Shown here: positions 1 to 64,000 of the stretch, piece after piece
Numbering within the stretch: position 1 is the stretch's first letter
Layout: the number at the start of each line of letters is the position of its first letter
Source of the DNA: a phage
Direction: 5' to 3' (one strand)
Sequence record: PZ445444.1
Length of the DNA stretch: 64,000 nt
Notes under the pieces: generated by a model
Databases searched by the model: none
Seen by the model: only the letters and a program-made list of their open reading frames with translations
What the model was told of the DNA's origin: nothing
Translations under genes and position numbers: made by a program

Positions 1-14
1 TTCTGAGGTCAGTT

Positions 15-593
15 ATGAAATGCAAACGTTGTGGAGAGGACAAGGAGGCCTCCGACTTCTACACCAGTAACAAATCAACGTGCAAAGAGTGTTGCAAGAA
101 GGCCAGCAGGGAGGCTGACCAATTTGCTAGAGACTCTTCAGAAAAAGGTGTAATACGTGTGTTGTACAAGGCTCAAAAGTGCAACAGCAAGCAAAGAGGT
201 CACCCTCCTCCGACTTACACCAAAAAAGAGTTTAAGGAGTGGCTATACCTTAACGGTTACAAAGAGTTGTATGATCAGTGGGTAGCCAGCGGATACGACA
301 AAAGGAAAAAGCCTTCTTGTGACAGGATAGATGATTTCAAAGGGTACTCTTTTGATAATATCCGTTTAACGACTTGGGGAGAAAATAAAGACAAGCAGAC
401 AGAGGATATTCTGTTACATAGAAGCACCAGCGGTAGACGGTGCAAAAATGTAAGGAGGTTGGACATGAATGGTAACGTTCTTAAAGAATGGGTATCTCAC
501 AACTCTTGTAGCAGAGAAACCGGAATATATATTGGTTACTACATTCATGAAAAAATTCCAGCTCCAGATGGATACTTATACGAATACTTTTAA
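15..593 (+). CDS. putative HNH-type homing endonuclease with N-terminal CxxC zinc finger
   Basis: 192-aa ORF with GAGG RBS; N-terminal CxxC...CxxC resembling the zinc finger of ORF 63303-63893; nuclease-like core (CDRIDDF...DNIRL). Family assignment by eye only. Confidence 0.45.
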   Translation: MKCKRCGEDKEASDFYTSNKSTCKECCKKASREADQFARDSSEKGVIRVLYKAQKCNSKQRGHPPPTYTKKEFKEWLYLNGYKELYDQWVASGYDKRKKPSCDRIDDFKGYSFDNIRLTTWGENKDKQTEDILLHRSTSGRRCKNVRRLDMNGNVLKEWVSHNSCSRETGIYIGYYIHEKIPAPDGYLYEYF

Positions 594-655
594 CACATAA
601 CTAACATAGCCCTGCCCGAAAGGGTGGGGCATTTTTGTATAAGGAGATCTGAAAA

Positions 656-1072
656 ATGACATTAGAAGATATCATTGTTAAACCTGAGAACTATGACCAA
701 TACAACCTGTCAACTCAATCTGTAGACCTTGGATGCGCCACGGTCAGTGCGTGGCTGGTTAACGGAAAAGAGCTGGATAAATGCTTAGAAGCTCACATGT
801 CTATTAACAAGTTTCTGGATGAAAATACTCACTGGCTTGAGGGTGCAGGCGTATATGCTTCATGGTTGGAGAGTATGGGATTCGACTACCAATCTGAAGA
901 GGGGTGGTGGAGCTATTTAGCTATCTGTCCAGAGACGCTACAATGCTTCATGAAATATTCTGAAGATTTGGAGTACCGGGCGGTGGTTGATAGTGCTATT
1001 GCCCGTTATAGCCGTAAACCTTTTTCCCACGACATTAAAACTGTGGAAGAATTTGTTGAAGTTTTCTGTTGA
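656..1072 (+). CDS. hypothetical protein
   Basis: 138-aa ORF, AAGGAG RBS 8 nt upstream of ATG. Confidence 0.6.
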   Translation: MTLEDIIVKPENYDQYNLSTQSVDLGCATVSAWLVNGKELDKCLEAHMSINKFLDENTHWLEGAGVYASWLESMGFDYQSEEGWWSYLAICPETLQCFMKYSEDLEYRAVVDSAIARYSRKPFSHDIKTVEEFVEVFC

Positions 1073-1168
1073 CACAGATTGAAAGGTGTGCAATTATAAC
1101 TTCATAGAACGGGAGGACGTGATGAACGAAGAAAACTGGGATGTATAACTAACAGGAGGCCACTGCCC

Positions 1169-1366
1169 ATGATTTATCGAATCCGTGTAAGAGAAGATGC
1201 ACCAGGCTGTTACTTTGACTGGCGTGGGTGGTGGTTTATCCACCCAATGGATGGACTCACAGATAGAATGCTGGATGCTGCCCTTTATACAGATACCGAC
1301 ATAGAATATAATCTCTATCTGAAGGACGGTATAGATAACGGCCTGTTTGAAGCAATTCCTGTGTAA
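1169..1366 (+). CDS. hypothetical protein
   Basis: 65-aa ORF, AGGAGG RBS. Confidence 0.5.
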   Translation: MIYRIRVREDAPGCYFDWRGWWFIHPMDGLTDRMLDAALYTDTDIEYNLYLKDGIDNGLFEAIPV

Positions 1367-1434
1367 GAGACTGTGATAGCTATGTTTTATGATCTTCCTG
1401 TAGCACCACCACCTGTTGAACCCGGAGAACTAAG

Positions 1435-1860
1435 ATGATCTATGAAATGCCAAAACTGATTCGTGACGATGCCCAAAACGCCCACACCTTTATCATGGGC
1501 AAGCGCATGGATATTATTTGTCATAAAGATTTCTGGGAAGGTAGTTACTTCACAGAATATTTTGGTAAACTGGATAATGGTCTGCTGATCCAGTTCTACA
1601 CCGATGCGGAAAACAATATCTGCTGGGAGTTCGAAACTGAAGATATCCATAAACTTTTCACCTTCCTAGGTATTAAGGTTGAGGCCAAGTTTGAAGAAGG
1701 CGAGTGCGACGATTGTGGATTCTACGAGGTAACAGATTTCTATCTCCCAAGTGGTGAGAACCTTTACTATGAAAGCCACTTCGGCAACTCAAATATGCCA
1801 CAAGGTTGGGATGAGTTTTTTGAAATTGCGGAAGAGGAGCTGACATACCGTGATTATTGA
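1435..1860 (+). CDS. hypothetical protein
   Basis: 141-aa ORF, GGAG RBS; stop overlaps next start. Confidence 0.6.
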   Translation: MIYEMPKLIRDDAQNAHTFIMGKRMDIICHKDFWEGSYFTEYFGKLDNGLLIQFYTDAENNICWEFETEDIHKLFTFLGIKVEAKFEEGECDDCGFYEVTDFYLPSGENLYYESHFGNSNMPQGWDEFFEIAEEELTYRDY

Positions 1861-2308
1861 TACTGTAGCGGGAGATTTAATCTCCCTTTTTAAGAGCGGT
1901 GCTGGTCACCTGATCCACGGTTGTAACTGCTTTCATACAATGGGTGCAGGCATAGCGAAAGATATTGCCCGTGAGTTCCCTCAAGCACTGGCAGCCGACA
2001 AAGAGACTGCCTATGGTAATCTGGACAAGCTGGGTATGTTTTCTTGTTGGGAGCATTTTGCCAAGAACAGGGTCGTATATGGAATCAACCTGTATACCCA
2101 GTTCTACCCAGGGCCCAATGCTGAATACTTCTCAATAATGAAAGGTTTTGAGCGAGTCAACGAGGTATTCAAAGGTGTGTCATTGCCGTTCTACATTCCT
2201 AAAATTGGATGCGGTATTGGCGGTCTAAAGTGGGAACATGTAGAAGATGTAATTAATCTTGCAACCACAGATATTGATGTGGTTGTAGTAGAGTACAAAA
2301 AGTGTTGA
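1850..2308 (+). CDS. macrodomain protein, TARG1/OARD1/DarG-like ADP-ribosyl hydrolase
   Basis: 152-aa ORF (GTG start overlapping upstream stop); motifs GDL...HGCNCFHTMGAGIA...FP and IPKIGCGIGGLKWEHV match my recollection of human TARG1 (GDLF...HCISEDCRMGAGIA, PRIGCGLDRLQWENV) and the same length. Confidence 0.7.
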   Translation: MIIDTVAGDLISLFKSGAGHLIHGCNCFHTMGAGIAKDIAREFPQALAADKETAYGNLDKLGMFSCWEHFAKNRVVYGINLYTQFYPGPNAEYFSIMKGFERVNEVFKGVSLPFYIPKIGCGIGGLKWEHVEDVINLATTDIDVVVVEYKKC

Positions 2309-2559
2309 CGACCATCTTCTGAGGTGATATAGTTTCCACAACAACTAAGAGAGGAGAGCACTGTGGAGACTAAAATCTTAATTCTTGCTGTGGTAGATAC
2401 AACCGAAGGAGCTATATTCGAATCTGCAGGGGGGTATTTCTACCTACCATACGGAAAAAGAACTTCCGAGCCAAGTAAAGATTCAATCCTCAAGGTGTTC
2501 CCGTGTGCTTTCTGGCTGGAGATTTTGGTATAAGATTGCAGAGGATTTGGGAGAGAATT

Positions 2560-2754
2560 ATGAGAAACAAGAAAGAGCTTTACTCTGGTGAGTGGATCAA
2601 CGATCAACAGGTGGGAGAGGTAACCTGCTTCCGATGTTTTACCAGGTACAATCTTAAAACTGCACCAAAAAGTGTTCCAAAGACTGATGGTTATTACATA
2701 AAAGAACCTCATTGCCCAAAATGTAAATGCCGATTATACTGGAGTAACCTGTAA
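2560..2754 (+). CDS. small zinc-ribbon protein
   Basis: 64-aa ORF from internal ATG with GGGAGAG RBS; CxxC...CxxC pairs. Confidence 0.45.
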   Translation: MRNKKELYSGEWINDQQVGEVTCFRCFTRYNLKTAPKSVPKTDGYYIKEPHCPKCKCRLYWSNL

Positions 2755-2817
2755 AAGATTGACATCTGAAAACTGCAGTGTATAATATATGCATAAACTA
2801 ACAGAGAGTGATGTATT

Positions 2818-3009
2818 ATGGTAATTTTTAACCGGGATGGTATCATAGTTAGACAGCACCCCTTCCTTGAATACTATCAAATTGAGCAATGGTGCTACGG
2901 GGATTGCAGTCACTCCTATGGGCAAAGTTGGGGATATCGTACAGTTTTTGAATCCACAGACCTTGACAAAGTAAGACAGAAAGTTTTAGAACTTATTAAC
3001 AACAAGTGA
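2818..3009 (+). CDS. hypothetical protein
   Basis: 63-aa ORF. Confidence 0.4.
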   Translation: MVIFNRDGIIVRQHPFLEYYQIEQWCYGDCSHSYGQSWGYRTVFESTDLDKVRQKVLELINNK

Positions 3010-3019
3010 GCATCGTGCC

Positions 3020-3352
3020 ATGGTAACATTGGAAAGACGTAAAGCTATCGCCGCCACACTGGCAGACATCTTTTGGGATTGCAACTTAAAAGATACCCGA
3101 AATTGTGGCGCATCTGTAGATGTATTATTCCCACGGCCCACCATTGTTGCAATGGGCAACCTGCTCGATGTGGTATATGGAGCATGGGACAAGGAAGGTG
3201 GATTCTATATCTGGCAACCTGACTACGGGACCTGGAAAGAGGTTAGTGGTTCTGCGGACTTCACTCCTGCAGAGGCTAAAATGGATGGCTGGAAAATCTA
3301 TGTCGGTAACGACATGAAGCTGAAAGGCGAGATTGTTTACTGGTTACCTTAA
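3020..3352 (+). CDS. hypothetical protein
   Basis: 110-aa ORF. Confidence 0.5.
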   Translation: MVTLERRKAIAATLADIFWDCNLKDTRNCGASVDVLFPRPTIVAMGNLLDVVYGAWDKEGGFYIWQPDYGTWKEVSGSADFTPAEAKMDGWKIYVGNDMKLKGEIVYWLP

Positions 3353-3372
3353 GAGAATGCAGGAGATAAGGT

Positions 3373-3618
3373 ATGAACAAAGGGTGGACATTTGTAGACG
3401 GCGTTAAAAACATGCCTCTAGGAAAGTATATTGTAGCCATGGCAGATGAGAATGGCAAGGTGGATTTCGGAGTTTGCGAGGTTGTTCTTGCAGGATCTGG
3501 TGACTATGCTCACAAAACTGGGATAATTAACGGTCATTTCTACTTTGATTACAACCCTGTTGTGGCGTATATGGCTATGCCAGAGTTAGAGCTCCCAAAG
3601 GAGGGTGCAGATGTTTAA
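3373..3618 (+). CDS. hypothetical protein
   Basis: 81-aa ORF, AGGAG RBS. Confidence 0.55.
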   Translation: MNKGWTFVDGVKNMPLGKYIVAMADENGKVDFGVCEVVLAGSGDYAHKTGIINGHFYFDYNPVVAYMAMPELELPKEGADV

Positions 3619-3808
3619 GCTTAAATCTGCATGGAACATCGCTGTGGGGGACGAGATCCGTATCCCAGGTGGAAAGACCATTATGAAGATATCTCGTATC
3701 GAGTACGAAGGTGATCGTGTATTTCATATCTTTGCAGAGGATGGTCGAGAAATTTATATACAGGCAGGCTCTCACATCTATATTCGTAAGAAAGGGGACG
3801 ACAAATGA
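3605..3808 (+). CDS. hypothetical protein
   Basis: 67-aa ORF, AAGGAGG RBS, overlaps upstream stop. Confidence 0.5.
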   Translation: MQMFKLKSAWNIAVGDEIRIPGGKTIMKISRIEYEGDRVFHIFAEDGREIYIQAGSHIYIRKKGDDK

Positions 3809-4134
3809 CAGAGATCATCATTTCAACTGCAGGGTATGTGTTCCTGACAATCATTGCACTGACCATTCTGGTTGTGGTATATGGAATTGTTATTCTCCCT
3901 ATTCTTGAGACAATTAGTTTGTGTCGGTGTTGGAGAAAGGCTTACGGTCCACAGCCGTGGAAGGACTGGCCCCACCTTGTGCACATAGCGTTCTCTTATG
4001 CTTATGATCACGCCAGCAGTGCATGCATAACCGGGTATCACGCCCACAACTGGAGCTGGGAAGGGTTGAGGAAATGGAATGTTACAAAGACCATACCTCT
4101 GCGCATGTACAAACCTAAAAACAAAGACAGCTGA
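3805..4134 (+). CDS. hypothetical membrane protein
   Basis: 109-aa ORF, AGGGG RBS; hydrophobic segment VFLTIIALTILVVVYGIVILPIL. Confidence 0.5.
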   Translation: MTEIIISTAGYVFLTIIALTILVVVYGIVILPILETISLCRCWRKAYGPQPWKDWPHLVHIAFSYAYDHASSACITGYHAHNWSWEGLRKWNVTKTIPLRMYKPKNKDS

Positions 4135-4445
4135 TACTTGAAAATTTCTGGCATATCAAGTGTAAGGAGGATTTCTAAAATGGATTTCCTCCTTTTGATA
4201 TTTCACCGGGCTAGATATTTTAAAATTCTTAGAAAATCAGAAAATGGATCGAAAACTAAAATGGATTTTTCAGAGCAGGCACGACGAGATGAACCACTCA
4301 TCCTATCGTCTGCACCATATTCCAGACCACCATTACAGATTTCCCGCACATGCTCACATCCTTCTACTAGAACTTCCCCCACTTACCCTTGACCTTTTAT
4401 AGTAATAATCCAACCACTACCTTGAAGTTGTGGCGCAGCTTTCCA

Positions 4446-4640
4446 AGTACTCGATCTGTTTTTCGTTTCAAAGATTGAATTTTCTGAAAATTTTTCTCGA
4501 TAAATTTCTCAGTACTCGATCTGTTTTTCGTTTTCTGAATCGGATTTTCTGGAAATCGTTCCGGCTCTCGACCTGAAATTTTTGGGGACGAAATCGATTT
4601 TTCGTTTTCAGAAATGGATTTTTAAAATTTCTATATGGGA
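4446..4640. repeat. degenerate tandem direct repeats (about 65-bp unit, roughly 3 copies)
   Basis: CAGTACTCGATCTGTTTTTCGTTT occurs at 4446 and 4511; recurring TTTTCGTTTTC and GATTTTCTGGAAA-like motifs. Confidence 0.6.
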
Positions 4641-4736
4641 ATATTTTAGTGGATACTATTTTATAGGAAATTGTTACGGAGGGTAATTAGCGTGCTAATT
4701 AAATTTATTAAATGCGAGGAGTTCTCATTTAGAATT

Positions 4737-4950
4737 TTGAATGATAATCATTCTCGTTTGCAGAATAACGGGCAGGCCCGGTGATTGTCTCCCGGCCCCT
4801 ACTGCCCCGGCTTGTTATTATAGTAACACACAGGACAAAGAAAGCAAGAAGTTTTTGCATAAATTTTTAGACGATAATGATAATCGTTCTCATTTCATGC
4901 AGCGCCCATCCCCGGTGGTTGTCTCCCCCGTCACCGGTGCCTGCCGTCCT
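4737..4950. repeat. two diverged ~75-bp direct repeats, each starting with a Fur-box-like sequence and ending in a GC-rich hairpin
   Basis: aATGATAATCATTcTC near 4740 and GATAATGATAATCgTTcTC at 4873-4891 (17/19 to GATAATGATAATCATTATC), each followed by CCGGTG(A/G)TTGTCTCCC. Confidence 0.5.
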
Positions 4951-5157
4951 TTCGATAGGTATATTTTGCCACCTAGCGGGGCCGCTGTCAACACTTTTCA
5001 AAAAAAAAAAAAAATTTCTAACCTGATGCGCTGACCGCTGCAACCTGGCGGGGCCAGCCTGGCAGGGCCTAACTGACCAGGTAGGAGAGAATGAAGGCTT
5101 GCAAACCTGGTGGGCCTATGCTATAGGATAGATAACAATTGAAGAGGAGGTACAAAA

Positions 5158-5334
5158 ATGGAAGGTAATATGATCCCCCTGGAAAATGTAGCTATTAATG
5201 ACGCTGAGGCTATCGCCCTGGTTGAAAAGGCTATGGCGGGAGCGTTGGAACATAAAGAAGAGTACGAAAAAATGATGGTTAACCTGGCAGGGGCGGCGGC
5301 TGGAGAATTCTACCCAAAAAATAATTTTAACTAA
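5158..5334 (+). CDS. hypothetical small protein
   Basis: 58-aa ORF below the ORF-track cut-off; strong GAGGAGG RBS. Confidence 0.4.
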   Translation: MEGNMIPLENVAINDAEAIALVEKAMAGALEHKEEYEKMMVNLAGAAAGEFYPKNNFN

Positions 5335-5419
5335 TGGTTGACAGCTCGGACAGTTCTTGTTATTCTTATCCTCGCAAGGTGAACAACACCACACCAATTA
5401 ACAGAGAGGATAAAAAATC

Positions 5420-5617
5420 ATGAACGCCTACGGAATTAAAGTACGTCGCAACACTCGCCAGGTGGTCACCAATCAAGTGATTTGCCGGGTGGATGTAACC
5501 ATCAACAACGGGCAAGGCCTTTATAAATTTCGTCGCGGTCATAGCTATACCCTGCAACAGCTTAATCGTTGCGCCCTGACAAAAGGTCAGATCAACCACT
5601 GGTTTAATAAAAAATAA
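5420..5617 (+). CDS. hypothetical protein
   Basis: 65-aa ORF, GAGGA RBS. Confidence 0.5.
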   Translation: MNAYGIKVRRNTRQVVTNQVICRVDVTINNGQGLYKFRRGHSYTLQQLNRCALTKGQINHWFNKK

Positions 5618-5681
5618 GTATTGACATATAGTCCGACACCAAATACACTAAAAGCACAAAAGACACTAAGAGGATAAAATC

Positions 5682-6080
5682 ATGAAAACCACTACCTTTA
5701 ATTTTGATAATGCAGACTTTTCTTTTTCTGATGTCAAGAACTGCCGCCGTGATCGTGGATTTTACAAGGCTTATAATCTGGTGGGCCTGGACGATGACAA
5801 TAATTTGCACGAAGTAGCTGAGATCCGGTATTATGCCGCCGCCAGTGGTAACACTCACTACTGCGTGTTTTGGATTCACGACAACAAGAACAATAAGTAC
5901 GGTTATACTGGCGGCAAGGCGAGCGGTCACGGTTACGATAAAGCTAACGCAGCACTTGAGAGCGCATTAAATGCTATGGGGATCACTGCCGACGGCTGGA
6001 TCTACGAAGAAGAGTTTTTGTCGGCACTTGCTGACCACCTGGGCTATAAAAAGCACATTGTGACATGCGCCCACGAATAA
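5682..6080 (+). CDS. hypothetical protein
   Basis: 132-aa ORF, GAGGA RBS, promoter-like TTGACA upstream. Confidence 0.6.
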   Translation: MKTTTFNFDNADFSFSDVKNCRRDRGFYKAYNLVGLDDDNNLHEVAEIRYYAAASGNTHYCVFWIHDNKNNKYGYTGGKASGHGYDKANAALESALNAMGITADGWIYEEEFLSALADHLGYKKHIVTCAHE

Positions 6081-6163
6081 AAATCATTGACACGCTGCAA
6101 AATTTAAGTAAACTAGACACAAAAGGCGGGAATGTTTCCCGCCAGCACAAAGGAAAAAAGATC

Positions 6164-6559
6164 ATGAATAAGAACGTACGCCGCATCATGAACGAACTGG
6201 CAAACGATGAAAAAATTATTGACATGCATTTAGTCAACATTTGCCGCCGTTGTGTAACATATAACAACCGCGCCGCAAAAGCGCGTGAGATGAACGCAAA
6301 AGGCACCTTAAAGCCCTTTCAGGTGGTTGTAAAATCTATAACCAGTGCAGCAGGCCAGGCGCATGACCACAACAACGGGAGCACTAATATTGATCCGTCT
6401 TACGTAATGAAACGGATCCGGACTTGCAAGAATAAAGAGCAGGTGTATAATGTCATAGACTGGTTGGACTCTATGGGCGATGTGGTTTACAATAGGTTTT
6501 CTGCAGCTATCGAGATCCAGCTTGACAGGTTGGACGGTAAAGTACTGAAAACTTACTAA
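6164..6559 (+). CDS. hypothetical protein
   Basis: in-frame ATG with AAAGGA RBS chosen over the track start at 6065; preceded by promoter-like sequence and leader hairpin 6125-6143. Confidence 0.55.
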   Translation: MNKNVRRIMNELANDEKIIDMHLVNICRRCVTYNNRAAKAREMNAKGTLKPFQVVVKSITSAAGQAHDHNNGSTNIDPSYVMKRIRTCKNKEQVYNVIDWLDSMGDVVYNRFSAAIEIQLDRLDGKVLKTY

Positions 6560-6565
6560 GATTAT

Positions 6566-6606
6566 TTTTAGATGGCCTTGACTTCAGGGCCATCAATAAA
6601 GTAAAC
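6566..6606 (+). repeat. conserved intergenic hairpin/promoter-like element, copy 1
   Basis: TTTTTAGATGGCCTTGACTTCAGGGCCATCAATAAAGTAAAC; 7-bp stem GATGGCC/GGCCATC with TTGAC in the loop. Confidence 0.6.
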
Positions 6607-6759
6607 TAATCCCAGTTAAGCGAAAAAGGAGGCTTGAAGATGAGCACTACACGCCAACACACAAAGGTAACGATTATCGTTTGCATCATTGGTTACATCC
6701 TGGCGCAAATGTTGATGGGTAGCGCCAATGATTTCGCAAAATTTTTCTTAGACTTTTAA

Positions 6760-6787
6760 TTGACAAGCTAACTTAAATCAGTATAAT
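6760..6787 (+). promoter_or_regulatory. sigma70-like promoter
   Basis: TTGACA, 16-nt spacer, TATAAT upstream of ORF 6840. Confidence 0.5.
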
Positions 6788-6839
6788 ACTAAGCACATAA
6801 ACGGGAAAACTTCCCAGAACACCAAAAGGAGAAAACATT

Positions 6840-7190
6840 ATGAATACTTCCATCACTATGACCGCCGAAGAAAAAGCCCTGCAGATCGCCGCTCTGAAAA
6901 AACAGATTGCAGAACTTGAAGACAAGATCGACAATTTTGAAATCGACGAAGACAAGTACGACGATAAATATGATGAATGGTTAGACGAGATCTACGGCGA
7001 AATCATGATCGGAAACATTTCTTTTCTTCCGTCGCGTATCCTCAAGGAGCTAGATCCTATCGCTTACCGCTGCGGATTTAGCGACTACATCGACAGCCTG
7101 GATATTGAGGACGATGAAGAATACCAGGAATTACAGACAGAGCTCGAAGAAGTGAAAGAAGAGCTTGCAGAACTGGAAGAAAACGAGTAA
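6840..7190 (+). CDS. hypothetical acidic coiled-coil protein
   Basis: 116-aa ORF, AGGAGA RBS; D/E-rich. Confidence 0.6.
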   Translation: MNTSITMTAEEKALQIAALKKQIAELEDKIDNFEIDEDKYDDKYDEWLDEIYGEIMIGNISFLPSRILKELDPIAYRCGFSDYIDSLDIEDDEEYQELQTELEEVKEELAELEENE

Positions 7191-7195
7191 ATTTA

Positions 7196-7237
7196 TTTTT
7201 AGATGGCCTTGACCCCAGGGCCATCAATAAAGTAAAC
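7196..7237 (+). repeat. conserved intergenic hairpin/promoter-like element, copy 2
   Basis: near-identical to 6566-6606 (one or two substitutions in the loop). Confidence 0.6.
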
Positions 7238-7279
7238 TTTAGACTGTTAACACTTAACCAATACAGAGGAGTTAAAACC

Positions 7280-7525
7280 ATGGCAGCACTAATCACCAAA
7301 TATTATGCCCCTACCAACACCAAAAGCGCCCGTATCATGGTAAAAGGCTTCGGACGTAAAAAGGTGTACACCTGGGATTATGCCTTAGACACGGAAGACA
7401 ACTACACCAACGCAATGACCGATTTTATTAATGAACTAAATAAGCAGATCTTGACAAGTTATAAAGTGACCGATATTGCTTATATAGGTGAAGGCGGGAT
7501 CTGTTTTGTAGGCATTGTGAAATAG
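7280..7525 (+). CDS. hypothetical protein
   Basis: 81-aa ORF, GAGGAG RBS. Confidence 0.55.
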   Translation: MAALITKYYAPTNTKSARIMVKGFGRKKVYTWDYALDTEDNYTNAMTDFINELNKQILTSYKVTDIAYIGEGGICFVGIVK

Positions 7526-7575
7526 TTATTTTTTCGGTGGTCCTGGTTGCAGGGCCATCTATAAAGATAATTTAT
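7525..7575 (+). repeat. diverged variant of the intergenic hairpin element
   Basis: TTATTTTTTCGGTGGTCCTGGTTGCAGGGCCATCTATAAAG, same arrangement with a substituted stem. Confidence 0.4.
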
Positions 7576-7599
7576 TAACACCATGAAAGGAGAAAGTAC

Positions 7600-7953
7600 A
7601 TGATCAGCGGGGCAAGTTTTATTATTGGCGCTATTGCTACGGCTTTAATTGTAAATAAGATCCAGGATAAAAAGGAAAGAGGAAGTACCGCCCTTGCAGA
7701 ATATCCATTTTGGGCATTCAACGATAACGAAGATTATATTATAAAGTATAAAAATAAAGAAGGTGACCAAGTAACACCGCGACCGATCCCGGCTTACAAA
7801 ATGCAGGAAACACTATACCGCCTGGAGGCGGGAGGCGCAAAAATTGTAGACTTTTGGGGATACGACCACACAGATCAGGAAGTTATAAAGCGCCGTATCC
7901 GGGCTATTCAGGCCAATATTGAAGTTAGCAAGGGGGGAATATATGAAGATTAA
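7600..7953 (+). CDS. hypothetical protein with N-terminal membrane anchor
   Basis: 117-aa ORF, AGGAGA RBS; N-terminal hydrophobic helix. Confidence 0.6.
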   Translation: MISGASFIIGAIATALIVNKIQDKKERGSTALAEYPFWAFNDNEDYIIKYKNKEGDQVTPRPIPAYKMQETLYRLEAGGAKIVDFWGYDHTDQEVIKRRIRAIQANIEVSKGGIYED

Positions 7954-8140
7954 TTTTGAGAAGATTGTAAAGCGATCTCATGATTCCGAAGAGCTGCCGG
8001 AACGACGCCAGCGTAACAATAAACTGAATAAGCCAAAAAGATTTGGAAAGATCTGGCGAAATCATTATGATCGTAAATTGCCTGGCCTACTTTTGGAACG
8101 TGAACGACAGGCAGAACGATACCGCCATAAAGACAAATAA
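7943..8140 (+). CDS. hypothetical basic protein
   Basis: 65-aa ORF from ATG with GGGGGGA RBS, overlapping the upstream gene end. Confidence 0.45.
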   Translation: MKINFEKIVKRSHDSEELPERRQRNNKLNKPKRFGKIWRNHYDRKLPGLLLERERQAERYRHKDK

Positions 8141-8146
8141 CAACCA

Positions 8147-8176
8147 ACGCCCCGCCATTGTGCGGGGCTTTTTATT
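8147..8176 (+). terminator. rho-independent terminator
   Basis: GCCCCGC-cattg-GCGGGGC hairpin followed by TTTTTATTT. Confidence 0.7.
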
Positions 8177-8321
8177 TCTATCCTACAAATAGCGCCCCTG
8201 GTTGGCCCTGTAAGCGCCAAAAAGGCCCCACCTATGCAATCGCCCCCCTTTAACCTGAAAACATCGCTTAGGGCCGTTTTATGGCGTTAAAAATATCATT
8301 GACAGTGATTTTATTTAAAGC

Positions 8322-8349
8322 TTGACATCTTAAACAGGTTAGCTATACT
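8322..8349 (+). promoter_or_regulatory. sigma70-like promoter
   Basis: TTGACA, 16 nt, TATACT. Confidence 0.5.
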
Positions 8350-8381
8350 AACCACATCAAAGAGAGAAAGGAGTAAACGCC

Positions 8382-8642
8382 ATGCGTAAATTAAAAAATT
8401 TTGATAAAGTTGATGTTGTCCTGAATAATTTTTACTACTGCAACAACAAGGCCATTTGGTGGCGTGATAGTTCCACCGATAAAGTTAAAGCTCGCTTTCT
8501 CCAAGGGCACTGGCAAGGCCGTCCAGTGATTAAAATACTGGGGCAACTGGTAGCGTTTAAAAATTGCCGCCGTGTTGATGACGTTGAAGAGATCTTGAAC
8601 ATTTTACGCCACAATAATTTAAAAAATAGTGTTGACAAGTAA
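8382..8642 (+). CDS. hypothetical protein
   Basis: 86-aa ORF, AAGGAG RBS. Confidence 0.55.
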   Translation: MRKLKNFDKVDVVLNNFYYCNNKAIWWRDSSTDKVKARFLQGHWQGRPVIKILGQLVAFKNCRRVDDVEEILNILRHNNLKNSVDK

Positions 8643-8659
8643 ATCTCGATAAGTATACT
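8632..8659 (+). promoter_or_regulatory. sigma70-like promoter
   Basis: TTGACA, 16 nt, TATACT; followed by leader hairpin GGCGGGAAAACTTCCCGCC (8670-8688). Confidence 0.5.
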
Positions 8660-8716
8660 TAAACACACAGGCGGGAAAACTTCCCGCCACTAACAAAGAA
8701 AATAGGAGAAAATATC

Positions 8717-9340
8717 ATGACCACCGTTAACATTACCACAGGTTACAATTTATCTTTCGACGTGCTGACCGACGAACAAAAAGAAAAAGCTATTGAAATG
8801 GTCCGCGAAAGAGAAGAACACAGCGGGGATAATTTTTTTGCAGAAAGTGTAATTGAACACTATAAAGAATATGTCTTTCCAGAGTACGGCCTTGAAGATA
8901 CCGAAGTACGTTGGTCCGGCTTTTGGTGTCAAGGCGATGGCGCGTCAATCAGTGCTGAAAACGTGGATTTAGAAAAATTCTTGCGTAAAGTAAAGGCCCT
9001 GACCAAGTTCCGATCAATTCGTCACTTGTTCGGCACAATGCACGATGGCGAGTTATCAGCCAGTGTTGAACGTATCCCGTTTAGCCATTATCATCACGAA
9101 AACACAATAGGAGGGTGCATCGATACTAATTGGCTAGACCTGACCACCAAGCAAGAGGACAAAGTTGAAGAGCTGGAAGAGCTGATCACCGAGACGGTAC
9201 GGGAGCTATCCCGCAAGGTTTACGTAGACCTGGAGGAGGCCTATCTTGAACAGTTTACTACCGAAAACCTGATCGGCCTTATTGAAGCCAATGATTGGCG
9301 GTTTGATGTGGATGAATATGGGGAGATGAGTTTTTCATAA
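8717..9340 (+). CDS. hypothetical acidic protein
   Basis: 207-aa ORF, AGGAGA RBS. Confidence 0.65.
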   Translation: MTTVNITTGYNLSFDVLTDEQKEKAIEMVREREEHSGDNFFAESVIEHYKEYVFPEYGLEDTEVRWSGFWCQGDGASISAENVDLEKFLRKVKALTKFRSIRHLFGTMHDGELSASVERIPFSHYHHENTIGGCIDTNWLDLTTKQEDKVEELEELITETVRELSRKVYVDLEEAYLEQFTTENLIGLIEANDWRFDVDEYGEMSFS

Positions 9341-9429
9341 ATAAAGTGTTGCAATAATCTAAAAACCTGCTATATTAAAAACTCAAGGGGCGAGATGACT
9401 TGCCCCCACAAAACAAAGAGGAAAACATC

Positions 9430-9810
9430 ATGAAAAACACTACTAAAGCTATTGACACCGTTATGTTTAACCTGGTTACATTCCGTGAAGATATGAAAGA
9501 TCTTCCACGTGAAACAGTGTGCGACCATATCGAAAACTATCGCAAACTAATCAAAGAGTTGCCTTTAAAACGTGACCAGTACGCGGCTAACGCTATGCTT
9601 AACGCCATGATCAAAAAGATGATCCAGTGTGATTTAACTCTGGCCTATGATTATGCAGGCGGTCGTTTTGCAGTATACAATCAGCCCGTGCCCGGTATGA
9701 GCACCACCGAAGAATTGCACGCGTTAAATCTGAAACAAGATGTATGGGATAACATGCCCCGCGTGGTGGTGTGGGCAGAAAGCGGAAAGATTTACGGCGA
9801 TAATTTTTAA
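9430..9810 (+). CDS. hypothetical protein
   Basis: 126 aa from ATG with AGAGGAAAACATC leader, preferred over track start 9400. Confidence 0.6.
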   Translation: MKNTTKAIDTVMFNLVTFREDMKDLPRETVCDHIENYRKLIKELPLKRDQYAANAMLNAMIKKMIQCDLTLAYDYAGGRFAVYNQPVPGMSTTEELHALNLKQDVWDNMPRVVVWAESGKIYGDNF

Positions 9811-9874
9811 TCAGGTAACAGGCGGCATATTTGCCGCCTTATTGTTAAACAGAACTGCAAAAGAGGTACATAGA

Positions 9875-10246
9875 ATGGAATTTATTATTTTGGCTGTAGT
9901 AGTTGCCTTGTTCAACGCCTGGATCGCTGGCAAGATGGGTAGATCCGCTTTTTTATGGTTTATTATATCTATTTTCCTGGGGGTGGTTGCAACTATTGTA
10001 CTTGTTATCCTTGCAATTGTTGACAAGGGGAATAATAGAAAGGGTAAAGTATTTTCAGACCTGTACGACGCTCAAACATTTGTCAACGCCTACTACAGCG
10101 ATCTTCCAGTCTCCCTACGTTGCAGCCTTGCACAACAGGTTTTCGATGAAGCTAAAACCAGAGATCACGCCCATGAGATTTGTTTAACTGAGGCGGATCG
10201 CCTATTTGAGAGGAATAGAAAATATGTGGACCAGCCGTTTAAATAA
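9875..10246 (+). CDS. hypothetical membrane protein
   Basis: 123 aa from ATG with AGAGG RBS; two or three predicted TM helices at the N-terminus. Confidence 0.55.
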   Translation: MEFIILAVVVALFNAWIAGKMGRSAFLWFIISIFLGVVATIVLVILAIVDKGNNRKGKVFSDLYDAQTFVNAYYSDLPVSLRCSLAQQVFDEAKTRDHAHEICLTEADRLFERNRKYVDQPFK

Positions 10247-10465
10247 TGCCACGTTAATTAACCCCTTTAGTGAAGATTTGAAGCCAGCCGCCTGGCGGGA
10301 TGGATTCAATAACGAAAGCTTTATTTTCAGGCCTGATCTTAAGGAATTTTATAACAATGGATCGAACAACGACAGAGATAATTTTTCTTGTAATGTGCGT
10401 GGTGATAATACTCCTGGGGGCCATTGCAAACCACGTCACTGCTAACAGGAGGAAAGGGGGAGACG

Positions 10466-10585
10466 ATGACACCTAAGGATAAGCCCCGCACCGATAAGGC
10501 GCGCCGTGTTATGGTATGGCTTGAGATCATCGCCCTTGAAATATTGTTAGGCGTAGGGATGTATTTTATCGCTGTAAGTAATTGA
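10466..10585 (+). CDS. small membrane peptide
   Basis: 39-aa ORF with strong AGGAGGAAAGGGGGAG RBS; C-terminal hydrophobic helix. Confidence 0.35.
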   Translation: MTPKDKPRTDKARRVMVWLEIIALEILLGVGMYFIAVSN

Positions 10586-10588
10586 TAA

Positions 10589-10630
10589 CGGCCCCGATCC
10601 CTGGGGCCTAACTTTTCAAATTTTTTTCTC
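10589..10630 (+). terminator. rho-independent terminator
   Basis: GGCCCCGATCCCTGGGGCC hairpin followed by a T-rich tract. Confidence 0.55.
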
Positions 10631-10725
10631 CCTGAGTGTTGCAATCCGATCCAGAATATGGATAATAACAATCAACGGGGAGACACTCCCCACCGCATAG
10701 ACAAAGTTCCAAAAGGAGAAACAAA

Positions 10726-10927
10726 ATGAGCAACAATATCCGCGTTATTAACTTCAAAAAAGAAGAAAAAAATTGCCGTGCTGATTGACGGTCAAGAAAT
10801 CTTTAAAGGTGATTATGAAGATCATCAAACGGCGATTAGTATCACTCGCGTGATTGGTTACCATAATTTTTACCCTCAAGGCGCTGAGGCAGCAGTAAAA
10901 CGAATTAAAGAGATTGTAGGCCTGTAA
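10726..10927 (+). pseudogene. small ORF interrupted by a +1 frame break at an A7 tract (possible slippage site or homopolymer error)
   Basis: ATG with AAGGAGA RBS; frame 0 stops after 20 codons; removing one A from GAAAAAAATTG gives a continuous 65-codon ORF ending at 10927. Confidence 0.4.
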
Positions 10928-10934
10928 AATTTAT

Positions 10935-10975
10935 TTTTAGATGGCCTTGACTCCAGGGCCATCAATAAAGTAAAT
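10935..10975 (+). repeat. conserved intergenic hairpin/promoter-like element, copy 3
   Basis: TTTTTAGATGGCCTTGACTCCAGGGCCATCAATAAAGTAAA. Confidence 0.6.
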
Positions 10976-11018
10976 TTAAACCCTGTTAAAATAATCAGTG
11001 CAAAAAGGAGTAATGATC

Positions 11019-11318
11019 ATGTTTATCCAGGCTAATAATCTTTATTTCTTTGATGGTCAGATCGTAGACGGCGTGGAGGTGGAAATCACCGGGTGCCCTG
11101 GCGGTCAGGTTATGACTTTTCGGAATAATGCCTTTGATGATTCTCATATCGTTATGAGAATGGAAGTTAGTAAGCTGGATGACAAGAAAACACTCATTGA
11201 TTATTCCGTGAAAGATCATCCAGACTACCACATGATCTATGGTGATTTGTGCATTGTTGACCGTGACAAGGTGGGCGGCATTGTGATCGCTATTGTGAAC
11301 GATGTTTTCTCAAACTAA
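11019..11318 (+). CDS. hypothetical protein
   Basis: 99 aa from ATG 8 nt after AAGGAG. Confidence 0.55.
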   Translation: MFIQANNLYFFDGQIVDGVEVEITGCPGGQVMTFRNNAFDDSHIVMRMEVSKLDDKKTLIDYSVKDHPDYHMIYGDLCIVDRDKVGGIVIAIVNDVFSN

Positions 11319-11335
11319 TTTCAGCAGGTGATTTT

Positions 11336-11686
11336 ATGAAAGTAAAACTATATTACCTTAATGAGCTTAACCCCCTTGCCCAGGTCCGCGCCCTGGCTAA
11401 TACCTTGATTTGTGAGAAATCTGTATATTGTGTTGAGCTTAACTCCATGCGTGAACGTCTCAAAGGTGGTTACTTTGACATCCATGCTGCAATCAACGGC
11501 CTGAATATGGAATTTATCCGCTTACGTAACAGCCGCCAGAATCTGGCAAGAATGGAACAAGATCCGGCCCACCTTCGTAAGCTGGTTATTGAAAATCATC
11601 TAATGTTTAATGCCGATGGTGATTATTACCATTTTCACCGTAAACGCTGGTACCGTAGCGGCAATATAGGAAAGAATGCAAAATAA
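11336..11686 (+). CDS. hypothetical protein
   Basis: 116-aa ORF. Confidence 0.6.
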   Translation: MKVKLYYLNELNPLAQVRALANTLICEKSVYCVELNSMRERLKGGYFDIHAAINGLNMEFIRLRNSRQNLARMEQDPAHLRKLVIENHLMFNADGDYYHFHRKRWYRSGNIGKNAK

Positions 11687-11720
11687 GGCCCCTGGCAGGG
11701 CCTGCAGCGATATAATCACA

Positions 11721-11756
11721 TAAAGGCTATGCGGTTGCATAGCCTTTATTATTTTG
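11721..11756 (+). terminator. rho-independent terminator
   Basis: AAGGCTATGC-ggtt-GCATAGCCTT hairpin followed by TATTATTTT. Confidence 0.65.
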
Positions 11757-11891
11757 GCGTTACAGCGGCCCCCAAGGCGCTTAAAAAAATTTTTAAAGAA
11801 GTACTTGCATCAAGTCCTACAATATGGATAATAAAGGGTGTCGGGGGGGTGAGGCCTCCAATCATTAACCGGATAGATAGGAGTTAAAACC

Positions 11892-12176
11892 ATGGCTATT
11901 GTTACCGTTGGCGATGTAGTAGAAATGGAAGCCAAATACTTAAAAGCTGGTATGCATATCATACGGAATGATCAAGAATTGTTATTAACCATGGTTGAAT
12001 ATAATCCCGGTCAGGATTATCCAAGCACTGACTACTTTTTCCAGTATGTTGATGAAGAATTAAAAGAGGATGAGGCTTATCAGGGTGAATTTTGTAATTT
12101 CTTTTGCCCTGATGAGGTTGTAAAAGTTATCTATCAACCTGGCGTACCTTTCCCGCTGCACGCTATCAACAAATAA
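11892..12176 (+). CDS. hypothetical protein
   Basis: 94-aa ORF, AGGAG RBS. Confidence 0.6.
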   Translation: MAIVTVGDVVEMEAKYLKAGMHIIRNDQELLLTMVEYNPGQDYPSTDYFFQYVDEELKEDEAYQGEFCNFFCPDEVVKVIYQPGVPFPLHAINK

Positions 12177-12231
12177 ACCTGGCGGGGCCGAAAAGGCCCC
12201 CAATTATGAAAATAAAGAGAGGCAAATCATC

Positions 12232-12465
12232 ATGATGGAACAAATTAAACGCGCCGAGGCTATTAATGGCAACGTGATCTATTTTGTCAGCAAAAACGAA
12301 AAAGGCGTACCCTATGCGGCGGTAATAGTACAGCCTGACGGCGATTATTGGTGTACTGTGTACGGCGCTTATTCTTTTGGGCGTCCAGTGCATGATAAAA
12401 TTTTGAAAGTAGCGAACCCTACCGGGAAAAATATCACAGCAGAAAAATTTTTTGAAAATAGTTGA
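12232..12465 (+). CDS. hypothetical protein
   Basis: 77-aa ORF, AGAGAGG RBS. Confidence 0.55.
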   Translation: MMEQIKRAEAINGNVIYFVSKNEKGVPYAAVIVQPDGDYWCTVYGAYSFGRPVHDKILKVANPTGKNITAEKFFENS

Positions 12466-12489
12466 CATGACCATATAAGACTGTAGTAT
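12462..12489 (+). promoter_or_regulatory. sigma70-like promoter
   Basis: TTGACA, 16 nt, TAGTAT; then leader hairpin GGGGCAAGCCCC. Confidence 0.45.
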
Positions 12490-12536
12490 ATAAATCAAAG
12501 GGGCAAGCCCCACCAACCACAAAGAGGATAAAAATC

Positions 12537-12716
12537 ATGGCTATTATTGCAAAGACTGAGATCGTAGGCTTGGATTCTATTCTCCTCGCATATGAGGAAG
12601 CTATAGAAATGTATGTGGTTTCCTATGGTGAGTATATCCGTGAATATAAATCTATTGATCTGGCTTTTGAATGTTATATTCGCCAGGTTAATAAAGCGTA
12701 CGATGATTATCGTTAA
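12537..12716 (+). CDS. hypothetical small protein
   Basis: 59-aa ORF below track cut-off, AGAGGA RBS. Confidence 0.45.
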   Translation: MAIIAKTEIVGLDSILLAYEEAIEMYVVSYGEYIREYKSIDLAFECYIRQVNKAYDDYR

Positions 12717-12806
12717 AATAGTTTGAAAACAAACAACCATCTTACAAAGCATAATACATAAGGCGGTGGAATGGTCCGCCACCTGGAACAAGAAGAGGAA
12801 AACAAA

Positions 12807-12911
12807 ATGAAACAGAAATTAATTGATGCGGTGATCCTGGTTATTGCCCTGGGTATTGGCCTGATTGCAACCATGGCTAATGTGATCTTGTCTTCCAACG
12901 GTATCGGGTGA
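12807..12911 (+). CDS. small membrane peptide
   Basis: 34-aa ORF, AGAGGAAAAC leader; hydrophobic core. Confidence 0.35.
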   Translation: MKQKLIDAVILVIALGIGLIATMANVILSSNGIG

Positions 12912-12920
12912 GGTTGGCAA

Positions 12921-13136
12921 ATGATCACTAACAAAACAGGCAAAACGGAATTTTTACGCAACTTACAGATCGGCAAGCCTGAGATCTGGTATTGCACTAA
13001 AACACCACGTGACGAAATGAAAGACTTCACCGCCACGCTGCAACGGGTAAAGATATCCATCACGCAGAAAAAGGCCTTGATAGTGGTGGAAGGTGAGATC
13101 CCTCAAACCGTTGTTATAGTTGAGCGTACAGCATAG
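12921..13136 (+). CDS. hypothetical protein
   Basis: 71-aa ORF. Confidence 0.5.
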   Translation: MITNKTGKTEFLRNLQIGKPEIWYCTKTPRDEMKDFTATLQRVKISITQKKALIVVEGEIPQTVVIVERTA

Positions 13137-13227
13137 TTTAATTTATACCGATACCCGAAAATTAACCAACAAAGCATAAACAGGCGGTTACCGCCGCCTT
13201 AAACGTAGCAGAAAGAGGATAGACACA

Positions 13228-13512
13228 ATGAAAAAGATGATCGCAGTGGTTGCCCTGGTTGTTGGACTTAATGCGCCTGTAATGGCTAAAGAGCTGGCAA
13301 AAGAGGTTAATCTAACGGATATTCATGCCGTCAATCGAATCGGGGTTACTTATCGCTTATGCCTTGCCGCTAAAACTTTTAAGGACGGCACGACAGAGTA
13401 CTACGGATTCGAAGGTGTCCGGTGCGGTGAACTTGCTCGCGACCTTAAGGAAGATCCAGACCTGGAGGATCTGCCCATCACCGTAAACGGGAAAACTTAC
13501 GTAAACCGTTAA
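13228..13512 (+). CDS. hypothetical secreted/periplasmic protein
   Basis: 94-aa ORF, AGAGGA RBS; N-terminal signal-peptide-like MKKMIAVVALVVGLNAPVMA. Confidence 0.6.
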   Translation: MKKMIAVVALVVGLNAPVMAKELAKEVNLTDIHAVNRIGVTYRLCLAAKTFKDGTTEYYGFEGVRCGELARDLKEDPDLEDLPITVNGKTYVNR

Positions 13513-13514
13513 CC

Positions 13515-13649
13515 ATGATAAAGATAATCATCACCTTGGGGATTGTGGCGGGATCGCTGGCGCTCTTTCTCCTTATGGTTAGGTATGTGCTGATCGGTAT
13601 TGTCCTGGTAGTCAGTGATCTATTGGAAACGGTTGGCACCTTGTTTTAA
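13515..13649 (+). CDS. small membrane peptide
   Basis: 44-aa hydrophobic ORF starting 3 nt after the upstream stop. Confidence 0.3.
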   Translation: MIKIIITLGIVAGSLALFLLMVRYVLIGIVLVVSDLLETVGTLF

Positions 13650-13661
13650 AGAGCGGTAAAA

Positions 13662-13853
13662 ATGAATATCGAACAAGTTAGAAAGGTATTGGCGGTACTG
13701 CGTTATCATAATCATAGAAAGGTCATAGACGATCCTGATTATGTCGATTCAAGCCTGGAAGGGGATACACTACAAGCCATAAGTAACATGCAAGAATTGC
13801 TAAAGCGCATGACAGAGAAAAACCGACCGGACTACATAGGCGAAAAAATATAA
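13662..13853 (+). CDS. hypothetical protein
   Basis: 63-aa ORF. Confidence 0.5.
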   Translation: MNIEQVRKVLAVLRYHNHRKVIDDPDYVDSSLEGDTLQAISNMQELLKRMTEKNRPDYIGEKI

Positions 13854-14065
13854 TCCTTATAAACTACAAAACAGGGCTTGCAATGGTCCTGTTTTTTGTT
13901 ATACTTGTTTCACGGCAGGCACCTGGTGACGGGGGGAGACAATCACCGGGTGTGCCTGCTATATAAAAACTATAAAAACCGTTGACATCTGCCAGGTGGT
14001 GGGGTAGCATTTATCTCGAAGGGGGCAAAAGCGCCCACACAACAACCGGAAGAGAGGAAAACGCC

Positions 14066-14338
14066 ATGTTAAGCTGGATTAACCAAGAAGTTGAATCACG
14101 TTTCAATGCTATTTGGGATCTCATCGAAAAAGAGGACGGAACATCAAGCCCTTATCTCAATAATCTTGAATTCCATTTCGTGGAAGCGATGAACGCAGAA
14201 CATGATCACGAAGGTGGTGCGGATGAATTCGCTAAAGGATATGGCTTCAACAATGCCAACGAAATGATCGAGGCGGTTGTACTCCAGGCTGAGGAAGATT
14301 ATCAATTAAAAACGCTTGAATTCTGCCGCCGTAAGTAA
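14066..14338 (+). CDS. hypothetical acidic protein
   Basis: 90 aa from ATG with AGAGGAAAAC leader, preferred over track start 13982. Confidence 0.55.
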   Translation: MLSWINQEVESRFNAIWDLIEKEDGTSSPYLNNLEFHFVEAMNAEHDHEGGADEFAKGYGFNNANEMIEAVVLQAEEDYQLKTLEFCRRK

Positions 14339-14400
14339 TAAGATAATGACACAGGCCAAAAGGCCCACTAAACAAAAACCACATAAAGAGGAAAAACATC

Positions 14401-14664
14401 ATGAAACGCCTTGATCAGCTCAAATTAGTTCAATATATGGCTTATCGTGTTCTTGAAGTCCAGAAAGGTAGCAAAAAAGAGGTTTGCGAGAAAGCTTATA
14501 AGATCTTCACTCGCAAAAAAGATGATTGGATGTTACGCCAGACCAAAAAAGCCGATATCTTGGGGTACCTGGAAGAAGAGATCCGGCTTGAAGAGCAAGA
14601 AGAGATCCGCCGCAGTGAGGCAGATTATCAGGCAGCTTGGGAAAACTGGATGAATAACAAATAA
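14401..14664 (+). CDS. hypothetical protein
   Basis: 87-aa ORF, AGAGGAAAAACATC leader. Confidence 0.55.
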   Translation: MKRLDQLKLVQYMAYRVLEVQKGSKKEVCEKAYKIFTRKKDDWMLRQTKKADILGYLEEEIRLEEQEEIRRSEADYQAAWENWMNNK

Positions 14665-14730
14665 TACAACAAGTTACATGGTCAGGGGCAATAAAGCCCC
14701 TTGATCACATAAAAATTATGCCATCCTTGG

Positions 14731-14759
14731 TTGACAGGGATCGGCAGTTTTGCTATATT
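14731..14759 (+). promoter_or_regulatory. sigma70-like promoter
   Basis: TTGACA, 17 nt, TATATT upstream of ORF 14809. Confidence 0.5.
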
Positions 14760-14808
14760 CTTTTTTGAAGGGAAGTTGTAAGAAAATTAACTAAGAGGTA
14801 AAAACACC

Positions 14809-15228
14809 ATGAACATTAAATCTAATAATCCGGCATATAGCTTTGATAACGCTTTTTGTCACGGTCCGGCGGCGAAAGGATTCGAAATCGATGGTAAACT
14901 AGTTATTGTCAATGTTGACGGGGAAGAGGTTGCAGTATATCCGGTGGCAGACGTTAAAAGCCGTCTACAATGCCGCATCGATGTTACCGCCTACCAGCTT
15001 GATCCGGTCCGGGTAGTTGCCCTGGTCCTGGAAGAAGAAATTAAAGCAATGCACCACAGCAACAAGTTTATTGGTGACGCTCAAGATAATATGAAGGTGT
15101 GCCGCCATAAAGTTAATGAAGTGCTTAAAGAATATGGCTTTAAAGATCTGATGATCAAACGTGAGGAAAAATTCCGCTACCGTAACGACCTGGCAAATCG
15201 GATTTTTGAAATATACGAATCATTATAA
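14809..15228 (+). CDS. hypothetical protein
   Basis: 139-aa ORF, GAGG RBS; last gene of the rightward block. Confidence 0.6.
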   Translation: MNIKSNNPAYSFDNAFCHGPAAKGFEIDGKLVIVNVDGEEVAVYPVADVKSRLQCRIDVTAYQLDPVRVVALVLEEEIKAMHHSNKFIGDAQDNMKVCRHKVNEVLKEYGFKDLMIKREEKFRYRNDLANRIFEIYESL

Positions 15229-15246
15229 TTTCTTAACTGAATTATC

Positions 15247-15275
15247 AAGGGGCTTAAAGGCCCCTTTCTTTTTGT
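15247..15275 (+). terminator. rho-independent terminator
   Basis: AAGGGGC-ttaaa-GGCCCCTT hairpin followed by TCTTTTTG. Confidence 0.65.
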
Positions 15276-15879
15276 CTGCTCTTCTCCTACCATAAACGGC
15301 CCTACCTGGCAAGTGGAATAATTGACTAGCCATCAATCCCACATACTGTACAAATATACATTGAAAATAACTATTGCATAATTTTTCATTGTGTGGTAGC
15401 AGGGCCATTTTTACCCGTTTTCTCTCCCAAAAGTGCACGTAATGCCGCTATTGCACAAATTTTAACCTGATGCACATCTCCAATATCTTGTCAACAACTA
15501 AAAATCTTTATAAGTCATACACTTACACAGCATCGAAAGCGTGTTCTACGCGAAAAATAGAGTATAACTATAGCCGCCAGATCTCAGAATTCACGTACGC
15601 ACGCCATTCTATAGCCTGCAAAGTATTTATTCCAACCACAGAATAAAGGAATAGTCAATACCTGCATAAAATAATTATTCGTGTAAACTGCATAACATAA
15701 ATCAGCTCAGGTGTCAACATTTTTCGTAAACAGCCCGAAATTATCACGATGAGTTATCATAAACAGAGAAATCTTTAGTCGTCTAATGTTTACTGTACAT
15801 TACTATACTGACTGGAATCATTAGATGACTAAGAGAAAGATAAGAAATAATTAATAATGTAATTGTTTTACCTGTAACA

Positions 15880-16145
15880 ATAAGGCAACTATGCAAACGA
15901 ATGGCATGGCGCGACGGAGTCGCGACATAATATAAAAGCAGTAACCATCACCCCCGTGATAGTTTGTCTGCAAACTATTAATCAGATCATAGTTGCCTTG
16001 TATTTAGTTAATCATGACATAACAAGCAAGGCAACTATAGATCTTATAATAGTTGCCCTGCTTTTATATTATGTCATGCTAATTATAATCAGTGCGATTA
16101 TTGTCATGTATAATTATTGTCATGCAAACGAATGGCATGGCTGAT
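15880..16145. repeat. cluster of direct and inverted repeats
   Basis: GCAAACGAATGGCATGGC at about 15893 and 16125; CAAGGCAACTAT with inverted ATAGTTGCCTTG copies; ATTGTCATG repeated. Confidence 0.55.
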
Positions 16146-16153
16146 TATCGGTG

Positions 16154-16239
16154 TGTAAACAGTCAATCATGTAAATGGTTAGCATGTGAACAATCAGGAA
16201 TGTAAACAATCCAGTGTGTAAACTAATAGGTGTGTAAAA
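16154..16239 (+). repeat. iteron array: six TGT(A/G)AA(C/T/A) heptamers at a regular 15-16 bp spacing
   Basis: heptamers start at 16154, 16170, 16185, 16201, 16217, 16233. Confidence 0.65.
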
Positions 16240-17693
16240 GTGTCATGTTGTGTCAGTTAGGTCACATTATGTCAGACAAGTTTTTCTCCTCTTTGTCAAG
16301 TGCTGCATGAAAAATTTACAATCTTGTATGGTAGCATTTTTGCGGCCCTGTTTACATTCAGGAGTGTATGTATAATCCTTGGTGTGTGGGCGTTTAGACG
16401 TCTAGACGGTCAGAAGTCTGCAGGTCAATATCTAATCTATTGGCTGCTAACTATATCCCCCACAAATAATAAGAAATATAATTGTTATGTGCGTAAACAG
16501 TAACCCATGTTATCAATCCCTGTATGTATCGCCAGTGGTGCGCATAATGGGTATTATGTTAAATTGCCCGTAATGATAACTATTCTCACAATGATAGGTA
16601 TTCTCATTCACTCCCACAAGATAGGTTGCAAATGTTGTGCCATTGTGTGAACGGCCTCACCTATTAATTTGCCTCACTGCCTCGATATTTGAGAATTGTT
16701 ATAAGAATGAGAATGATTCCCATTTCGTCCGCCTAGCAGCACTCCTGTAGGACAAGCACAAAATCGTGGCATAGCTGGACCTGTTCAGATATTTCTGGCT
16801 GGCTCTTCAGGTCTGTGTGGGAAAAGCCAACCCCCTCCGGCGGCGGGGAGGGTGTCAATTAAAAAATTTACGGGGTATATGAAGCGCTCTTCAGGTAAGG
16901 CATGTACTATGGGATGAAACCCTCTTCGGGCAATGATATTTGTGGGTGTGATATTTGCTGGAAAGCCAGATATGACGGGACTCCCGGCGGGGCAGGGGTA
17001 GTACAGACAGGGAAAATATGGGGATGTAGTTGGGTGAATTGATCGGGCAGGTAGAGTATGGAATATGTTACAAGTATGTTAAATATGGAGGGTGAATATC
17101 TGCAGGATTTGTGTGTAAAATCAAAGACTTAAGTAGTGTTGTGGTATTTTCTATAAATAATTCAAGTTTAATAGGTAATATTTGTCTCTATCCACTTTGT
17201 GTGGTAAACAAATTCAAATGAGATTGGTTTACAAGTGTATACATAATATACAAATTAAAGATACAAGAAACCCCCCTCCCCCTTCGGCTACCATTCACCT
17301 TTTCCTCTGACTGGTACTTAAACACTTATTCAGACTCTTCAGGTTATCACCCATATACCATATGGCAGTGACTGGTGTCCTCCGGCCCCTCTTTCGTCAC
17401 CCGTCCGCTTCGCCATGCTAATGCCATAGCCAAATGTTCGGTTGTTCACCCTGTTCACTCAGGTGTATCTCCATACCCCTTCAAACCGAAGAGAACAGAA
17501 AACCCGAATTACTCGGTAAAAGAAAAGAGAAGAACTTAATTTTATCAGGATAGGCAAGAATGTCAAGGCATGACTGCTCACTAAACAAGCAAACAGTCAT
17601 GTGTGGGAGGTAAGTGATTGTGGTGGTAGGAAATTTAGTTGAAAGATGTGTTATAGGTGCTTCCAGCACTTTAGCCTGGCAGCTAATTGTGTG

Positions 17694-17909
17694 TCAGTCC
17701 AGCGGTTCATCCTCTACTTCACTGAAATCAATGTTCATGGTCTCTTCCCAACCATCGATCTCAGCACAAGAGTGGAGTTCTTTAGGGTTTACTCCCAAAG
17801 CCTCAGCAACAGAGTCTATATTTAACACCTCTGGCAGGTATGATTCATCGAATTCAAGGTAAATCAGGCCACGAGTGTTGTCAACTCCACCAAATATTTC
17901 TATCTTCAT
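17694..17909 (-). CDS. hypothetical acidic protein
   Basis: 71-aa ORF. Confidence 0.5.
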   Translation of the reverse strand: MKIEIFGGVDNTRGLIYLEFDESYLPEVLNIDSVAEALGVNPKELHSCAEIDGWEETMNIDFSEVEDEPLD

Positions 17910-18029
17910 GAAATCTCCTCTGGAAATGAGAGTGTGAACGGGTTTTATACGTCACAATGCACAGGAATTATGCACGTTTGCCTCTTCAGGCCATGCTTTA
18001 GCATGAGGAACCTGTGTGGGCTCGGTGCT

Positions 18030-18242
18030 TCATAGTCTACCACCCCTGAACTCTTCGTGCTCAGGCATAATAGAGAACCAGATATCTACGATGTCCTCCC
18101 ACGTCAGGTCATCAGCCTCAGGATCTGTCTGGGACGAAGATGAAGAGTCCTCAGAATCTAAGTTTTCCTCTTTAACTGGCTCATCCAAGGGACATATGGT
18201 CACTCCTTCGGATGTCTCTTCAGATGCATGTGTGTTGATCAT
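18030..18242 (-). CDS. hypothetical acidic protein
   Basis: 70-aa ORF; start overlaps stop of the upstream small ORF (ATGA). Confidence 0.45.
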   Translation of the reverse strand: MINTHASEETSEGVTICPLDEPVKEENLDSEDSSSSSQTDPEADDLTWEDIVDIWFSIMPEHEEFRGGRL

Positions 18243-18340
18243 GTTCCACCCGTGAGTATTCCGGCAACAGCCGCTATGGAAGTAATGATCATCAGGATCA
18301 CCACTAAAACTTCAGACAATGTTCTCATTGTGTATTCCAT
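18239..18340 (-). CDS. small membrane peptide
   Basis: 33-aa hydrophobic ORF (MEYTMRTLSEVLVVILMIITSIAAVAGILTGGT). Confidence 0.3.
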   Translation of the reverse strand: MEYTMRTLSEVLVVILMIITSIAAVAGILTGGT

Positions 18341-18545
18341 ATTCTCCAAACTGTGTGTGGATACTATCACGGGAGCGGTAATGTGTCAACAGCAACGCCG
18401 CGAGGGTTTGGTTAAAATCCGAGCGTATGGTGATTTGGGTCAAAACGGACGTGCGTTCTCGCTACGCTCGAAATATGGAGTTGTTTGTAGGGAGCTCTTA
18501 AACGCTCTGTAATGAGATTAACTACCCAAGGTATGCAATCGTGCA

Positions 18546-18579
18546 CCAGATAAAGAAAAGGACGCCACAGAGCGTCCTA
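18546..18579 (-). terminator. rho-independent terminator (leftward)
   Basis: on the minus strand AGGACGC-tctgtg-GCGTCCT hairpin followed by TTTTCTTTATCT. Confidence 0.55.
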
Positions 18580-18602
18580 GGTGTCTTAAATTTGATATTT
18601 TG

Positions 18603-18914
18603 CTATACCCACGAGGGCTTATCAAGGTTGGAGTAGCTGAAAGGTGTCAAAAGGTGACTGTCAAAATCTCTCAAACTATCCAAATCTTTTTCCTCGTCCT
18701 GACACCATCTGTGCCTACATTTGTTGTTGTAGTGCATGGAATGCATAGCGTTCTGCAACTTAACAGGCACAAGTGATTCAGGAGTAGATAGTATTGTTGG
18801 GTATGCCAGAACCACCTCAAACAGTGGAAACACATCGAAACTAAAGTCTACCTCTGCAGAGGTTGATGGCATATAGGAGTATTTAGCCGCCTTTGTAGAC
18901 ATAATCCACCTCAC
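18603..18914 (-). CDS. hypothetical protein
   Basis: 103-aa ORF. Confidence 0.55.
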   Translation of the reverse strand: MRWIMSTKAAKYSYMPSTSAEVDFSFDVFPLFEVVLAYPTILSTPESLVPVKLQNAMHSMHYNNKCRHRWCQDEEKDLDSLRDFDSHLLTPFSYSNLDKPSWV

Positions 18915-19288
18915 ACAGGTTTGATAATACCTTCACCGAATAACTCTTCATATCTAATCTTATCCGGATCCCACTCCTGGATAATTTCGAAGACAATATC
19001 CAACCCAGGAATAATCACTTCTCCAGTGTCAAGTTTGGCAAGAACAAAACCAGAAGGCTGAATGGTTTCCCAGTTGCGACGATTGGAATAGAAGACCTCG
19101 AAAATATCACCGACCTTGATCTGTTGATCAAGATGTTCAAGATTCTCTTTCATATAGACGCAGCGGATTTTTCGTGCAGGCCATAGACCACCTGCATCAC
19201 GTTCATTTAGCTCTTTCACAGTGATTGGCATTCTCATAGCTGGTTCCTTTTGCAAATAGTGAAAGAGGGGCCGTAGCCCCTCTGCCAT
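18911..19288 (-). CDS. hypothetical protein
   Basis: 125-aa ORF, overlapping stop/start. Confidence 0.6.
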   Translation of the reverse strand: MAEGLRPLFHYLQKEPAMRMPITVKELNERDAGGLWPARKIRCVYMKENLEHLDQQIKVGDIFEVFYSNRRNWETIQPSGFVLAKLDTGEVIIPGLDIVFEIIQEWDPDKIRYEELFGEGIIKPV

Positions 19289-19289
19289 A

Positions 19290-19595
19290 TTATTCTACAG
19301 AGCGTTTGAACAGAATGTCTGCCTCAGACATGTGCTCAACCTCTTCTTCAATCTTAGCGCGACGTTTTTCAGCTTCGTAGCGGATATCAAACTCTGTAGC
19401 CACCAAAGATTTGATGAATTTAGGAGAATACAGATGATCCTGCTTCTCAACAAGAATGATATCCTTGATGGCATCTTTCAAATCTTTAATCTGAAGCTGG
19501 AGTTCCACCAGTTCTTCAATTGTTTTGCGAAGGCGATCACGTTCTGCAGTGTCAGAAGGAAGAGAGGTGAACAGTTCAACTTTAGATTTAGCCAT
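19290..19595 (-). CDS. hypothetical coiled-coil protein
   Basis: 101-aa ORF. Confidence 0.6.
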   Translation of the reverse strand: MAKSKVELFTSLPSDTAERDRLRKTIEELVELQLQIKDLKDAIKDIILVEKQDHLYSPKFIKSLVATEFDIRYEAEKRRAKIEEEVEHMSEADILFKRSVE

Positions 19596-19623
19596 AGTAA
19601 GAGTCTCCTTATGTTGTTTTAAA

Positions 19624-19941
19624 TTAACGTTCTACAAAAATACCGTTCAGTTCAATAACCAGGAATTTCTGGTCTTCACTATCGTCACGAGCCAGCACCT
19701 CACAGACGTAACGGTCATCTCCGTCATCATCACAGTCAAATACAAGACTGAGGACTTTATCATGATAAACCTTCGCCACTACCGCCTCGTAAGTATTGCC
19801 GATTGTGAATCCAAGATAATCTCCAATGCATTTGACAACAACATGATCACCAGCATTCAAGTCAATCTTCGTCATTACTGCGCTCCTTGGGTAATAATAC
19901 TGTATGTAAAACTTTAACCAGAGATGTGAATAACGCCCCAA
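19624..19941 (-). CDS. hypothetical protein
   Basis: 105-aa ORF. Confidence 0.6.
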   Translation of the reverse strand: MGRYSHLWLKFYIQYYYPRSAVMTKIDLNAGDHVVVKCIGDYLGFTIGNTYEAVVAKVYHDKVLSLVFDCDDDGDDRYVCEVLARDDSEDQKFLVIELNGIFVER

Positions 19942-20030
19942 AACACACCGATAGCGCTAAAACAGACAAGGCCATCATTAAAGCTTCAGTAAAATCAGTC
20001 ACCCCTCACCTCTTGTTAGTCACTATACTG

Positions 20031-20294
20031 TCATTTATCCTTGCCGTCAAGAACTTTTTTAAATCTTTCAGGGATATCGCCTGTTCTTAGATAGCTCATG
20101 ACCTCACAAGGTTCCCACTTAAATTTCTTACAGAGCAGGGCGGCTGAGATTGTTTCATTGCGAAAAGAAAGGATATTAATATCCCACTCTGAGAACCCCA
20201 ACTTCCGAAGGGTAGCTACAGAAATCCTCACCGCAACCCAGCAGCAAAAACATGCAACAAACGCCACTGCTACAACCCACATCAGGATGTTCAT
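20031..20294 (-). CDS. hypothetical membrane protein
   Basis: 87-aa ORF; N-terminal TM helix with Cys cluster. Confidence 0.5.
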   Translation of the reverse strand: MNILMWVVAVAFVACFCCWVAVRISVATLRKLGFSEWDINILSFRNETISAALLCKKFKWEPCEVMSYLRTGDIPERFKKVLDGKDK

Positions 20295-20303
20295 ATAAGC
20301 ACC

Positions 20304-20387
20304 TTACTGAAATACAAGACACAGTGTTAAGGTTACTGACCAGCAAATAATTAACAGTGCCGTTGCAACCTTGGCAAGATTTATCAT
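20304..20387 (-). CDS. small membrane peptide
   Basis: 27-aa hydrophobic ORF; start overlaps upstream stop (ATGA). Confidence 0.3.
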   Translation of the reverse strand: MINLAKVATALLIICWSVTLTLCLVFQ

Positions 20388-20671
20388 AGTGCCTCTAAGA
20401 TTTCATATCCTTCGGGTCGGAATACAAGCCACTCCGTGGCTCCGTTTGGTCGATACGCTTTATACAGAACAACCTGATCTCGGCACATGCACATAGCTAC
20501 ATAGTTTTCATCCACACCTGCAGCCTGCATTGCAGCTTCTTCTCCGGCAACTGCTTTGCTTACAACTTCCTTGGTAGGCAGGTGTGCGATCAGCTCGTCA
20601 CCATCATTAATTCCAAAATGGCTGAGTTCGCCGTTGGTATCTTTAATCTTAATCTTAACCAGATCTTTCAT
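20384..20671 (-). CDS. hypothetical protein
   Basis: 95-aa ORF. Confidence 0.6.
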   Translation of the reverse strand: MKDLVKIKIKDTNGELSHFGINDGDELIAHLPTKEVVSKAVAGEEAAMQAAGVDENYVAMCMCRDQVVLYKAYRPNGATEWLVFRPEGYEILEAL

Positions 20672-21000
20672 TAGTCTTCCTCCAGGTTCAAAGGTCCTAA
20701 GATTTCATATGCCAGATTAGAAGTTACAAGAGGGTCTTCTGCGTCTTTAGTATTATACCACCCGTGAATAACCAGAGTCCCACTTTGTTTCATGTCCAAC
20801 TGGAACTCTTCTGCCGTTACCTCATCCAGCTCCAAGATTTCCATAAGGTATTTGATGTTAGGGAGGTATGCAGCTGTTACAGTCCCCTCTACCAGACCTT
20901 CAGGCCAACCTACATCTGGATGACAAGTAGGAACCAGGTTGGTCAGCTTAATGGTGTACGCTTTTTCTGCACGAGCCTTCAGTAACGGGTCAATCTTCAT
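20671..21000 (-). CDS. hypothetical acidic protein
   Basis: 109-aa ORF. Confidence 0.6.
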   Translation of the reverse strand: MKIDPLLKARAEKAYTIKLTNLVPTCHPDVGWPEGLVEGTVTAAYLPNIKYLMEILELDEVTAEEFQLDMKQSGTLVIHGWYNTKDAEDPLVTSNLAYEILGPLNLEED

Positions 21001-21350
21001 TATTCGTCCTCCTCTTCGGTACCTGCTTCCAGTAATAAGTTAAGAATATCTTCTGCACAAGGTTCATAGAACTCTTGGCCTTCATTATCGATGATTTTGT
21101 AGTCATCTCCACGAATAATCAGGGGATCACTATCAAAATTATCGAGACCTTTAACAACGACAACACGATCGATTGCCATCATTGTAAGAACTTTATCGAC
21201 ATCTTCCTCTGCTACACCATACTGCAGCAGAATGTCTTTGGTAGGAGGAACAGCATCCACCACAACGCCGTTACCAAAACCTTCTGGAAGTTTAGCTAAA
21301 ATATCTTCCGGAACCACATTCACATCAAAACCGGTAATTTCTACTTTCAT
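21000..21350 (-). CDS. hypothetical acidic protein
   Basis: 116-aa ORF. Confidence 0.6.
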   Translation of the reverse strand: MKVEITGFDVNVVPEDILAKLPEGFGNGVVVDAVPPTKDILLQYGVAEEDVDKVLTMMAIDRVVVVKGLDNFDSDPLIIRGDDYKIIDNEGQEFYEPCAEDILNLLLEAGTEEEDE

Positions 21351-21611
21351 TTACAGCACCTCTTCGTCAACTACTTCATAAAAATGGCCTGGGATTGCAA
21401 TAGCGTTATCACCTTCACCTACAAACACAGTTCCGTCAAGAATCAACATCATAAGAATTTCTGTAATATCCTCTTCCGGAACGTTGCCAAAACCTTTAAT
21501 CAGCTCGTAGGTTGGAATATTTACCTCTAAGATGTCACCATCTTTAGAACGGAAATCAACACCGTCCTGAATCTCTGCCGTTTCAAGGTTTTTCAATTTA
21601 ATCTTCATCAA
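21351..21611 (-). CDS. hypothetical acidic protein
   Basis: 86-aa ORF. Confidence 0.6.
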   Translation of the reverse strand: MMKIKLKNLETAEIQDGVDFRSKDGDILEVNIPTYELIKGFGNVPEEDITEILMMLILDGTVFVGEGDNAIAIPGHFYEVVDEEVL

Positions 21612-21687
21612 TCGGTCCCCTGTCTTGTTAAGATGAAGGTATTATTTCACACAGGGTTGGCGTTGTCAACACCTGTGTGCAAGAAAA

Positions 21688-22083
21688 TTACTGAAACAGT
21701 GCGGATAAATTACCTTCTGGTGGGAACTTATCTGCCAAAAACGGTGTTAGCACAGTAGCCTTCTGAAGATCTGGGGTCCACTCGTTGTTCAGAACATCCC
21801 AGTAGTACGCAATGTTGCTGTGTGGGTGCCGCATTACGAACTTTTTCCCTTCGTAGTCGTCTGAAACCTCTACAGAAGAAATAACAACAGAATCTTCAAG
21901 GGTTTCCTCGTAGAAAGATCCACCTTCAAATTTCCAACGAGATGCAAGAGCTCCTGCCTTGAACGCTGCAGATAACGGACTGTCGGCAAGAACATACATT
22001 TCTTGCACTCTGTCGCTGCGATCTTTGCTTCTTACATTGTATACAGTATCTGAGCTATACTCAACACGGTATAGGCTTACCAT
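21688..22083 (-). CDS. hypothetical protein, paralogue of 23890-24288
   Basis: 131 aa; shares a conserved ...HP.S....YW......WTP....AT.L... pattern with the 132-aa ORF at 23890. Confidence 0.6.
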   Translation of the reverse strand: MVSLYRVEYSSDTVYNVRSKDRSDRVQEMYVLADSPLSAAFKAGALASRWKFEGGSFYEETLEDSVVISSVEVSDDYEGKKFVMRHPHSNIAYYWDVLNNEWTPDLQKATVLTPFLADKFPPEGNLSALFQ

Positions 22084-22442
22084 TACCGCACCTCCTCAAT
22101 AACTTCCACATCTGAACCTACCACAAATGCAAAAGGACAGGTTTCATGAAAGATATCCGGATCGCCGCCAAGCTTGCTAACAATTTCTCCACCACTAATA
22201 AACACAAGCTCACCGATATTCATCAGATTGCTGAAATAGTACCCATAATGATTAAAGAATGCAGCAGGGTCAGGTAGACTAGTAGCCTCAAGCACTACAT
22301 CAGTTGAGGTTACTTTCTTATCATAACCTCTCGCCTTTTGAGATGCAAGATCTGCAGAATCCTCAGGCGACCGGAGATGCACAGGAATTGTTTCACCAAT
22401 AAAGCGTACTTTCATATTATCACCCAACAACCATAGCTTCAA
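22083..22442 (-). CDS. hypothetical protein, distant member of the MKVK small-protein family
   Basis: 119 aa; internal MKVRFIGE... and C-terminal VGSDVEVIEE resemble ORFs 24301, 24545, 28186. Confidence 0.55.
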   Translation of the reverse strand: MKLWLLGDNMKVRFIGETIPVHLRSPEDSADLASQKARGYDKKVTSTDVVLEATSLPDPAAFFNHYGYYFSNLMNIGELVFISGGEIVSKLGGDPDIFHETCPFAFVVGSDVEVIEEVR

Positions 22443-22683
22443 AAGGGGTCATGAACGAATAAACGGCATCATCATCTGCTTCAGGGAATGCTCCCAAAGA
22501 CTTCATGTCTGAGCCCTTGACAAATACAAGGTTTTGATCAAAAGCTTCTTGAGGATCAATCCGATACATATTTCGTAGAATATCGCCTACCTCCTCATCA
22601 AGAGGTGAGTATGCTGTGCACGTTTTTCCGATCAAGCTTTGAGAATCAGGGTATCCACCTGAAGTTTTAAAATAAACAATCAT
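22420..22683 (-). CDS. hypothetical protein
   Basis: 87-aa ORF. Confidence 0.55.
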   Translation of the reverse strand: MIVYFKTSGGYPDSQSLIGKTCTAYSPLDEEVGDILRNMYRIDPQEAFDQNLVFVKGSDMKSLGAFPEADDDAVYSFMTPFEAMVVG

Positions 22684-22774
22684 ATAGTATCACCTCTGGT
22701 AAGAGATTGGGATTCCTTTCCCACAAATAATTACAAACCTTCCTTATCGAGGAAGTATGCTAATCCAAGCAGGA

Positions 22775-23044
22775 TTATTCCTCTACAATCTCATACACAT
22801 CCGGAGTTACAATCAACTCTTCTCCGTTACCCGGTGCAACAAACACCACCATGCCTTCAGGTGTGTGCTTTTTAGCCATCTCGATAACATCTTCTCGCAG
22901 AGCTGGCTCCATCAGATCAAAACCTTCACCCAGGGCATCACGAACCACCTTCATATAGTCAACTGGTTGTGCTTCGACAATCATACCTTCAACCAGTCCA
23001 CAGTTTTTGTCTGCCAGCTCAGTTTTGAATAATTTAATTTTCAT
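22775..23044 (-). CDS. hypothetical acidic protein
   Basis: 89-aa ORF. Confidence 0.6.
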   Translation of the reverse strand: MKIKLFKTELADKNCGLVEGMIVEAQPVDYMKVVRDALGEGFDLMEPALREDVIEMAKKHTPEGMVVFVAPGNGEELIVTPDVYEIVEE

Positions 23045-23070
23045 TTAGAGGTCTCCTCAATTATTTGATA

Positions 23071-23172
23071 TTAATAGCCGTAACCTAACACATTAACTAC
23101 AACTGCGATTGCAAACATAATTTCAAAGCATGCAATCTCTACATTTGGGACTAATTTCTTGATCACACCCAT
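23071..23172 (-). CDS. small membrane peptide
   Basis: 33-aa ORF with GAGGTG RBS; hydrophobic. Confidence 0.35.
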   Translation of the reverse strand: MGVIKKLVPNVEIACFEIMFAIAVVVNVLGYGY

Positions 23173-23181
23173 TGTAGCACC

Positions 23182-23499
23182 TCATTCTCTAAAGTCAATC
23201 TTTACTTTGCCTTTCCCCTTACCTTTCTTTCCACCGCATTTAGCCAGTTGACGTGCTGCAACATCTACCATACGGTCAGTTGCCTCGTAAGCATCACTGC
23301 CTTTAGCTTTGGCAATAACTTCTTTTCCAGAATTGTCAAAAATGAACGCCATAACTTCCTGGTGATCATTTTCAACTTTTACACTCACACGTGCATAGTT
23401 GGCAGAGGGATGCAAACGCTCCAGCTTAGACATTTTGTGGGAAATGAAAGACACCATACCTTCAGTGATTTCTACGTTGCCAGTGATTTCAATTTGCAT
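23182..23499 (-). CDS. hpf: ribosome hibernation-promoting factor / RaiA-family homologue
   Basis: 105 aa; N-terminus MQIEITGNVEITEGM...KLE...VSVKVE...AKAKGSDAYEATD...ARQLAK aligns along its length with my recollection of E. coli HPF (MQLNITGNNVEITEAL...KLEQY...VVLKVE...ASAEGQDMYAAIDGLIDKLARQLTK); lysine/glycine-rich tail. Confidence 0.75.
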   Translation of the reverse strand: MQIEITGNVEITEGMVSFISHKMSKLERLHPSANYARVSVKVENDHQEVMAFIFDNSGKEVIAKAKGSDAYEATDRMVDVAARQLAKCGGKKGKGKGKVKIDFRE

Positions 23500-23581
23500 A
23501 ACGTGTTCCTTTTAAAGAAGAGGGAACCAAACCCTCTTTGAAAACAATGATACTAAATCTGAAGCGTTGTGTCAACAGTTT

Positions 23582-23872
23582 TTACAGATTGTTGTCGATA
23601 GTTTTTAAAATATCCACAGCAAGATCTGCCATTTTTCGAACATACTCTGCAAACTCAACAGGATCCTTGATCAAAGAATTCACAGGGTCGTACCCTAGAG
23701 CGTTCAAAATGGCTGCAGCATCTACAACCTTCTCATCATTTGCGAAGATCTCTCCATCAAACTTGTAGGTCCATTTTGAGTCAATCTTGGCAGGGAATGA
23801 TTGGTCAACGCTTGTTACACCATCCTTTTTAAACGCTCCGGTGTTATCAGTGTCTAGAACTAAATCCATCAT
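23582..23872 (-). CDS. hypothetical protein
   Basis: 96-aa ORF. Confidence 0.55.
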   Translation of the reverse strand: MMDLVLDTDNTGAFKKDGVTSVDQSFPAKIDSKWTYKFDGEIFANDEKVVDAAAILNALGYDPVNSLIKDPVEFAEYVRKMADLAVDILKTIDNNL

Positions 23873-23889
23873 GTTAGTACCTCACCGTT

Positions 23890-24288
23890 TCAGTTTAGCT
23901 TTTCTTCAACAACCCCATAGCTCGGGACAGAGTCAAGAGCTTTCTGGTTTAAAAGTGGTGTAGCAGAATCTGCAAACGGTGTCCAAGTTTTTGTTCTGGC
24001 GTTCCAGTAATGCTTCACTCTGGAATCTGGATGCACTATAACAAAAACTTTTTCACTTGTCAACACATTAATTTCTTCCACACCCCTGCTGATAATTTCT
24101 CCGTCATATCCCCCGGTCTGGTATCCTTCGTACCAGGTTCTTGCATAGGCATAGCCAGCCTGCCAGCATGCAGCCTCCTCCGAGGTGGAGACTACGTAGA
24201 AGTCTTTCTCAAATTCTGGGATACGCCCTTGCTTTACGCTCCAAGCTCCGCGAATTTTCATTGTAACTTTGAATAGTTTATTTTTCAC
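23890..24288 (-). CDS. hypothetical protein, paralogue of 21688-22083
   Basis: 132-aa ORF. Confidence 0.6.
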   Translation of the reverse strand: MKNKLFKVTMKIRGAWSVKQGRIPEFEKDFYVVSTSEEAACWQAGYAYARTWYEGYQTGGYDGEIISRGVEEINVLTSEKVFVIVHPDSRVKHYWNARTKTWTPFADSATPLLNQKALDSVPSYGVVEEKLN

Positions 24289-24300
24289 AACGGTTACCCA

Positions 24301-24555
24301 TCACAGTTCTACAATATCTGCATCTGACCCTGCCCCAAAGGCATAATAGGACTCTTCCCCGAAATAATATTCCGGTGCACCAGCAGCGATCAGGTCTGAT
24401 CCCAAAATGAATACCACGTTGTGGCCTACATAGCTGTGATTTTGCCGCACAGGATCATCCCACGGCAACCCTTCGAAGTATACCGCAGGGACGACCTTTC
24501 CTTTCAGGAAGGATTGCCCCAAGTAGACGTTAGAATCAAGAATTTTAACCTTCAT
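24301..24555 (-). CDS. hypothetical protein, MKVK small-protein family
   Basis: 84 aa, MKVKILDSNVYLGQ...GKVV...DLIAAGA. Confidence 0.6.
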   Translation of the reverse strand: MKVKILDSNVYLGQSFLKGKVVPAVYFEGLPWDDPVRQNHSYVGHNVVFILGSDLIAAGAPEYYFGEESYYAFGAGSDADIVEL

Positions 24556-24772
24556 GATCGTCCTCCACTATCTCTACATCCTCACCTAGGGCAAAGTTGT
24601 AGGTCCACTGACTGTCAAAGCATTCCTGAGATGCACCAGCGGCAATAAGATCTGCCCCTTTTATTTTTAAAAGGTCAGGGTAATCTTCGTTAGGGACAGC
24701 AGTAAACACTTTCCCTACTAAAGGCTCCTGACCAATATAGAAGCTTGAATCTAAAACTTTAACTTTCATCAA
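24545..24772 (-). CDS. hypothetical protein, MKVK small-protein family
   Basis: 75 aa, MMKVKVLDSSFYIGQ...GKVF...DLIAAGA. Confidence 0.6.
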   Translation of the reverse strand: MMKVKVLDSSFYIGQEPLVGKVFTAVPNEDYPDLLKIKGADLIAAGASQECFDSQWTYNFALGEDVEIVEDDHEG

Positions 24773-25056
24773 CGGTCTCCATCAGGTGGTTGTGGGACGT
24801 AAACACTGTTACGAATATCGTCCGCAGTATAGTAATAAGTGTCTCCAACCCTATCTCTGGCTGCAATGTACTCTGCTATACCAATAAGTGCCATTGATTT
24901 GGTGGCGTATCTTCCCCACTCGTTAGCTCCCCAGTAGAATTTAGACCAGTAGGGAATAATACCGAACAAATATACCTTTTGACGAACTTCCCAGTAAGTG
25001 CCTTTTCCGACAAGTTTAAACTCTACTTCACTACTGTTAATCTTTTTCATTATCAA
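24769..25056 (-). CDS. hypothetical protein
   Basis: 95-aa ORF. Confidence 0.6.
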   Translation of the reverse strand: MIMKKINSSEVEFKLVGKGTYWEVRQKVYLFGIIPYWSKFYWGANEWGRYATKSMALIGIAEYIAARDRVGDTYYYTADDIRNSVYVPQPPDGDR

Positions 25057-25349
25057 TCTCCCTCTACCGTGGTCGGATTGTCAGTAAGAAATTGAGCATT
25101 GGCTGGAGGCACGCCTGACATTTTCCACACAACCATAAGTTTGTAACCAGGAACTCTATTAAGTGCAGATCGAGTAGAGTTTGTGCACGTATACTTTCGC
25201 TTTCCAAACCCGTTCTCCATCATAATCCAGTACCCAGTATCTTTGTCACCAGGTATCGGTAGACCACCTTCATCAACCCACTGAATGGACCACGGCACGA
25301 TGGCTACAGCTTTATATTTAAACTTTTTAAACCACTCAAAAAGTTTCAT
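25053..25349 (-). CDS. hypothetical protein
   Basis: 98-aa ORF. Confidence 0.6.
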   Translation of the reverse strand: MKLFEWFKKFKYKAVAIVPWSIQWVDEGGLPIPGDKDTGYWIMMENGFGKRKYTCTNSTRSALNRVPGYKLMVVWKMSGVPPANAQFLTDNPTTVEGD

Positions 25350-25352
25350 AAT

Positions 25353-25442
25353 TCAGCCTCGCATAGACATAATCACTATAAACAGGCAAACAATGAATCC
25401 GAATGCCACGCCACCCATAAACGTTAATATTGATGCAATCAT
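25353..25442 (-). CDS. small membrane peptide
   Basis: 29-aa hydrophobic ORF, GAGG RBS, ATGA overlap with upstream stop. Confidence 0.3.
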   Translation of the reverse strand: MIASILTFMGGVAFGFIVCLFIVIMSMRG

Positions 25443-25444
25443 AG

Positions 25445-25642
25445 TCAATCAGCCTCGCTTGGCAACTCTTCTACCTTAACATGCCGAAAAGTGTTACCGT
25501 AATGGTTGATCCATGACATCAGCTCGCTTTCTTGCTCTTCCTCTGGGATGAACTCTCGAATGCTGACAAGTTTTAAGAAAACCCAATCACAATCTGCACC
25601 CATTCTACCAGACAGGCAATAGTGCTTCATAAAACCCCCCAC
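25445..25642 (-). CDS. hypothetical protein
   Basis: 65-aa ORF. Confidence 0.5.
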   Translation of the reverse strand: MGGFMKHYCLSGRMGADCDWVFLKLVSIREFIPEEEQESELMSWINHYGNTFRHVKVEELPSEAD

Positions 25643-25647
25643 CTGGT

Positions 25648-25842
25648 TTAGAATATTGCTTCTTCCATTGCACCTGAGAGCAACAAAGAGGTGATCTGGC
25701 TAACATTCATCTCAGACTCTACTTCCTCCCCTTTGAAAGGTTCGCGGCAGAATAGGACTGTTTCAGGACTTTTACTTCGAACAATATAATACAAATCATT
25801 CAATGTGTTGTAGTAATAAGTGTTAAAACGTAAGTTTTTCAT
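25648..25842 (-). CDS. hypothetical protein
   Basis: 64-aa ORF. Confidence 0.5.
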   Translation of the reverse strand: MKNLRFNTYYYNTLNDLYYIVRSKSPETVLFCREPFKGEEVESEMNVSQITSLLLSGAMEEAIF

Positions 25843-26126
25843 TTTCTAGTCCCCTTCTTAGATTTTTGTGTAGAAACGCTTTCTGCAATACGAGACAAAC
25901 GTTCTTCTGAAGCCTTGCCTATTCCAGGTTTTTTGAGTGGGTTATCTTTATGACCACAATCCAATTGGATATTGGATACCTCTCCAACCTTGTAAGTCAA
26001 TTCTAGCAAAAGGTTGTCGTCCTTGTCAAATGTTCTTACGATAAATTTTTTATCGTTCTCCTGAACTTCGTATCGGGTACCCGCAGTATACAGCATGGTG
26101 CCATCCGCATAGGATATCCAGATCAT
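25839..26126 (-). CDS. hypothetical protein
   Basis: 95-aa ORF. Confidence 0.55.
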   Translation of the reverse strand: MIWISYADGTMLYTAGTRYEVQENDKKFIVRTFDKDDNLLLELTYKVGEVSNIQLDCGHKDNPLKKPGIGKASEERLSRIAESVSTQKSKKGTRK

Positions 26127-26470
26127 TGAACCTCCTTCTGCTGCAACAGCATTAACTCTTTGTTGGAGATTTTTACTGCTGTTTTTATTGTTCCATCTTC
26201 ACGAAACCACGACCAGAACTCTACAGTGTCCCCACTGTCAAGCAAAGCATACCCGTGGTAGAAGTCTTTGTCCTTAGACAGTTTCTCATCTATGTCTGCA
26301 TCGACACATTCGTGATCCATAGCATTTTGCCTGAATGCATCGGTTATACCAATGCACGCCTTGCTCTCAAGACTGGTATATCCGATATCTTTTAATTCAG
26401 TTTCCCAAGTCCAGTACCCTATAAAAGCTAAAACAGCTACCCACATTAATAACGTTTTAATCTTTGGCAT
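26123..26470 (-). CDS. hypothetical protein with N-terminal signal/anchor
   Basis: 115 aa; N-terminal hydrophobic segment LLMWVAVLAFIGYWTW. Confidence 0.55.
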   Translation of the reverse strand: MPKIKTLLMWVAVLAFIGYWTWETELKDIGYTSLESKACIGITDAFRQNAMDHECVDADIDEKLSKDKDFYHGYALLDSGDTVEFWSWFREDGTIKTAVKISNKELMLLQQKEVQ

Positions 26471-26532
26471 TCTCTCTACCTCTTTCTTAGTTTATTTCAC
26501 TATGGCACATCCTTTGTGCCATATCTCAACCA

Positions 26533-26940
26533 CTACTTAAATAGTAGTCCAAAATAGTGCAAAATTAACAGAAGTTGAACTACACCTAGTGCAACGGCGA
26601 GTATGTTAATCTTAGAATCGAAAAACTTCTTAACTTTTACTCTAAAAGGTTCCTTAATGTCCTTTACGATCCTATTTATAGATGATTTCATATCCCTGAT
26701 TACCATCCTAAACATTAGAGACGGATCTTCCTTCTCTGTAATAGAATCGAAAACATACTCTCTTCGGTCATAAGGACCTCCAGATCTGCGTATTAACCTC
26801 TCCACAGAGACCTCGTACGACACACCTGTAACGTAATCATCTATGATAAGTAGTGACGGGTCTTTATCGTCCAAGGGTATTAAAGTTATCTTTCCAGATT
26901 TTGTTAAAATTTCTCCTTTTTCAAGCAAGGTGTACCCCAA
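26533..26940 (-). CDS. hypothetical protein with C-terminal TM helix
   Basis: 135 aa; C-terminal ILAVALGVVQLLLILHYFGLLF. Confidence 0.55.
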   Translation of the reverse strand: MGYTLLEKGEILTKSGKITLIPLDDKDPSLLIIDDYVTGVSYEVSVERLIRRSGGPYDRREYVFDSITEKEDPSLMFRMVIRDMKSSINRIVKDIKEPFRVKVKKFFDSKINILAVALGVVQLLLILHYFGLLFK

Positions 26941-26992
26941 TGCTCTCTACCAAGATTGTTGAGGCACGTTTTTACATATTTAACAAACATCG

Positions 26993-27178
26993 TCACCCCT
27001 CATCGCACGTCTGATATAACCACTCTATGAAATCTTGATACCATTCGCCCTCTGAGCGCTCCGTAGGCCAATAATCTTCACCCTCTCGTGCATTAAAATC
27101 TGAGTATTCAACTTTCCACTCCTTTACCAGCTCGTGGAGAAGGTTTTCAGCCTGCTCTAAAGATTTATTTTTTGCCAT
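26993..27178 (-). CDS. hypothetical acidic protein
   Basis: 61 aa from internal ATG with AAGGAGA RBS (track start at 27196 is TTG). Confidence 0.5.
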   Translation of the reverse strand: MAKNKSLEQAENLLHELVKEWKVEYSDFNAREGEDYWPTERSEGEWYQDFIEWLYQTCDEG

Positions 27179-27272
27179 TGCTGTCTCCTTTTTCAAGATA
27201 GTTATACATCAGAACTGCACCACCTAAGATGGCTACCAGTAACAATATCCCAGATAGCATCTCAATAAACAT
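27165..27272 (-). CDS. small membrane peptide
   Basis: 35-aa ORF MFIEMLSGILLLVAILGGAVLMYNYLEKGDSNGKK. Confidence 0.3.
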   Translation of the reverse strand: MFIEMLSGILLLVAILGGAVLMYNYLEKGDSNGKK

Positions 27273-27414
27273 GGCTTGAAACACTGTAAGGTCTCCCTAA
27301 ATTAACGCACCATTTTAAATACATGCTCTTTTCCCATAAAGGTGCCTGGCTAAGATCTGCGTAGAACGCAATCTCTTTAAGAACAGTATAGATAGTTTTA
27401 GGTGCGGTCTCCAT
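27262..27414 (-). CDS. hypothetical small protein
   Basis: 50 aa from internal ATG with GAAGGAGAG RBS. Confidence 0.3.
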   Translation of the reverse strand: METAPKTIYTVLKEIAFYADLSQAPLWEKSMYLKWCVNLGRPYSVSSHVY

Positions 27415-27625
27415 CCCTACTCTCCTTCCTGATATTCTTGTAGTAATCAACTAGGCACATTATTACGATGAAGATAACAACAGGCCAAAAAGGTGCAGCA
27501 GTGATGATGGTGATAAAATCATCAAACTTCACCCTTCGTCTGGACACGATGCATACACCTGTCAAGAATACCGCTGTTATAACGGACATTACCAGGTAAC
27601 CTATTAGCACAACATTTATACTCAT
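27398..27625 (-). CDS. hypothetical membrane protein
   Basis: 75 aa, two predicted TM helices. Confidence 0.5.
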   Translation of the reverse strand: MSINVVLIGYLVMSVITAVFLTGVCIVSRRRVKFDDFITIITAAPFWPVVIFIVIMCLVDYYKNIRKESRDGDRT

Positions 27626-27655
27626 TGGTCCTCCCTTTGTAGGTTAAATTGTATA

Positions 27656-28189
27656 CTACAAATGGTCGCTGAGGGTGTCAAGAAAATTATCCCGTTCTTT
27701 CTCAGAGTTTTCATGTGTGTAGCTGAAAAACATATCGAGAATAACCTTATTGATATATTCCAGCTCCTCTGTGTTCAGATGCTTAGCAGGATCTACAATG
27801 ACATCCCAAATATCATACAGACCACACTCATGATACCCATAACGCCACTCAATTGTCAAGCTGAGCGGCAAATCTTTACCTTCACAAACAACCTTCCATC
27901 TACATATGTTGGTATCTGGTCGTACCTGTGCACGGTAAACCTGCACAAAATCCAATTTGAATTTGAGGTACTCGTCATACAATTTAAGCACAAAGCTCTC
28001 GATTTGTGGAGACACTTTTGCAGCAAACTGTGCGTATTTGTACTTGCACTGGATGATCTTTCTACGTTTTGCAGTTAAATTTTTTGCCGCCAGTTGTTCT
28101 TCAGTGTATCTCCACCTACGATCAACAAACGCAACAGGGTCTTTGTCCCCATAGAGGTCTTCCCAGTTAATCAGAAGCATACCTGTCAC
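27656..28189 (-). CDS. hypothetical protein
   Basis: 177-aa ORF. Confidence 0.6.
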   Translation of the reverse strand: MTGMLLINWEDLYGDKDPVAFVDRRWRYTEEQLAAKNLTAKRRKIIQCKYKYAQFAAKVSPQIESFVLKLYDEYLKFKLDFVQVYRAQVRPDTNICRWKVVCEGKDLPLSLTIEWRYGYHECGLYDIWDVIVDPAKHLNTEELEYINKVILDMFFSYTHENSEKERDNFLDTLSDHL

Positions 28190-28419
28190 TCCTCCACAAC
28201 TTCAAGGCCTTTACCGCCTCGCTCTGGCAGATTACTTAAAGATAGGTAATACATATAATCAGGAGAGATCCTGCCAGACTCTGCACCTGCAGCTAGTAAA
28301 TCCTTCCCTTTAACCAGGACAACATTCTCGTTTGCAGATAGCCGTTTTGCTTCCACAATTTTACCAACACAGTCAACCAAGGAAGGGTACCCTAAATCTG
28401 TAAGAAATTTAACTTTCAT
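28186..28419 (-). CDS. hypothetical protein, MKVK small-protein family
   Basis: 77 aa, MKVKFLTDLGY...GKIV...DLLAAGA. Confidence 0.6.
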   Translation of the reverse strand: MKVKFLTDLGYPSLVDCVGKIVEAKRLSANENVVLVKGKDLLAAGAESGRISPDYMYYLSLSNLPERGGKGLEVVEE

Positions 28420-28456
28420 GCTACCTCCTACCTACCGTCCCTGGTAAGATAAATTA

Positions 28457-28855
28457 TTACTGAACAGAGCGCGGTGCTGGGAAGGATAACTCTTCTAAAG
28501 AGAAGATTTCATTTCCTACCACCCAAGTTGCTGGGTCATCTGGATCAATAGGTTGGATAATCATTACCTCATCCGCCTCGCACACACGTTTCCCACCCAT
28601 AGTAGCGTCAGCCACTAACATACGCGGCTCTTCAGAAATGCACAGGTAGCCACCTCGGCCCACTGTTCCTTCCACGGGATCCTGCCCTTTGACCACAATG
28701 AATACCTTCTCTCCTGTGGCGATATTACTTTTCACACTAACAGTTTGACCAACTTTAGATGTACCGACCTTGGTGGCTTCAAACATTAAATCCCGAATTA
28801 CTGTTGCATAGTTGCCGGACACTTTCTTACCTTCTTTAGTAATCTCAATCTTCAT
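28457..28855 (-). CDS. hypothetical protein
   Basis: 132-aa ORF. Confidence 0.6.
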   Translation of the reverse strand: MKIEITKEGKKVSGNYATVIRDLMFEATKVGTSKVGQTVSVKSNIATGEKVFIVVKGQDPVEGTVGRGGYLCISEEPRMLVADATMGGKRVCEADEVMIIQPIDPDDPATWVVGNEIFSLEELSFPAPRSVQ

Positions 28856-29124
28856 AATCTAGGCTCCTTAAATGAATCTATGTAATCAATTAAATCCCAA
28901 GCATCCCTATGACCTGTCAGAGGGTATACTTCTCCAAGAGGGATCATAGCAATAAGTCTATCAAAAACCCAATCTGGACGCAACATTTTATGGTGATACT
29001 CCCACTCACCTTCTACAGACTTTTTCTGAGTGATCAGGATCTCTGTGTAGTGTTTCGCCTGTCTTGAGTAGATTGAGAATGACTTGTACATAAATGGCCC
29101 CCTCTTGTTGAAAACAAAATACAC
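28852..29124 (-). CDS. hypothetical protein
   Basis: 90-aa ORF. Confidence 0.55.
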   Translation of the reverse strand: MYFVFNKRGPFMYKSFSIYSRQAKHYTEILITQKKSVEGEWEYHHKMLRPDWVFDRLIAMIPLGEVYPLTGHRDAWDLIDYIDSFKEPRL

Positions 29125-29126
29125 TA

Positions 29127-29411
29127 CTACCAGGTCACTGTCAAGTAGGCAACTGTGTTATTTTTCTCCGGAGAGATGCCAACAACATCCACCTGCAGAC
29201 CTCCTGCCCTCAAATCCCCAACAATGTGTGGGAAGTAGTCTGAGAGGTGTGATGGGAGATTTATCGAAAATCCACATCCCAGAAAGCCTGCTAACGCTTT
29301 ATTTTGTATCTCCCCAACAATCGCATCATAAATAGAGTTAAGCTCGTCAGGAAGCGTTACAGGACGTTTTAGCGCTAACTGGTGCAACTTGTCCTTAGCA
29401 CTCATTTTCAT
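29127..29411 (-). CDS. hypothetical protein
   Basis: 94 aa from ATG overlapping the methyltransferase stop (ATGA); the longer track ORF would overlap the upstream gene by 73 nt. Confidence 0.45.
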   Translation of the reverse strand: MKMSAKDKLHQLALKRPVTLPDELNSIYDAIVGEIQNKALAGFLGCGFSINLPSHLSDYFPHIVGDLRAGGLQVDVVGISPEKNNTVAYLTVTW

Positions 29412-29941
29412 TTCAAGTCTGCCTCTGGTGGTGCCAACCACATAAATGGCGGCAAGTCTAGACGGTTTTTCTTGTCCCATACAAAATATGCATATGCCTG
29501 CCCATCCGTTCTACCATTAGATTGGAATGACGGACGCTTAGATATTGTGATCACAGTGGTAGGTGCATTATCAAGCCACCATTCAAATCTGGCCTTGCTT
29601 TCCAGAAAATTAAGACGCAAAAGCATAATAACTACGTCGGCATCTTTCAACGCCTTGTCCACAAACTCACGAGCCAGGCTGTACGGCGGGTTGGTGATAA
29701 TACAGTCAACATGGTTGTATTCTGTATTCAGATAGTCAACACCTTCTTGGATTTCTCCCCATGCAGATCCTAACGGCATACGGGAGTAGAACACACCTGA
29801 GGCACTATTCCTGCAAGGCTCTAAGTAGGTCCAGTCTTCTGGGAACGGAATAAGGTCATACAGTCCTTCTGCACACCACTCCGGTGTCACATACTCATCG
29901 TAGGCGTTACGTTGTTCATCAGGTTTTCTAGCACAAGTCAT
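29408..29941 (-). CDS. small DNA methyltransferase-like protein (NPPY motif)
   Basis: 177 aa; catalytic-type motif IITNPPY. Confidence 0.55.
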   Translation of the reverse strand: MTCARKPDEQRNAYDEYVTPEWCAEGLYDLIPFPEDWTYLEPCRNSASGVFYSRMPLGSAWGEIQEGVDYLNTEYNHVDCIITNPPYSLAREFVDKALKDADVVIMLLRLNFLESKARFEWWLDNAPTTVITISKRPSFQSNGRTDGQAYAYFVWDKKNRLDLPPFMWLAPPEADLK

Positions 29942-29992
29942 GCAAATCTCCAGATCATAAAAGCCCTCCGAAGAGGGCTTTAGAATTAATGT

Positions 29993-31042
29993 TTAAGCTT
30001 CTTCGACAATTCCTGCACCCAGGATTTTTTCATTGAGCTCTTTTGCTGTTTTAATAATATTGTCCACAAGACGCTTGCGAGTCTTATCTTTCACCTTAAC
30101 CTCTTCACCGCCGTTCAGAGTAGTCTTCAATTGAGACAGAATATCCTGAAGTTCAACGACAGAGAATCTCTGCAGATCTTCTGAAGTAATCTCACCCAGG
30201 GCAATTCGGACGGTCTCGCCACTTTCCATCTGCAGATTCAGGAACACAGTGTGAACATCACCTTTCGAACCACCCGCTTTTGCAGATTCAACAGCATGAA
30301 CTAACTCATCTAAAGATGTGCACTGATGAATCTCCGGAAGACCTGCTTCACCTAACACGCCTTCTTCATCACCTTTTGCCAGAAGCTTTTTCGGTTTTTG
30401 TCCGTTCTGGATGCGTTGTATGTTGCCTTCATCCAGAATAATAGCTCCAGTGCGTGCTGCCAACTCTTCTCCGTCCAACCACACTTCGCCACCAGCTGTG
30501 ATGGATGCGATCTCATCTTCTGTCAGCACCCCACCGTAGTATTTTTCGATCAGGTGTTCAAAATGTTTTTTCCAGTAGCTGACCTGAGTATTCATGTTAA
30601 CACCGTTACCATAAGTGCCACCTTGATAGTAGTGGAACATAAATTCTGTGTCCGGAGCCACAGTACGTTCTTTGCAACCAAGCCATAAGATTGTTCCAGC
30701 AGAGCAGCACATCCCTTCAGCATGTGCAACAACGCTTGCCTGAGACTCGCGGAATGCCTGCAGATAGGCCATTGCAATGTGCACGCAACCACCAGGGCTA
30801 TTGATGATCACACGAATGCTTTCTTCCGGCTGAGCCATACGGATCGTCTGCAGACGAGACATATGATCCTGCAGGTCCTCCAAATCGTCGATATAAAGAA
30901 CGTGGTCAACAACAGGTGTTGGGTAGCTGTATGTTTCCATGATACCGCCCGGCATACCAAACATTTTATTACTCATAGGTTCGAAACCGTTCTGTTTTTC
31001 TTTCATGCCGTGTACCATGGTGCTGCGAGGTGTTAAATTCAT
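29993..31042 (-). CDS. ClpP-like (S14 family) serine protease with C-terminal extension
   Basis: 349 aa; INSPGG oxyanion-hole motif, GMCCSAG serine motif, downstream His; AAGGA RBS. Confidence 0.7.
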   Translation of the reverse strand: MNLTPRSTMVHGMKEKQNGFEPMSNKMFGMPGGIMETYSYPTPVVDHVLYIDDLEDLQDHMSRLQTIRMAQPEESIRVIINSPGGCVHIAMAYLQAFRESQASVVAHAEGMCCSAGTILWLGCKERTVAPDTEFMFHYYQGGTYGNGVNMNTQVSYWKKHFEHLIEKYYGGVLTEDEIASITAGGEVWLDGEELAARTGAIILDEGNIQRIQNGQKPKKLLAKGDEEGVLGEAGLPEIHQCTSLDELVHAVESAKAGGSKGDVHTVFLNLQMESGETVRIALGEITSEDLQRFSVVELQDILSQLKTTLNGGEEVKVKDKTRKRLVDNIIKTAKELNEKILGAGIVEEA

Positions 31043-31102
31043 GAGAAATCCTTAATATTGGAAGTTGAAAGCTATTTATTTAAACCTGATTCACATTTAC
31101 CT

Positions 31103-31414
31103 TTATTTAGCAATCACTATGGAGTACTTACGATTGTCAGAAGCATCACAACTCAATGATTGCCAATCTACCACATACCACGTATCATTGTCAACAATTA
31201 CTTTATCGCCTGTTCTGTAGCAAGTGCTGCTTTCAATAATTCGAGACTCGATAAAGAATCTGTGTCGGCGCTCACGTAGCAACGCTAAGTTGATTATATT
31301 ACCACCGCTGTCCTTGATCCACACATTCTTGGATCCTTTATTTGCCAAAATTGTCTCGCCGTTATAGACAAACAGGCAGTATATTTTATTCAGTCTCTCT
31401 TGTATTGTAGCCAT
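31103..31414 (-). CDS. hypothetical protein
   Basis: 103-aa ORF. Confidence 0.5.
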   Translation of the reverse strand: MATIQERLNKIYCLFVYNGETILANKGSKNVWIKDSGGNIINLALLRERRHRFFIESRIIESSTCYRTGDKVIVDNDTWYVVDWQSLSCDASDNRKYSIVIAK

Positions 31415-31517
31415 ACTATCTCCTTCTCCTTGTCTTGTCCGATAATAATATCTAAAGCTTACCTGTTTGTCAACAACTGTTTTAGATATTTAAGGGTGGA
31501 ATAACCACCCTTCTGTA

Positions 31518-32306
31518 TTACTCGGAAACAGGGGTCCAAATATGATTTGCACGATCCTCAATAAGATTGAGTGCGATTTGACGACCCAACCCGGAACGAA
31601 CGACATCGTCTGGACTATCAAAGCTGATCATTCCAACCTCAGGATCTGGATGACGAGTAAAGAAATCCGTCACCCATGCAAGGCCAGATTTACCAGGGAT
31701 GTCACGTTGGCTATTATCACCCATAATTACAAGGGTGGCTTGATCAGAGATCCTTGTGATAATTGACAACATTTCTTCAGGGTTAGTTTGCTGTGCCTCG
31801 TCAATCAGGACAAAGCATCGCTCATCGAAACTACGACCACGAATGCTTTCAACTTCACAAATCTCGATACGACTGTTCTGACCGTCTCCCAGCATTGCGG
31901 CAAAAGCACCTTTGCCAACACGACGACAAATCGTGTCCATCATGCTTCGAAGATAGGGCCACAGTTTCTGCATTGCATTTCCGGGTTTAAATCCTGAAGT
32001 CTTTCCTGTCTGGACGTAAGGACGTGCAACAATGATCTTATCAATCTCGTTCTTACGCAGAAGATCACCTGCATATGCAGATGCCATAAATGTCTTACCG
32101 GATCCAAACACACCGTTTACAATAATAATCTTACGTGACCCTAGATAATCAAGATACTTTTGCTGCTTCTTATTCATTGGTCGGAGAGCTGGAGCGGTGT
32201 GCTCTCTTTCGTCAGCAAATTTCTCAGCAGCCTTACGCAGGCGATCAGATTTGCGAGCCTCTCTAGCTTCATCACGCATGCGTTTTGTTTCTTTAGCTCG
32301 ACCCAT
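31518..32306 (-). CDS. phoH: PhoH-family ATPase
   Basis: 262 aa; Walker A GVFGSGKTF, PhoH-like layout. Confidence 0.85.
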   Translation of the reverse strand: MGRAKETKRMRDEAREARKSDRLRKAAEKFADEREHTAPALRPMNKKQQKYLDYLGSRKIIIVNGVFGSGKTFMASAYAGDLLRKNEIDKIIVARPYVQTGKTSGFKPGNAMQKLWPYLRSMMDTICRRVGKGAFAAMLGDGQNSRIEICEVESIRGRSFDERCFVLIDEAQQTNPEEMLSIITRISDQATLVIMGDNSQRDIPGKSGLAWVTDFFTRHPDPEVGMISFDSPDDVVRSGLGRQIALNLIEDRANHIWTPVSE

Positions 32307-32344
32307 GTTGGGACTCCTTTCAGATTGAGATGTGCCAAGTACTT

Positions 32345-32695
32345 TTACTGCAACAGTTTTTCAATAGCCGCTTCCATGCTGCTTGCAACAGCCTGAACTC
32401 GGATATTCATCTCTTCTTGGTGGATCAGCTCCTTAAGCTCTTTAATGGTAAATTCTTTAGAGAAACCTTCCACCATAATCTTGTGTAAGTCTTCTTGCGT
32501 ATCTACTTGCAAGAACTTTTCCAGTTTGTTGGCAGAGGCTTCTAAATCAGCTCGAATACGAGGATCATCTGTGCGATTCAGCATTAGGCGTAAGCCATCA
32601 AGATTAGTAGAAATAGCGTCTGCATGTTGAGTAACTAACCGTGGCAAAATGAGATCTACAAACTTATTAGCCAAATCGATACGTTCTTGTGTCAC
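32345..32695 (-). CDS. hypothetical protein
   Basis: 116-aa ORF, GTG start overlapping upstream stop. Confidence 0.5.
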   Translation of the reverse strand: MTQERIDLANKFVDLILPRLVTQHADAISTNLDGLRLMLNRTDDPRIRADLEASANKLEKFLQVDTQEDLHKIMVEGFSKEFTIKELKELIHQEEMNIRVQAVASSMEAAIEKLLQ

Positions 32696-32805
32696 TGTTG
32701 CACCCCCTCTTCATCTTCATGATGTTTCTTTTCACGCTTGTGTTTTTTCTTAAGCTCAAGCGCAATCTCTTTCTTGTACGCCTTCTTCAAGGCTTTTTTA
32801 GCCAT
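32692..32805 (-). CDS. small lysine-rich basic protein
   Basis: 37-aa ORF MAKKALKKAYKKEIALELKKKHKREKKHHEDEEGVQQ with strong GAGGAGGTG RBS. Confidence 0.35.
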   Translation of the reverse strand: MAKKALKKAYKKEIALELKKKHKREKKHHEDEEGVQQ

Positions 32806-32867
32806 TTGGCACCTCCTCTGCTTTCATTACGACAATTATAACCGACTTAACAAAGCTTTGTCAACGA

Positions 32868-33341
32868 TTAGTCAACCTGAACCCAACCATCTGCTACCTT
32901 TTTAAACATTCTTTGGTTATCACTGCCTCTAAAGGGTTTTTTGGTGGGGTTATCTTTTTCGTACTTACCGTCCATAATGTAATCAACACTATCTTTAATG
33001 TAATCGGGGACTTCTTCAAACAAATACCCTGTGTACACCCAGATAGTTTTTGTGTTGCCGAAGCGTTCACGGATAGCGCAAATGATTGAATACATACCAT
33101 CAATATTGTAAGGCGCTAAAGGCTCTCCACCGCATAATGTAACGCCGGTAATATGGTTTGGTTCTATAGAGCTAAGTATGCTCTCGATTGTGTCATTTGT
33201 TAACGGTTCCCCTTTAGCGGGTGACCAAACACTTTTGTTTTGGCAACCAACGCAGTGATGTGGACAACCAGAACAGAACACCGTTGTCCTAATGCCTGGG
33301 CCGTCAACCATACTACACTCTATAATATTAACAACATTCAT
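32868..33341 (-). CDS. nrdG: anaerobic ribonucleotide reductase activating protein (radical SAM)
   Basis: 157 aa; N-terminal Cys cluster CSGCPHHCVGC and GGEP motif. Confidence 0.8.
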   Translation of the reverse strand: MNVVNIIECSMVDGPGIRTTVFCSGCPHHCVGCQNKSVWSPAKGEPLTNDTIESILSSIEPNHITGVTLCGGEPLAPYNIDGMYSIICAIRERFGNTKTIWVYTGYLFEEVPDYIKDSVDYIMDGKYEKDNPTKKPFRGSDNQRMFKKVADGWVQVD

Positions 33342-33573
33342 TCCTTATCCTCTTTGAGGTAGGGATATTCAGGCCACAATAAGCTCGATCTAAGAAAACA
33401 GCTTCTTCCCCTCTGGAATCGGTAGATCTATAATACCCATCACCATGGTAACTAACGAACCAGTAGCACCCATCATCGCTTTCCACTGTTGTGGCTCTGT
33501 CCGAATGAAAGATAATTTCGTAATCCTTACCGAGTGTAAACCATCTGTTAGCTTTTACACAGACACCTATCAT
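33328..33573 (-). CDS. hypothetical protein
   Basis: 81-aa ORF. Confidence 0.45.
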   Translation of the reverse strand: MIGVCVKANRWFTLGKDYEIIFHSDRATTVESDDGCYWFVSYHGDGYYRSTDSRGEEAVFLDRAYCGLNIPTSKRIRNECC

Positions 33574-33724
33574 AAGTAACCTCTCTTCTGTGGTGCGCTT
33601 CTATTCAAGATAGACCTATAAAAGTCCATTTGATGAAGCCGTATAACTTTTTATACTTACACTTCAGTGCTAACAATTTTATCTTGATTTTCTTGATAGA
33701 TTTCCGCATTTCGACCCCTTATGC

Positions 33725-33841
33725 TTATAAGTACTCCGCGTCGCATTCAGGACAATGCCAAATAAAATCGTCCAGTGCCTTGCACCAACGAAGATTGCAA
33801 CGACAACCACACTTGCAAATTTTATAAATGCCTGATGACAT
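33725..33841 (-). CDS. small Cys-rich zinc-ribbon protein
   Basis: 38-aa ORF with AAGGAGGTG RBS; CKCGCRC...CPEC. Confidence 0.4.
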   Translation of the reverse strand: MSSGIYKICKCGCRCNLRWCKALDDFIWHCPECDAEYL

Positions 33842-33889
33842 GCTGCACCTCCTTTAGTTTATACCATGTTTAAAGGTTGATATATGGCT

Positions 33890-34882
33890 CTACAGGCTAT
33901 TACCTGTCCTATGTTTACAACAAATCTCTCTATGCGCTGATTCTACCATACTGAACACTTCAGGTCTGTAGTTAAAGAATTCGGTACTACCATCAAATTT
34001 TACAGGGAAGTTTATTTTATATTTACTGAAGGCTTTGTGCACAGATTTTTCTACAGCCAGCATGTTTTCAGTTGATCCTTCCAACGTTTTCACTATGTGA
34101 AGATCGCGGATACTAGCTCCAGATCTTTGTGCACTTTTAAGTATCTGGTCTCTTCGCTTACTTTCATTATGACTGACCCCTATTTTCATAAATGTAGGCA
34201 CTTCTGGATCATCAACCATAATGTAGAGTTTTCCGTTATCGTGTGATAAAAATCCTGTTTTAGCACATCTAGGGCAAGCATGTCCCTGCTTAAGACTGCT
34301 TGGTACGGTTAACCATGTGTGGCTACAATTTTTACAGCAGCACAGGACTTTCTTATCCCACCTAATAATTTCTTCCAATATCTCAACATAAGGATTTCTA
34401 CTTCTTATGGACTCAACCCACTTTTCGTGTGGTGATGTTTTACTTTGTGAGATTCTTGACCCCTTACAAACTGGACAACCTCTTTTCAAATTTATATGGT
34501 TATCAGGTGTCTGTGTAAAGTGATTTCCACAAGTGTTGCAGATTATTTCTACCCTGTCTTTGCAAGTCTTGTAGTATACGAGAGAGTAGTCATATTTATC
34601 TCCATGGATTTCTTTGGCCCTTTCTACAAATTTAAGACCTTTATTACACTTTGCAGCACGAGAAAGTTTTGCACAAAAAGGACAACCACGACCTTGCAAG
34701 TGTTTACAAGGTGCTTGCATAAAATCCCCATGGATTTGGCAGGTAATGCAAACCTTCGCATAGCAATCCACGTACACTGTTTTCGTGTAATCGTATTTAT
34801 AACCGTGAATGATTTTCGCCTTCTCTATAAACTCTTCTGTTGATAATTTAGCCATTTCTTGTTTCCTAACTTCTCTAAACAT
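33890..34882 (-). CDS. T5orf172-domain (GIY-YIG-like) protein with tandem N-terminal zinc-ribbon repeats; putative homing endonuclease
   Basis: 330 aa; two repeats of HG-KYDYS...C..C...GCP.C; C-terminal GKLYIMVDDPEVPTFMKIGVSHN...R matches my recollection of the T5orf172 domain. Confidence 0.6.
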   Translation of the reverse strand: MFREVRKQEMAKLSTEEFIEKAKIIHGYKYDYTKTVYVDCYAKVCITCQIHGDFMQAPCKHLQGRGCPFCAKLSRAAKCNKGLKFVERAKEIHGDKYDYSLVYYKTCKDRVEIICNTCGNHFTQTPDNHINLKRGCPVCKGSRISQSKTSPHEKWVESIRSRNPYVEILEEIIRWDKKVLCCCKNCSHTWLTVPSSLKQGHACPRCAKTGFLSHDNGKLYIMVDDPEVPTFMKIGVSHNESKRRDQILKSAQRSGASIRDLHIVKTLEGSTENMLAVEKSVHKAFSKYKINFPVKFDGSTEFFNYRPEVFSMVESAHREICCKHRTGNSL

Positions 34883-34919
34883 CTGTATAGTGCCACATCC
34901 TTGTGGCTTTTGTCAAGTA

Positions 34920-36164
34920 TCAGCAACTACAACTTCCATAGTGCTTAACTCGCTCGATAACTTCCGCTTGCTTACCTTTATTGTAAGGACGGGAGTTAGG
35001 ACTGGAAAGGTATCCAGACACACGTCGAATTACACTGATCGTTCCCTCTTCATGGTTTCCACACTCTGGGCATACAAAGCCTTTAGCTGTTGCACTGAAC
35101 TCACCAGAGAAACCACACTTGAGACATTTATCCACAGGTTGGTTAATACCAAAATACATAATGTGTTTATACCCGAAGTCAACAAGAGCCTCTAAAGCAT
35201 CCAGGTTGTTTTTCAGGTTGGGTGTTTCTACGTATCCGATGTTGCCACCAGAGGAGATCATAGCAAAACCTTCCTCATACTCCCACTTATCAAAAGGAGA
35301 GCTATTTATCCATACTGGCTGATGGAAACTGTTGGTGAGATATTCATGCTCGTGCTTCAACACTTCCGGATATTCACGATCCAGACAGGTTGCAGCTTTA
35401 TAGCATAGACTCTCAGAAGGAGTGCCGTACAAGCTAAATGCTAGTCTACTTTCCTTCTTGTATCGCTCACAAGCATCTCTCATGTGCTGAAGGATTCCAA
35501 GAGCTAAAGCCTTGTCACCCTCTCTGCCCAAAATCTGACAGGTTTCATACACACCGATATACCCAATACTGATGGAAGCGTACCCGTCATAGAAGAGTTT
35601 ATCAATACTCTCTTCAGGATCCAGGCGAGCAAGAGCGCCTTCACACCACATGATGGGGTTCTGCCCTGCCTTTGTTCCTTTTAGACGATTAACCCTTACA
35701 AGGTGAGCCTCGTATGCAAGATCCAAGTATTCGTCAAGAACTGCAAAGAAATCAACACCTTCAGTCTTGGCTTTTGCCGCAATCATTGGCAGGTTAAGGC
35801 TAACAACGCCTAAGTTAAATCTGCCAAGGTATTTCTCCTCGCCTGTTTCCAAGTCATTGTATTTGCTAAGAAAACTCCTGCAACCCATGCTAGTTACTTT
35901 GCCATCTGTCGAGCCTGTCACTTTTCTATTTAGTGGTACAGATACGAAGTCAGGATAGATACGTTCTGCACAGCATTCCAGAGCTAATCGTTTCAAATCA
36001 TAGTTAGGATCCCCAGGGTTCATGTTGACACCCTCTTCCAGGAAGAACAGCACTTTAGGGAACACAGGTGTGATACGTTCTTCACCAAGACCCATTTTGT
36101 GGACTTTCAGGTAGTTTTTGGTAATCATTCTACCAAAGACCGAGGTATCCAGTCCTAAACTCAA
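34920..36164 (-). CDS. nrdD: anaerobic ribonucleoside-triphosphate reductase, C-terminal part
   Basis: 414 aa; NLGVVSLNLP motif, C-terminal zinc site CLKCG...CPECG and glycyl-radical motif RRVSGYL. Confidence 0.8.
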   Translation of the reverse strand: MSLGLDTSVFGRMITKNYLKVHKMGLGEERITPVFPKVLFFLEEGVNMNPGDPNYDLKRLALECCAERIYPDFVSVPLNRKVTGSTDGKVTSMGCRSFLSKYNDLETGEEKYLGRFNLGVVSLNLPMIAAKAKTEGVDFFAVLDEYLDLAYEAHLVRVNRLKGTKAGQNPIMWCEGALARLDPEESIDKLFYDGYASISIGYIGVYETCQILGREGDKALALGILQHMRDACERYKKESRLAFSLYGTPSESLCYKAATCLDREYPEVLKHEHEYLTNSFHQPVWINSSPFDKWEYEEGFAMISSGGNIGYVETPNLKNNLDALEALVDFGYKHIMYFGINQPVDKCLKCGFSGEFSATAKGFVCPECGNHEEGTISVIRRVSGYLSSPNSRPYNKGKQAEVIERVKHYGSCSC

Positions 36165-36976
36165 TGTGATGAATGGAGTCTGCTGTCTCCTCCCTGTGTT
36201 TCCACAGGGCCAGACTATCTCTTACTCTACTTCAATAAGATAATAACCCTTTATTGTGAGATGCTTACCTTCGGCATTTCCTTCGATAGCCCTATGAACG
36301 TTACCTACGTTCAAATTTAAGGCTTTTGCACAGGCATAGAGTGAAGGATATTCACCCACCAAGGTTTTCCCTTTGTATGCCTGCACTTTCCTATAGCACT
36401 TACCTGGACAAAGTCCTGTTCGGAAAGCATGTCTCTTATTATCTTCCGGCAAAACCCACTCTAGGTTAGACGGATGATCATTCAATGTATTGCCATCTTT
36501 ATGATTCACTTCCCAGTTTTCAGGGTCTTCTGGGACATCCGGCAAACAATACAAGGCAACAATCCTTGAGGTTTGGATTCGAATCTTTTTACCTTTGTGG
36601 TTGAAAGAGTACATATAACGGCGTTTAACATGCTTGTTACCTTTTCCATAACCTCCCCACAATATTGGGTGTAGCATTCCACGTTTTCCGTATACGTTTC
36701 CAACCTCATCAATCACATAGTTTGATTCTTCACCATTAAGAATGATCTTTTTCATAGAGCCTCTCCATTTCGAAGTTAGTATTTCAACTAACCCCTACAC
36801 TACTTGGTTCAGAAATGTTTGTCAAGCATCTCTGCCTTTCGTTAGTCGTTACAACCGTTCCAACTCCTGTAAGAACTAGTCACGGGATTGGCATAGCTTT
36901 CGCCTTAGCGTTCCCCGTTAGCCGGATTTACCGACCCCTCTTATGAGGTTAGGAGAGTTTTACAACGGCCAGTTTG
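36165..36976 (-). mobile_element. insertion splitting nrdD: probable group I intron carrying an HNH homing-endonuclease ORF
   Basis: about 810 bp between the two nrdD ORFs; flanks are non-AT-rich and non-coding. Confidence 0.5.
36222..36755 (-). CDS. HNH homing endonuclease
   Basis: 177 aa; HNH motif region NHKDGNTLNDHPSNLEW. Confidence 0.75.
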   Translation of the reverse strand: MKKIILNGEESNYVIDEVGNVYGKRGMLHPILWGGYGKGNKHVKRRYMYSFNHKGKKIRIQTSRIVALYCLPDVPEDPENWEVNHKDGNTLNDHPSNLEWVLPEDNKRHAFRTGLCPGKCYRKVQAYKGKTLVGEYPSLYACAKALNLNVGNVHRAIEGNAEGKHLTIKGYYLIEVE

Positions 36977-37840
36977 TTAACCGTTGACAGAAGTTAACGT
37001 ATTGATTTGATAGAGCAAAGTCTGCATGCTGTCAAATACGTCTTTATCTGTCATTTGCATTGCAACAGTCTCAGCATCTGGCAACCAATGTTCCTGGCAA
37101 AATTTAAGGTTCTTCTCATAGGTCGCTTCAGCATACTGTGCCAGATAATGATCAATATGGCTCATAGTCTGACCCCCATATTGAGCACTAGCTACTGCAC
37201 TAGAGATTTGGCTAAGGATTGTTGTTGCAACCCCTATTGACTTAGGCTTACTGACATGGGCGTTACCAATGTTGAATCCGTTTTCCAACATATCTGGATA
37301 ATTTACCAAACAACAGTTTGTTAACGGACTGATCAAGTAGTCAAGATCATGCACATGGATGAAGCCTCTATTGTGCTCTTCTGAGACACGGTCTGGCAGG
37401 ATCTGTGTTGATGCAAGGTGTTTGCTAAGAATGCCTGCAAGCAGGTCACGATGAGTGTGTACATGATTGGTAGGCTTATTTGCGTTTTCTTTTGTAAATT
37501 CATCACAAGTGCGATCCAAGAAGCCACTAATATCTGCAAGCAGTTTTCCACCTGCCTCTCTGTTATTATCTCTTGTCTGCCTATACTGGATGTATTCTCT
37601 GGCTGCACATTTTAAACCCATATCCATAAGAGCGTCTTCAACAAGGATATGGATATTTTTTACAGAGATCGTGCACTGGTCGGTTGGTAGATTGTTAGCA
37701 ACAACTTCATTAACCGCGCAGGCGATCCGGTAAGCTTCTTCTTCAGTATGTCCAGACTCAAGTAAGGCGGACTCTGCCGCCTTGATCACCTTAATTCCGT
37801 TATAGACCTCTTCTCTACCGTCCCGTTTTACAACTTTCAC
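36977..37840 (-). CDS. nrdD: anaerobic ribonucleoside-triphosphate reductase, N-terminal part (ATP-cone)
   Basis: 287 aa; N-terminal ATP-cone-like VVKRDGREEVYNGIKVIKA. Confidence 0.75.
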   Translation of the reverse strand: MKVVKRDGREEVYNGIKVIKAAESALLESGHTEEEAYRIACAVNEVVANNLPTDQCTISVKNIHILVEDALMDMGLKCAAREYIQYRQTRDNNREAGGKLLADISGFLDRTCDEFTKENANKPTNHVHTHRDLLAGILSKHLASTQILPDRVSEEHNRGFIHVHDLDYLISPLTNCCLVNYPDMLENGFNIGNAHVSKPKSIGVATTILSQISSAVASAQYGGQTMSHIDHYLAQYAEATYEKNLKFCQEHWLPDAETVAMQMTDKDVFDSMQTLLYQINTLTSVNG

Positions 37841-38115
37841 TTTTTCTCTCCAAAACCATTCTTAACAAAAGAGATGAAATCGTCGGCACCGCCTATATGG
37901 ACACTTTCAAGATTACTTTCTAAGAAGATCTGCGGCAACGTTCTGGGTACGATTGGACTGCACTTCTCAATAAGCTCTTCTTTTGTGTAACCCTCGCCAA
38001 GTGTCTTATATACAAAAGGCAGACCCTTACTGACTGCAAATTCTTTTGCTCTTACACAATGTGGGCAGTTATCTTTACCGTAAATAATAAAGAAAAAAGA
38101 TTTTTCACAGCTCAT
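37837..38115 (-). CDS. glutaredoxin-like protein
   Basis: 92 aa; CPHC active-site motif near N-terminus. Confidence 0.7.
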   Translation of the reverse strand: MSCEKSFFFIIYGKDNCPHCVRAKEFAVSKGLPFVYKTLGEGYTKEELIEKCSPIVPRTLPQIFLESNLESVHIGGADDFISFVKNGFGEKK

Positions 38116-38118
38116 GTA

Positions 38119-39207
38119 TTAAAACTCCCAAATTTCTTCTTCAGCGTCGTTAACAGTTGTGTTGACGCGGTAGTCAGTGTTCGACATTTCTTGGTTCGCC
38201 GTCTGTTGCAATGAAGGTTTCATCCACACCTGCATAAACGGTAGCGGGTCCTTTGTTGGCGGCACAAAGTCTTTGTCGATATCGTAGTAATCATAAATCG
38301 GTGAGCAGTTATAGTCAACCCATTCTTTAAGCAACGGTGAGTTAAGGCCTATAATCGCTCTTCCTTCGCTGAAAATATAGTCGCTCCAACCGTACTCCTT
38401 GGTTCGTACTTCATCAAGAATCTCTTTTAACTCCCCTTTTATCTCCAGGAAGCTTTTCTCCCATGCTGGATCGTTAAGCAGGATATCAATGATGGCAAAA
38501 TCACCTTTCGAATGTAGCATTTCGTCAAGCATGATTTTTTGAACAAGCTGTGCCACCTGAACAAAAATACCCTGTTCAGCTACTGCGAAAGTGCATGCAA
38601 AACTTGCAATAAACTCAATACTTTCCAGAGCTAAAAGTGCAAAAAGCGCTCTAAGAATGCATTTCCGCACAACATCTTCTTCAACACTAGAAGGATCCAG
38701 TCGGTATTTTGCACCAATAACCTCAAGCTCTTGCATGTATTTGACAATAACGCCGGATCTGCTCAGAACGTTTTGGTTTTCCTGAATCTCTTCTATAATC
38801 TCACGGGCATTGGGGAGGCATTGTCTAACAATCTCTGAGTAAGTTAGTGCGTGAAGAACTTCAATCTCTGACTGTTTCATCAATAGAGTGAAAAGCTCAC
38901 TATTGGTGATAAATGGTGAAAACAGACAAATGATAGATCTTGCCGCAACGCTATCAGCCTCCCATTGCCACATCAAGGTCTGCACCATCACGTCATAAGT
39001 TGACTTTGAGCATGTTACAAAATCTGAAATAGATTGCGACAAATCCACTTCATCCTCTGCCCAGTCTTGTTCTTTTTGTTTTTTGTATAGTTCAAACAGT
39101 TGTGGATATTTTTTGTTGATAGAGTCGTACATACCCATTTGCTGTCCTAGAAACAGCGGATAGTCACCAGTTTTATGAGCGGTGTTCTCAGCATTAAATA
39201 CAGCCAT
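38119..39207 (-). CDS. nrdB: ribonucleotide reductase class I beta subunit
   Basis: 362 aa; adjacent to nrdA; NrdB-like sequence, size and position. Confidence 0.9.
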   Translation of the reverse strand: MAVFNAENTAHKTGDYPLFLGQQMGMYDSINKKYPQLFELYKKQKEQDWAEDEVDLSQSISDFVTCSKSTYDVMVQTLMWQWEADSVAARSIICLFSPFITNSELFTLLMKQSEIEVLHALTYSEIVRQCLPNAREIIEEIQENQNVLSRSGVIVKYMQELEVIGAKYRLDPSSVEEDVVRKCILRALFALLALESIEFIASFACTFAVAEQGIFVQVAQLVQKIMLDEMLHSKGDFAIIDILLNDPAWEKSFLEIKGELKEILDEVRTKEYGWSDYIFSEGRAIIGLNSPLLKEWVDYNCSPIYDYYDIDKDFVPPTKDPLPFMQVWMKPSLQQTANQEMSNTDYRVNTTVNDAEEEIWEF

Positions 39208-39246
39208 TATTCTAACCTCTAAAATGGGGCCGAAGCCCCTTTAAAA

Positions 39247-41562
39247 TTATAGTGCACAACTTTCACAATACTGATCTTCAACTGAACTATCTGCATTCAA
39301 AGGATAGTTCTTTCTGGTTTCATCTTCAGCCTGTTTCTTGGCATGAAGTTCCTCTGCCAAGGAGTCGCCAGCACCAACCCTAGAGTTTAAATAATACCAT
39401 GTCTTCATTCCGAATTTAGTGGCACGGATAAGGTACCCTAGCTGCTCCTTCATTGAAATTTTACCATCTTTCAACTTGGTGTAGTCTATGTACAAATCCG
39501 CGCTGATTGCCTGACCTGTGAATTTTTGAATCACAGCATACATATCGATCATGTCGTTAGTATCAACGTCCCAAGCCGAAGTGTAATACTCTTTCAACTC
39601 ATCATAGTCAGGAACGATAAACAGCACCTGCCCTTGTGGCGACTTTTTAAAGATAATGTGCTCACGGACAGGATAGACCCCGTTAGTGGTGTTTGTTGCC
39701 AGCGAAGAGCTTTCATTAGGCATATATGCTTCAAGAACGCTATTACGTAGCCCACCATTTTCAATGATTTCTTTACGTAACCCTTCCCAATCCTGTTTAA
39801 GAGAAGGATCTTTCACCACGCTATCGACCTCTTTGTTATAGGTGTCGATTGGTAACCAACCTTCTGGATATTTTGTCTTATGCATCCACTCGCAGACACC
39901 ACGCTCTTTTGCCAACCGTAAACTTGCCTTATGCAAGCTGTAGCTGTGAAGTTCTGCAAGATCGTGAACAAGCTGTTTACTTTCAGGAGATCCGTAAGTA
40001 ACCTTGTGGCTGGCAATAAAATGTGCAACATTGGTAAGGCCAACCCCGATGGATCTGCGTTTTTTAACAGTACTCTCCATATTTTCATACGGATATGTCA
40101 TGATTTCCATAACATTGTCAATCATAAGCACCGTGTAGTATGCAACATCCTCATACTCCTCTGGGGTAACCCTTCCAGCTACAAGGGATGACAGGAAGCA
40201 CAATGCAACCTCACCATCATCAACATCGTACTTGAAGATATTACGCATATCTGAATAGCCTTTTGTCGGGAGAGCTATTTCTGCACACAGGTTACTTGAA
40301 TAGATCACATCTTTAAAAGGTGTATGTCTATTCATCTCATCTGTCCAGTATACGTACAGTCTTCCCACCTCGGTACGCTGCGTGATCAGCTCAACAGCAA
40401 GATCTCTAGCTCGGATCCATGTTTTAGGAATACTGTCATCTTTAGCGATACGATCAACCTCTGCATCAAACTCCTCCATAGACATGGTGAAGATACCTTC
40501 ATGCAGTTGAGGCGCGTGCTTATAAGAAACAAGCATCCAATCTAAATTCTTAGCCACACGGTTGATAAACGACCTATTAATACCTATGGAGTAGTCCATG
40601 GTGTTGATTCTTTTTGAAGCAACAGTCATAGGGTTTCTCAAACGGATTAGCTCATCAATCTGCGGGTCTAGTGCAAGGAATGATACTGTTGCAGAACCGC
40701 CACGTGATTGTTGTCTGTTCTCCTTAACCCCAGCATCAATACCTCGATAATATGGAATCTTACCCATATGTTTAATAGTGTTACCACGAACACCATCGCC
40801 TGCAGATCTTGAGGATAAGTAGTAGCCGATACCTGCTTGGTTAACCGTCATTGTGTACGCAACTTCACGTGCCACACCAATCGATTTTGCTGTATCATCA
40901 GCTTTTATTACACAACAAGATGCATACCCTGTCTTACCTGTGCGCAGCCCGTTTAAGTATGGTGTCGGGGCATTGATCTTTAAGTCGGACAGATAAGTGT
41001 ATAATTTTACAACATCGTTGATACGACGTTCTTTCGGCATATTCTTCATGACAGCCATTGCTATCCCCATAAACATCATCTGGGGAGATTCAAACAGGGT
41101 GTCTTTAAGAGTATCCTTGATCCCGTATTTGTCGCGAAACTGTTTAAGGACTGCATAGCCATAACCGAGATCTTTACTGTGGTCAATAACAGCGTCTAAA
41201 GTGTTTAGCTCGGTAAAGCTATAACCCATATCCTCCCAATAACCTTTCTCAACCATGGTATTGTAAAAGGATGGTAAGGAAGGGATCTTTGTAAACCCTC
41301 CAAAAGCCTCTTTATAAATCTGACCAATAAGAACACGACCAGCCATACGGGAATGTGCTTCGTCTTTACGGCTAACACAGGAGTCTATGATAGCTTGGTT
41401 AACTTCTTTGGTTGTACATCTATCATACAGTCGTTTGTATGCATCCAGTGCAATGTGTGACCAATTGCCGTTACCGTCGTCACCGAAAATAGCTGCCTTA
41501 TTTAAACGTTCTGGATCGAATGCCACTTCACATCCGTTGCTTTTAATTACCTTGGTGATCAA
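39247..41562 (-). CDS. nrdA: ribonucleotide reductase class I alpha subunit
   Basis: 771 aa; N-terminal ATP cone, active-site NLCAEI motif; TTG start with GGAGG RBS. Confidence 0.9.
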   Translation of the reverse strand: MITKVIKSNGCEVAFDPERLNKAAIFGDDGNGNWSHIALDAYKRLYDRCTTKEVNQAIIDSCVSRKDEAHSRMAGRVLIGQIYKEAFGGFTKIPSLPSFYNTMVEKGYWEDMGYSFTELNTLDAVIDHSKDLGYGYAVLKQFRDKYGIKDTLKDTLFESPQMMFMGIAMAVMKNMPKERRINDVVKLYTYLSDLKINAPTPYLNGLRTGKTGYASCCVIKADDTAKSIGVAREVAYTMTVNQAGIGYYLSSRSAGDGVRGNTIKHMGKIPYYRGIDAGVKENRQQSRGGSATVSFLALDPQIDELIRLRNPMTVASKRINTMDYSIGINRSFINRVAKNLDWMLVSYKHAPQLHEGIFTMSMEEFDAEVDRIAKDDSIPKTWIRARDLAVELITQRTEVGRLYVYWTDEMNRHTPFKDVIYSSNLCAEIALPTKGYSDMRNIFKYDVDDGEVALCFLSSLVAGRVTPEEYEDVAYYTVLMIDNVMEIMTYPYENMESTVKKRRSIGVGLTNVAHFIASHKVTYGSPESKQLVHDLAELHSYSLHKASLRLAKERGVCEWMHKTKYPEGWLPIDTYNKEVDSVVKDPSLKQDWEGLRKEIIENGGLRNSVLEAYMPNESSSLATNTTNGVYPVREHIIFKKSPQGQVLFIVPDYDELKEYYTSAWDVDTNDMIDMYAVIQKFTGQAISADLYIDYTKLKDGKISMKEQLGYLIRATKFGMKTWYYLNSRVGAGDSLAEELHAKKQAEDETRKNYPLNADSSVEDQYCESCAL

Positions 41563-41810
41563 TTTGCTTCCTCCACTTCATTAACGTATTTATCAAGGCA
41601 GGTATCAGTATCTTGCTGGACAAAGGTATCCTCTTCTACAGAGATATTTATAATTTTACCTGTATACTCGTCATAATAAACATCATCATACATTTTAATA
41701 TCGTTTGTCAGGCCGTTGAACCAAAGCCAGCCAACATATTCTGCCCGACTTGCAAAACCAAGATCCTTCCACTTGGAGTTATGACTCATCTTCACCACCT
41801 TAGCTTTCAA
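41559..41810 (-). CDS. hypothetical protein
   Basis: 83-aa ORF. Confidence 0.5.
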   Translation of the reverse strand: MKAKVVKMSHNSKWKDLGFASRAEYVGWLWFNGLTNDIKMYDDVYYDEYTGKIINISVEEDTFVQQDTDTCLDKYVNEVEEAN

Positions 41811-42300
41811 TACCGAATAATTTTTCTAGGCGATGCAGATCTTCAAAATTGAAAGGTTCATCAACAATATGAATATCTTCAGCCTTTTCAGATTGTTTTG
41901 TATACTTTCTTACATTAACACGATCCTCTACAGGGATATCATACGGAAGATCTTGAACAAGCATTGCCTCACCAGGTGCTTTATCTACATCTAAAATATC
42001 TACACCGTTATACATTTGTGGGTATCTAAAGTCTGCACGCATGACACCAGCAAATACATCTGCCTTTCGATAATGGGTTGGCTTATTTTTGCATCTAACG
42101 TTTTTTCCACGAAGAACATCAATATTTTTTAAATCAAACCCTACGGCGAAGAGTGCAGCTCGGAGACCGTTTCGTGTGCGAACGTTAAACCCAGGGACGG
42201 TAGCTAGGAAATCTAAAGTAACTGAAATAAATGTCTTTTTAGGAATCATAACATTACTCATATCTGTCTCCATTTCTGGCTCACCAACAAAGTGAGCCAT
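41800..42300 (-). CDS. hypothetical protein, possibly dUTPase/dCTP-deaminase-like
   Basis: 166 aa; weak motif resemblance (AVGFDL, RTRNG, GVMRADFRY); sits in the nucleotide-metabolism cluster. Confidence 0.3.
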   Translation of the reverse strand: MAHFVGEPEMETDMSNVMIPKKTFISVTLDFLATVPGFNVRTRNGLRAALFAVGFDLKNIDVLRGKNVRCKNKPTHYRKADVFAGVMRADFRYPQMYNGVDILDVDKAPGEAMLVQDLPYDIPVEDRVNVRKYTKQSEKAEDIHIVDEPFNFEDLHRLEKLFGIES

Positions 42301-42359
42301 TATTATAGATTATCTGATACTATTAGTCAACACAAAAGTTACCTATCGCTGTGATAGGA

Positions 42360-43343
42360 TTAACCTTTCACGAAGTGGTTATTAAGCAGTTGTCTGTGCT
42401 GAACCCACCCACAAAAGTTGGCAGACCAGAATTTACCATCACGGTCTTGATGGGTTACACCTTCCTGCCAAGTACTAATGTCTTGTGTGATTTCACATGA
42501 AGACAGGTAGTAGTTTAAACGTTCCATTGCGTTATCATGATCCATAGGTGTTGCCTGGTGTTCGTAAGGGCTTGCATGAATACGATCCCCACCAATCAAT
42601 TTTTTAGCCACACTGTCTGCCTTTTCAAACGTACTGTCAATATTTCGATAAGATACTTGTGCACAGCAACTAGCACTAATAGACAGAGCTTCTTTAGTAT
42701 CAAGAATGCAGAGCTTTCCTTCTGTGTCACGTACAGCGTAGTTAAACTCTCCGTCCAAATAAACGTGCTCTACATATGGAGTGTGCCATTGACCAGGTTT
42801 AAGGATTTCAGGAGTGCTATTAGTCATAGCCTCCCACATACAATTAGCCAACATATGAATCGTAGGATCTGCATCGTGCCAGCAACGGAGGTGGAAAAAA
42901 TTATTCCACTCGGTGCTTGTTACAACTGTTTTCATGCGCTGAAACGGCTCTACTAAGCGGTTACACACCTGCTTATGGTATCCAGCAAGAGCAAACTTCT
43001 CAGCGTGCCAGGCTGCATTTTTGGCAGCTTCTTTCCAGAACTCTTCAGGAGAGAACTCAAGATCAGTATACTCTACACGGATCTTCTGATCGTGATCGCC
43101 ACCATCCTCCATACCTCGCTGGTTTACACCAAAACGAACTGGCATTGCAGGATTTTCCATAACCTGCTGCAGCATTTTGTTAACAGGTACTGCACGAGAG
43201 GACATGGCGTTTCTGCTGAAAACTCGGTGTGTCATGAGTTCAGAGTGAATGATTCTAGGATACTCTAGCTCAAAAGTGGTTATACGCTTACCTTTCTCGG
43301 AAATGCTGTCAGCAATAATCTTTGCAGTGCACAGTTTTAGCAT
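42360..43343 (-). CDS. thyX: flavin-dependent thymidylate synthase ThyX-like
   Basis: 327 aa; THR-x7-S-x-R signature (ThyX RHR-x7-S with first Arg replaced by Thr). Confidence 0.6.
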   Translation of the reverse strand: MLKLCTAKIIADSISEKGKRITTFELEYPRIIHSELMTHRVFSRNAMSSRAVPVNKMLQQVMENPAMPVRFGVNQRGMEDGGDHDQKIRVEYTDLEFSPEEFWKEAAKNAAWHAEKFALAGYHKQVCNRLVEPFQRMKTVVTSTEWNNFFHLRCWHDADPTIHMLANCMWEAMTNSTPEILKPGQWHTPYVEHVYLDGEFNYAVRDTEGKLCILDTKEALSISASCCAQVSYRNIDSTFEKADSVAKKLIGGDRIHASPYEHQATPMDHDNAMERLNYYLSSCEITQDISTWQEGVTHQDRDGKFWSANFCGWVQHRQLLNNHFVKG

Positions 43344-43543
43344 TATTTAGCTCTCCTTGTTTTAATTTTGGAAATTTCGTCTGGGTTTATGTTGGCCTTA
43401 AATGCAAGGTACCTGTTAAACATGTCAGAGCACATATCCTGGGTGATCCTGGAAGCATACACTAGCTTTCCCTCCAGATTATATACCTCTAGCCAGTCTC
43501 CGTATCTGACTACAGGATCGCCACCTTTAGAACATCTGCCCAT
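43343..43543 (-). CDS. hypothetical protein
   Basis: 66-aa ORF. Confidence 0.45.
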   Translation of the reverse strand: MGRCSKGGDPVVRYGDWLEVYNLEGKLVYASRITQDMCSDMFNRYLAFKANINPDEISKIKTRRAK

Positions 43544-43544
43544 T

Positions 43545-44138
43545 TCAAATACCTTCTAAAAACTTTCCTATTTTATACCAGCTATTAGCGGTATAGTCAA
43601 TACTGACCTTTAACTCCTCGAATTGCTCATAAGGCGTATCTTTTAGGATTTTAATAACTTCAGGTCGTGAAGCGAATTGGTTCAGGTATTCATGCCTGTC
43701 GTCAATTATAACATCTACAGCCACATTTCCTTTGAAATGTGTGGCGTAGAAGCCGTGGCCCTGGGTGTGATCGTCCAGATCCATAAAATCACTGGTCCAA
43801 CGCTTTAAGAACCTTGATTTAGATGCAAGGTGGCCTTTCTTGCATACCGAGATAAATGCAAGCTTGTGACCACGAGCCACCAAATCTTTCATAACCTCAA
43901 TAGCCCCCTCTTCAGGCTTAAGGAAGTCGTAGAGGAACGGGTCACTCCAGAAATCAAAAGGCCCTATGATGTTTTCTTTGGGGCGATCAGGCCAATACTT
44001 CGACAGATCGTAATACATTAGCCCATTAGAAGGTTTAGCGACTGTCTTACTGGCTGGACCATACAAACGCTCCAACCACTCCCACCATGCTGTTCCTGAA
44101 TCTACCAGTGTCAAATCTACATCAATTCCGATTAACAT
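43545..44138 (-). CDS. HAD-family 5'(3')-deoxyribonucleotidase-like hydrolase
   Basis: 197 aa; N-terminal DxDxT motif (GIDVDLTL) and VIIDDR motif. Confidence 0.65.
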   Translation of the reverse strand: MLIGIDVDLTLVDSGTAWWEWLERLYGPASKTVAKPSNGLMYYDLSKYWPDRPKENIIGPFDFWSDPFLYDFLKPEEGAIEVMKDLVARGHKLAFISVCKKGHLASKSRFLKRWTSDFMDLDDHTQGHGFYATHFKGNVAVDVIIDDRHEYLNQFASRPEVIKILKDTPYEQFEELKVSIDYTANSWYKIGKFLEGI

Positions 44139-44746
44139 TCTTCTTGGGCCTCTTTAGCATCAATATACTTGCACACAATCTCCGATGCACACTCCCAAGG
44201 TGCACCTTCAGGGTTTACAACATCAAACTCAACCCCTTTTATTCCGTTCTTTTCCAGACTTAGATAGGTTCTGGAATCATTTCCCCAGCCATATCCTACA
44301 CGGTGAATACGGAACAACAACAGATCTCCACCTGTGCTGTATGCGTACTCGCTAAGGCATGCCAGCTCCTCTTTGAATCCACCATCGGAGTAAACAATAA
44401 CCCCTTTACTTTCAGGAAAATCTTTCTTCAAAGATGCGACTGCGGCTTTACCGAAAGCATCTTCACCAAAGATAGGTTTAATCAGATTTTCACTACAATG
44501 GATCATCCATTCTCGCGGAGAAACATGCTTGCCGTCTATCATTAAGAAAGGGCAAGGCCCTTCTTTGTAGTGGCGGTCATAAAGTGCATTCCAGAGTTGA
44601 GGAGTTACACCAGCTGCCTTAATTGCCACACTGAAGAGCATTTCCTTAACCTCACGGTGGTGTGAGTTAGGAATAGCTTCCAACAAGAGATCTGCAATGT
44701 GATCCTTACCACTGCTGGGTGGGGCGTTAAGAACAATAATATCCAT
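44132..44746 (-). CDS. P-loop nucleotide kinase, dNMP-kinase-like
   Basis: 204 aa; N-terminal P-loop-like PPSSGKD resembling the SGKD signature I recall for T4 gp1. Confidence 0.5.
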   Translation of the reverse strand: MDIIVLNAPPSSGKDHIADLLLEAIPNSHHREVKEMLFSVAIKAAGVTPQLWNALYDRHYKEGPCPFLMIDGKHVSPREWMIHCSENLIKPIFGEDAFGKAAVASLKKDFPESKGVIVYSDGGFKEELACLSEYAYSTGGDLLLFRIHRVGYGWGNDSRTYLSLEKNGIKGVEFDVVNPEGAPWECASEIVCKYIDAKEAQEEC

Positions 44747-44949
44747 TAAAAACCTCCGTGGTATTCTTCAACTGCATCAATAATACTTTTACACTTATCT
44801 ACCAGCTCGTTAGCCACTACAGCATCGTCTTCCCAAACAGCCTCCTCAATCTGATCAAGCAATGATCGCATCTTACTCATCATTTCTGGGATAAAGTTTT
44901 CTGAAAAGCTGTCTGGAATTGTTAACTCTAGTGTCATTTCGGTCTCCAA
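44746..44949 (-). CDS. hypothetical acidic protein
   Basis: 67-aa ORF. Confidence 0.45.
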   Translation of the reverse strand: METEMTLELTIPDSFSENFIPEMMSKMRSLLDQIEEAVWEDDAVVANELVDKCKSIIDAVEEYHGGF

Positions 44950-44964
44950 TCATACTATGCGTTA

Positions 44965-45423
44965 TTAGAAGTTTGTTTTTACACGTCCCTTCTCATCAAC
45001 CTCGTTGTTAGCTAAAAGCGTTACAAAGTCTGTGAAACGAACATGAAGAACCCTTTTCTTATCAAGGTATCCTAAAGCCACCCCTGAGAAATTTAGCATC
45101 AAAGGGGCTAAAGAAGCTCTGGCACTGAAATGCTGTTGTTCTACCCTTCCAACACCCTTAGTGTAGGATGGGTTAAGATTGTAAGTTCTGAATCCCAGTT
45201 TTGTTGGAGCTTTAGAATTAAAAACGACTTTATAGCGTTTCTTACTCAACTTATGCTCCAGGATAAGCATTCCCTTATCACCTTTGATAAGTTGAAAATC
45301 TGTAAAGTGCTCTTTTAAGACGAAAGGTAGTGCCAGTCCCATCGCCTGTCCTCTTTGTACCGCTGTCTCACCAAAAGCTTTTGCATCAGTAAGTTCTTTG
45401 GTCAAGTCTATGCTTTTGATCAT
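44965..45423 (-). CDS. hypothetical protein
   Basis: 152-aa ORF. Confidence 0.5.
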   Translation of the reverse strand: MIKSIDLTKELTDAKAFGETAVQRGQAMGLALPFVLKEHFTDFQLIKGDKGMLILEHKLSKKRYKVVFNSKAPTKLGFRTYNLNPSYTKGVGRVEQQHFSARASLAPLMLNFSGVALGYLDKKRVLHVRFTDFVTLLANNEVDEKGRVKTNF

Positions 45424-46234
45424 ACCTGGTCTCCAAAATGTATTGTAGTTCTTTCTTACCTATACTCTTCATTCCAGCAGTCTTACCTGCTTCTTCTTGA
45501 AAAGAAGAATAGCATTCAGCAAACACTCTGTCAACACCGTCAACTAAAGATTTTATGAAATATGTTGATTCTTCAGATTTTGGGTCATCATCCCCCAATA
45601 CTTTTCCAGCATTATACCCAACACGTCTTACACAGAAGTCGTAGTCATCTGGTGTGCTAAAAGAAAATAACTTATTCTCTCCAATCTCTACAGGATCCCT
45701 ATTGCACACCTTTTTCTCCCAAATTTGGAAAACACATGGCACGTCATAAGGTTTGCCATTAAGTAAAAACGAATTCTTAGGGCACCTTTCGCTGTAGACA
45801 AGGTGCATCGACATGTCCAGTTTGTTTGCAAAAAATATTTTTTCAAATGTCCGTGGCAAGATGAAGGCTATAGCCCCTCCAAGCTCTAGCAATGATGCAC
45901 AATGGTTAAAGAATTTGCAAGCTAAGGATGAATTCTTGCCAAATGGTGGGTTACCTATGAAGACATCTGCCTTGGGATGCACCTCCAAGAAGTTTGCCTG
46001 AATGCACGGTGTTGGTCCTTCAAATTCAGGATCTGGTACTAAATCGTACGACAGTATCTCTGAAAATAGTTTTGAAAAAGAACCCCTTCCAGCAGAAGGC
46101 TCAACGTATGCACAATTCCCATACTTATCTTTTACTTTACCAACAAGATATTCTGCATACTCAGGGTTTGTGTAGTATTTGTCGTTGGACTCTTTCTTGC
46201 TCAAAGTGCCTCCAAAAGGAAAAGGGAGGCGCAA
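45386..46234 (-). CDS. DNA N6-adenine methyltransferase-like
   Basis: 282 aa; AdoMet-binding-like EPSAGRGSF then catalytic GNPPF. Confidence 0.7.
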   Translation of the reverse strand: MRLPFPFGGTLSKKESNDKYYTNPEYAEYLVGKVKDKYGNCAYVEPSAGRGSFSKLFSEILSYDLVPDPEFEGPTPCIQANFLEVHPKADVFIGNPPFGKNSSLACKFFNHCASLLELGGAIAFILPRTFEKIFFANKLDMSMHLVYSERCPKNSFLLNGKPYDVPCVFQIWEKKVCNRDPVEIGENKLFSFSTPDDYDFCVRRVGYNAGKVLGDDDPKSEESTYFIKSLVDGVDRVFAECYSSFQEEAGKTAGMKSIGKKELQYILETRYDQKHRLDQRTY

Positions 46235-46249
46235 GCCTCCCTATAATTG

Positions 46250-47233
46250 TTAGATTATCTGAATCAGGGTATTTTTCATTTCTTCTCTGGTGCGGATGTT
46301 GTTACGGTCACGAACAACAGATCCACAACCTTCGCAGCGGTATGTTTTAAATGCACTCAGTTGAGTATACGCCAAAGCTTCTTCCTCGTGAAGGTGTTCT
46401 CCACCACAGCGTGGGCAACGAACTTTTGGCTCCTCATCCTGGTAGTACAATGACATGTTGGGGTGCTGCTTAGCAAACGGGCGAGCCAGCAAATACAGGC
46501 CTTCCAGAGATAGGATATCGCCAACATTGTACTCCCGCATCTGTTTAAACGCCTCAAGATCACCGTGAACACACTTGATCCACATTTCAAATGTGTGGTC
46601 AATCAGTTTCTGTCGGGCAAGTTGGAAGTATTTGCATGCATACTCCAAAGTGTTTGCATTCAAACGGAATGCCTTCTTGATCATTTTAAGGGTGTCAACC
46701 TCTTTGTAGGGGCTTGTTGGAGGCAATCCGTGAAATGCAAATCGTTGGTTGGCCCACCCACAGTCAAAACCTGAATTGTGGGCTACTGCGACATCACATT
46801 TATCCAGATAATACCACAAATCCTGAATCAATTCGAGATCATTGTGAATATCCTCATCCCACATTTTGTAATCAGGAAGAGCGCAGTCAACCACACTAGG
46901 ACTGTCTAACCACTTACCTGCGAAAGTTAGCATGTAGGGCATAATTTCAATACCGCAGGTTTGAATGTTGGTCTTATAGTGCCCAAAGAACCAGCCGTTT
47001 GTTGGAGATGTCTCTGTATCATACACCCAAACTTTAGCACCTTTGTGCTCTTCAAGGAAGCGCTCCGTTGCTTCTCCTACAATCTCTGACATATTCTCTT
47101 GTGCACGTTTAAGCTGTAGTCGGATCCAGCTCTCACGTGACTCACGGCCTAAAAATTCACGAGCAATTTGTCTATTAGTGTATCCCTGTTGCTTTAGTGT
47201 TAAAATTTGCTCAAGAGTTAACTTTGTCATCAT
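46250..47233 (-). CDS. DEDD-family 3'-5' exonuclease with N-terminal HTH-like region and C-terminal zinc ribbon
   Basis: 327 aa; Exo I VYDTET, Exo II HNSGFD, C-terminal CPRCGG...CEGCG. Confidence 0.65.
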   Translation of the reverse strand: MMTKLTLEQILTLKQQGYTNRQIAREFLGRESRESWIRLQLKRAQENMSEIVGEATERFLEEHKGAKVWVYDTETSPTNGWFFGHYKTNIQTCGIEIMPYMLTFAGKWLDSPSVVDCALPDYKMWDEDIHNDLELIQDLWYYLDKCDVAVAHNSGFDCGWANQRFAFHGLPPTSPYKEVDTLKMIKKAFRLNANTLEYACKYFQLARQKLIDHTFEMWIKCVHGDLEAFKQMREYNVGDILSLEGLYLLARPFAKQHPNMSLYYQDEEPKVRCPRCGGEHLHEEEALAYTQLSAFKTYRCEGCGSVVRDRNNIRTREEMKNTLIQII

Positions 47234-47245
47234 CGTTAAGATTCC

Positions 47246-47467
47246 TTAGTAAAACTGAAGAATGTCTTTTAAAGCGAAGTCACGATATTCGCCCTTGTCT
47301 ACATCGAAGGCACGCATCAACCACTGCTCTTCTTTATGATACTCTGTAGAGCCAAACCATAAATTAGGCTCAGTAACGCAGCGATCTGCAACAACACCTT
47401 TCCAGTTACGGTATTTCATCCTGATCAGAACTGAATCGCAAGGATTGAATACCTTTTTCATCCCCAT
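47246..47467 (-). CDS. hypothetical protein
   Basis: 73-aa ORF. Confidence 0.45.
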   Translation of the reverse strand: MGMKKVFNPCDSVLIRMKYRNWKGVVADRCVTEPNLWFGSTEYHKEEQWLMRAFDVDKGEYRDFALKDILQFY

Positions 47468-48011
47468 AGAAATCTCTCTCCTCAGTTTTCTTTATAAACT
47501 CCTGCATGTAGAACTCAATAGCCTCATGCTTGGTGCACTCCGGATTAATGACAAGATTGAGATCTGATTCTGCTCGTGCAATGATCGTAGCTTTAGAGCA
47601 TCTCCTCAAGAACTTTGTCATATCATCTCTGTAGTTTTTGTGGAGCGGGAAGTCGCTGTAGTCTTTCTCCAAATAGTCAGCCATCCGGCGCAACGCCTCT
47701 GATAAACTGCAATCTGTATACTCGTTACAGTATTTCATCCAGTATTTAAGCACATACCCCTCAAAGGTATTAGTGCATTGGGACAAAACACCCCTGCAAC
47801 GACCAGTCAGATGGTCATGATCCAAACAAGGCTTACGAAGTGGCTCGCACAAGATAGGATCAAGACCATCCTGCTCCTCTGACAATTCTTTTCGAAAGTT
47901 GGCTATGTCCTTAGAATCTTTTAACCACCCGTTATGAACGGGGGCTTTGACAGCTTTCTTTCTTATTTTACGCTTTGCGATAATCCCTCCAGATGCGCCC
48001 TGCCTATCCAA
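47406..48011 (-). CDS. recombination endonuclease VII-like nuclease
   Basis: 201 aa; Endo VII signature CLDHDHLTGRCRGVLSQCTN. Confidence 0.7.
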   Translation of the reverse strand: MDRQGASGGIIAKRKIRKKAVKAPVHNGWLKDSKDIANFRKELSEEQDGLDPILCEPLRKPCLDHDHLTGRCRGVLSQCTNTFEGYVLKYWMKYCNEYTDCSLSEALRRMADYLEKDYSDFPLHKNYRDDMTKFLRRCSKATIIARAESDLNLVINPECTKHEAIEFYMQEFIKKTEERDFYGDEKGIQSLRFSSDQDEIP

Positions 48012-48592
48012 TAAGCATCTGCGAGATCGGCCTTACCTTGTACCAAATTGATCCCATCTAGGAACCCAGGTTCAGATACTTCGCAGGCCTTAACCATCAA
48101 CTTTTTATCCATCGTAACAGGTTTCTTCACAGTATGCTCTTTACCTGTCTTTTTGTCAAGCTTTTTCTTCTCCTCGAAAGCAAGTTCCTCAGGAAGATGA
48201 CCACGAGCAAACTTTTTGGCAGTTGTTGGTGTCACTGTGTGGACCTTAAACAGGCCGTCATTTTCACAATCAGCTAAGGCATCCCAAAGCATAACTTCAA
48301 GACCGTAAAACAACCCAGCCAGTTCACGTGTGGCATCCCCGCGTGATCCAAAGGAAAGCCCTTCCATAACTACAGTGTCAACGCCGTGCGTGTGGATATA
48401 ATATCTGACCTGTTTGCAGATCCAGTCAATACGCTCAGCAGCTGTTGCAAAAGAAACCGTCCCTGGTTTCTTCTCTTTTGCAGATGAGCTTTGAGTTCGT
48501 AACACAACCTTATGAACAGGCTTTCCATCGTCCCATACAACGCAAGCTGTGTGTGTCAACGACTGGTCTATGGATAATAGACGCTCTCTCAT
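47963..48592 (-). CDS. RuvC-like Holliday junction resolvase
   Basis: 209 aa; N-terminal LSIDQSLTHTAC and C-terminal DAYWIGRAH patterns typical of RuvC-fold resolvases. Confidence 0.55.
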   Translation of the reverse strand: MRERLLSIDQSLTHTACVVWDDGKPVHKVVLRTQSSSAKEKKPGTVSFATAAERIDWICKQVRYYIHTHGVDTVVMEGLSFGSRGDATRELAGLFYGLEVMLWDALADCENDGLFKVHTVTPTTAKKFARGHLPEELAFEEKKKLDKKTGKEHTVKKPVTMDKKLMVKACEVSEPGFLDGINLVQGKADLADAYWIGRAHLEGLSQSVK

Positions 48593-48924
48593 GCTTCCTC
48601 ATCCTCCTCTCCTTCATCAGGAGCATAAGCCTTATCTTTGAACAATACGAGAGAGCAAAGCTTAACATCTGTTTCCACACTGGTGAACATGCATAACCGC
48701 TCGCCCTCAATCAGCTCACAATCCTCTTTTAAAACAGCAGACCATACACGGTCATCTGCGTAATCATCCGTGTACAGGATGTATGAAATGGTGTCATCTT
48801 CATACAACCGCCACATACCTGTGGCAACAACGAATGTATTTTTTGTTTTAAGTGTCCCTGTTGTGTGATCATCCTCAAAAACAGCTTCCATAATTGCGTT
48901 ATCTACAGAATTTTTAGTCATCAA
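48589..48924 (-). CDS. hypothetical protein
   Basis: 111-aa ORF. Confidence 0.5.
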   Translation of the reverse strand: MMTKNSVDNAIMEAVFEDDHTTGTLKTKNTFVVATGMWRLYEDDTISYILYTDDYADDRVWSAVLKEDCELIEGERLCMFTSVETDVKLCSLVLFKDKAYAPDEGEEDEEA

Positions 48925-50060
48925 ATTGCTCCAACATTTCTAAGAACGTTAACAAGTTTTGTTTGATCATTGAATGTTCGCTTCATATACAAACAGTCAA
49001 AAATTATACTCATCCATTGACCTACGGAGATTCTACGATCAATACCATTGAAGTCAGTATACTTAACAACACCTTTCGGGAACCACTTCTTGTACTGATC
49101 AATAATAGCCACCCACATCTCCTTTGGAGTGCTGCACTGAGACAGTAGGTAGAATGCTGAGGCATCTCCGAACTTACCCTTACCGATAAGTCCTTGATAC
49201 GGCTTGATGTTGTCAGCAGAGTCACCACACAGCATTTGGTATCCGAAGAACAGCATTCCGTAACCACCAACCTCTCCATTAGGCTTCATGAAGATGTTCC
49301 CCATACCGTTATCGATCAGCATAGGGGTTTCCCTTACAAAATCTCCCTTATCGTTTCGCATGGGATCGAACACAAGCCCCGGTAGTGTTCTTTGGTCCTT
49401 ATCAATAGAGATAATAAACTTGTTGAACTTACCTGTTTTTTGGTAGTGGTTCCAACCTTCAAATTGCTGGATAGCTAACCAGTCATCAGCCTCGATACCG
49501 TTGATCACTTGAGCATTATACTGCTTTTGGAGATACTGTCTTGCATCTCCAAGCAGCAGTGGTCGAAGAGTATTGTTACGGTTGGCTTTGTATCTTTCCG
49601 GCATTGGAAGATCTAGTCTGAAGTTACCTGTGCCTCCCAACACCCCGACACATCGCTCTTCCGGAATACCAAGATAGTTAAGAACTGCATTTGCCTTACA
49701 TTTTATTGTGTGCAAGCAGTTCTCTACAGGGTCAGGTGTTTGGATATCCAAGACATCAAAATCTTCACGTGTCCACGGAATAAACTCCTTACCAGACTTT
49801 TTACATGCGGCTTCACGGTTGGTATTCTCAGCTTTTAGCCAACCACCAACGGTGTTCTTCTGCCGCCCCCAGAACTCTGTTCGTGTTTTAAACATCTTCT
49901 TACGTCCGGAGGCTTTGTGTGTTACCTCAATTGTCCTTTTTTCACAACTTGCTGCAGCTTGATATGCAACCTGATCGAAGTCATAATAAACTATAGCGTC
50001 AGGTTCAAGAAGATCAGCCAGACAATCTATGGACTCAATAAGTGGATATTCTCTACTCAA
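48921..50060 (-). CDS. 5'-3' exonuclease / flap endonuclease (RNase H-like)
   Basis: 379 aa; GIEADDWLA motif and H3TH-like GDSADNIKPYQG. Confidence 0.75.
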   Translation of the reverse strand: MSREYPLIESIDCLADLLEPDAIVYYDFDQVAYQAAASCEKRTIEVTHKASGRKKMFKTRTEFWGRQKNTVGGWLKAENTNREAACKKSGKEFIPWTREDFDVLDIQTPDPVENCLHTIKCKANAVLNYLGIPEERCVGVLGGTGNFRLDLPMPERYKANRNNTLRPLLLGDARQYLQKQYNAQVINGIEADDWLAIQQFEGWNHYQKTGKFNKFIISIDKDQRTLPGLVFDPMRNDKGDFVRETPMLIDNGMGNIFMKPNGEVGGYGMLFFGYQMLCGDSADNIKPYQGLIGKGKFGDASAFYLLSQCSTPKEMWVAIIDQYKKWFPKGVVKYTDFNGIDRRISVGQWMSIIFDCLYMKRTFNDQTKLVNVLRNVGAI

Positions 50061-50361
50061 AGACCCTCCTGTTAGTTATTCTGCAAGATGGTTGGATGCT
50101 GTAATGGAATGCATCATCACTCTCTGCAATAAGTGACTCAACATCCCAATACTTTTCAAAAAGGAACGGATTAGACCCCCAGTGGTGGGTTATTTTCATC
50201 AAGGAGTCTGGTATCATATAACCACAGATCTTAATTACATCGCCAGGTTGAATTGTGTTTTCATGAAGGTTGCTTGCCTTCTTCAGAATCATACCTTTAT
50301 GATTCTCGTTTGCATACAACTGGACAATATCTTTATCTTCAACAATAAAAATTTTAAGCAT
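50053..50361 (-). CDS. hypothetical protein
   Basis: 102-aa ORF. Confidence 0.5.
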   Translation of the reverse strand: MLKIFIVEDKDIVQLYANENHKGMILKKASNLHENTIQPGDVIKICGYMIPDSLMKITHHWGSNPFLFEKYWDVESLIAESDDAFHYSIQPSCRITNRRVFE

Positions 50362-50420
50362 ACCTAGTTCTCCTAGTTTATAGATATCTGACCGATAATA
50401 TCAGATTAATAACACTTTTG

Positions 50421-50714
50421 TCAAGACTTTTTAGTCTTTCTTGGAGAGCTTTTTGTTGATCTTTTCCTTTTGTGGTAGATTCCAAGTGCAGCGTTTTCTT
50501 GGGCGCACGTTTTAACAGTTCTCAGACAAGAGCTTTCAGCTTTAGGCAGGTTTAACTCCCACCAACCAAGCCAGTAAAGTTCTGATTCAGACAACTGCTC
50601 AGATTCAGCCTTCCGATACAAGGCTTGCATACCCCTGATGATATCGTCCAGAGGTGTATCGAATACAAAAGCTGTCTTATCGAATTTCTCTTTTACAGAT
50701 CTCTTAGCCATCAA
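50421..50714 (-). CDS. hypothetical protein with basic C-terminus
   Basis: 97-aa ORF. Confidence 0.45.
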   Translation of the reverse strand: MMAKRSVKEKFDKTAFVFDTPLDDIIRGMQALYRKAESEQLSESELYWLGWWELNLPKAESSCLRTVKTCAQENAALGIYHKRKRSTKSSPRKTKKS

Positions 50715-51168
50715 GGTAACCCTCTATCCACGAAAAGTCAGTCTTCCATTCTGGAACTTTACTAAGCTCGCGCCACTCTGCAAAGCAGTCTCGGTAATAC
50801 GCCTCTGCCATACCTCTGGTGATCTTATTCACCTTAGCCAACTGATTAACTGCCTGAGCATACTTTCCACGGATATTTGCTAATCCAGGATGTACCGATG
50901 TGTGACAATCTGGGCACAACGCTATCAGTCCGACAAGCCGGATCACTCCCTCTTCGAAAGTGTAAAGTTCATGACACTCCACTGGATGTTTGCTGCCTTT
51001 ACCGCCGCACACCTCGCAAGTGTAGTTTGCCTCTCTGTAGCACTTCTTACGGATCTTATCCCACTCACTCTTCTTCACAGCGTTTCGGAGGTTATTATAC
51101 CAAGCTGTTTCTGGGATCAGTTGCACAATAAGCCTGCGTTCAGACCTCATTAAACGTCCGTCTTCCAC
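50704..51168 (-). CDS. putative HNH endonuclease
   Basis: 154 aa; Cys/His pattern CEVCGG...HPVECHE...CPDCH. Confidence 0.5.
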   Translation of the reverse strand: MEDGRLMRSERRLIVQLIPETAWYNNLRNAVKKSEWDKIRKKCYREANYTCEVCGGKGSKHPVECHELYTFEEGVIRLVGLIALCPDCHTSVHPGLANIRGKYAQAVNQLAKVNKITRGMAEAYYRDCFAEWRELSKVPEWKTDFSWIEGYLDG

Positions 51169-51177
51169 GTATCCCCC

Positions 51178-51384
51178 TTATTCAAAGAAATGGGTGCGAG
51201 GGCAGGAACCTGCCTCGCCTTGTTTCACAAGCTCGTAGAGCTCACCTTGGCTTGTCTCATAAAGGCAAATACGTTTACCATTGTCCCGATATACATCGAC
51301 AAGATACGCTGTTTCACCTGCAAACACTACACCACAGGCCAGACATGCCGCCATGAACAAAATTGCCAACAGAAAATCTTTCAT
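51178..51384 (-). CDS. small putative lipoprotein
   Basis: 68 aa; signal peptide with lipobox-like ...FMAACLAC; two further Cys in the mature part. Confidence 0.5.
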   Translation of the reverse strand: MKDFLLAILFMAACLACGVVFAGETAYLVDVYRDNGKRICLYETSQGELYELVKQGEAGSCPRTHFFE

Positions 51385-51447
51385 GGTTAAACCCTCTCAA
51401 ACATTTTATGAGGTGACAATACCACGTCCGTGTGGTTATGTCAATGA

Positions 51448-51918
51448 TCAATCCAGGGCAACACCGCCTGCCTTTTTAAACACCTCGATCAACTTCTCGA
51501 TCTTCTGTTCATGCTGACCATATCCAGCGCCGGGTAACGAAGCCCAGCGGGAACGGCATTTGCGGATAGCTTCGTGGATACGCCCTTCGTCAATGTCGGC
51601 GAGAGCCTTGCACTCACGGATCAGTTGCAACGCAATCTTGTCCTGACTGGCAGGGCCAAAATCTGGTAATCCTAACTGTTTCATGTAGTGTTTAGCAAAC
51701 TTCTCCAAAACCTGGTAACGACCAGCAGCGGAGGAGGTAAGTTTAGCATTTAGCTTAACGTAAACACCTGGATGCTTGCTGTAATCGCTGAACAGCTTGC
51801 CGCCGACTATGACATCGTACCCCCGATCCTTGGTAGGTTGTCTACCATTATCTGTTCCTTCCGAATATGCGATCATATCCAAGAAAGCTTTTCGTTGAAC
51901 ATTTTTATCAAGTTTCAT
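51448..51918 (-). CDS. lysozyme (lambda R-type lytic transglycosylase endolysin)
   Basis: 156 aa; QRKAFLDMIAYSEGTDNGRQ...GYDVIVGG...RWASLPGAGYGQHE closely parallels my recollection of lambda R. Confidence 0.85.
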   Translation of the reverse strand: MKLDKNVQRKAFLDMIAYSEGTDNGRQPTKDRGYDVIVGGKLFSDYSKHPGVYVKLNAKLTSSAAGRYQVLEKFAKHYMKQLGLPDFGPASQDKIALQLIRECKALADIDEGRIHEAIRKCRSRWASLPGAGYGQHEQKIEKLIEVFKKAGGVALD

Positions 51919-52042
51919 TTTTCATACTCTCCAGTTTGCTCATAACTAACCCGATCAACAACACTGCATAGTGTGGTTATGTAGGTGCCAATTGAAAAAC
52001 CATCATTCAATTGGCTACCGTTACCTACTAAACCATCCTACA

Positions 52043-53326
52043 TCATTCCAGAACCTCCCAAGTGTCTGGGTTAACATTTCGGACGCAGATACCGACAGGG
52101 AATTGGTAGTTGTTGTCTTCTGTCCTTGCTTGATATTTGAAGGTGACAAACTTGCCGATCATTTCCTGCATCCTGTCATAGCTACGCTCCTCGTGCGTGC
52201 CTTTCATCTTCATTTTAACAACAACACCTTCCTTGTCAACACAGATAAGAACACCTTCATCATTCTTATCTTTCTCAACGTCAATAACTTTCACCTCTGC
52301 GTCGTTGAACTTTTTCCATTTCAATGCTTCAGATGTTCGCTGACCATACTCATATTTACCGCAGAAGTTACGCATAATGGTACCTTCATATCCTTCAGAC
52401 ATAAATATACCAACAGACTCTTCGCACCGATCAACCGTATATGCAAGCTCTGCATCAACAACCTTAATATGATCAAGCATCAAAGAAGTAATAGCACCGT
52501 TTGCCTCCATAAGATCCTTACAGCGACCAGACTCTGTTTCAGGATCCCACCACACCTTATCGCTAGGGATATCGAAAATATGATACTCTAGGTCGTAGCT
52601 GCAGTACCCTCCGTAACGCAAATCATCACGAACAGGATCAACATCAACAGGAATATCCATCTTGTTGAAGTTTTTGTATGTTGCTAAACCTGCCTTAATC
52701 GCAGCCTGACGGCGTTTTTTATCTGCCTCGTAGTCTTTATCGATCTCGGCCTGAATTTCTTCCTGTGTGCGCCACCGTTTAGCAAGAGACACTATTTTCT
52801 GCAGAGGCAGACCATGAATATAGAGCTCTCCGTCGAGCTGTTTAATCCCGGTGGTTAGGTGGAAAGAGCGAAGTTGCTCCAGAAGCTTTCCTTGAATAGG
52901 GTAGGATTTATTACCACGGGAAATAAATTTAGGCTCACCATTCTGGAAAACAACAAGTAGACGAAGGCCATCTAACTTACGCAAGATCCAGCAAGGTAAT
53001 TTAAGTGCCTTGCCACGCTTCAGGTAGTCATGCACTAACATTGGTAAAAGATCAACACCTTGCTCACAATCTTCCATACTCTCCACGTACCCTAGTCGGA
53101 CCTGTTTTTCCCACTTACTGATCGCTTCCAGCTCGGCCTGTTGCTCAGCTGTAGTCTCATTGGCGCGACCCACGTTCTTAGGTGTGCAGATCGTCTCTTT
53201 GTATTGCAGTTTACCATCAAGCTTGCCAAACTCTACGATAACCTTATCACCATCCGTGAATACTTTCCACTGTTGGTAGCTGCCATCTTTGTTCAGTGCG
53301 TACAGTGTTGTTTTGATTTGATGCAT
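52043..53326 (-). CDS. ATP-dependent DNA ligase
   Basis: 427 aa; motif I KLDGLR, LDGELYIHG (cf. T7 ligase LDGELMVKG as I recall it), EGYEGTIMR, LKWKKF. Confidence 0.75.
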   Translation of the reverse strand: MHQIKTTLYALNKDGSYQQWKVFTDGDKVIVEFGKLDGKLQYKETICTPKNVGRANETTAEQQAELEAISKWEKQVRLGYVESMEDCEQGVDLLPMLVHDYLKRGKALKLPCWILRKLDGLRLLVVFQNGEPKFISRGNKSYPIQGKLLEQLRSFHLTTGIKQLDGELYIHGLPLQKIVSLAKRWRTQEEIQAEIDKDYEADKKRRQAAIKAGLATYKNFNKMDIPVDVDPVRDDLRYGGYCSYDLEYHIFDIPSDKVWWDPETESGRCKDLMEANGAITSLMLDHIKVVDAELAYTVDRCEESVGIFMSEGYEGTIMRNFCGKYEYGQRTSEALKWKKFNDAEVKVIDVEKDKNDEGVLICVDKEGVVVKMKMKGTHEERSYDRMQEMIGKFVTFKYQARTEDNNYQFPVGICVRNVNPDTWEVLE

Positions 53327-53595
53327 TACTCTACCTCTTCCTTAAAAATTTTAAACATCTCTTCTTTACTCATTACCAACCAGTCCCCCATAAAATCAAC
53401 AAGCCAATCACCCTGGTGCAAGACTAGGTTACCAAACGGCTCTACAAGCTCACACATACGACGAAGATCTCTGGTCCGAACAGGTGACGATGTAAACACA
53501 CCTGTATCAATCCACCGTTGCAGATCAGATACTGATGAAGAGCTTCCGTCAAACTGGTGTGCTTCTACAGGTTTAGCAAGATTAAATAACGGCAT
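53326..53595 (-). CDS. hypothetical protein
   Basis: 89-aa ORF. Confidence 0.5.
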   Translation of the reverse strand: MPLFNLAKPVEAHQFDGSSSSVSDLQRWIDTGVFTSSPVRTRDLRRMCELVEPFGNLVLHQGDWLVDFMGDWLVMSKEEMFKIFKEEVE

Positions 53596-53920
53596 TGCAG
53601 TCCTCCTTATCTAATAGGTCTTTTATCGGGTAAACAAGCAGATGTGGATCGTAATAATTTATAGTTTTATTCTGCCACACTATGAACTTAATTACAACTA
53701 AATTTACCACATCTTTATCTCCATGTAGTCCAACACACAGATTTGTCCATATTTTGTGGTTGAATACTTTGCTGTCGATGTAGATCTTAGTGTCAAACTT
53801 ATCCTCTATCCTGCCTATGAGTTTAACCAACTCTTTCATCTGATCCCCAAACACAGCATCGTTTTCAAGATCTCTAGAGTGCTTGTACATAACTATCTGC
53901 CTCACTTGCATACTTTCCAC
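53582..53920 (-). CDS. hypothetical protein
   Basis: 112-aa ORF. Confidence 0.5.
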   Translation of the reverse strand: MESMQVRQIVMYKHSRDLENDAVFGDQMKELVKLIGRIEDKFDTKIYIDSKVFNHKIWTNLCVGLHGDKDVVNLVVIKFIVWQNKTINYYDPHLLVYPIKDLLDKEDCNAVI

Positions 53921-53953
53921 AACAAGTAAAGCCGGGTAATCCCGGCTATGTTG

Positions 53954-54667
53954 TTAAATATACTCTGTTACATCCTTGAAGCTCGAAGGCTTCATGATCT
54001 TACCTTTACTGTCAAGGAATATGATAACTTTATTACCGTTGTAGAATTCTTCCTTAGCAACAAAACCTTCATATCGACCATCAAAGCGTCGCTCAAGATC
54101 TTTAATCTCCAACTCGATGAGTTGTTCAGCAGGCATATCTGCACTGGCACCGTGTGAATACCGTAGATGGTTGACCCGTGCAAACTTGCTGTCATTCGAT
54201 TTGAGAACCTTACGCATCATCCCGCACACATCGCCGCGAAGCTGGAACAGCAAAGCTGTTGACAACTCTGCTAAGCGGTAAGCGGATGCTCTTTGCCTAG
54301 AGGTGTTTTTCGCAGCGATCAGTGTATCATAGAACTCACCGATCTTGAACTTAAGACCTCGTGGATTATCAAACAGGTTTGACCACTTTTCGTGATTGTC
54401 ATTAACAAGATAAGCGGCATAACTTGTGACAACGTGAAGATCGCAGGCCTCTTTTAGCAGGTGATCTCCACCATCCCCTTTTTCCAGCTCTTCCAAAACT
54501 TCATTGAACTCTTCCTCAATGAAGCTAAGCTGTAATTCGAACGGTGTGTATGATTTTTTCACTTTAGCTGCCACACGGTTCCAGTTTTCCACCCAGTTGG
54601 CAGACCAAAGGTAGTTTTCAGGTTGGGACAGTTTTTCCAGGTTGTCAATTAATTTAGTATTCAGCAT
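53954..54667 (-). CDS. hypothetical protein, possibly MazG-like NTP pyrophosphohydrolase domain
   Basis: 237 aa; E-rich helix IEEEFNEVLEELEKGD...LLKEACDLHVV; weak. Confidence 0.3.
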   Translation of the reverse strand: MLNTKLIDNLEKLSQPENYLWSANWVENWNRVAAKVKKSYTPFELQLSFIEEEFNEVLEELEKGDGGDHLLKEACDLHVVTSYAAYLVNDNHEKWSNLFDNPRGLKFKIGEFYDTLIAAKNTSRQRASAYRLAELSTALLFQLRGDVCGMMRKVLKSNDSKFARVNHLRYSHGASADMPAEQLIELEIKDLERRFDGRYEGFVAKEEFYNGNKVIIFLDSKGKIMKPSSFKDVTEYI

Positions 54668-54680
54668 TAAAGGTCTCCTT

Positions 54681-55442
54681 TTAAAGTTCCATAAAGTTTT
54701 CTACGGTCTCAATGAATGTTTTATCAGAGAAGGCATCAACCGCACCGTTAAACCAAACTGGGATGCCGCGATCCTCATACTGGTAAATATCACTACGTGA
54801 AATGCCATTCTCCTCTAGATGCTGTGAGTCGTATTTATTAACGATCAGTAGTTTGGTTCCCTTATTGCAGGCAGGGAATAGCTCCCAGTTAAAATTGATA
54901 ACTGTGTTGGAACACCCTACAAGGATAACCATATCATTGCTTGTAAGAGAAGTCAACAGGTCATACATGTCTGTATACTTCGGAGCTACTTCTCCGAAGA
55001 ACACCACATTAGGTTTAACCCAGGTATACTTTCCTGCATCTACCTCAGAGTATCCAATGTCCTTAATGACGTCACTTCCTTCATCGTCCTCATAGACTAT
55101 TTCTGGCAAATACCCGTGAACATGTAAAATATCTTCATGTTTTACACCCGCACGCTCCAGCAAATCATCTACATTGGTGGTAAGGTTGATCACACGACCA
55201 GACCAGCGGGAATACCACTCAGCGATCCGAAGATGTGCAAGGTTAGGCTCAACACCGCCTAGAGCTACACGACGTGCATTGTAAAAGTCATGCACCTTGT
55301 AGTAGTTCTTGGCAAAGGTGTGGATGTTGCACACCTCATCGATGCTGAAATTCTCCCACATTGCAGTGCTACCAGATCGGAAAGTGGGAATACCAGATTC
55401 AGCGCTCAAACCAGCACCGGAGATAATAATCAGTCGTCGCAT
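54681..55442 (-). CDS. Sir2-family NAD-dependent deacylase / ADP-ribosyltransferase-like
   Basis: 253 aa; GAGLSAESGIPTFR NAD-binding motif, catalytic HG. Confidence 0.8.
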   Translation of the reverse strand: MRRLIIISGAGLSAESGIPTFRSGSTAMWENFSIDEVCNIHTFAKNYYKVHDFYNARRVALGGVEPNLAHLRIAEWYSRWSGRVINLTTNVDDLLERAGVKHEDILHVHGYLPEIVYEDDEGSDVIKDIGYSEVDAGKYTWVKPNVVFFGEVAPKYTDMYDLLTSLTSNDMVILVGCSNTVINFNWELFPACNKGTKLLIVNKYDSQHLEENGISRSDIYQYEDRGIPVWFNGAVDAFSDKTFIETVENFMEL

Positions 55443-55450
55443 AAGTGTCC

Positions 55451-55801
55451 TCAGTAGATGTTTTGTTTAATCTCTATTCCAAACTTTTTAAACGAGTCAG
55501 CTGCAAGCATGAATTTACGAGCCGCTGATGGGTTAGAAGTATGCACGAAAATCTTCACGTTGTCAACTACAGGGGGCTTACCAAATACAAATTTTTCCTC
55601 CAACATAGATAGGCAATCGTACCCTTCGAACACCTCTCCAAGGTCGTTGTCCATGTGCCACTCAGAAACGCGTCTGTAGAGCTTTCCCCTATCGTTAATA
55701 AAATCTATAAACTCGGAGGAATTCTTTAGCCAAATAGCGTCTGGGAGCCCATAATTTGACGGATCTCTCAAGTCATCCAGCCACACAATCAACTTCTTCA
55801 T
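55451..55801 (-). CDS. hypothetical protein
   Basis: 116-aa ORF between Sir2 and RNA ligase. Confidence 0.5.
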   Translation of the reverse strand: MKKLIVWLDDLRDPSNYGLPDAIWLKNSSEFIDFINDRGKLYRRVSEWHMDNDLGEVFEGYDCLSMLEEKFVFGKPPVVDNVKIFVHTSNPSAARKFMLAADSFKKFGIEIKQNIY

Positions 55802-56712
55802 TGCATATAGTTCTCGTTGTGGAAATAGTAATCAAGTATCTCACGGCGTTCCTGCTCCAGGAGGCAGTTCCACACATCTTCTGTGTAATTGTTACTAATG
55901 AAGTTTACCATGCCGTAAAACTCTTCGTCAACACGTTTAAAGATATCATCATCCCAAATCTTCCAAGCTTTACCCCTCATTACGGCCTTCCGTGCCAGGT
56001 AGTATGGAGACTTGATCTTCAGCTGCAGGTCATAAGGGTAGTAAGGCTTACGGATCATATACCCTTCGCCCCTTGTTTCTGCGGCTAATTCTTTTGCATA
56101 GCTGAACGGGATTTCACGCACAGTGTGAGGACGTTTTGCACCAAGGTATTTGGCAATCCCATCTAAAGCTGCTTCTGGTAGCATTATTCCAGAATCATTA
56201 TATCTGCAACCTATCAAATATGCGCCATGGTCTTCTTGAACAATATGCGGATCTGAAGGGTGACAAATTTCAAACATGAATGTCATGTTTTCATTGCCCA
56301 TAACCTTCTTGATAAGATCTAAATTACCACATTGCTCTTGGATGGTTTCCTTTGCAAGGTTACAATATGGAGAATCAAGAGACCCGGTTGTTGAGAACAA
56401 TAGGTCACCTTTATGAGATGATACCACACCAAGGAATCCGTTCTTTTTCTCTACCGCAGTCACAAGCTTATTGTCAGGCAGGTTGGTGGAGTTTTCTCCC
56501 AAGTTAAACACTTTTGTGAAGGGCCATGCCACAACATTTCCTTCATTACCTACAACAATGCCTCGGCACTCCAGTAAACGAGGGGACAAATGCCATAAAT
56601 TGTTGTAAAATACTTTTCTAGCATATTTATAGATCTTTAACCCGAGATCTGGGTAATACCTACTGGTTACAAGACCTTTGTCAACTAGGTCGTCTGCATT
56701 AAAATACTTCAT
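55798..56712 (-). CDS. RNA ligase-like nucleotidyltransferase
   Basis: about 304 aa from ATG with GAGG RBS (track start 56733 also possible); motif I-like KKNGF, motif IV EGYMIRK, motif V LKIKSP. Confidence 0.65.
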   Translation of the reverse strand: MKYFNADDLVDKGLVTSRYYPDLGLKIYKYARKVFYNNLWHLSPRLLECRGIVVGNEGNVVAWPFTKVFNLGENSTNLPDNKLVTAVEKKNGFLGVVSSHKGDLLFSTTGSLDSPYCNLAKETIQEQCGNLDLIKKVMGNENMTFMFEICHPSDPHIVQEDHGAYLIGCRYNDSGIMLPEAALDGIAKYLGAKRPHTVREIPFSYAKELAAETRGEGYMIRKPYYPYDLQLKIKSPYYLARKAVMRGKAWKIWDDDIFKRVDEEFYGMVNFISNNYTEDVWNCLLEQERREILDYYFHNENYMQ

Positions 56713-56776
56713 TATATGTTCCTCATTTATCATTTTGTCAGTCTATCCTGCCACACAAATAACCTAGTGTCAACAC

Positions 56777-56805
56777 TTGAAATTAACAAAACAGTTAGGT
56801 ATACT
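56777..56805 (+). promoter_or_regulatory. sigma70-like promoter in divergent intergenic region
   Basis: TTGAAA, 17 nt, TATACT upstream of the kinase gene. Confidence 0.45.
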
Positions 56806-56833
56806 ACCGTTGAAATTAAAACGGAGGGTCACT

Positions 56834-57244
56834 ATGTCTAAAATGCTATATATCGTGCGTGGTCTACCAGGGTCTGGCAAATCAACACTGGCAAATGCGC
56901 TATCTTTAGAGGGTCTGTATCCACATTTTGAGAACGACATGTTCTGGTATGACGATGACGGCAATTACAACTGGGATGCAAGTAAAGTAACACTCGCAGC
57001 AAAATGGTGCAAAGATAACGTAGAAGATATGATGCGTATGGGATACGACCGTATCGTGGTAAGTAATACGTTTACAAAAGAAAAACATGTGCAGGAATAT
57101 GTTGACATGGCAATCAGTCATGGGTATAGTTATACCGTGATCGTGGTTGAAAACCGCCACGGTAATAAAAGCATTCATGATGTTCCAGACAAGGTTGTGG
57201 ATCGTATGGAACGCCAGCTTAAAAACTGCATTAAACTTAAATGA
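56834..57244 (+). CDS. P-loop kinase (polynucleotide-kinase-like)
   Basis: 136 aa from ATG with GGAGGG RBS; Walker A GLPGSGKST near N-terminus. Confidence 0.65.
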   Translation: MSKMLYIVRGLPGSGKSTLANALSLEGLYPHFENDMFWYDDDGNYNWDASKVTLAAKWCKDNVEDMMRMGYDRIVVSNTFTKEKHVQEYVDMAISHGYSYTVIVVENRHGNKSIHDVPDKVVDRMERQLKNCIKLK

Positions 57245-57251
57245 GGAATGT

Positions 57252-57806
57252 ATGAAATACTTTGTAACAAGCGACACACACTTTCTCCACCAGCGGGTCA
57301 TGGAGTTTGATTCATGTCAAAAACACAGATCTCAGTATGATCACAATCTTGACAGTATGAATGCGGGAATCATCGCCGAGTGGAACTCTGTTGTGTCACC
57401 TGCAGACACTGTGTTCCACTTGGGAGATATTGCGTGCACTAATGATAAGAATATCAACAACTTACTTCCAGATATTCTAAATATGTTGAACGGACATATT
57501 ATTCTTGTTCGTGGCAACCATGACACAAGGACGACTGTCAGAATTATGAAAGAGTTCGGTCATGAGGTTGTAGATTATTACGAGCTTCGCCACAACAAGA
57601 ATTTGATCTGTATGAGCCATTACCAGTTTGCAAAGTGGAACAGAAAGCCTCACGGATCAGTCCAACTGTTCGGTCATGCTCACGGAACCACACAACAGTT
57701 GTTTGGCAGGCAGCTTGATGTCGGTTGGGATGTGTGGGGGAGACTCTTACCATTAGAAGAGGCATACCGTATTGCAATGAGTTTTGATATTGACAGCAGG
57801 GAGTAA
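57252..57806 (+). CDS. calcineurin-like metallophosphoesterase
   Basis: 184 aa from ATG with GAGGAA RBS; motifs SDTHF, GDIA, GNHD. Confidence 0.75.
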   Translation: MKYFVTSDTHFLHQRVMEFDSCQKHRSQYDHNLDSMNAGIIAEWNSVVSPADTVFHLGDIACTNDKNINNLLPDILNMLNGHIILVRGNHDTRTTVRIMKEFGHEVVDYYELRHNKNLICMSHYQFAKWNRKPHGSVQLFGHAHGTTQQLFGRQLDVGWDVWGRLLPLEEAYRIAMSFDIDSRE

Positions 57807-57853
57807 TCCCTGCTATTTTAAAGAAAATTGCCACACAAGGAGAATCAGGAGAT

Positions 57854-58204
57854 ATGAAAGATGGGGATAAGCTGCTATATCTTAAAGTCCCCCTTGAAAT
57901 ACTATCTATGTCAAAAGTTTTGAATGACACAACTGGGGAGGTTGTTGTTCTTGACTTGTATGACAAGATCGTATACTGCTACCTGCACAACTGGTATAAG
58001 CTTGGAGGAAATTCACGCTTCACACCAAGCACAAGGAAAATTGCAGCAGATGTTGGGATAAAGAAAACAAAAGCAGCAGCGTGCGTTAAAACTTTAGAAT
58101 GTGCAGGAGTGGTTGAAACATCCACACAAGGGAGAGGTAAAAGATGCACATTTTCCAAAGTTTTGCCACCAGAAGAAGTTATTCGGATGTCAACAACTGG
58201 TTAG
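57854..58204 (+). CDS. hypothetical protein, possible HTH DNA-binding
   Basis: 116 aa; helix-turn-helix-like segment STRKIAADVGIKKTKAAACVKTLECAGVV. Confidence 0.5.
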   Translation: MKDGDKLLYLKVPLEILSMSKVLNDTTGEVVVLDLYDKIVYCYLHNWYKLGGNSRFTPSTRKIAADVGIKKTKAAACVKTLECAGVVETSTQGRGKRCTFSKVLPPEEVIRMSTTG

Positions 58205-58278
58205 ACCAGTAAAAACTTAAATATCTGTACTATAAGGATTCGTATGTTTTATGTTCGTCATGGAACGGATACTATTAA

Positions 58279-58361
58279 CTGTCCGTGATACGGACACTAC
58301 TGTCCGTCACGCGGACACATCTGCCCGTAATACGGACACTAACTGTCCGTGATACGGACAC
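58279..58361 (+). repeat. four tandem ~21-bp repeats, each an inverted repeat TGTCCGT-nnn-ACGGACA
   Basis: CTGTCCGTGATACGGACACT / ACTGTCCGTCACGCGGACACAT / CTGCCCGTAATACGGACACT / CTGTCCGTGATACGGACAC. Confidence 0.7.
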
Positions 58362-58494
58362 ATAAAGAATATAACTAAAATAACTAAATAATAAAAAATA
58401 AAAGATCTAGTACTTATGGTACTAAGTACATATACTTAACTTATGTAGAATATACTAGATCCTAAGTACCATGTTTTAAATTTATTACTTACTA

Positions 58495-58745
58495 TGGGCA
58501 GTGTCGGCCCTTCATTGGCACTCGCCTACGAGGGGCGAGATGCCGGGCCTCCTTGGTGCACACAATAACAGAAGTTCATACATGCAGGTCTGTTAACATG
58601 TGTGGGAGCGAAGCGATAGCGCAGGCCAAAGGCCGAGCACTGATGTGGACCACCGACGAAAGCTTGCCAGCGCCGTAAGGAGTCGGTTGAGAGTCTCCCG
58701 CGCGAGCTTGGATGAAGTTTATGTGTGGAAACTGACAAGAAGGCC
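58495..58745 (+). ncRNA. GC-rich structured non-coding island (unassigned candidate RNA)
   Basis: local GC well above the window average; nested complementary stems such as GGCACTCGCC/GGCGAGATGCC; the only ORF here (minus, 70 aa) has a non-protein-like translation. Confidence 0.3.
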
Positions 58746-58864
58746 CCTAAATCGCTCCACAGCTATATAAACTATACCAGGTAATGCAATCGCACCAGTT
58801 TGATAGAAAAGCTCGTTACAAAGCGATACAGTGAGTTTTTCTATAACTTGAAGAGGAGGCAGCT

Positions 58865-59443
58865 ATGGGTTCACGCAAAGATGACCGTGAAAAGATTGCA
58901 AAACGTTATCAGAATGAAGAACAGATGGAGAAAACTTTCAAGTGGAAGCCCGGTTTCCAGCGTAATCATTCTAACGCTCGTGATCGTAAGCATCCGGATA
59001 AGTGGCTAACACCGCCAAATGATGGCATGCAGGTTGGGGATGAGAAGGAGATGTCGCCTGGAAAAGATGGCAACTACATTCGCACTAAGGACGCTGGTCC
59101 AAAGGATGACAGCTATCTTGTAGATAAGGTTCTTGATGGTATCAATGTAGATGTTGACACTGCACGAAACCTTTTTCTTGGGTGGTATCGCACAGGTTTT
59201 TTCGACATCAAGGCTATTCGTCGTGTTTGTGATATTAAAAAGTCTGCCTATGATGATGACTCTCTACATCGCACTCTGAGACAATACTCAGAGAGATACG
59301 GTCATCCAGTTATCACTCTTGACGATATTAACGAAGTGATGTATCATGCAGAGGTTGTTGCAGGTAGATTCGGTGATGCATATCTCGGTATTCTTTCTGC
59401 AAAAGATGAGGTAATGTTAAATAAAGTTTACTATGAACGCTGA
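58865..59443 (+). CDS. hypothetical protein
   Basis: 192-aa ORF, GAGGAGG RBS. Confidence 0.6.
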   Translation: MGSRKDDREKIAKRYQNEEQMEKTFKWKPGFQRNHSNARDRKHPDKWLTPPNDGMQVGDEKEMSPGKDGNYIRTKDAGPKDDSYLVDKVLDGINVDVDTARNLFLGWYRTGFFDIKAIRRVCDIKKSAYDDDSLHRTLRQYSERYGHPVITLDDINEVMYHAEVVAGRFGDAYLGILSAKDEVMLNKVYYER

Positions 59444-59453
59444 GGAGCGCTTA

Positions 59454-59642
59454 ATGAACAACCCGGTAGCAAAGAACTGTAATAAGTTCAACAAGTCTGC
59501 AATTCACACTGACAGGAAAAAGAGCTGGTCTCCTGACATTGACGAGGAGCTTGAGAGTTACTTTGAAGACCTGGTCACTAATGCAGATGAGGTTGCGATT
59601 AAAGAATACGCAGACAGGAAGGATAAGGCCGGAATCTGTTGA
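59454..59642 (+). CDS. hypothetical protein
   Basis: 62 aa from ATG with GAGGAG RBS. Confidence 0.45.
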   Translation: MNNPVAKNCNKFNKSAIHTDRKKSWSPDIDEELESYFEDLVTNADEVAIKEYADRKDKAGIC

Positions 59643-59718
59643 CAAAAATAGTGTTACCTGATAAGATCTGCAATATGATGTGATGCAATTTTAACTTACG
59701 AGGTCTACAGGTAATGCC

Positions 59719-59961
59719 ATGTTTAAGGTCAAGCTCGTTTTTCGTTCCATGAATGAGGATTATTTAGAAGATGAAGGTGAATTTCGTGCACTGGATGATG
59801 CAATAGATTTTGCCAACGACTTAGCTTGTATGAATACAGGTTATGGGCTATGTTGTTGGGATGGTGGTGTTCAGATCGGTGATAGCAAGATCTTCTACTT
59901 CTACCCTGAGCCTGATAACAAACAAATTAAGTATGTTTTATTTATTTGTGCTTTACAATGA
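59719..59961 (+). CDS. hypothetical protein
   Basis: 80-aa ORF. Confidence 0.45.
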   Translation: MFKVKLVFRSMNEDYLEDEGEFRALDDAIDFANDLACMNTGYGLCCWDGGVQIGDSKIFYFYPEPDNKQIKYVLFICALQ

Positions 59962-60019
59962 GGTTGTTTTCGTGTATCATGATGAATATCCAATTTAAAG
60001 ATGAATTTGATGGCTTTAT

Positions 60020-60250
60020 CTCTGGATGCTTTGAAACAGGGTTCGGAGAAGACTGAGTTCCCCTTAGAGGGCTTGATAGTGCACCACACTTAAAATGGTA
60101 GGGGCAGCCAGCACATGACGATGTGACCCCAGCCAACCTGTAACAAGGTCGAGCCGAAGCGCGGGTAATAGGCCTCTGGTAACCCACTTGTTGGGTCTTG
60201 CTGGTCCAGGACGCTGGACAAGTCGCAGGGAACACCACCCTGCGGCGAAC
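60020..60250 (+). ncRNA. GC-rich structured non-coding island (unassigned candidate RNA)
   Basis: GC-rich non-coding stretch upstream of promoter 60251-60279; overlapping minus ORF translation is low-complexity. Confidence 0.3.
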
Positions 60251-60279
60251 TTGACAATCAGTATTTGCTATGATAAAAT
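60251..60279 (+). promoter_or_regulatory. sigma70-like promoter
   Basis: TTGACA, 17 nt, TAAAAT upstream of ORF 60308. Confidence 0.5.
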
Positions 60280-60307
60280 CCACCTATCACGTGATAATGG
60301 AGGAAAC

Positions 60308-60646
60308 ATGGCGGATACAACTAAAAAGCGTCGCCGTAGAGGCAGACCTCTGAAAGAGGAGTCCAACGCCATTCAGCTAGAGAAGAACATCCTTGATATG
60401 AAGGAATCTTTTATAGCGATGGTTCCAGAAGCTCACAAAGTTTTAAGAGAGCTGATGTTGGACCCGAAAACCAAACAAAATATTCGTCAAAGCATTGCAG
60501 AGTATGTTCTTGATAAGGCAGACCGAATGCAGGAAGAATATGATGAGATGTTTGGTGAAGAGGAAGAGGTGGTAGTAGAAGAGGCTGAAAAACCAGCACC
60601 TTTTATGCCATTCACCACAGAAATACAGCCTGTTGGCAATAGTTAA
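60308..60646 (+). CDS. hypothetical protein with basic N-terminus and acidic C-terminus
   Basis: 112 aa from ATG with GGAGG RBS; N-terminal KKRRRRGRPLK. Confidence 0.55.
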   Translation: MADTTKKRRRRGRPLKEESNAIQLEKNILDMKESFIAMVPEAHKVLRELMLDPKTKQNIRQSIAEYVLDKADRMQEEYDEMFGEEEEVVVEEAEKPAPFMPFTTEIQPVGNS

Positions 60647-60742
60647 AATATTTTCTTGACAAACTTTGCTTAACAGTGTAATATTGTAAACATGGTCTCC
60701 CACCTTTTCTGGCGGCTAAGGTGTAAAAGAAAGCCACCCAGT

Positions 60743-60817
60743 GCCCTGTTAGCTTAGTGGATAAAGCAGCGGCCTTCTAAGCCGTTGACACTGGTTCGAG
60801 TCCAGTACGGGGTGCCA
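60743..60817 (+). tRNA. tRNA-Arg (anticodon TCT)
   Basis: hand-folded cloverleaf: 7-bp acceptor GCCCTGT/ACGGGGT, D stem GCTT/AAGC, anticodon loop CTTCTAA, T loop TTCGAGT, encoded CCA. Confidence 0.75.
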
Positions 60818-60821
60818 AATT

Positions 60822-60908
60822 GGGGAGTTATCCCGTAGAGGTAGCGGTGTAGACTGTAAATCTATTGTCATTGCGACTCGGGTGGTTCGACTCCACCACT
60901 CCCCACCA
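60822..60908 (+). tRNA. tRNA-Tyr (anticodon GTA), long variable arm
   Basis: acceptor GGGGAGT/ACTCCCC, anticodon stem-loop GTAGA-CTGTAAA-TCTAT, T arm GGTGG-TTCGACT-CCACC, CCA. Confidence 0.7.
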
Positions 60909-61022
60909 AATTTATATTTTTAGATGCATAAATAATACAGATAATGGCATTGATATTTATCGTCGTTTATACTAGTCACTAACTGCTCGAAAATCAGTGT
61001 CATTATCAGTATAATTTATAAA

Positions 61023-61113
61023 GGAGGGTAGGGAGCAATGGTGCTCAAGCGGTCTTGAAAACCGTCCCGTTGAGGATGACTCGATGATGGTTCGATTCCA
61101 TTACTCTCCGCCA
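61023..61113 (+). tRNA. tRNA-Ser (anticodon TGA), type II
   Basis: acceptor GGAGGGT/ACTCTCC, anticodon loop CTTGAAA, long variable arm, T loop TTCGATT, CCA. Confidence 0.6.
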
Positions 61114-61211
61114 CATTGTTGACCTTGTAATTAAGCGAAAGCCGGAAGCAGAACCGGATTATCAAATGTTACAGTCGTCATCGCCGACTAGCAACATGGT
61201 CAACATACTGA

Positions 61212-61310
61212 GCTAGGTAAGCCCTTTGGCAAGGGCGAGGATTTTTAATCCTGAAAATAGACGAGGTAGTCGTTGAATACATAGGTGGTTCGATTCCATC
61301 ACCTAGCACC
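61212..61310 (+). tRNA. tRNA-like gene, atypical (99 nt; anticodon loop TTTTTAA suggests TTT/Lys; ~28-nt variable region)
   Basis: acceptor GCTAGGT/ACCTAGC, D arm GCCC-TTTGGCAA-GGGC, 4-bp anticodon stem AGGA/TCCT, T arm GGTGG-TTCGATT-CCATC; CCA not fully encoded. Confidence 0.4.
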
Positions 61311-61315
61311 TTTTT

Positions 61316-61391
61316 GCTGATGTAGCACAATCGGTAGTGCAATTGATTTGTAATCAATAGGTTGTAGGTTCAAGTCCTGCCATCAGCACCA
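61316..61391 (+). tRNA. tRNA-Thr (anticodon TGT)
   Basis: acceptor GCTGATG/CATCAGC, D stem GCAC/GTGC, anticodon arm ATTGA-TTTGTAA-TCAAT, T loop TTCAAGT, CCA. Confidence 0.8.
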
Positions 61392-61392
61392 A

Positions 61393-61467
61393 GGCCCTGT
61401 AGCTGGAAGGTTCAAGCAAGCGACTCATAATCGCCAGACGGTGGTTCAATTCCACCCAGGGCCACCA
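61393..61467 (+). tRNA. tRNA-Met (anticodon CAT; initiator, elongator or Ile-lysidine type not resolved)
   Basis: acceptor GGCCCTG/CAGGGCC, anticodon loop CTCATAA, T arm GGTGG-TTCAATT-CCACC, CCA. Confidence 0.75.
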
Positions 61468-61478
61468 AATAATAAATA

Positions 61479-61555
61479 CTCCGCGTAGCTCAGCTTGGTA
61501 GAGCGCCTGATTTGGGATCAGGAGGTCGAGTGTTCGAATCACTCCGTGGAGACCA
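61479..61555 (+). tRNA. tRNA-Pro (anticodon TGG)
   Basis: acceptor CTCCGCG/CGTGGAG, D arm TAGCTCAGCTTGGTAGAGC, anticodon arm CCTGA-TTTGGGA-TCAGG, T arm GAGTG-TTCGAAT-CACTC, CCA. Confidence 0.8.
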
Positions 61556-61601
61556 CTTTCAGTTATACTTTAAACATATACAAACAAAAGGAACCTTTAA
61601 A

Positions 61602-61871
61602 ATGTATACACTTAAAATTGTAGAGCGTGTAAATACAACCTATACCGTAGATTTTCGTGACGATTTCAATCCTCTGGCTGTAAATCTTCGAGAGTCATAT
61701 CATGAACTCAGCTGCGATGCAGTGGTGGTCTTTTTTGAAGACAACTCTGAAGGGGCAGTAGCTTGTGTTGTTGATAGTGAGCAGAAGTTTTATATTTACA
61801 GAGATGTAGATGCATACTTGATGAATGAAAATGCAGTTACTGTTAGAATCATCCACCGAGTGCCTCGATAA
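61602..61871 (+). CDS. hypothetical protein
   Basis: 89 aa from ATG downstream of tRNA-Pro (the track start at 61512 lies inside the tRNA). Confidence 0.5.
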   Translation: MYTLKIVERVNTTYTVDFRDDFNPLAVNLRESYHELSCDAVVVFFEDNSEGAVACVVDSEQKFYIYRDVDAYLMNENAVTVRIIHRVPR

Positions 61872-61976
61872 GTATTAGTCTCCTTTTAGTTAGTTTCGAT
61901 CTATTTAGGTTACTCAATTTTAACCCGCCCCGTTAGCTGTATAGCTGCGGGGTTTTTTCGTTTCTGGAGCCTTAAA

Positions 61977-62375
61977 ATGATTTCAGGTTTAACATGGCTG
62001 AGTAGGTATAGAGGGATCATAAAAGGTTTAGTTTTTGCAGCGGCTATAGGTACAGCTTATCTTGGGGCCGTGTATTGGTTTAACTCTAAGCTTAATGAAG
62101 CCTACCAAAAAGGTGTGTTAGCAACAGAGTTGAAGTGGGAACGGATCCTTGATCAGCAACAAAAGCAGGCCGACAAAATTAAAATGGGCCACGCGGAGGA
62201 GGTTAAAAACCTTGAAAAATCCCTTTCTGATCTACAGGATAAATTAAATATAGCTGAGAGGGCAGGTAGAGAAAAGCAGATTATCTACCTCCAATCACCT
62301 GAAGGTAAGAAGTCAACACTTCCTGATCAGCTTATAGATATTTATAATGAGAGTATCAATCAGGAGGATCGATGA
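61977..62375 (+). CDS. putative i-spanin (Rz-like)
   Basis: 132 aa; N-terminal TM helix then charged coiled-coil region; immediately followed by a lipoprotein ORF. Confidence 0.55.
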   Translation: MISGLTWLSRYRGIIKGLVFAAAIGTAYLGAVYWFNSKLNEAYQKGVLATELKWERILDQQQKQADKIKMGHAEEVKNLEKSLSDLQDKLNIAERAGREKQIIYLQSPEGKKSTLPDQLIDIYNESINQEDR

Positions 62376-62659
62376 GAGTTGCCACACTGTTTATTGCGTG
62401 CTTGTTATTATGTGGGTGTGCAACCAGCGTTGAGAGAGAATACAAGATTGACCCTCCGGATGTAGGAAGGTTGATTGTTAAACCCCCAGAAGGTGCCATG
62501 AAACCACCTGCTAAAGCTATGCCTTTGAAGAAAGGTGCGCCAGATGCAGTGAATTCTGGCATTATGAGGGATAATAATCTGTCTTGTAGCAATGATAGAG
62601 CTAAATTGATCATTTTGCAAGACTATATTAGAACACTGTTTCCAAAGGAGAGAGGTTAA
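62372..62659 (+). CDS. putative o-spanin (Rz1-like lipoprotein)
   Basis: 95 aa; signal peptide with Cys-containing lipobox-like LLLCGC; proline-rich mature region; overlaps upstream stop by 4 nt. Confidence 0.55.
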   Translation: MRVATLFIACLLLCGCATSVEREYKIDPPDVGRLIVKPPEGAMKPPAKAMPLKKGAPDAVNSGIMRDNNLSCSNDRAKLIILQDYIRTLFPKERG

Positions 62660-63087
62660 TGTCTAAGATTTACGGACCGTGTTCTGAAAAGCAGAAGATG
62701 ATCCTCGAAAACGATGCAGATATCTTGGTAATCGGCGGTGCCGCAGGGTCTGGCAAGTCGTTCCTCTTGCAGTTGATGCCACTTAAAATTATTGATGACC
62801 CCCACAGCTCTGTGGTTATGTTCCGAAGAACAACCCCACAGTTGGAAGGTGAGGGTGGATTATGGCCTAAAGCAGTAGCTATTTATAGTGATCTGCCTGA
62901 AAACATTAAGCCAAAGTTTAGAGAGAAGGATCATAAGTTCATTTTTCCACGGTTTGATCCGAACACTGGCAAGTGGGATAGAAGCAAAAAGGGAGCTGTT
63001 GTAAAATACTGCCACATGGAGTATGTACAAGATAAGCTTAACCATCAGGGGCTTGAGTACACCATGGTTTGCTTCGATGAGGGTTAA
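62659..63087 (+). CDS. terminase large subunit, N-terminal ATPase part (exon 1 or split-gene fragment)
   Basis: 142 aa; Walker A VIGGAAGSGKSF, ORF ends right after Walker-B-like MVCFDEG. Confidence 0.65.
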   Translation: MSKIYGPCSEKQKMILENDADILVIGGAAGSGKSFLLQLMPLKIIDDPHSSVVMFRRTTPQLEGEGGLWPKAVAIYSDLPENIKPKFREKDHKFIFPRFDPNTGKWDRSKKGAVVKYCHMEYVQDKLNHQGLEYTMVCFDEG

Positions 63088-64000
63088 TTTGTAGCTCTCG
63101 TAAAACCTCCCTAATTGCGGGGAAATCTTTATTATTGACACCACCAACCTGTCATGGTAACATGACAGAGGCTTCGAAGAGAGATCGAAGGTATGGTAAC
63201 AGTGTGTTAATTTAGATAATCCGCAGCGAAGCATCCGAGAGGATGAACGTTCAACGACTAGTCGAAAGACGTAGAATCAAGCGATTCGAAACGGGAGGGT
63301 GAATGTGTAATACTAAAAAATGTATGGATTGCCAAAGAGTTCTACCTATTGATGATTTCTTTTTATCATCTAAGAGCAAGGATGGATACTCAGGTACATG
63401 CAAGGAATGCTATATGTACTACAGGAAGGGTGGATCTCGTAAAAACAAAAATATGGTTAAGAGAGATGATGCAGCATTGTTTATTCAAGACTTGCTGAAG
63501 AAAGGTGAACTTTTTGAATGCAAATCTTGTCATGAAAGTATGCTCGCTGATAGTTTTTACACAAAACGTGACTATGGTAAAGTATATCTGGTTACGAACA
63601 GGTGTAAGATGTGTGAAAAGTTTTATCAGATTGAGAAGAAATTTCACATAACAAAAGATGAATACTATCGTCTACTCTCAGATCAAGATCATAAGTGTGC
63701 CATTTGTAGAATATCCCTTGATGAGTATAGGACGCAAGGGTATAGAGATTTCTTTTGTGTTGATCATGACCATAAAACTGGTGCTGTAAGAGGGTTGCTT
63801 TGTGATAAATGCAACAGAGCTTTAGGTTTCTTCCAAGAGGATGAGGAAACTATTCTTAGAGCGGCAGAGTATTTACACATTCATAAGATATAGTCTGGTC
63901 TGCATGGAGACATGCAGCTGCCTGAAAATGGCGGGGCAAGACTAGCGACCTTGCCCGAACATAAACGACACAATTCGAATGGGAGCAGATAGACTACCTG
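63088..64000 (+). mobile_element. probable group I intron (partial, continues past window) with an Endo VII-type nuclease ORF
   Basis: 215-nt non-coding stretch after the truncated terminase ORF, then the nuclease ORF, then further non-coding sequence to the window end. Confidence 0.45.
63303..63893 (+). CDS. Endo VII-type (HNH-like) homing endonuclease with N-terminal zinc fingers
   Basis: 196 aa, GGGAGGG RBS; CMDCQ...CKEC and CKSC zinc-finger motifs; Endo VII signature VDHDHKTGAVRGLLCDKCN. Confidence 0.7.
   Translation: MCNTKKCMDCQRVLPIDDFFLSSKSKDGYSGTCKECYMYYRKGGSRKNKNMVKRDDAALFIQDLLKKGELFECKSCHESMLADSFYTKRDYGKVYLVTNRCKMCEKFYQIEKKFHITKDEYYRLLSDQDHKCAICRISLDEYRTQGYRDFFCVDHDHKTGAVRGLLCDKCNRALGFFQEDEETILRAAEYLHIHKI

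Follow-up and report, generated by a model that had tools for sequence, protein, structure and literature searches.

Genomic context and distribution of the repeat family

The window, a 64,000-nt stretch of phage DNA (PZ445444.1), belongs to an rV5-like coliphage (Vequintavirus) and carries a family of four 51-nt repeats located at 6558–6608, 7189–7239 and 10927–10977 (90–100% identity) and, in a diverged form, at 7523–7573 (69%). All four copies lie on the + strand within 4.4 kb of a 136-kb genome, and each begins at or just 3′ of a stop codon. The repeat search and the coordinates thus agree with an earlier note on this DNA, which had described three near-identical copies and a diverged fourth, each after a stop codon; of the T-run starts given there, 7196 is exact, while 6566 and 10935 are off by one (actual positions 6565 and 10934). 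The window contains exactly three instances of a 24-nt core, GATGGCCTTGACYYCAGGGCCATC, all on the + strand (6571–6594, 7202–7225 and 10940–10963), compared with 0 occurrences expected from 100 dinucleotide-preserving shuffles. Hereafter, the three near-identical copies (1, 2 and 3) are referred to as type A and the diverged copy 4 as type B. The hairpins predicted for these copies are listed below with their scores under two covariance models, R1, which represents the window copies themselves, and R2, for which only the five early RNase III sites of T7 were used; the RNase III cuts are predicted by analogy with T7.

Copy 1 (type A), 6559–6607, + strand: hairpin, fold −20.7 kcal/mol, z −4.9; lower stem 6559–6568 / 6598–6607; upper stem 6571–6580 / 6585–6594; internal loop UA 6569–6570 and AAU 6595–6597; tetraloop ACUU 6581–6584; predicted cut 6597/6598; R1 model 79.1 bits, R2 model 25.5 bits (E 7e-4); upstream, 164-aa ORF (stop TAA 6557–6559); downstream, 39-aa ORF from 6640.
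Copy 2 (type A), 7188–7241, + strand: hairpin, fold −20.9 kcal/mol, z −4.6; upper stem 7202–7211 / 7216–7225; internal loop UA 7200–7201 and AAU 7226–7228; tetraloop ACCC 7212–7215; predicted cut 7228/7229; R1 model 78.3 bits, R2 model 22.1 bits (E 7e-3); upstream, 116-aa ORF (stop TAA 7188–7190); downstream, 81-aa ORF from 7280.
Copy 4 (type B, diverged), 7524–7572, + strand: hairpin, fold −22.4 kcal/mol, z −5.8; upper stem GGUGGUCCUG 7536–7545 / CAGGGCCAUC 7550–7559 with two G·U pairs; internal loop UC 7534–7535 and UAU 7560–7562; loop GUUG 7546–7549; predicted cut 7562/7563; R2 model 24.7 bits (E 1e-3); TTGAC absent; upstream, 81-aa ORF (stop TAG 7523–7525); downstream, 117-aa ORF from 7600.
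Copy 3 (type A), 10927–10977, + strand: hairpin, fold −23.6 kcal/mol, z −6.7; upper stem 10940–10949 / 10954–10963; internal loop UA 10938–10939 and AAU 10964–10966; tetraloop ACUC 10950–10953; predicted cut 10966/10967; R1 model 83.3 bits, R2 model 28.8 bits (E 9e-5, the best in the window); upstream, stop TAA 10925–10927; downstream, 92-aa ORF from 11040.

A search of the window with a covariance model of these copies found no fifth one. The rest of the genome was scanned in phage nom, which is 98% identical to the window, and no further copies were present in the 66 kb covered (120000–136114 and 1–50000, all but approximately 7 kb of that remainder). The element is present in about 120 related genomes, BLAST matches to it are confined to Vequintavirus, and no match was found among 5,426 E. 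coli genomes. No Rfam 15 family reached its gathering threshold at the element, only tRNAs passing anywhere in the window, and a local E-value scan at the elements returned chance-level scores only (23 bits against thresholds of 50–55).

RNA secondary structure and its conservation

The RNA of the element (~50 nt) is predicted to form a G/C-rich upper stem of 10 bp capped by a variable tetraloop, with a 2×3 internal loop and then a lower A/U stem of 7–12 bp beneath it, giving a total helix of ~20–22 bp. The palindrome of the earlier note has a stem of 10 bp rather than 7: in type A it consists of GAUGGCCUUG/CAGGGCCAUC, includes one U·G pair and closes a 4-nt loop. Nor does this stem enclose TTGAC, as had been proposed, since only TTG lies within the stem and AC belongs to the loop. 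The 5′ T-run pairs with AAUAAAGUAAA, and this pairing with the AATAAAGTAAA tract provides the second, lower helix, making the palindrome the core of a longer hairpin. On the + strand, all four copies fold, with energies between −20.7 and −23.6 kcal/mol and z between −4.6 and −6.7. Folding is weaker on the − strand, where energies range from −8.1 to −19.2 kcal/mol and copy 4, the weakest (−8.1 kcal/mol, z −1.2), does no better than shuffled sequences.

An alignment of 61 copies, drawn from 17 sources and comprising 34 distinct sequences, had standard pairs in 98.2% of the pair cells, a proportion that fell to 36–56% when the partners were slid by 1–3 columns. The upper helix was 100% paired, and its sole changes (A-U to G·U, C-G to U·G, U·G to C-G and G-C to G·U) are substitutions that pair only in the + strand RNA, or in + strand single-stranded DNA. 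In the lower helix, four pairs displayed compensatory double changes (U-A to C-G and A-U to U-A, in either direction). Variation among orthologues was concentrated at loop positions 3–4, where all four bases were seen, whereas the stems and the internal loop were nearly invariant within a region of mean pairwise diversity 0.095. Copy 4 lacks TTGAC, yet its fold is intact. Evolution thus conserves the RNA fold rather than the promoter-like hexamers. In Gotham phage, copy 1 carries a 5-nt deletion, indicating that a single copy is dispensable.

The element might instead act at the DNA level, either as a hairpin in the + strand single-stranded DNA, where G·T pairs are also tolerated, or as a boundary at which small early genes are shuffled by recombination or as cassettes, comparable to the promoter/stem-loop cassettes of T4-type phages. 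Three copies do bracket single small ORFs, and copies 1 and 2 often share a loop variant within a genome, a hint of gene conversion, which could account for part of the near-identity of the three copies instead of selection. However, the copies are flanked by the same genes at the same spacing in 14 of the 14 genomes compared, without a sign of shuffling at the elements, and the match to RNase III determinants described below would be left unexplained, so we regard a DNA-level role as very unlikely.

Promoter and terminator features

The earlier note had suggested a promoter with a built-in operator, that is, a weak sigma-70 promoter (TTGACN, an 18-bp spacer, TAAACT or TAAATT) whose palindrome would be bound by a dimeric DNA-binding regulator. 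The hexamers are present in the three type A copies, and orthologues retain both TTGAC and TAAAYT; the TAAACT −10-like hexamer itself occurs in two copies, is replaced by TAAATT in a third and is absent as such from the fourth. For a transcription start downstream of the −10, the support consists of a PhagePromoter software prediction at copies 2 and 3 in one GenBank record, that of Gotham, and a credible neighbouring promoter at 6087–6114 also uses TAAACT as its −10. Against this, the −35 and −10 of the three type A copies match the consensus at 9 of 12 positions with a suboptimal 18-bp spacer, and matches of this class are common, with 57 found in 14 kb compared with 32 expected by chance. 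Copy 4 has no −35 but a complete fold, and covariation in the lower helix would be meaningless for a promoter. The operator part fares no better: the DNA dyad symmetry is imperfect (9/10 in type A and 8/10 in type B), whereas the + strand RNA pairs at 10/10 positions through G·U, and every stem substitution keeps the + strand RNA paired through G·U while breaking the DNA dyad.

The 33 promoters given in the rV5 paper also do not include the element, which speaks against promoter function, and the strong promoters of this region share another design that the elements are missing. The convincing ones uniformly consist of TTGACA and a 16-bp spacer followed by a GC hairpin. True promoter-plus-hairpin modules are found in the window at places other than the elements:

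6087–6143, promoter-plus-hairpin module
6760–6816, promoter-plus-hairpin module
8632–8688, promoter-plus-hairpin module

In T7, RNase III hairpins adjoin or contain the minor E. coli promoters B, C and E, making a secondary promoter activity of the elements conceivable. As a main function, a promoter with a built-in operator is unsupported, and we consider this reading improbable. A partial parallel is offered by the promoter-early stem-loop (PeSL) cassettes of T4-type phages, in which strong sigma-70 promoters reportedly adjoin a separate stem-loop (Arbiol et al. 2010). Like the elements, these are short repeated regulatory cassettes that lie between small early genes in a variable part of the genome and join a promoter-like sequence to a stem-loop; unlike in PeSL, the promoter-like hexamers of the elements are weak and are placed inside the hairpin.

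A stable G/C hairpin directly 3′ of stop codons also recalls an intrinsic (Rho-independent) terminator or attenuator. However, the U-run lies 5′ of the stem, where it pairs with the 3′ A-tract, and neither strand has one 3′ of the stem, the next bases being CAAUAAAG on the + strand and UAAAAAUAA on the − strand. The terminator scan did not report the element, and curated records put terminators elsewhere. The earlier conclusion that this is not a canonical terminator on either strand therefore stands, and we assign termination or attenuation a negligible probability.

Similarity to the RNase III sites of phage T7

The five early sites of T7 (R0.3, R0.5, R1, R1.1 and R1.3) are, like the elements, sense-strand intercistronic hairpins in the early polycistronic mRNA of a virulent coliphage, and they are the closest known system, R1 and R1.1 in particular. 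When the R2 model was run on the window, the four elements took ranks 1–4 with 28.8, 25.5, 24.7 and 22.1 bits, the next match scoring 17.2. The matches were full length and on the + strand only, with rough E-values from 9e-5 to 7e-3; the scores are modest (22–29 bits), and the four matches represent two independent sequence types. For comparison, the same model recovered the held-out T7 late sites with 46.1, 46.0, 27.6 and 14.0 bits, and background scores peaked at 12.3 bits across 66 kb from the remainder of the phage genome and at 13 bits across 50 kb from phage Av-05. In the reciprocal search, a model of the window copies applied to the T7 early region had R1 as its best match and R0.3 as its third.

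The T7 sites, folded with the same tool as the elements, have an upper stem of 9–10 bp that contains U·G pairs and is capped by a tetraloop; an asymmetric internal loop separates it from a lower stem of ~9–10 bp, an arrangement that the elements reproduce. In T7 R1, a lower stem leads to a 2×3 internal loop (5′ UA, 3′ AAU), above which a tetraloop closes a 9-bp upper stem, and its UA/AAU internal loop is that of type A. In T7 R1.1 and R0.5, a 10-bp upper stem is followed by UAU, as is the 9-bp upper stem of R0.3; copy 4 likewise has UAU. The U·G followed by U-A directly beneath the loop-closing pair of type A recurs in R1.1. T7 transcripts are reportedly cleaved after AAU or UAU (Dunn & Studier 1983). 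The elements also resemble in position the five signals of the ~7000-nt T7 early precursor, being intercistronic and sense within operons that have sigma-70 promoters and intrinsic terminators at their borders.

Several features nevertheless set the elements apart from the T7 sites. Their lower stem is almost pure A/U, formed from a U-run and an A-run, and the upstream stop codon abuts or overlaps its first pairs; unlike T7, the window phage is a 136-kb myovirus without a T7-like RNA polymerase. The primary sequences are otherwise unrelated, sharing short motifs only (GGCC, AAU/UAU, UU/AG), and judged from these sequences, the similarity could as well have arisen by convergence on one host enzyme as by common descent.

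Based on this analogy, we consider it fairly probable that the elements are intercistronic RNase III processing and stabiliser hairpins acting in the sense strand of early polycistronic transcripts. The predicted RNA processing site, which the earlier note had offered as its second option, is supported by the structure, the covariation and the specific match to the T7 RNase III signals. Points against it are the small number of sites, clustered in one part of the genome, the loss in Gotham, the possible share of gene conversion in the near-identity of three copies, the modest R2 scores from two sequence types, and the departures from the canonical proximal box and, in copy 4, from the distal box. 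The elements would then most likely represent a known type of signal, the RNase III hairpin, that is new for this phage group; we found no published transcript ends or cleavage for rV5-like phages.

RNase III determinants and predicted processing

E. coli RNase III requires at least 11 helix positions from the scissile bond to the tetraloop (PMC1540722). Given the cut predicted by analogy, the elements have 10 standard pairs plus one apposition, A·A in type A and C·U in type B, i.e., 11 positions, and the count for T7 R1.1 is identical (10 bp plus C·U). A distal box of UA/UG is a positive determinant (PMC1540722); in type A it is exact, U:A and U·G being the pairs next below the one that closes the loop, and this U·G is kept in 26 of 26 distinct rows, while the type B box (U:A and C:G) is sub-optimal. 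The canonical proximal box reads GC, AU/UA, AU, AU/UA, with GC/CG acting as a binding antideterminant at position 2 and as a catalytic antideterminant at position 4 (PMC1540722). Both antideterminants are absent from the elements, which have A:U (G·U in type B) at position 2 and a mismatch at position 4. Positions 1 and 3 are U:A and G:C in place of the canonical G:C and A:U; the natural T7 site R1 is also non-canonical at position 3 (C:G). Tetraloop sequence is irrelevant to RNase III (PMC1540722), which fits the hypervariability of the loop. Finally, an internal loop is present at the predicted target site (2×3 UA/AAU in type A and UC/UAU in copy 4); where RNase III cuts a single strand in a loop of this kind, a stabilising 3′ hairpin remains (PMC3867540).

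Both the RNA structure and its restriction to one strand are well supported, and they would also suit a role other than RNase III cleavage. The hairpin might passively block 3′ exonucleases after cleavage elsewhere, or serve as a site at which a phage or host dsRNA-binding protein regulates how the neighbouring cistrons are translated or decay. The type A stem sequence is nearly invariant across genomes beyond what pairing demands, as would suit a sequence-reading protein, and RNase III itself can bind without cleaving (PMC1540722; PMC3867540). On the other hand, the hypervariable loop makes loop-reading proteins of the boxB/N or coat-protein type unlikely, and no recognisable RNA-binding protein is encoded by the neighbouring genes, all of which fall in PHROGs of unknown function. 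Such a role would also leave the coincidences with T7 unexplained, namely the UA/AAU loop, the UA/UG box, the geometry of 10 bp plus 3 nt and the top-four ranking. We therefore regard it as rather unlikely.

Intercistronic stabiliser hairpins, such as the REP-type 3′ hairpins of bacterial operons, can shield the upstream segment from 3′ exonucleases. The elements share with them a stable hairpin just 3′ of a stop codon within an operon. They differ from REP-type barriers in having no sequence relation to them, and their two-helix architecture, internal loop and RNase III determinants are more specific.

For the preferred reading, processing by RNase III, the analogy with T7 suggests the following course. 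Host RNase III would bind the two-turn helix, with UA/UG beneath the loop serving as the distal box, and the internal loop would restrict the cut to the 3′ strand, after AAU (UAU in copy 4), at ...GGCCAUCAAU^AAAGUAAAC. The upstream cistron would be left with a stable 3′ hairpin and shielded from 3′ exonucleases, while the downstream cistron would receive a 5′-monophosphate and an A-rich leader of 27–75 nt to its start codon. Small early genes that lie next to each other might in this way become independent in mRNA stability and expression; the 81-aa ORF, for instance, would be released on a ~334-nt monocistronic mRNA by cuts at 7228 and 7562.

Genomic setting and distribution of the element

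The part of the window that carries the element (6000-11500) shared 98% identity with Escherichia phage nom and 92-97% identity with ~120 rV5-like phages of the genus Vequintavirus (~136 kb). Positions 1-27000 of the + strand continue the long leftward early/middle transcription unit of rV5, which comes after rIIB, helicase, primase, DNA polymerase and endonuclease VII and contains many small genes with no assigned function (PMC3606486). In a PHROG search, all eight proteins flanking the elements fell into PHROGs of unknown function.

A repeat-family search returned four members of 51 nt:

6558-6608, + strand, copy 1
7189-7239, + strand, copy 2
7523-7573, + strand, copy 4 (diverged, 69%)
10927-10977, + strand, copy 3

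The 24-nt core occurred three times against zero expected, and every copy started at a stop codon or 1-3 nt past it. The earlier note's description of a repeated intergenic element, placed just after stop codons and with a diverged fourth copy, was therefore confirmed: the repeat is real, and the reading of it as an RNA-processing site, which the same note had offered, is probably right. A covariance model of the four copies (model R1) detected no additional copy in the window or in 66 kb of the remaining nom genome (all but ~7 kb of it), so the family comprises four members in all sequence searched, within 4.4 kb.

BLAST found three copies of the element in each of ~120 Vequintavirus records and none in other records, with no match in 5,426 E. 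coli genomes. When the element and its 5.5-kb region were compared with phages, a single unrelated gene was shared outside Vequintavirus. Scanning IMG/VR for the exact pattern CAGGGCCATCNATAAAG recovered two rV5-like contigs; the other 15 matching loci look like chance 16-mer matches. Rfam 15 contained no family matching the elements, either at the gathering threshold over the whole window or in E-value mode over 6400-11200.

A frameshift splits the gene just 5' of copy 3 (10726-10927; PHROG 12347, 66 aa in relatives): an ATG at 10726 is followed by 20 codons and a stop, and residues 19-66 lie in another frame (10778-10927), with two poly-A runs, AAAAAAGAAGAAAAAAA, between the parts. The split could reflect a sequencing error, a pseudogene or slippage.

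RNA folding of the element

RNA folding of the + strand gave an identical two-helix hairpin plan for every copy. The lower stem has 7-12 A-U/G·U pairs, in which the 5' U-run pairs with the 3' AAAGUAAA tract, so that in the predicted structure the 5' T-run is one arm of the lower helix. It is followed by an asymmetric internal loop (5' UA / 3' AAU; UC / UAU in the diverged copy) and by a 10-bp upper stem, GAUGGCCUUG/CAGGGCCAUC, which includes one U·G pair and closes a 4-nt loop. The four copies had z-scores of -4.6 to -6.7 and fold energies between -20.7 and -23.6 kcal/mol. The - strand folded more poorly, and that of the diverged copy (-8.1 kcal/mol, z -1.2) was indistinguishable from shuffles because its G·U pairs turn into C·A there. 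A role at the DNA level, as a recombination site or a single-stranded-DNA hairpin, appears very improbable.

With this common fold, the 7-bp palindrome noted earlier is the central part of a more extended RNA structure that is specific to one strand.

Conservation and covariation

The alignment covered the orthologous 5-6 kb of 13 other Vequintavirus genomes and two metagenomic contigs, with 61 copies, 34 of them distinct. Standard pairs filled 98.2% of pair cells over the 61 copies, compared with 36-56% when the 3' partners were slid by 1-3 columns, and none of 500 shuffles attained the observed pairing or covariation score. The upper helix was paired in all sequences, its sole changes being A-U>G·U, C-G>U·G, U·G>C-G and G-C>G·U; in the lower helix, both-sided changes occurred at four pairs (U-A<>C-G, A-U<>U-A, G-C<>A-U). 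Substitutions among orthologues were concentrated at the third and fourth loop nucleotides, which can be any of the four bases; stems and internal loop were near-constant. The surrounding region had a mean pairwise diversity of 0.095. In a comparison over the whole window, diversity of the element cores (0.018-0.051) was below the mean of 0.094, but whole 46-nt windows were not extreme; the conservation signal is the placement of changes, in the loop and as paired changes, not the overall level of conservation. The element is thus an intercistronic RNA hairpin of two turns, conserved and specific to one strand. Such a hairpin could have another RNA-level role, as an exonuclease barrier or a protein-binding site, which we consider rather unlikely.

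Copy 1 of phage Gotham (L021, near 865-920) has lost 5 nt from the 3' arm of the upper stem, and copy 3 of 'Campylobacter phage C7' (L033, an unverified record, near 5200-5260) has lost 11 nt from the 3' lower arm. These single-genome deletions imply that an individual copy is dispensable, unless they are assembly errors.

Comparison with RNase III sites of phage T7

Five early RNase III sites of T7, whose positions we take to be those of Dunn and Studier (1983), were folded with the same tool as the window copies. Cleavage on that T7 map reportedly falls right after AAU or UAU. T7 R1 has a lower stem, a 2x3 internal loop (5' UA, 3' AAU) and, above it, 9 bp of upper stem capped by a tetraloop, a plan identical to that of copies 1-3 down to the internal-loop nucleotides. 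The upper stem has 10 bp in R1.1 and R0.5 and 9 bp in R0.3; UAU comes after it, as it does in the diverged copy.

The likeness was found in both directions. Model R1, built from window copies only, ranked T7 R1 first in T7 700-6700, with a full-length match of 14.9 bits, and R0.3 third. A second model (R2), built solely from the five T7 early sites, recovered T7 late sites unseen in training at 46.1, 46.0, 27.6 and 14.0 bits, which are presumably R4.7, R18.5, R6.5 and R3.8, respectively. In the window, model R2 ranked exactly the four elements highest, at 28.8, 25.5, 24.7 and 22.1 bits, with E-values from 9e-5 to 7e-3; these were full-length, in-register matches to the + strand alone. The next-best match was an ordinary terminator at 17.2 bits, and background did not exceed 12.3 bits in the 66 kb scanned of the remaining phage genome, or 13 bits in a 50-kb stretch of Av-05, a phage from a sister genus.

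In the same 50 kb of Av-05, model R2 found nothing beyond background (at most 13 bits), and the window-copy model found one weak analogue (16.7 bits):

19811-19871 of Av-05 (L036), analogous hairpin directly after the stop of Av05_0028

This hairpin comprises a U-run, a 10-bp G/C stem, an 8-nt loop and an A-run (~22 bp in total, -24.6 kcal/mol). Its layout resembles that of the window elements, whereas its stem sequence is unrelated and it has no strand asymmetry; we treat it as a lead, not as evidence.

Published determinants of E. coli RNase III

The published determinants describe an 11-position helix from scissile bond to tetraloop (PMC1540722). At the predicted cut, copies 1-3 (type A) have 10 bp and an A·A apposition, and the diverged copy (type B) has 10 bp and C·U, the pair that natural T7 R1.1 has there. 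The distal box is UA/UG (PMC1540722); type A has U:A and U·G immediately below the loop-closing pair, as in T7 R1.1, and type B the weaker U:A and C:G. The middle box of type A is C:G and G:C, and G:C at this spot increased reactivity (PMC1540722).

In the proximal box, positions 1 and 3 are canonically GC and AU, and positions 2 and 4 are AU/UA, with GC/CG blocking binding at position 2 and catalysis at position 4 (PMC1540722). Type A deviates at position 1 (U:A) and at position 3 (G:C), where genuine T7 R1 has C:G. Neither type carries an antideterminant at position 2 (A:U in type A, G·U in type B) or at position 4 (A·A and C·U mismatches, respectively). The hypervariable loop of both types is consistent with tetraloop sequence being irrelevant for RNase III (PMC1540722). 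The hairpin fits the T7 RNase III profile and most published determinants.

Promoter and terminator readings

The earlier note had also proposed a promoter with a built-in operator. Type A copies match TTGACN-18-TAAACT/TAAATT at 9 of 12 positions, and copies 2 and 3 are tagged as promoters in the Gotham GenBank record, purely as PhagePromoter output. In T7 (L035), three annotated minor E. coli promoters are adjacent to or within RNase III hairpins: B (start 1514) at R0.5 (1424-1514), C (3113) at R1 (3097-3152) and E (36836) at R18.5 (36813-36870). This is a precedent for promoter-like sequence overlapping RNase III sites. However, the 18-bp spacer of type A is long, and 57 matches of such quality occurred in 14 kb compared with 32 in shuffles. 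The diverged copy keeps the whole fold although it lacks a -35 at every allowed spacing. The convincing promoters of the region are built otherwise:

6087-6143, + strand, sigma-70 promoter (6087-6114; TTGACA, 16-bp spacer, consensus) and hairpin module
6760-6816, + strand, sigma-70 promoter (6760-6787; TTGACA, 16-bp spacer, consensus) and hairpin module
8632-8688, + strand, sigma-70 promoter (8632-8659; TTGACA, 16-bp spacer, consensus) and hairpin module

Their -10 hexamers are TAAACT, TATAAT or TATACT, and a conserved, near-identical GC hairpin, (G)GCGGGAA-nnn-TTCCCGC(C), lies 10-17 nt downstream. Such promoters with a 5'-terminal stem-loop recall the PeSL cassettes of T4-type phages, and the 5' hairpin may protect their transcripts. 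The rV5 authors' listing includes the convincing promoters of the region without these elements, and the rV5 genome paper lists neither promoter nor terminator at the element sites (PMC3606486). Together, the weak match, the missing -35, the different promoter design and the absence from that listing make promoter activity possible but secondary; weak promoter activity as the main function is distinctly unlikely.

A terminator reading fails, as the earlier note had recognized for canonical terminators: neither strand carries a U-run after the stem. The terminators annotated in EdH4 and Alma are located elsewhere. We rejected this reading as extremely improbable.

A further proposal, which we regard as a long shot, is that a 57-bp module serves as a dual-purpose cassette combining a weak promoter with a site for RNase III or a dsRNA-binding protein. 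In the DNA, a weak host-polymerase promoter would restart transcription of the next small gene, and at the RNA level the site would let read-through transcripts be cut and stabilised; the T7 minor promoters that sit on RNase III sites (B, C and E) would then be a precedent that has gone unrecognised. It may instead be that a phage-encoded RNA-binding protein, not RNase III, reads the module.

Proposed processing and its meaning

By analogy with T7, we favor RNase III processing hairpins of the T7 early type as a reasonably probable identity for the elements. At each internal loop, host RNase III would cut the 3' strand, at 6597/6598 (after ...GGCCAUCAAU), 7228/7229, 7562/7563 (after ...GGCCAUCUAU) and 10966/10967. 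The upstream message would retain a stabilising 3' hairpin (PMC3867540, which cites Dunn and Studier 1983), and the downstream message would start with a 5'-monophosphate and an A-rich leader. The operon from the promoter at 6760 to the terminator at 8149-8168 would be cut into separately stable segments, one of them a ~334-nt mRNA for an 81-aa ORF.

The T7 RNase III signals make this a classical kind of element. To find it in an unrelated lineage of myoviruses, where the internal loop and distal box are the same, appears to be new, and the likeness may be convergent. No Rfam family, paper found or curated annotation describes these elements, and our literature search on transcript mapping or RNase III in rV5/Vequintavirus found nothing relevant. 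Phage therapy and biocontrol of E. coli O157 both make wide use of phages of this group. If the proposal is true, these phages process part of their early polycistronic mRNA by host RNase III, like T7, and a second, unrelated coliphage lineage has nearly the same hairpin design, probably through convergence on the recognition rules of the enzyme. Genome annotation would be corrected, as the elements are unannotated in most records and prediction-tool promoters in at least one. The copies would also offer four natural substrates, with natural distal- and proximal-box variants and exactly predicted cleavage bonds, for studying RNase III specificity rules.

Other features of the window and related records

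A tandem array of three direct repeats of ~65 bp (74-100% identity), whose cores are T-rich, occupies 4437-4622, where only short ORFs are found. At 58276-58361, ~2.4 kb upstream of six tRNA genes clustered at 60743-61552, four tandem 21-22-bp units each contain the palindrome GTCCGTnnnACGGAC and could be an operator array or iterons. Finally, 17 records titled Campylobacter phage (e.g., MG065658 and MG065672), several carrying an UNVERIFIED flag, match E. coli rV5-like phages at 93-98% identity in the element-bearing region, and likely represent mislabelled hosts or contaminating coliphages.

Follow-up and report, generated by a model that had tools for sequence, protein, structure and literature searches.

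Does a small early phage gene that is broken in frame at a run of seven adenines use that run to make its protein, has it been inactivated by mutation, or has one base been misread? We examined this question in a 64,000-nt stretch of phage DNA (record PZ445444.1), the whole of which we call the window. Sequence comparison placed the window within the genome of a Vequintavirus, an rV5-like E. coli myophage: its positions 1-25000 share 96.7% identity with Escherichia phage nom (MN850646) and 94-95% with numerous others of the genus. The frame break sits within a rightward block of small genes in the first ~16 kb of the window, and gene order and flanking genes are the same as in the Vequintavirus relatives that bear the corresponding family, phrog_12347. 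The features of the locus are as follows.

10590..10608, + strand: GC-rich hairpin resembling a terminator, GGCCCCGATCCCTGGGGCC and then a T-rich tail (consensus scan and sequence)
10639..10666, + strand: sigma-70-like promoter candidate, TTGCAA, 16-nt spacer, GATAAT (consensus match only)
10713..10718, + strand: Shine-Dalgarno sequence AAGGAG, 7 nt before the ATG at 10726 (read from the sequence)
10726..10788, + strand: truncated ORF of 20 codons and a TGA (10786-10788), product MSNNIRVINFKKEEKNCRAD
10766..10772, + strand: A7 run, the site of a one-base expansion; A6 in relatives, A5 in three metagenome contigs
10773..10927, + strand: rest of the gene in the +1 frame, codons 16-66 (IAVLIDG...EIVGL) and a TAA (10925-10927)
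10927..10977, + strand: copy of a 51-nt intergenic repeat, placed immediately after the stop codon of the studied gene

A sequence-only reading of this DNA had described an ORF with a good ribosome-binding site that stops after 20 codons and, when one A is skipped, joins a downstream frame ending at 10927. All of this was borne out: AAGGAG (10713-10718) precedes the ATG by 7 nt, the ORF at 10726..10788 ends at TGA, and removal of one A gives a single 66-codon ORF with the product MSNNIRVINFKKEEKIAVLIDGQEIFKGDYEDHQTAISITRVIGYHNFYPQGAEAAVKRIKEIVGL. The downstream frame was correctly identified, but its length, given as 45 more codons, was not; it adds 46 codons beyond the first 20, or 51 past the shift point. 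The homopolymer is exactly A7, in the context GAAG-AAAAAAA-TTG, and the segment that holds it reads AACTTCAAAAAAGAAGAAAAAAATTGCCGTGCTGATTGA. The normal A6 run spans codons 14-16 (GAA-AAA-ATT). Codons 1-15 of the truncated ORF are the true N terminus of the 66-aa protein, while codons 16-20 (NCRAD) are out of frame. At the junction, the full-length form reads ...EEKIAVLIDGQEIFK and the truncated form ...EEKNCRAD. Gene callers report the +1-frame remainder as a 49-aa ORF that starts at a GTG (10778..10927).

The sequences around the gene suggest a transcription unit of its own. The hairpin at 10590..10608 probably ends the upstream unit, and the promoter candidate at 10639-10666 is preceded by a T-rich tract; its TTGCA..GATAAT arrangement recurs at ~11805-11832. 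The 51-nt element downstream of the gene is present in four copies in the first 25 kb (6558-6608, 7189-7239, 7523-7573, and 10927-10977; 69-96% identity). It contains a hairpin, GATGGCC...GGCCATC, located at 10940-10963 in the last copy. A promoter-like sequence, TTGACT..TAAATT (10947-10976), begins in the loop of this hairpin and is a candidate promoter for the next gene.

The two frames together encode a recognizable protein. The frame-corrected product matches phrog_12347 over profile positions 1-66 of 66 (E 1.6e-49), and since the match extends over its whole length, the juxtaposition of the two frames did not arise by chance. As the window product matches the full-length profile but is not encoded by one uninterrupted ORF, the window copy is a disrupted allele of this family. 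Using tblastn against 50,697 phage records, we found the fused protein in 119 records, all rV5-like. In 115 of these it is covered by one uninterrupted piece of at least 80% of the 66 aa; two of the remaining four are fragments at contig ends. Eighty records are at least 99% identical to the fused protein, and in 80 the uninterrupted ORF encodes a product 100% identical to it. The gene appears under the names rV5 ORF179 (ABI79244.1), nom_162, and naam_123, as a 66-aa hypothetical early protein.

Nucleotide differences point to clear purifying selection on the full-length frame. In the four fetched relatives that differ from the window, we counted 8, 5, 10, and 8 synonymous nucleotide differences in the fused frame and 0, 0, 0, and 1 non-synonymous codons. 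Three proteins were all that an exhaustive HMMER search of 1.84 billion representatives returned, which marks a narrow ORFan family with one remote relative. This relative (P0010, 64 aa) aligns gaplessly with residues 4-65, across the junction, at 31% identity (pairwise E 1e-12). At the matching site its gene reads GCT GGT AAG ATT, in frame and with no A run.

We also considered what each fragment of the protein might retain. An AlphaFold model (mean pLDDT 74) contains strands at residues 5-10, 15-20, and 23-29 and helices at 33-48 and 50-63. According to this model, the 20-aa peptide would retain the first strand only, and a possible 49-aa product from the GTG at 10778 would miss the first strand and part of the second. 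As the shift falls between strands 1 and 2, neither fragment would hold the whole fold. Searches of Pfam gave sub-threshold chance hits only (MHC_II_alpha and DUF7723, E 0.08-0.15). With Foldseek, no PDB or BFVD structure matched at E <= 0.001; the top-ranked ones were uncharacterized small phage proteins (E >= 0.018). The PHROG itself is a family without known function. To judge by its position, as a small gene with its own promoter candidate in a block of small genes, the gene may have an accessory role in host interaction.

The A7 allele is so far unique to the window. When we searched the 119 phage records with a 71-nt query centered on the run, none carried A7 at >=99% identity; the best records cover the query with 70 bases of their own, that is, A6. 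Direct reading gave A6 in every sequence but four: three contigs have A5, and in a deletion variant the tract is missing. Pattern scans for A5-A10 at the site recovered one IMG/VR contig and two JGI metagenome contigs, all A6. Searches of the GTDB bacterial contigs (one genome per species) gave no hit at all, and those of complete E. coli genomes no match. One protein (P0007, 49 aa), identical to the GTG call, was considered as a second A7 allele and rejected: of the four contigs that encode it, three have A5 and the fourth is masked with Ns at its 5′ end. Across the 401-nt neighborhood, the lone difference between the window and rV5_ev147, rV5_ev156, naam, and nom is the extra A. The identity of the surrounding sequence to that of four other phages indicates that the event is recent.

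Other lesions occur in homologous genes. These surfaced as truncated relatives in the protein search, and we then read their DNA. In each of three samples, an ENA metagenome contig (L009, L010, and L011) has A5 at the same tract; the three contigs do not differ from one another and may represent a single lineage. A second difference in A-run length is found in these contigs, whose spacer from the ribosome-binding site to the ATG is longer by one A (GAAACAAAAATG vs GAAACAAAATG). One C has been lost from a C run in L013, 10 bp are deleted in the phage isolate phiWec193, and in a Logan contig an in-frame deletion between short repeats has removed 45 bp.

As a control, we examined the neighboring 99-aa gene and found truncated variants in 2 of 12 protein clusters. 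Since the neighbor is also truncated, the lesion count of the 66-aa gene is not clearly exceptional, and we dropped the idea that it is an exceptionally lesion-prone gene. Lesions are commonplace in the small accessory early genes of this group, which raises the prior for a genuine mutation at the A run. Positions 1916-2217 of the original rV5 record (L003, DQ832317), which correspond to window positions 11019-11318, present the 99-aa neighbor as two genes, ORF178 and ORF177; the split involves two single-base insertions relative to the window. Another protein (P0021) is a 68-aa truncated form of the same neighbor.

Programmed slippage was one of two explanations offered by the sequence-only reading, the other being a sequencing error. 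Under this explanation, the A7 template would yield the full-length protein, through +1 ribosomal frameshifting on GAA-AAA-AAT or through slippage of RNA polymerase. The site has some of the right properties: a Lys-tRNA moving by +1 from AAA (10768-10770) onto the AAA that overlaps it would pair perfectly and restore the wild-type ...EEK-IAV, and A runs are shift-prone in E. coli, with -1 frameshifting of 25-60% reported at C-AAA-AAA in an over-expression vector (PMC1851650). However, a -1 shift, the direction documented for A6 runs, would here run into a TGA four codons on. In the zero frame, AAA is followed by AAT, neither a stop nor a hungry or rare codon, and the zero-frame TGA lies five codons further. 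The sequence just upstream, AAAAAAGAAG, contains no Shine-Dalgarno-like or GGAGG-like stimulator, only GAAGAA, and the downstream RNA fold is not significant (z = -1.44; 13 of 200 shuffles were as good). No homologue keeps the two-frame layout. Thus, neither a conserved shift site nor an A-site stop, slow codon, or stimulator was found for +1 ribosomal frameshifting. For transcriptional slippage, we took run-length thresholds of ~9 in many bacteria and, in E. coli, of >=7 T or >7 A from two sources (PMC1088944, PMC6260861). As described there, E. coli RNA polymerase bypasses indels only at runs of seven or more T, and A runs must be longer still (PMC6260861); selection against slippery runs, seen as genome-wide avoidance, is typically evident at 9 nt (PMC1088944). 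By the figures in PMC6260861, A7 is too short for slippage by the E. coli enzyme, and neither the run nor a two-ORF layout is conserved. A conserved recoding signal is excluded, since the A7 break is found in no relative and P0010 carries no A run there. With a break that is not conserved, no stimulator, and a run that is too short, programmed slippage is not supported; we regard it as extremely improbable, and rescue from an A7 template would reach at most trace levels. Replication slippage might instead make the tract a hypermutable on/off switch, a contingency locus at which subpopulations with A5, A6, and A7 toggle the gene. Three lengths do occur at the exact site, A5 in the three metagenome contigs, A6 in most sequences, and A7 in the window, and both out-of-frame lengths could revert by a single-base slip. 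Yet the ORF is uninterrupted in 115 of 119 phage records, the isolates read at the DNA level are all A6, and the A5 contigs may count as one lineage. The other lesions are irreversible deletions, pointing to plain loss. Known phase-variable tracts are longer than this six-base run, as exemplified by the polyG tracts of Campylobacter phages. A long hypermutable tract conserved across homologues, as expected of a contingency locus, was not found: the run is 6 nt and is absent from P0010. A switch is therefore very unlikely. We give similarly little credence to a combined version, in which a reversible switch silences the gene in hosts where its product is harmful, for example by triggering defense, while slippage of Lys-tRNA supplies residual protein.

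A misread base, with the phage truly A6, its 66-codon gene intact, and the seventh A an over-call or polishing error, is a more serious contender. Its appeal is that A7 is present in no other record or contig, that otherwise-identical copies read at the DNA level are all A6, and that the gene is under clear purifying selection. In addition, window-unique +1 changes in A runs are present on the same strand at 6154 and 11783. With the studied run at 10766, this makes three A(n) to A(n+1) changes on one strand among the five homopolymer differences that only the window shows in its first 25 kb, a pattern that could reflect a mild systematic over-call of A runs. We therefore looked at the rest of the window. 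Of 128 annotated nom proteins, 123 align with the window in one full-length tblastn piece. The five exceptions are a gene past the window end, an absent HNH gene, an interrupted terminase gene, a gene with a divergent C terminus, and the studied gene, which is the only one split between two frames; the other 127 show no frame split, despite about 45 coding runs of six identical bases in the window. Coding runs of at least seven number only two, the A7 and an intact T7 at 8833. When the first 25 kb were aligned across four genomes, short homopolymer indels unique to one genome numbered 5 in the window, no more than in nom (5), rV5_ev147 (5), or SophiaRose (10). With one frame-split gene among 128 and no excess of unique homopolymer indels, there is no general error signature, and we rejected systematic homopolymer error as a general property of the assembly, setting this single base aside. 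The two other A expansions, moreover, are noncoding, as expected for real neutral polymorphism filtered by selection, whereas random errors should fall mostly in coding sequence, which makes up roughly 78% of the window. One of them (6154, A5 to A6) lies between a ribosome-binding site and its ATG; the other (11783-11789, A6 to A7) lies in an A/T-rich tract upstream of a promoter-like CTTGCA..GATAAT. On balance, we hold a single sequencing error to be a plausible account, somewhat short of even odds and nearly as likely as a genuine mutation. The two explanations of the sequence-only reading thus fared differently: the sequencing error keeps a substantial probability, and programmed slippage is not supported, given the uniqueness of the break, a homologue without the A run, and the missing stimulator. 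A third, slightly more likely option had been omitted, a genuine replication-slippage frameshift in a dispensable gene.

Several further features of the window were also observed. The terL gene, uninterrupted in nom, stops in the window after codon 142 (62659..63087); these residues are 100% identical to residues 1-142 of nom TerL and match Pfam Terminase_6N. It is followed by a 196-aa ORF (63303..63893) with a match to Pfam Endonuclease_7 (E 2e-21), and at 62659-63893 the terminase gene thus seems to have been invaded by an intron or a homing endonuclease. The alignment with nom has gaps at ~51448-51542, 32985-33721, and 36223-36841. Nothing in the window corresponds to nom_81, an HNH endonuclease gene of nom, and two further gap segments could not be aligned; such gaps would fit mobile or variable cassettes. 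At 6855-7139, the counterpart of nom_172 (113 aa) aligns over residues 3-97 only, as its C terminus differs in the window. An intergenic A15 run at 5000-5014, by far the longest homopolymer of the window, corresponds to A6TT in nom. Finally, noncoding positions 4437-4622 contain three tandem copies of a ~47-57-nt unit, spaced 65-74 nt apart, with the core TACTCGATCTGTTTTTCGTTT.

Our preferred reading, to which we assign a probability of about 50%, is that A7 is a genuine and recent slipped-strand mutation that inactivates a dispensable accessory gene. The extra A would then lie in the phage DNA and not merely in the base calls, having been added to an A6 run, most likely by slipped-strand mispairing during replication of the phage DNA. 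Ribosomes loading at the strong ribosome-binding site would read ...EEK-NCRAD and halt at the TGA after 20 codons, which would make the allele essentially a knock-out. The full-length protein could then arise, at most in traces, when Lys-tRNA happens to slip by +1 on A-AAA-AAA, an event that would restore the exact wild-type sequence. We infer that the 66-aa protein is otherwise lost from the A7 allele. The independent lesions in other isolates and in metagenome contigs suggest that the 66-codon gene is dispensable, at least in culture. As the gene is otherwise strongly conserved, its loss might be costly in nature.

For annotation, the locus is best recorded as a frameshifted copy of the conserved 66-aa Vequintavirus protein, a pseudogene or possible sequencing error, rather than as a pair of small genes or a recoding site. 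Should the mutation prove real, it would argue weakly that the phage can grow in culture without this early gene, which could guide knock-outs of the many uncharacterized early genes in rV5-like phages. The allele opens no new mechanism.

Comparison with known systems places the locus as follows. Like programmed +1 frameshifting of the E. coli prfB type, it involves a +1 change and a shift codon that re-pairs perfectly, but the locus lacks a conserved shift site, a stop or slow A-site codon, and an upstream stimulator, and its homologues are in frame. With transcriptional slippage, as at the A9 run of Thermus thermophilus dnaX, the A9 runs of IS elements, and Shigella mxiE, it shares an A run and a continuation in another frame; however, its run is just 7 nt and not conserved. 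This run would be transcribed by the host polymerase from sigma-70-type promoter candidates, and longer A runs are needed according to the lengths given for that enzyme (PMC6260861, PMC1088944). The window product without one A is identical to that of 80 records of the phrog_12347/rV5 ORF179 family and covers the whole PHROG profile, whereas no other member of the family shows the +1 insertion in the A run. The features of the locus, a one-base change of a run within a coding sequence, an early stop, and undecayed flanks, are those of homopolymer frameshift pseudogenes and "savior indel" alleles in phage and bacterial genomes; no feature sets the locus apart from this category, to which it belongs provided that the extra base is real.

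Follow-up and report, generated by a model that had tools for sequence, protein, structure and literature searches.

A gene-free convergence zone in a Vequintavirus coliphage as the probable junction of short direct terminal repeats

What is the function of a 2.4-kb stretch of phage DNA (15240–17690) in which a rightward and a leftward gene block converge, ordered repeats accumulate and no gene is apparent? The analysed window, 64,000 nt of sequence record PZ445444.1, derives from a Vequintavirus (rV5-like coliphage). An initial annotation of the window, made from the letters alone, had offered a replication origin, a packaging or nick site, or a cluster of small RNA genes. Based on comparisons with related phage records, we propose that the zone is very probably the site at which a linear chromosome with short exact direct terminal repeats is joined head to tail.

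A gene-free gap between converging gene blocks

We identified 121 phage records, essentially all Vequintavirus, that match the zone with 87–96% identity, and genes are annotated in it by almost none of them. The largest ORF of 15240–17690 has 71 aa. None of the six largest ORFs of the zone matched a PHROG family in a search in which both flanking genes did, and most of the six are broken by frameshifts or stops in 10 relatives. The sole exception, at 16507–16650, is intact in 11 of 11 genomes and has its variable sites distributed over the codon positions as 8/5/7, compared to 1/1/9 in a real neighbouring gene of 71 aa. On the basis of the PHROG search, the broken frames in relatives, and the distribution of variable sites among codon positions, hidden protein genes were rejected, which bears out the initial statement that the region contains no credible ORF. 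Ordinary protein-coding genes at this position in related phages had been named as the observation that would speak against the initial reading; the gap is gene-free in all relatives, including two other genera, and this favours the earlier reader. In PVP-SE1, the same gap spans ~2.2 kb. The 71-aa protein encoded on the flank is restricted to the genus and was useless for locating the locus in other genera, which was achieved with the non-coding DNA of KPP-1 as stepping stone. IMG/VR scans contributed no more than two further Vequintavirus loci and a single new Mydovirus-like one.

In both gene blocks, transcription proceeds toward the putative chromosome ends. The rightward block is closed by a hairpin resembling an intrinsic terminator (Table 1), and a terminator is annotated at the homologous position in Alma, Murica, and EdH4. 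The A+T-rich spacer that follows has 27% variable columns among 11 genomes and its ORFs are broken in relatives. Mimicry of host DNA was not detected in a comparison with 5,426 complete E. coli genomes, none of which showed similarity to the zone.

Table 1. Sequence features of the gene-free zone, in window positions (slashes within motifs mark putative cuts).
Feature	Position	Strand	Details
Intrinsic-terminator-like hairpin closing the rightward gene block	15247..15266	+	8-bp stem, 5 GC pairs, T-run
Left spacer, A+T-rich, fairly variable	15267..15869		G+C 0.357 vs 0.424 in the window
Left copy of the invariant 20-bp direct repeat ATGCAAACGAATGGCATGGC	15891..15910	+	Holds the inverted pair CATGC...GCATG
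Large composite palindrome	15905..16078		Outer stem a perfect 18-nt inverted repeat, 15924-15941 with 16058-16075; encloses CAAGGCAACTAT and ATAGTTGCCTTG copies
Right copy of the 20-bp direct repeat	16122..16141	+	Invariant despite hypervariable sequence to its right
Six TGTRAAN heptamers (initially called iterons), 15-16-bp period	16154..16239	+	1-8 copies in relatives
TGTCA repeats, 9-10-bp period, running to the left cut	16241..16274	+	Last copy ends at the putative chromosome end, TGTCA/GACAAG
Putative direct terminal repeat, 459 bp	16275..16733		5'-GACAAGTTTTTCTCC... to ...CCATTTCGTCCGCC-3'; one copy in the window
Sigma-70-like hexamer pair TTGTCA, 18 nt, TACAAT	16293..16322	+	10/12 matches; 18 nt inside the end on the left in the window, pointing inward
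Inner island GTGCGYATAAYGKGTWTTATGTTAAAT, conserved across genera	16535..16569		86% identity to PVP-SE1, E = 1.8e-5
AATGATAAC and TATTCTCA motifs	16572..16720		Direct copies at 16572, 16590; inverted TGAGAAT copies at 16690, 16708
Right junction motif GTCCGCC/TAGCA across the other putative chromosome end	16727..16738		GTCCGYCTARCA in KPP-1, Mydo, PVP-SE1, GAP31, 4MG
Four CTCTTCRGG motifs	16803..17343	+	16803, 16887, 16922, 17335; a fifth at 17982 outside the zone
G+C-rich hairpin, terminator-like	16833..16852	-	~100 nt inside the end; second, weaker copy near 16981-16999
Block almost invariant within the genus	17240..17690		6% variable columns vs 12.5% at third codon positions of the adjacent gene

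Terminal repeat and chromosome ends

The records of EdH4 and Gotham carry 459-bp copies at both ends, identical within each record, that map to window positions 16275–16733. Pr121LW starts at the same base, and these three records agree to the base; in Gotham (MT682716) the copies are annotated as repeat_region at 1–459 and 136567–137025. The segment occupies record positions 1–459 (YN3: 1–458) and one second place in HdK5, YN3, and ECP2309, and it closes the record of ECP2303. The starts or ends of seven records from several laboratories coincide with the same two bases, which lie 459 bp apart, and five of the seven carry the segment at both ends. Repeat identity between this phage and the records of its relatives is 93–98%. 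Korf et al. 2019 reported a terminal redundancy of 458 bp for EdH4 and HdK5 and set the record ends where most reads stop abruptly (PMC6563267). By homology with these records, the physical ends of the packaged chromosome would map to 16275 and 16733. The packaging or nick site among the options of the initial annotation was thus essentially right, as both putative ends lie inside the zone and the phased array abuts one of them.

Column variability drops from 79% to near-invariant exactly at 16275. Vequintavirus, Mydovirus, and Seunavirus share both cut sites, the inner island, and the flanking G+C hairpin in conserved form and collinear order. The right junction is approached to within 3 nt by the ends of the KP12 record and of the published KPP-1 repeat, and a tandem duplication in CM1 ends exactly at it. 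For KPP-1 (Mydovirus), a 514-bp direct terminal repeat with twofold coverage confined to it and a T7-type PhageTerm call was described (PMC9862379). This repeat lies collinearly in the same convergent gene-free gap together with the inner island, the G+C hairpin, and the palindrome; its left cut CTA/AACACA is homologous to TCA/GACAAG in our phage, and the right junction GTCCGYCTAGCA is common to both. KPP-1 differs in that only islands are alignable, the heptamer array and a counterpart of the block 17240–17690 are lacking, and the right end is shifted by 3 nt.

Headful packaging from a pac site, by which the zone would mark the first cut and chromosomes would be partly permuted with variable ends, is highly improbable given the shared bases at which the seven records start or end, the abrupt read stops used by Korf et al., and the confinement of twofold coverage to 514 bp in KPP-1; a pac phage would not yield a short exact repeat. 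It is nevertheless the outcome of PhageTerm for the Vequintavirus genomes of bov10K2 ('circular permutated') and BpE1AUH ('headful (PAC)'), and the related genus Certrevirus was reported to be circularly permuted.

The terminal repeat as the main feature is already known in close relatives and largely ordinary. The terminal redundancy of EdH4 and HdK5 (PMC6563267) and the Gotham repeat_region represent the same feature at homologous coordinates, with 95–97% identity and the same end bases. These sources give a length or a bare annotation only; they make no link to the 'non-coding' box that the rV5 genome map leaves unexplained and describe neither flanking arrays, nor palindrome, nor conservation across genera. 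Under the terminal-repeat reading, the rV5 box would be the chromosome terminus. Most GenBank records among the matches listed open at arbitrary points, which hides the true ends, some assemblies carry tandem duplications in the zone, and PhageTerm calls in the literature disagree. Exact ends and conserved signals help the annotation, engineering, and rebooting of widely used therapeutic and biocontrol coliphages and the design of packaging and transduction assays. The biology beyond the ends is incremental, with the palindrome, the variable arrays, and the block 17240–17690 as concrete targets for packaging studies.

Arrays and palindrome beside the left cut

The six phased heptamers noted initially at 16154–16239 were recovered with starts at 16154, 16170, 16185, 16201, 16217, and 16233, i.e. 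with spacings of 16, 15, 16, 16, and 16 bp. The phased triple-heptamer pattern had two matches, both within the array, with 0.00 expected from shuffles. Tandem Repeats Finder missed the array and reported only an 18-bp repeat, because the units are too diverged outside their core. Relatives have 1–8 heptamer copies with unchanged period, and 79% of the columns are variable. The array is degenerate in CM1 and EmilHeitz, with one canonical copy, and absent from Mydovirus and Seunavirus, where the remaining architecture is retained; therefore, it cannot be essential in that form. The TGTCA repeats vary from two to five copies in relatives, of which the last is always located 5 nt before the repeat start, abutting the cut. 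By analogy with T7, the TGTCA and heptamer arrays would most likely be landing sites for terminase or an accessory protein.

An iteron origin, as considered initially, would require the heptamers to be bound by a phage initiator and the A+T-rich DNA and palindrome to serve as unwinding or loading site. The array shares short direct repeats, regular spacing, and proximity to A+T-rich DNA (flanks with G+C 0.36) with iteron origins of plasmids and phages, its motif is unique to the zone in this regular spacing, and it is adjoined by a strongly folding palindrome. However, its period of 15–16 bp corresponds to 1.5 helical turns, unlike classical iterons, which are phased at 11 or 22 bp, its copy number is unstable (1–8) among genomes that are ~95% identical, and it is missing in the two other genera, in which the rest of the zone is kept. 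No DnaA-box-like 9-mer with ≤1 mismatch was found in 15240–17690, neither an adjacent (cognate) initiator gene nor a conserved ORF in the zone was detected, and the array adjoins a DNA end mapped in relatives. Cumulative GC skew peaks within the zone and is lowest in the divergent zone near 56 kb; a peak here would be expected with forks and transcription heading for the ends. Similarly, the only skew changes found by the rV5 authors were those that track the direction of transcription. In T7, the promoters phiOL and phiOR, which act as secondary origins, sit near the ends, and terminus and origin functions need not be mutually exclusive. Taken together, we consider an iteron origin improbable and retain the junction of terminal repeats as the preferred reading.

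Left of the heptamers, the direct and inverted copies that had been noted at 15880–16145 were confirmed ((C)AAGGCAACTAT at 15881 and 16027, inverted at 15989 and 16049), with the correction that the direct repeat ATGCAAACGAATGGCATGGC at 15891 and 16122 has 20 bp, not 18. The 20-bp repeats and CAAGGCAACTAT belong to a multi-stem palindrome of about 170–260 nt, whose single-strand DNA fold has a z of -8.0 (KPP-1 equivalent, -9.25). It is conserved with compensatory changes in the three genera Vequintavirus, Mydovirus, and Seunavirus, has only 7% variable columns within the genus, and retains perfect outer arms of 18–21 nt in PVP-SE1, GAP31, and Mydo. Of the 55 pairs in the consensus structure, nine are compensatory. 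In the outer stem, 18/18 pairs are kept, nine with both sides changed, which was reached by none of 500 shuffles. All of these outer-stem changes are from Watson-Crick to Watson-Crick pairs, without G-U intermediates, a pattern that would fit a recombination-homogenised DNA inverted repeat as well as selection on a folded strand. The minus strand of the palindrome folds better as RNA by 4–14 kcal/mol in nine of nine genomes. No convincing conserved promoter was found upstream of the palindrome on either strand; a perfect TATAAT 6 nt upstream on the minus strand was rejected, as it is spaced by 14 nt from the -35 and rV5, Murica, and CM1 have other sequence in its place. A literature search for earlier descriptions of the palindrome returned nothing relevant.

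The palindrome, located 200–400 bp inside the left end, is most likely a cis-acting hairpin or cruciform for end processing or terminus replication. A more far-reaching proposal, namely that it is a cis-acting hairpin or cruciform not described before, or else a small RNA, needed by these myoviruses to duplicate or replicate the terminal repeat, and that the fast-evolving heptamer array is a strain-specific landing pad for the packaging enzyme, is tentative and rather doubtful.

Our model of packaging combines what was observed (where the repeat lies and its identity, the conserved cut sites and palindrome, and the variable arrays) with functions transferred from T7. The virion chromosome would begin at 16275, run through the whole genome, and close with another copy of 16275–16733, so that concatemers, and circularised assemblies such as the window, would have one copy between two converging gene blocks. 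Terminase would recognise the junction sequences and cut TGTCA/GACAAG on one side and GTCCGCC/TAGCA on the other, and the 459 bp between the cuts would be copied to yield the repeat at both ends of each packaged chromosome. These repeats would permit recombination into concatemers in the next infection, and the G+C hairpins would halt transcription before it runs off the chromosome end. From the T7 analogy, we infer the roles assigned to the arrays, the protein that would bind each site, and the copying mechanism.

In the T7 record NC_001604, a 160-bp repeat is flanked on both sides by CCTAAAG heptamers spaced about 13 bp apart, and the promoters A0, phiOL, and phiOR lie near the ends. Similar to T7, a short exact direct repeat is present at both chromosome ends on the relatives' records, heptamers with non-helical phasing (T7, ~13 bp; TGTRAAN here, 15–16 bp) lie directly beside it, promoter-like sites are found near the ends, and an inverted repeat is located inside one end. 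Hairpin end formation in T7 was reportedly described by Chung, Nardone and Hinkle in 1990. The two systems have no sequence similarity and differ in that our phage is a myovirus of 137 kb and T7 a podovirus, that short-motif arrays directly flank the repeat on one side only, and that the repeat is three times longer and the palindrome much larger. Moreover, genes of both arms point toward the ends here, whereas all T7 genes point away from the left end. In T7, the small terminase subunit binds PacB and the large subunit cleaves PacC (PMC9860248).

Invariant block, right flank, and elements within the repeat

Neither KPP-1 nor PVP-SE1 yielded a counterpart of the block 17240–17690, which harbours the zone's best sigma-70 match (17566..17539, minus strand; TTGACA, 16 nt, TAAAAT, with TG; 11/12). 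Together with the G+C-rich hairpin downstream on the same strand, this match could delimit a minus-strand transcript from 17566..17539 to 16852..16833. Stable non-coding RNA from the zone, either this transcript or an RNA from the palindrome, would be consistent with the extended -10 of the promoter match, its position in a 94%-invariant block more conserved than neighbouring synonymous sites, the location of all CTCTTCRGG copies on one strand, which gives the candidate transcript CCYGAAGAG four times, and the compensatory changes and better minus-strand RNA fold of the palindrome. Against this, Rfam 15 covariance models gave no match in 14000–19500 on either strand at E up to 1, and the RNA fold of the promoter-defined candidate 17255–17535, the 5' region of the transcript, was not better than shuffles (z = -1.1 and -0.3). 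The palindrome lacks a convincing conserved promoter as well as G-U intermediates in its outer stem, and a literature search found no Vequintavirus transcriptome. We regard stable RNAs from the zone as unlikely, and a cluster of small RNA genes, the third of the initial options, was not substantiated by the Rfam search and the folding of the best promoter-defined candidate.

The hairpin CCCTCCGG..GGGGAGGG keeps its position in PVP-SE1, GAP31, 4MG, KPP-1, and Mydo. CTCTTCRGG has eight matches in the window, all on the plus strand, with 0.74 expected. The initially listed set of four CTCTTCAGG (16803, 16887, 17335, 17982) and one variant CTCTTCGGG (16922) on the same strand was reproduced, except that the last position had been given as 17981 and that the two 'longer similar elements' said to surround copies align in patches only. 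A hammerhead-like CCUGAAGAG on the minus strand was rejected; its core agrees with CUGANGA, but neither the closing pair of stem II nor the other copies conform, and no Rfam ribozyme was matched.

Within the repeat, the hexamer pair 16293..16322 may serve as a promoter or be bound by a protein. Eight genomes of three genera have TGTCAAG and AAATTTACAA unchanged, with a variable spacer between them; some genomes have lost the final T of the second hexamer. The AATGATA...TTCTCA motifs reported near 16570–16607 correspond to 1.9 copies of AATGATAACTATTCTCAC at 16572–16606. The tandem pair among the AATGATAAC/TATTCTCA motifs is annotated as repeat_region in relatives, and these motifs recur elsewhere in the genome. 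The AATGATAAC motifs resemble a Fur box, with 5–6 mismatches out of 19 in the repeat and two mismatches at window position 4873.

Probable chromosome ends in the convergence zone

The 15240–17690 zone between the converging rightward and leftward gene blocks was matched by 121 phage records at 87–96% identity, essentially all from Vequintavirus (rV5-like coliphages), and in nearly all of them it carries no annotation or an 18-bp tandem repeat alone. In the rV5 genome paper, the corresponding interval from ORF 163 to ORF 164 is drawn as a grey box labelled 'non-coding', for which no function was proposed; bidirectional terminators were expected in it, but not found. The lack of a credible ORF described in the initial annotation was borne out by PHROG search, ORF integrity in relatives, and a codon-position test. 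None of the six largest ORFs of the zone matched a PHROG family (both flanking genes did), most were disrupted in relatives, and the sole ORF intact everywhere had 8/5/7 variable sites over codon positions without third-position bias, versus 1/1/9 in the neighbouring real gene. The last rightward gene (14809–15228, 139 aa, phrog_12277) is apparently missing or replaced in Alma, EdH4, WM, and Gotham, where the alignment breaks and the corresponding CDS is not annotated; gene content beside the terminus thus varies. Nineteen of the matching GenBank records (MG0656xx; H7, H9, H33, H59, and others) are named 'Campylobacter phage'. Their 88–95% identity to the coliphage region and their copy of its genus-specific 71-aa gene suggest Vequintavirus genomes that were mislabelled or entered as contaminants.

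Many GenBank records start or stop within the zone. The EdH4 record starts at window position 16733 and ends at 16275, and therefore has 16275–16733 at both ends; Pr121LW starts at 16275. This 459-bp segment, searched alone, occupied positions 1–459 and occurred once more in the records of HdK5, EdH4, ECP2309, and Gotham; in YN3 it was at 1–458, and in ECP2303 it formed the final 459 bases. The two copies are identical to each other within EdH4 and within Gotham, whose record has a repeat_region annotation on both, and the end bases agree in three records (5'-GACAAGTTTTTCTCC... and ...CCGTCCGCC-3'). Because the record ends of relatives map here and the window holds a single copy, as expected of a circularised assembly or concatemer junction, the zone is most probably where the two chromosome ends join, and toward these ends both gene blocks are transcribed; the cumulative GC skew, with its maximum in the zone, fits this direction. 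Of the functions first proposed for the zone, a packaging or nick site thus agrees with these ends and their identical copies. Two PhageTerm-based papers state that packaging is headful and starts at a pac site; this conflicts with exact ends common to seven records and is very improbable. The core of this finding is already known, since the terminal repeat at these coordinates has been published and annotated for sister strains (Korf et al. 2019, PMC6563267), and our additions are incremental. Korf et al. give the redundancy as 458 bp for EdH4 and HdK5 and set the record ends at positions where the majority of reads broke off abruptly.

Two records contain duplications at the termini. Shigella phage CM1 (MK962749) has a 522-bp tandem duplication at 1595–2638, comprising the repeat and 63 nt upstream, with its right edge exactly at the chromosome end, and phage I29 (ON286975) has a ~594-bp duplication across the right junction at about 379–1852. 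Both could be either assembly artefacts or real plasticity.

Conservation of the ends in sister genera

For the Mydovirus KPP-1, a repeat of 514 bp was reported, covered twofold by reads and classed as T7-type by PhageTerm. This repeat sits in the same convergent gene-poor gap, its boundary is the start of the KP12 record, and a gap of ~2.2 kb without genes occupies the corresponding place in PVP-SE1. A search with KPP-1 non-coding DNA recovered Mydovirus and Seunavirus relatives at 70–93% identity over >1 kb. When eight genomes of three genera were aligned, four conserved features proved collinear (first four table rows). The hexamer pair at 16293–16322 scores 10/12 as a sigma-70 promoter, but may instead be a protein-binding site because the last T of the second hexamer is missing from some genomes.

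Sequence features of the terminal zone and of the second ORF-poor stretch
Feature	Position	Strand	Sequence or conservation	Source
Left cut	16275		TCA/GACAAG vs CTA/AACACA (slash, cut); then invariant TGTCAAG, 18-nt variable spacer, AAATTTACAA	eight-genome alignment
Inner island			GTGCGYATAAYGKGTWTTATGTTAAAT	eight-genome alignment
Right junction	16733		GTCCGYCTARCA	eight-genome alignment
G+C-rich hairpin	about 100–150 nt beyond right junction			eight-genome alignment
Same G+C-rich hairpin in the window, terminator-like	16852–16833	minus	position conserved across genera	
Fur-box-like palindrome	4873		GATAATGATAATCGTTCTC (2 mismatches/19)	
Fur-box-like palindrome	4737		TTGAATGATAATCATTCTC (4 mismatches)	

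Palindrome and phased repeats beside the left cut

Direct and inverted copies of CAAGGCAACTAT and a direct repeat had been noted at 15880–16145; both are present, the latter with 20 bp (15891–15910, 16122–16141) rather than the 18 bp initially given. They are part of a single large structure that also contains a previously unmentioned perfect 18-nt inverted repeat. As single-stranded DNA, 15870–16145 has a fold z of −8.0, and the KPP-1 counterpart −9.25. PVP-SE1, GAP31, and Mydo have perfect outer arms of 18–21 nt enclosing 173–217 nt. The consensus of eight Mydovirus and Seunavirus elements has 55 pairs, nine with compensatory double changes, and whole hairpins are swapped for different sequences with pairing retained. 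The outer stem in the window is in register with these stems (GCGAC ahead, AGTAAC behind, 12/18 positions identical). None of the 18 pairs is lost in any of the six distinct sequences, and nine are changed on both sides; no shuffle reached this pairing and slid controls collapsed. Because G-U intermediates were not found in these six sequences, a DNA inverted repeat homogenised by recombination would explain the stem as well as selection on RNA. The minus strand as RNA folds 4–14 kcal/mol more stably than the plus strand in nine of nine genomes (15905–16090 and eight homologous elements), which is suggestive only. In the palindrome core, 7% of columns vary within the genus, which places it with the least variable stretches of the zone.

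Of the columns from the right copy of the 20-bp repeat, itself invariant, to the left cut, 79% are variable among 11 Vequintavirus genomes, compared to 15% in the terminal repeat. The heptamer array reported here was recovered as six TGTRAAN units (starts 16154, 16170, 16185, 16201, 16217, 16233), and its phased triple pattern has matches only within the array (0.00 expected). In the 11 genomes, one to eight GTRAAH units with a period of 15–16 bp persist although the surrounding stretch is hypervariable, followed by two to five TGTCA units every 9–10 bp, the final one always ending at the cut; motif and period are retained and copy number is not fixed. No heptamers were found in the Mydovirus or Seunavirus genomes of the eight-genome, three-genus alignment. 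The pattern is typical of protein-binding repeats, but the copy number varies and the two sister genera lack the heptamers. The heptamers had been read as iterons, with a replication origin among the suggested functions, but their period is non-helical, their number is unstable, DnaA boxes were not found in the zone, an initiator gene is absent, and GC skew is at its maximum, so that a classical iteron origin is unlikely.

The T7 record itself shows a 160-bp repeat. CCTAAAG heptamers recur about every 13 bp immediately inside its left copy, a looser group precedes its right copy, and promoters A0, phiOL, and phiOR lie near by. The T7 packaging signals are divided between the terminase subunits: the small one recognises PacB and the large one cuts PacC (PMC9860248). 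The best-supported reading, and a highly probable one, is that ends are formed in T7 fashion at the concatemer junction; the phased repeats would serve as binding sites, and the palindrome would act in cis during processing or replication of the ends. The repeat, its position and its conservation are observed directly; which proteins make contact and how the repeat is copied are inferred. The literature searched does not appear to describe the link of the chromosome terminus to the rV5 'non-coding' box, the cross-genus conservation of the two cut sites, the structured palindrome, or the variable arrays that run up to the cut.

Right-hand part and scattered motifs

From the right end to the first leftward gene, the minus-strand terminator-like hairpin and the block 17240–17690 are the most notable features. 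The block is variable in 6% of columns, compared to 12.5% for synonymous sites in the neighbouring gene, and the zone's best sigma-70 match lies in it on the minus strand. Transcription from there would proceed to the chromosome end, and the RNA would include the CCYGAAGAG motifs; the predicted 5' region of this RNA folds no better than shuffles. Searches of Rfam and of E. coli gave no match to the block, and KPP-1 and PVP-SE1 lack a counterpart. Production of small RNAs from the zone is a fairly improbable reading and unsupported.

The CTCTTCRGG repeats (five copies between 16803 and 17990) and the AATGATA...TTCTCA pair, the sole array reported by Tandem Repeats Finder, were both found as first described. 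CTCTTCRGG occurs eight times in the window, always on the plus strand (0.74 expected). Three copies of CTCTTCAGG lie outside the terminal zone (35610, 43041, 43908, plus strand), placing 8/8 in 64 kb on one strand. A cluster of seven tRNA calls includes a 99-nt tRNA-like gene (61212–61310) with a four-base anticodon (atcc) and identity undetermined by ARAGORN. A second ORF-poor stretch, 4400–5100, has two similar elements, each opening with a near-consensus Fur-box-like palindrome followed by ...CCCGGTGRTTGTCTCCC...; their AATGATAAYNATTCTC motif also occurs in the terminal repeat and in KPP-1 hairpins.
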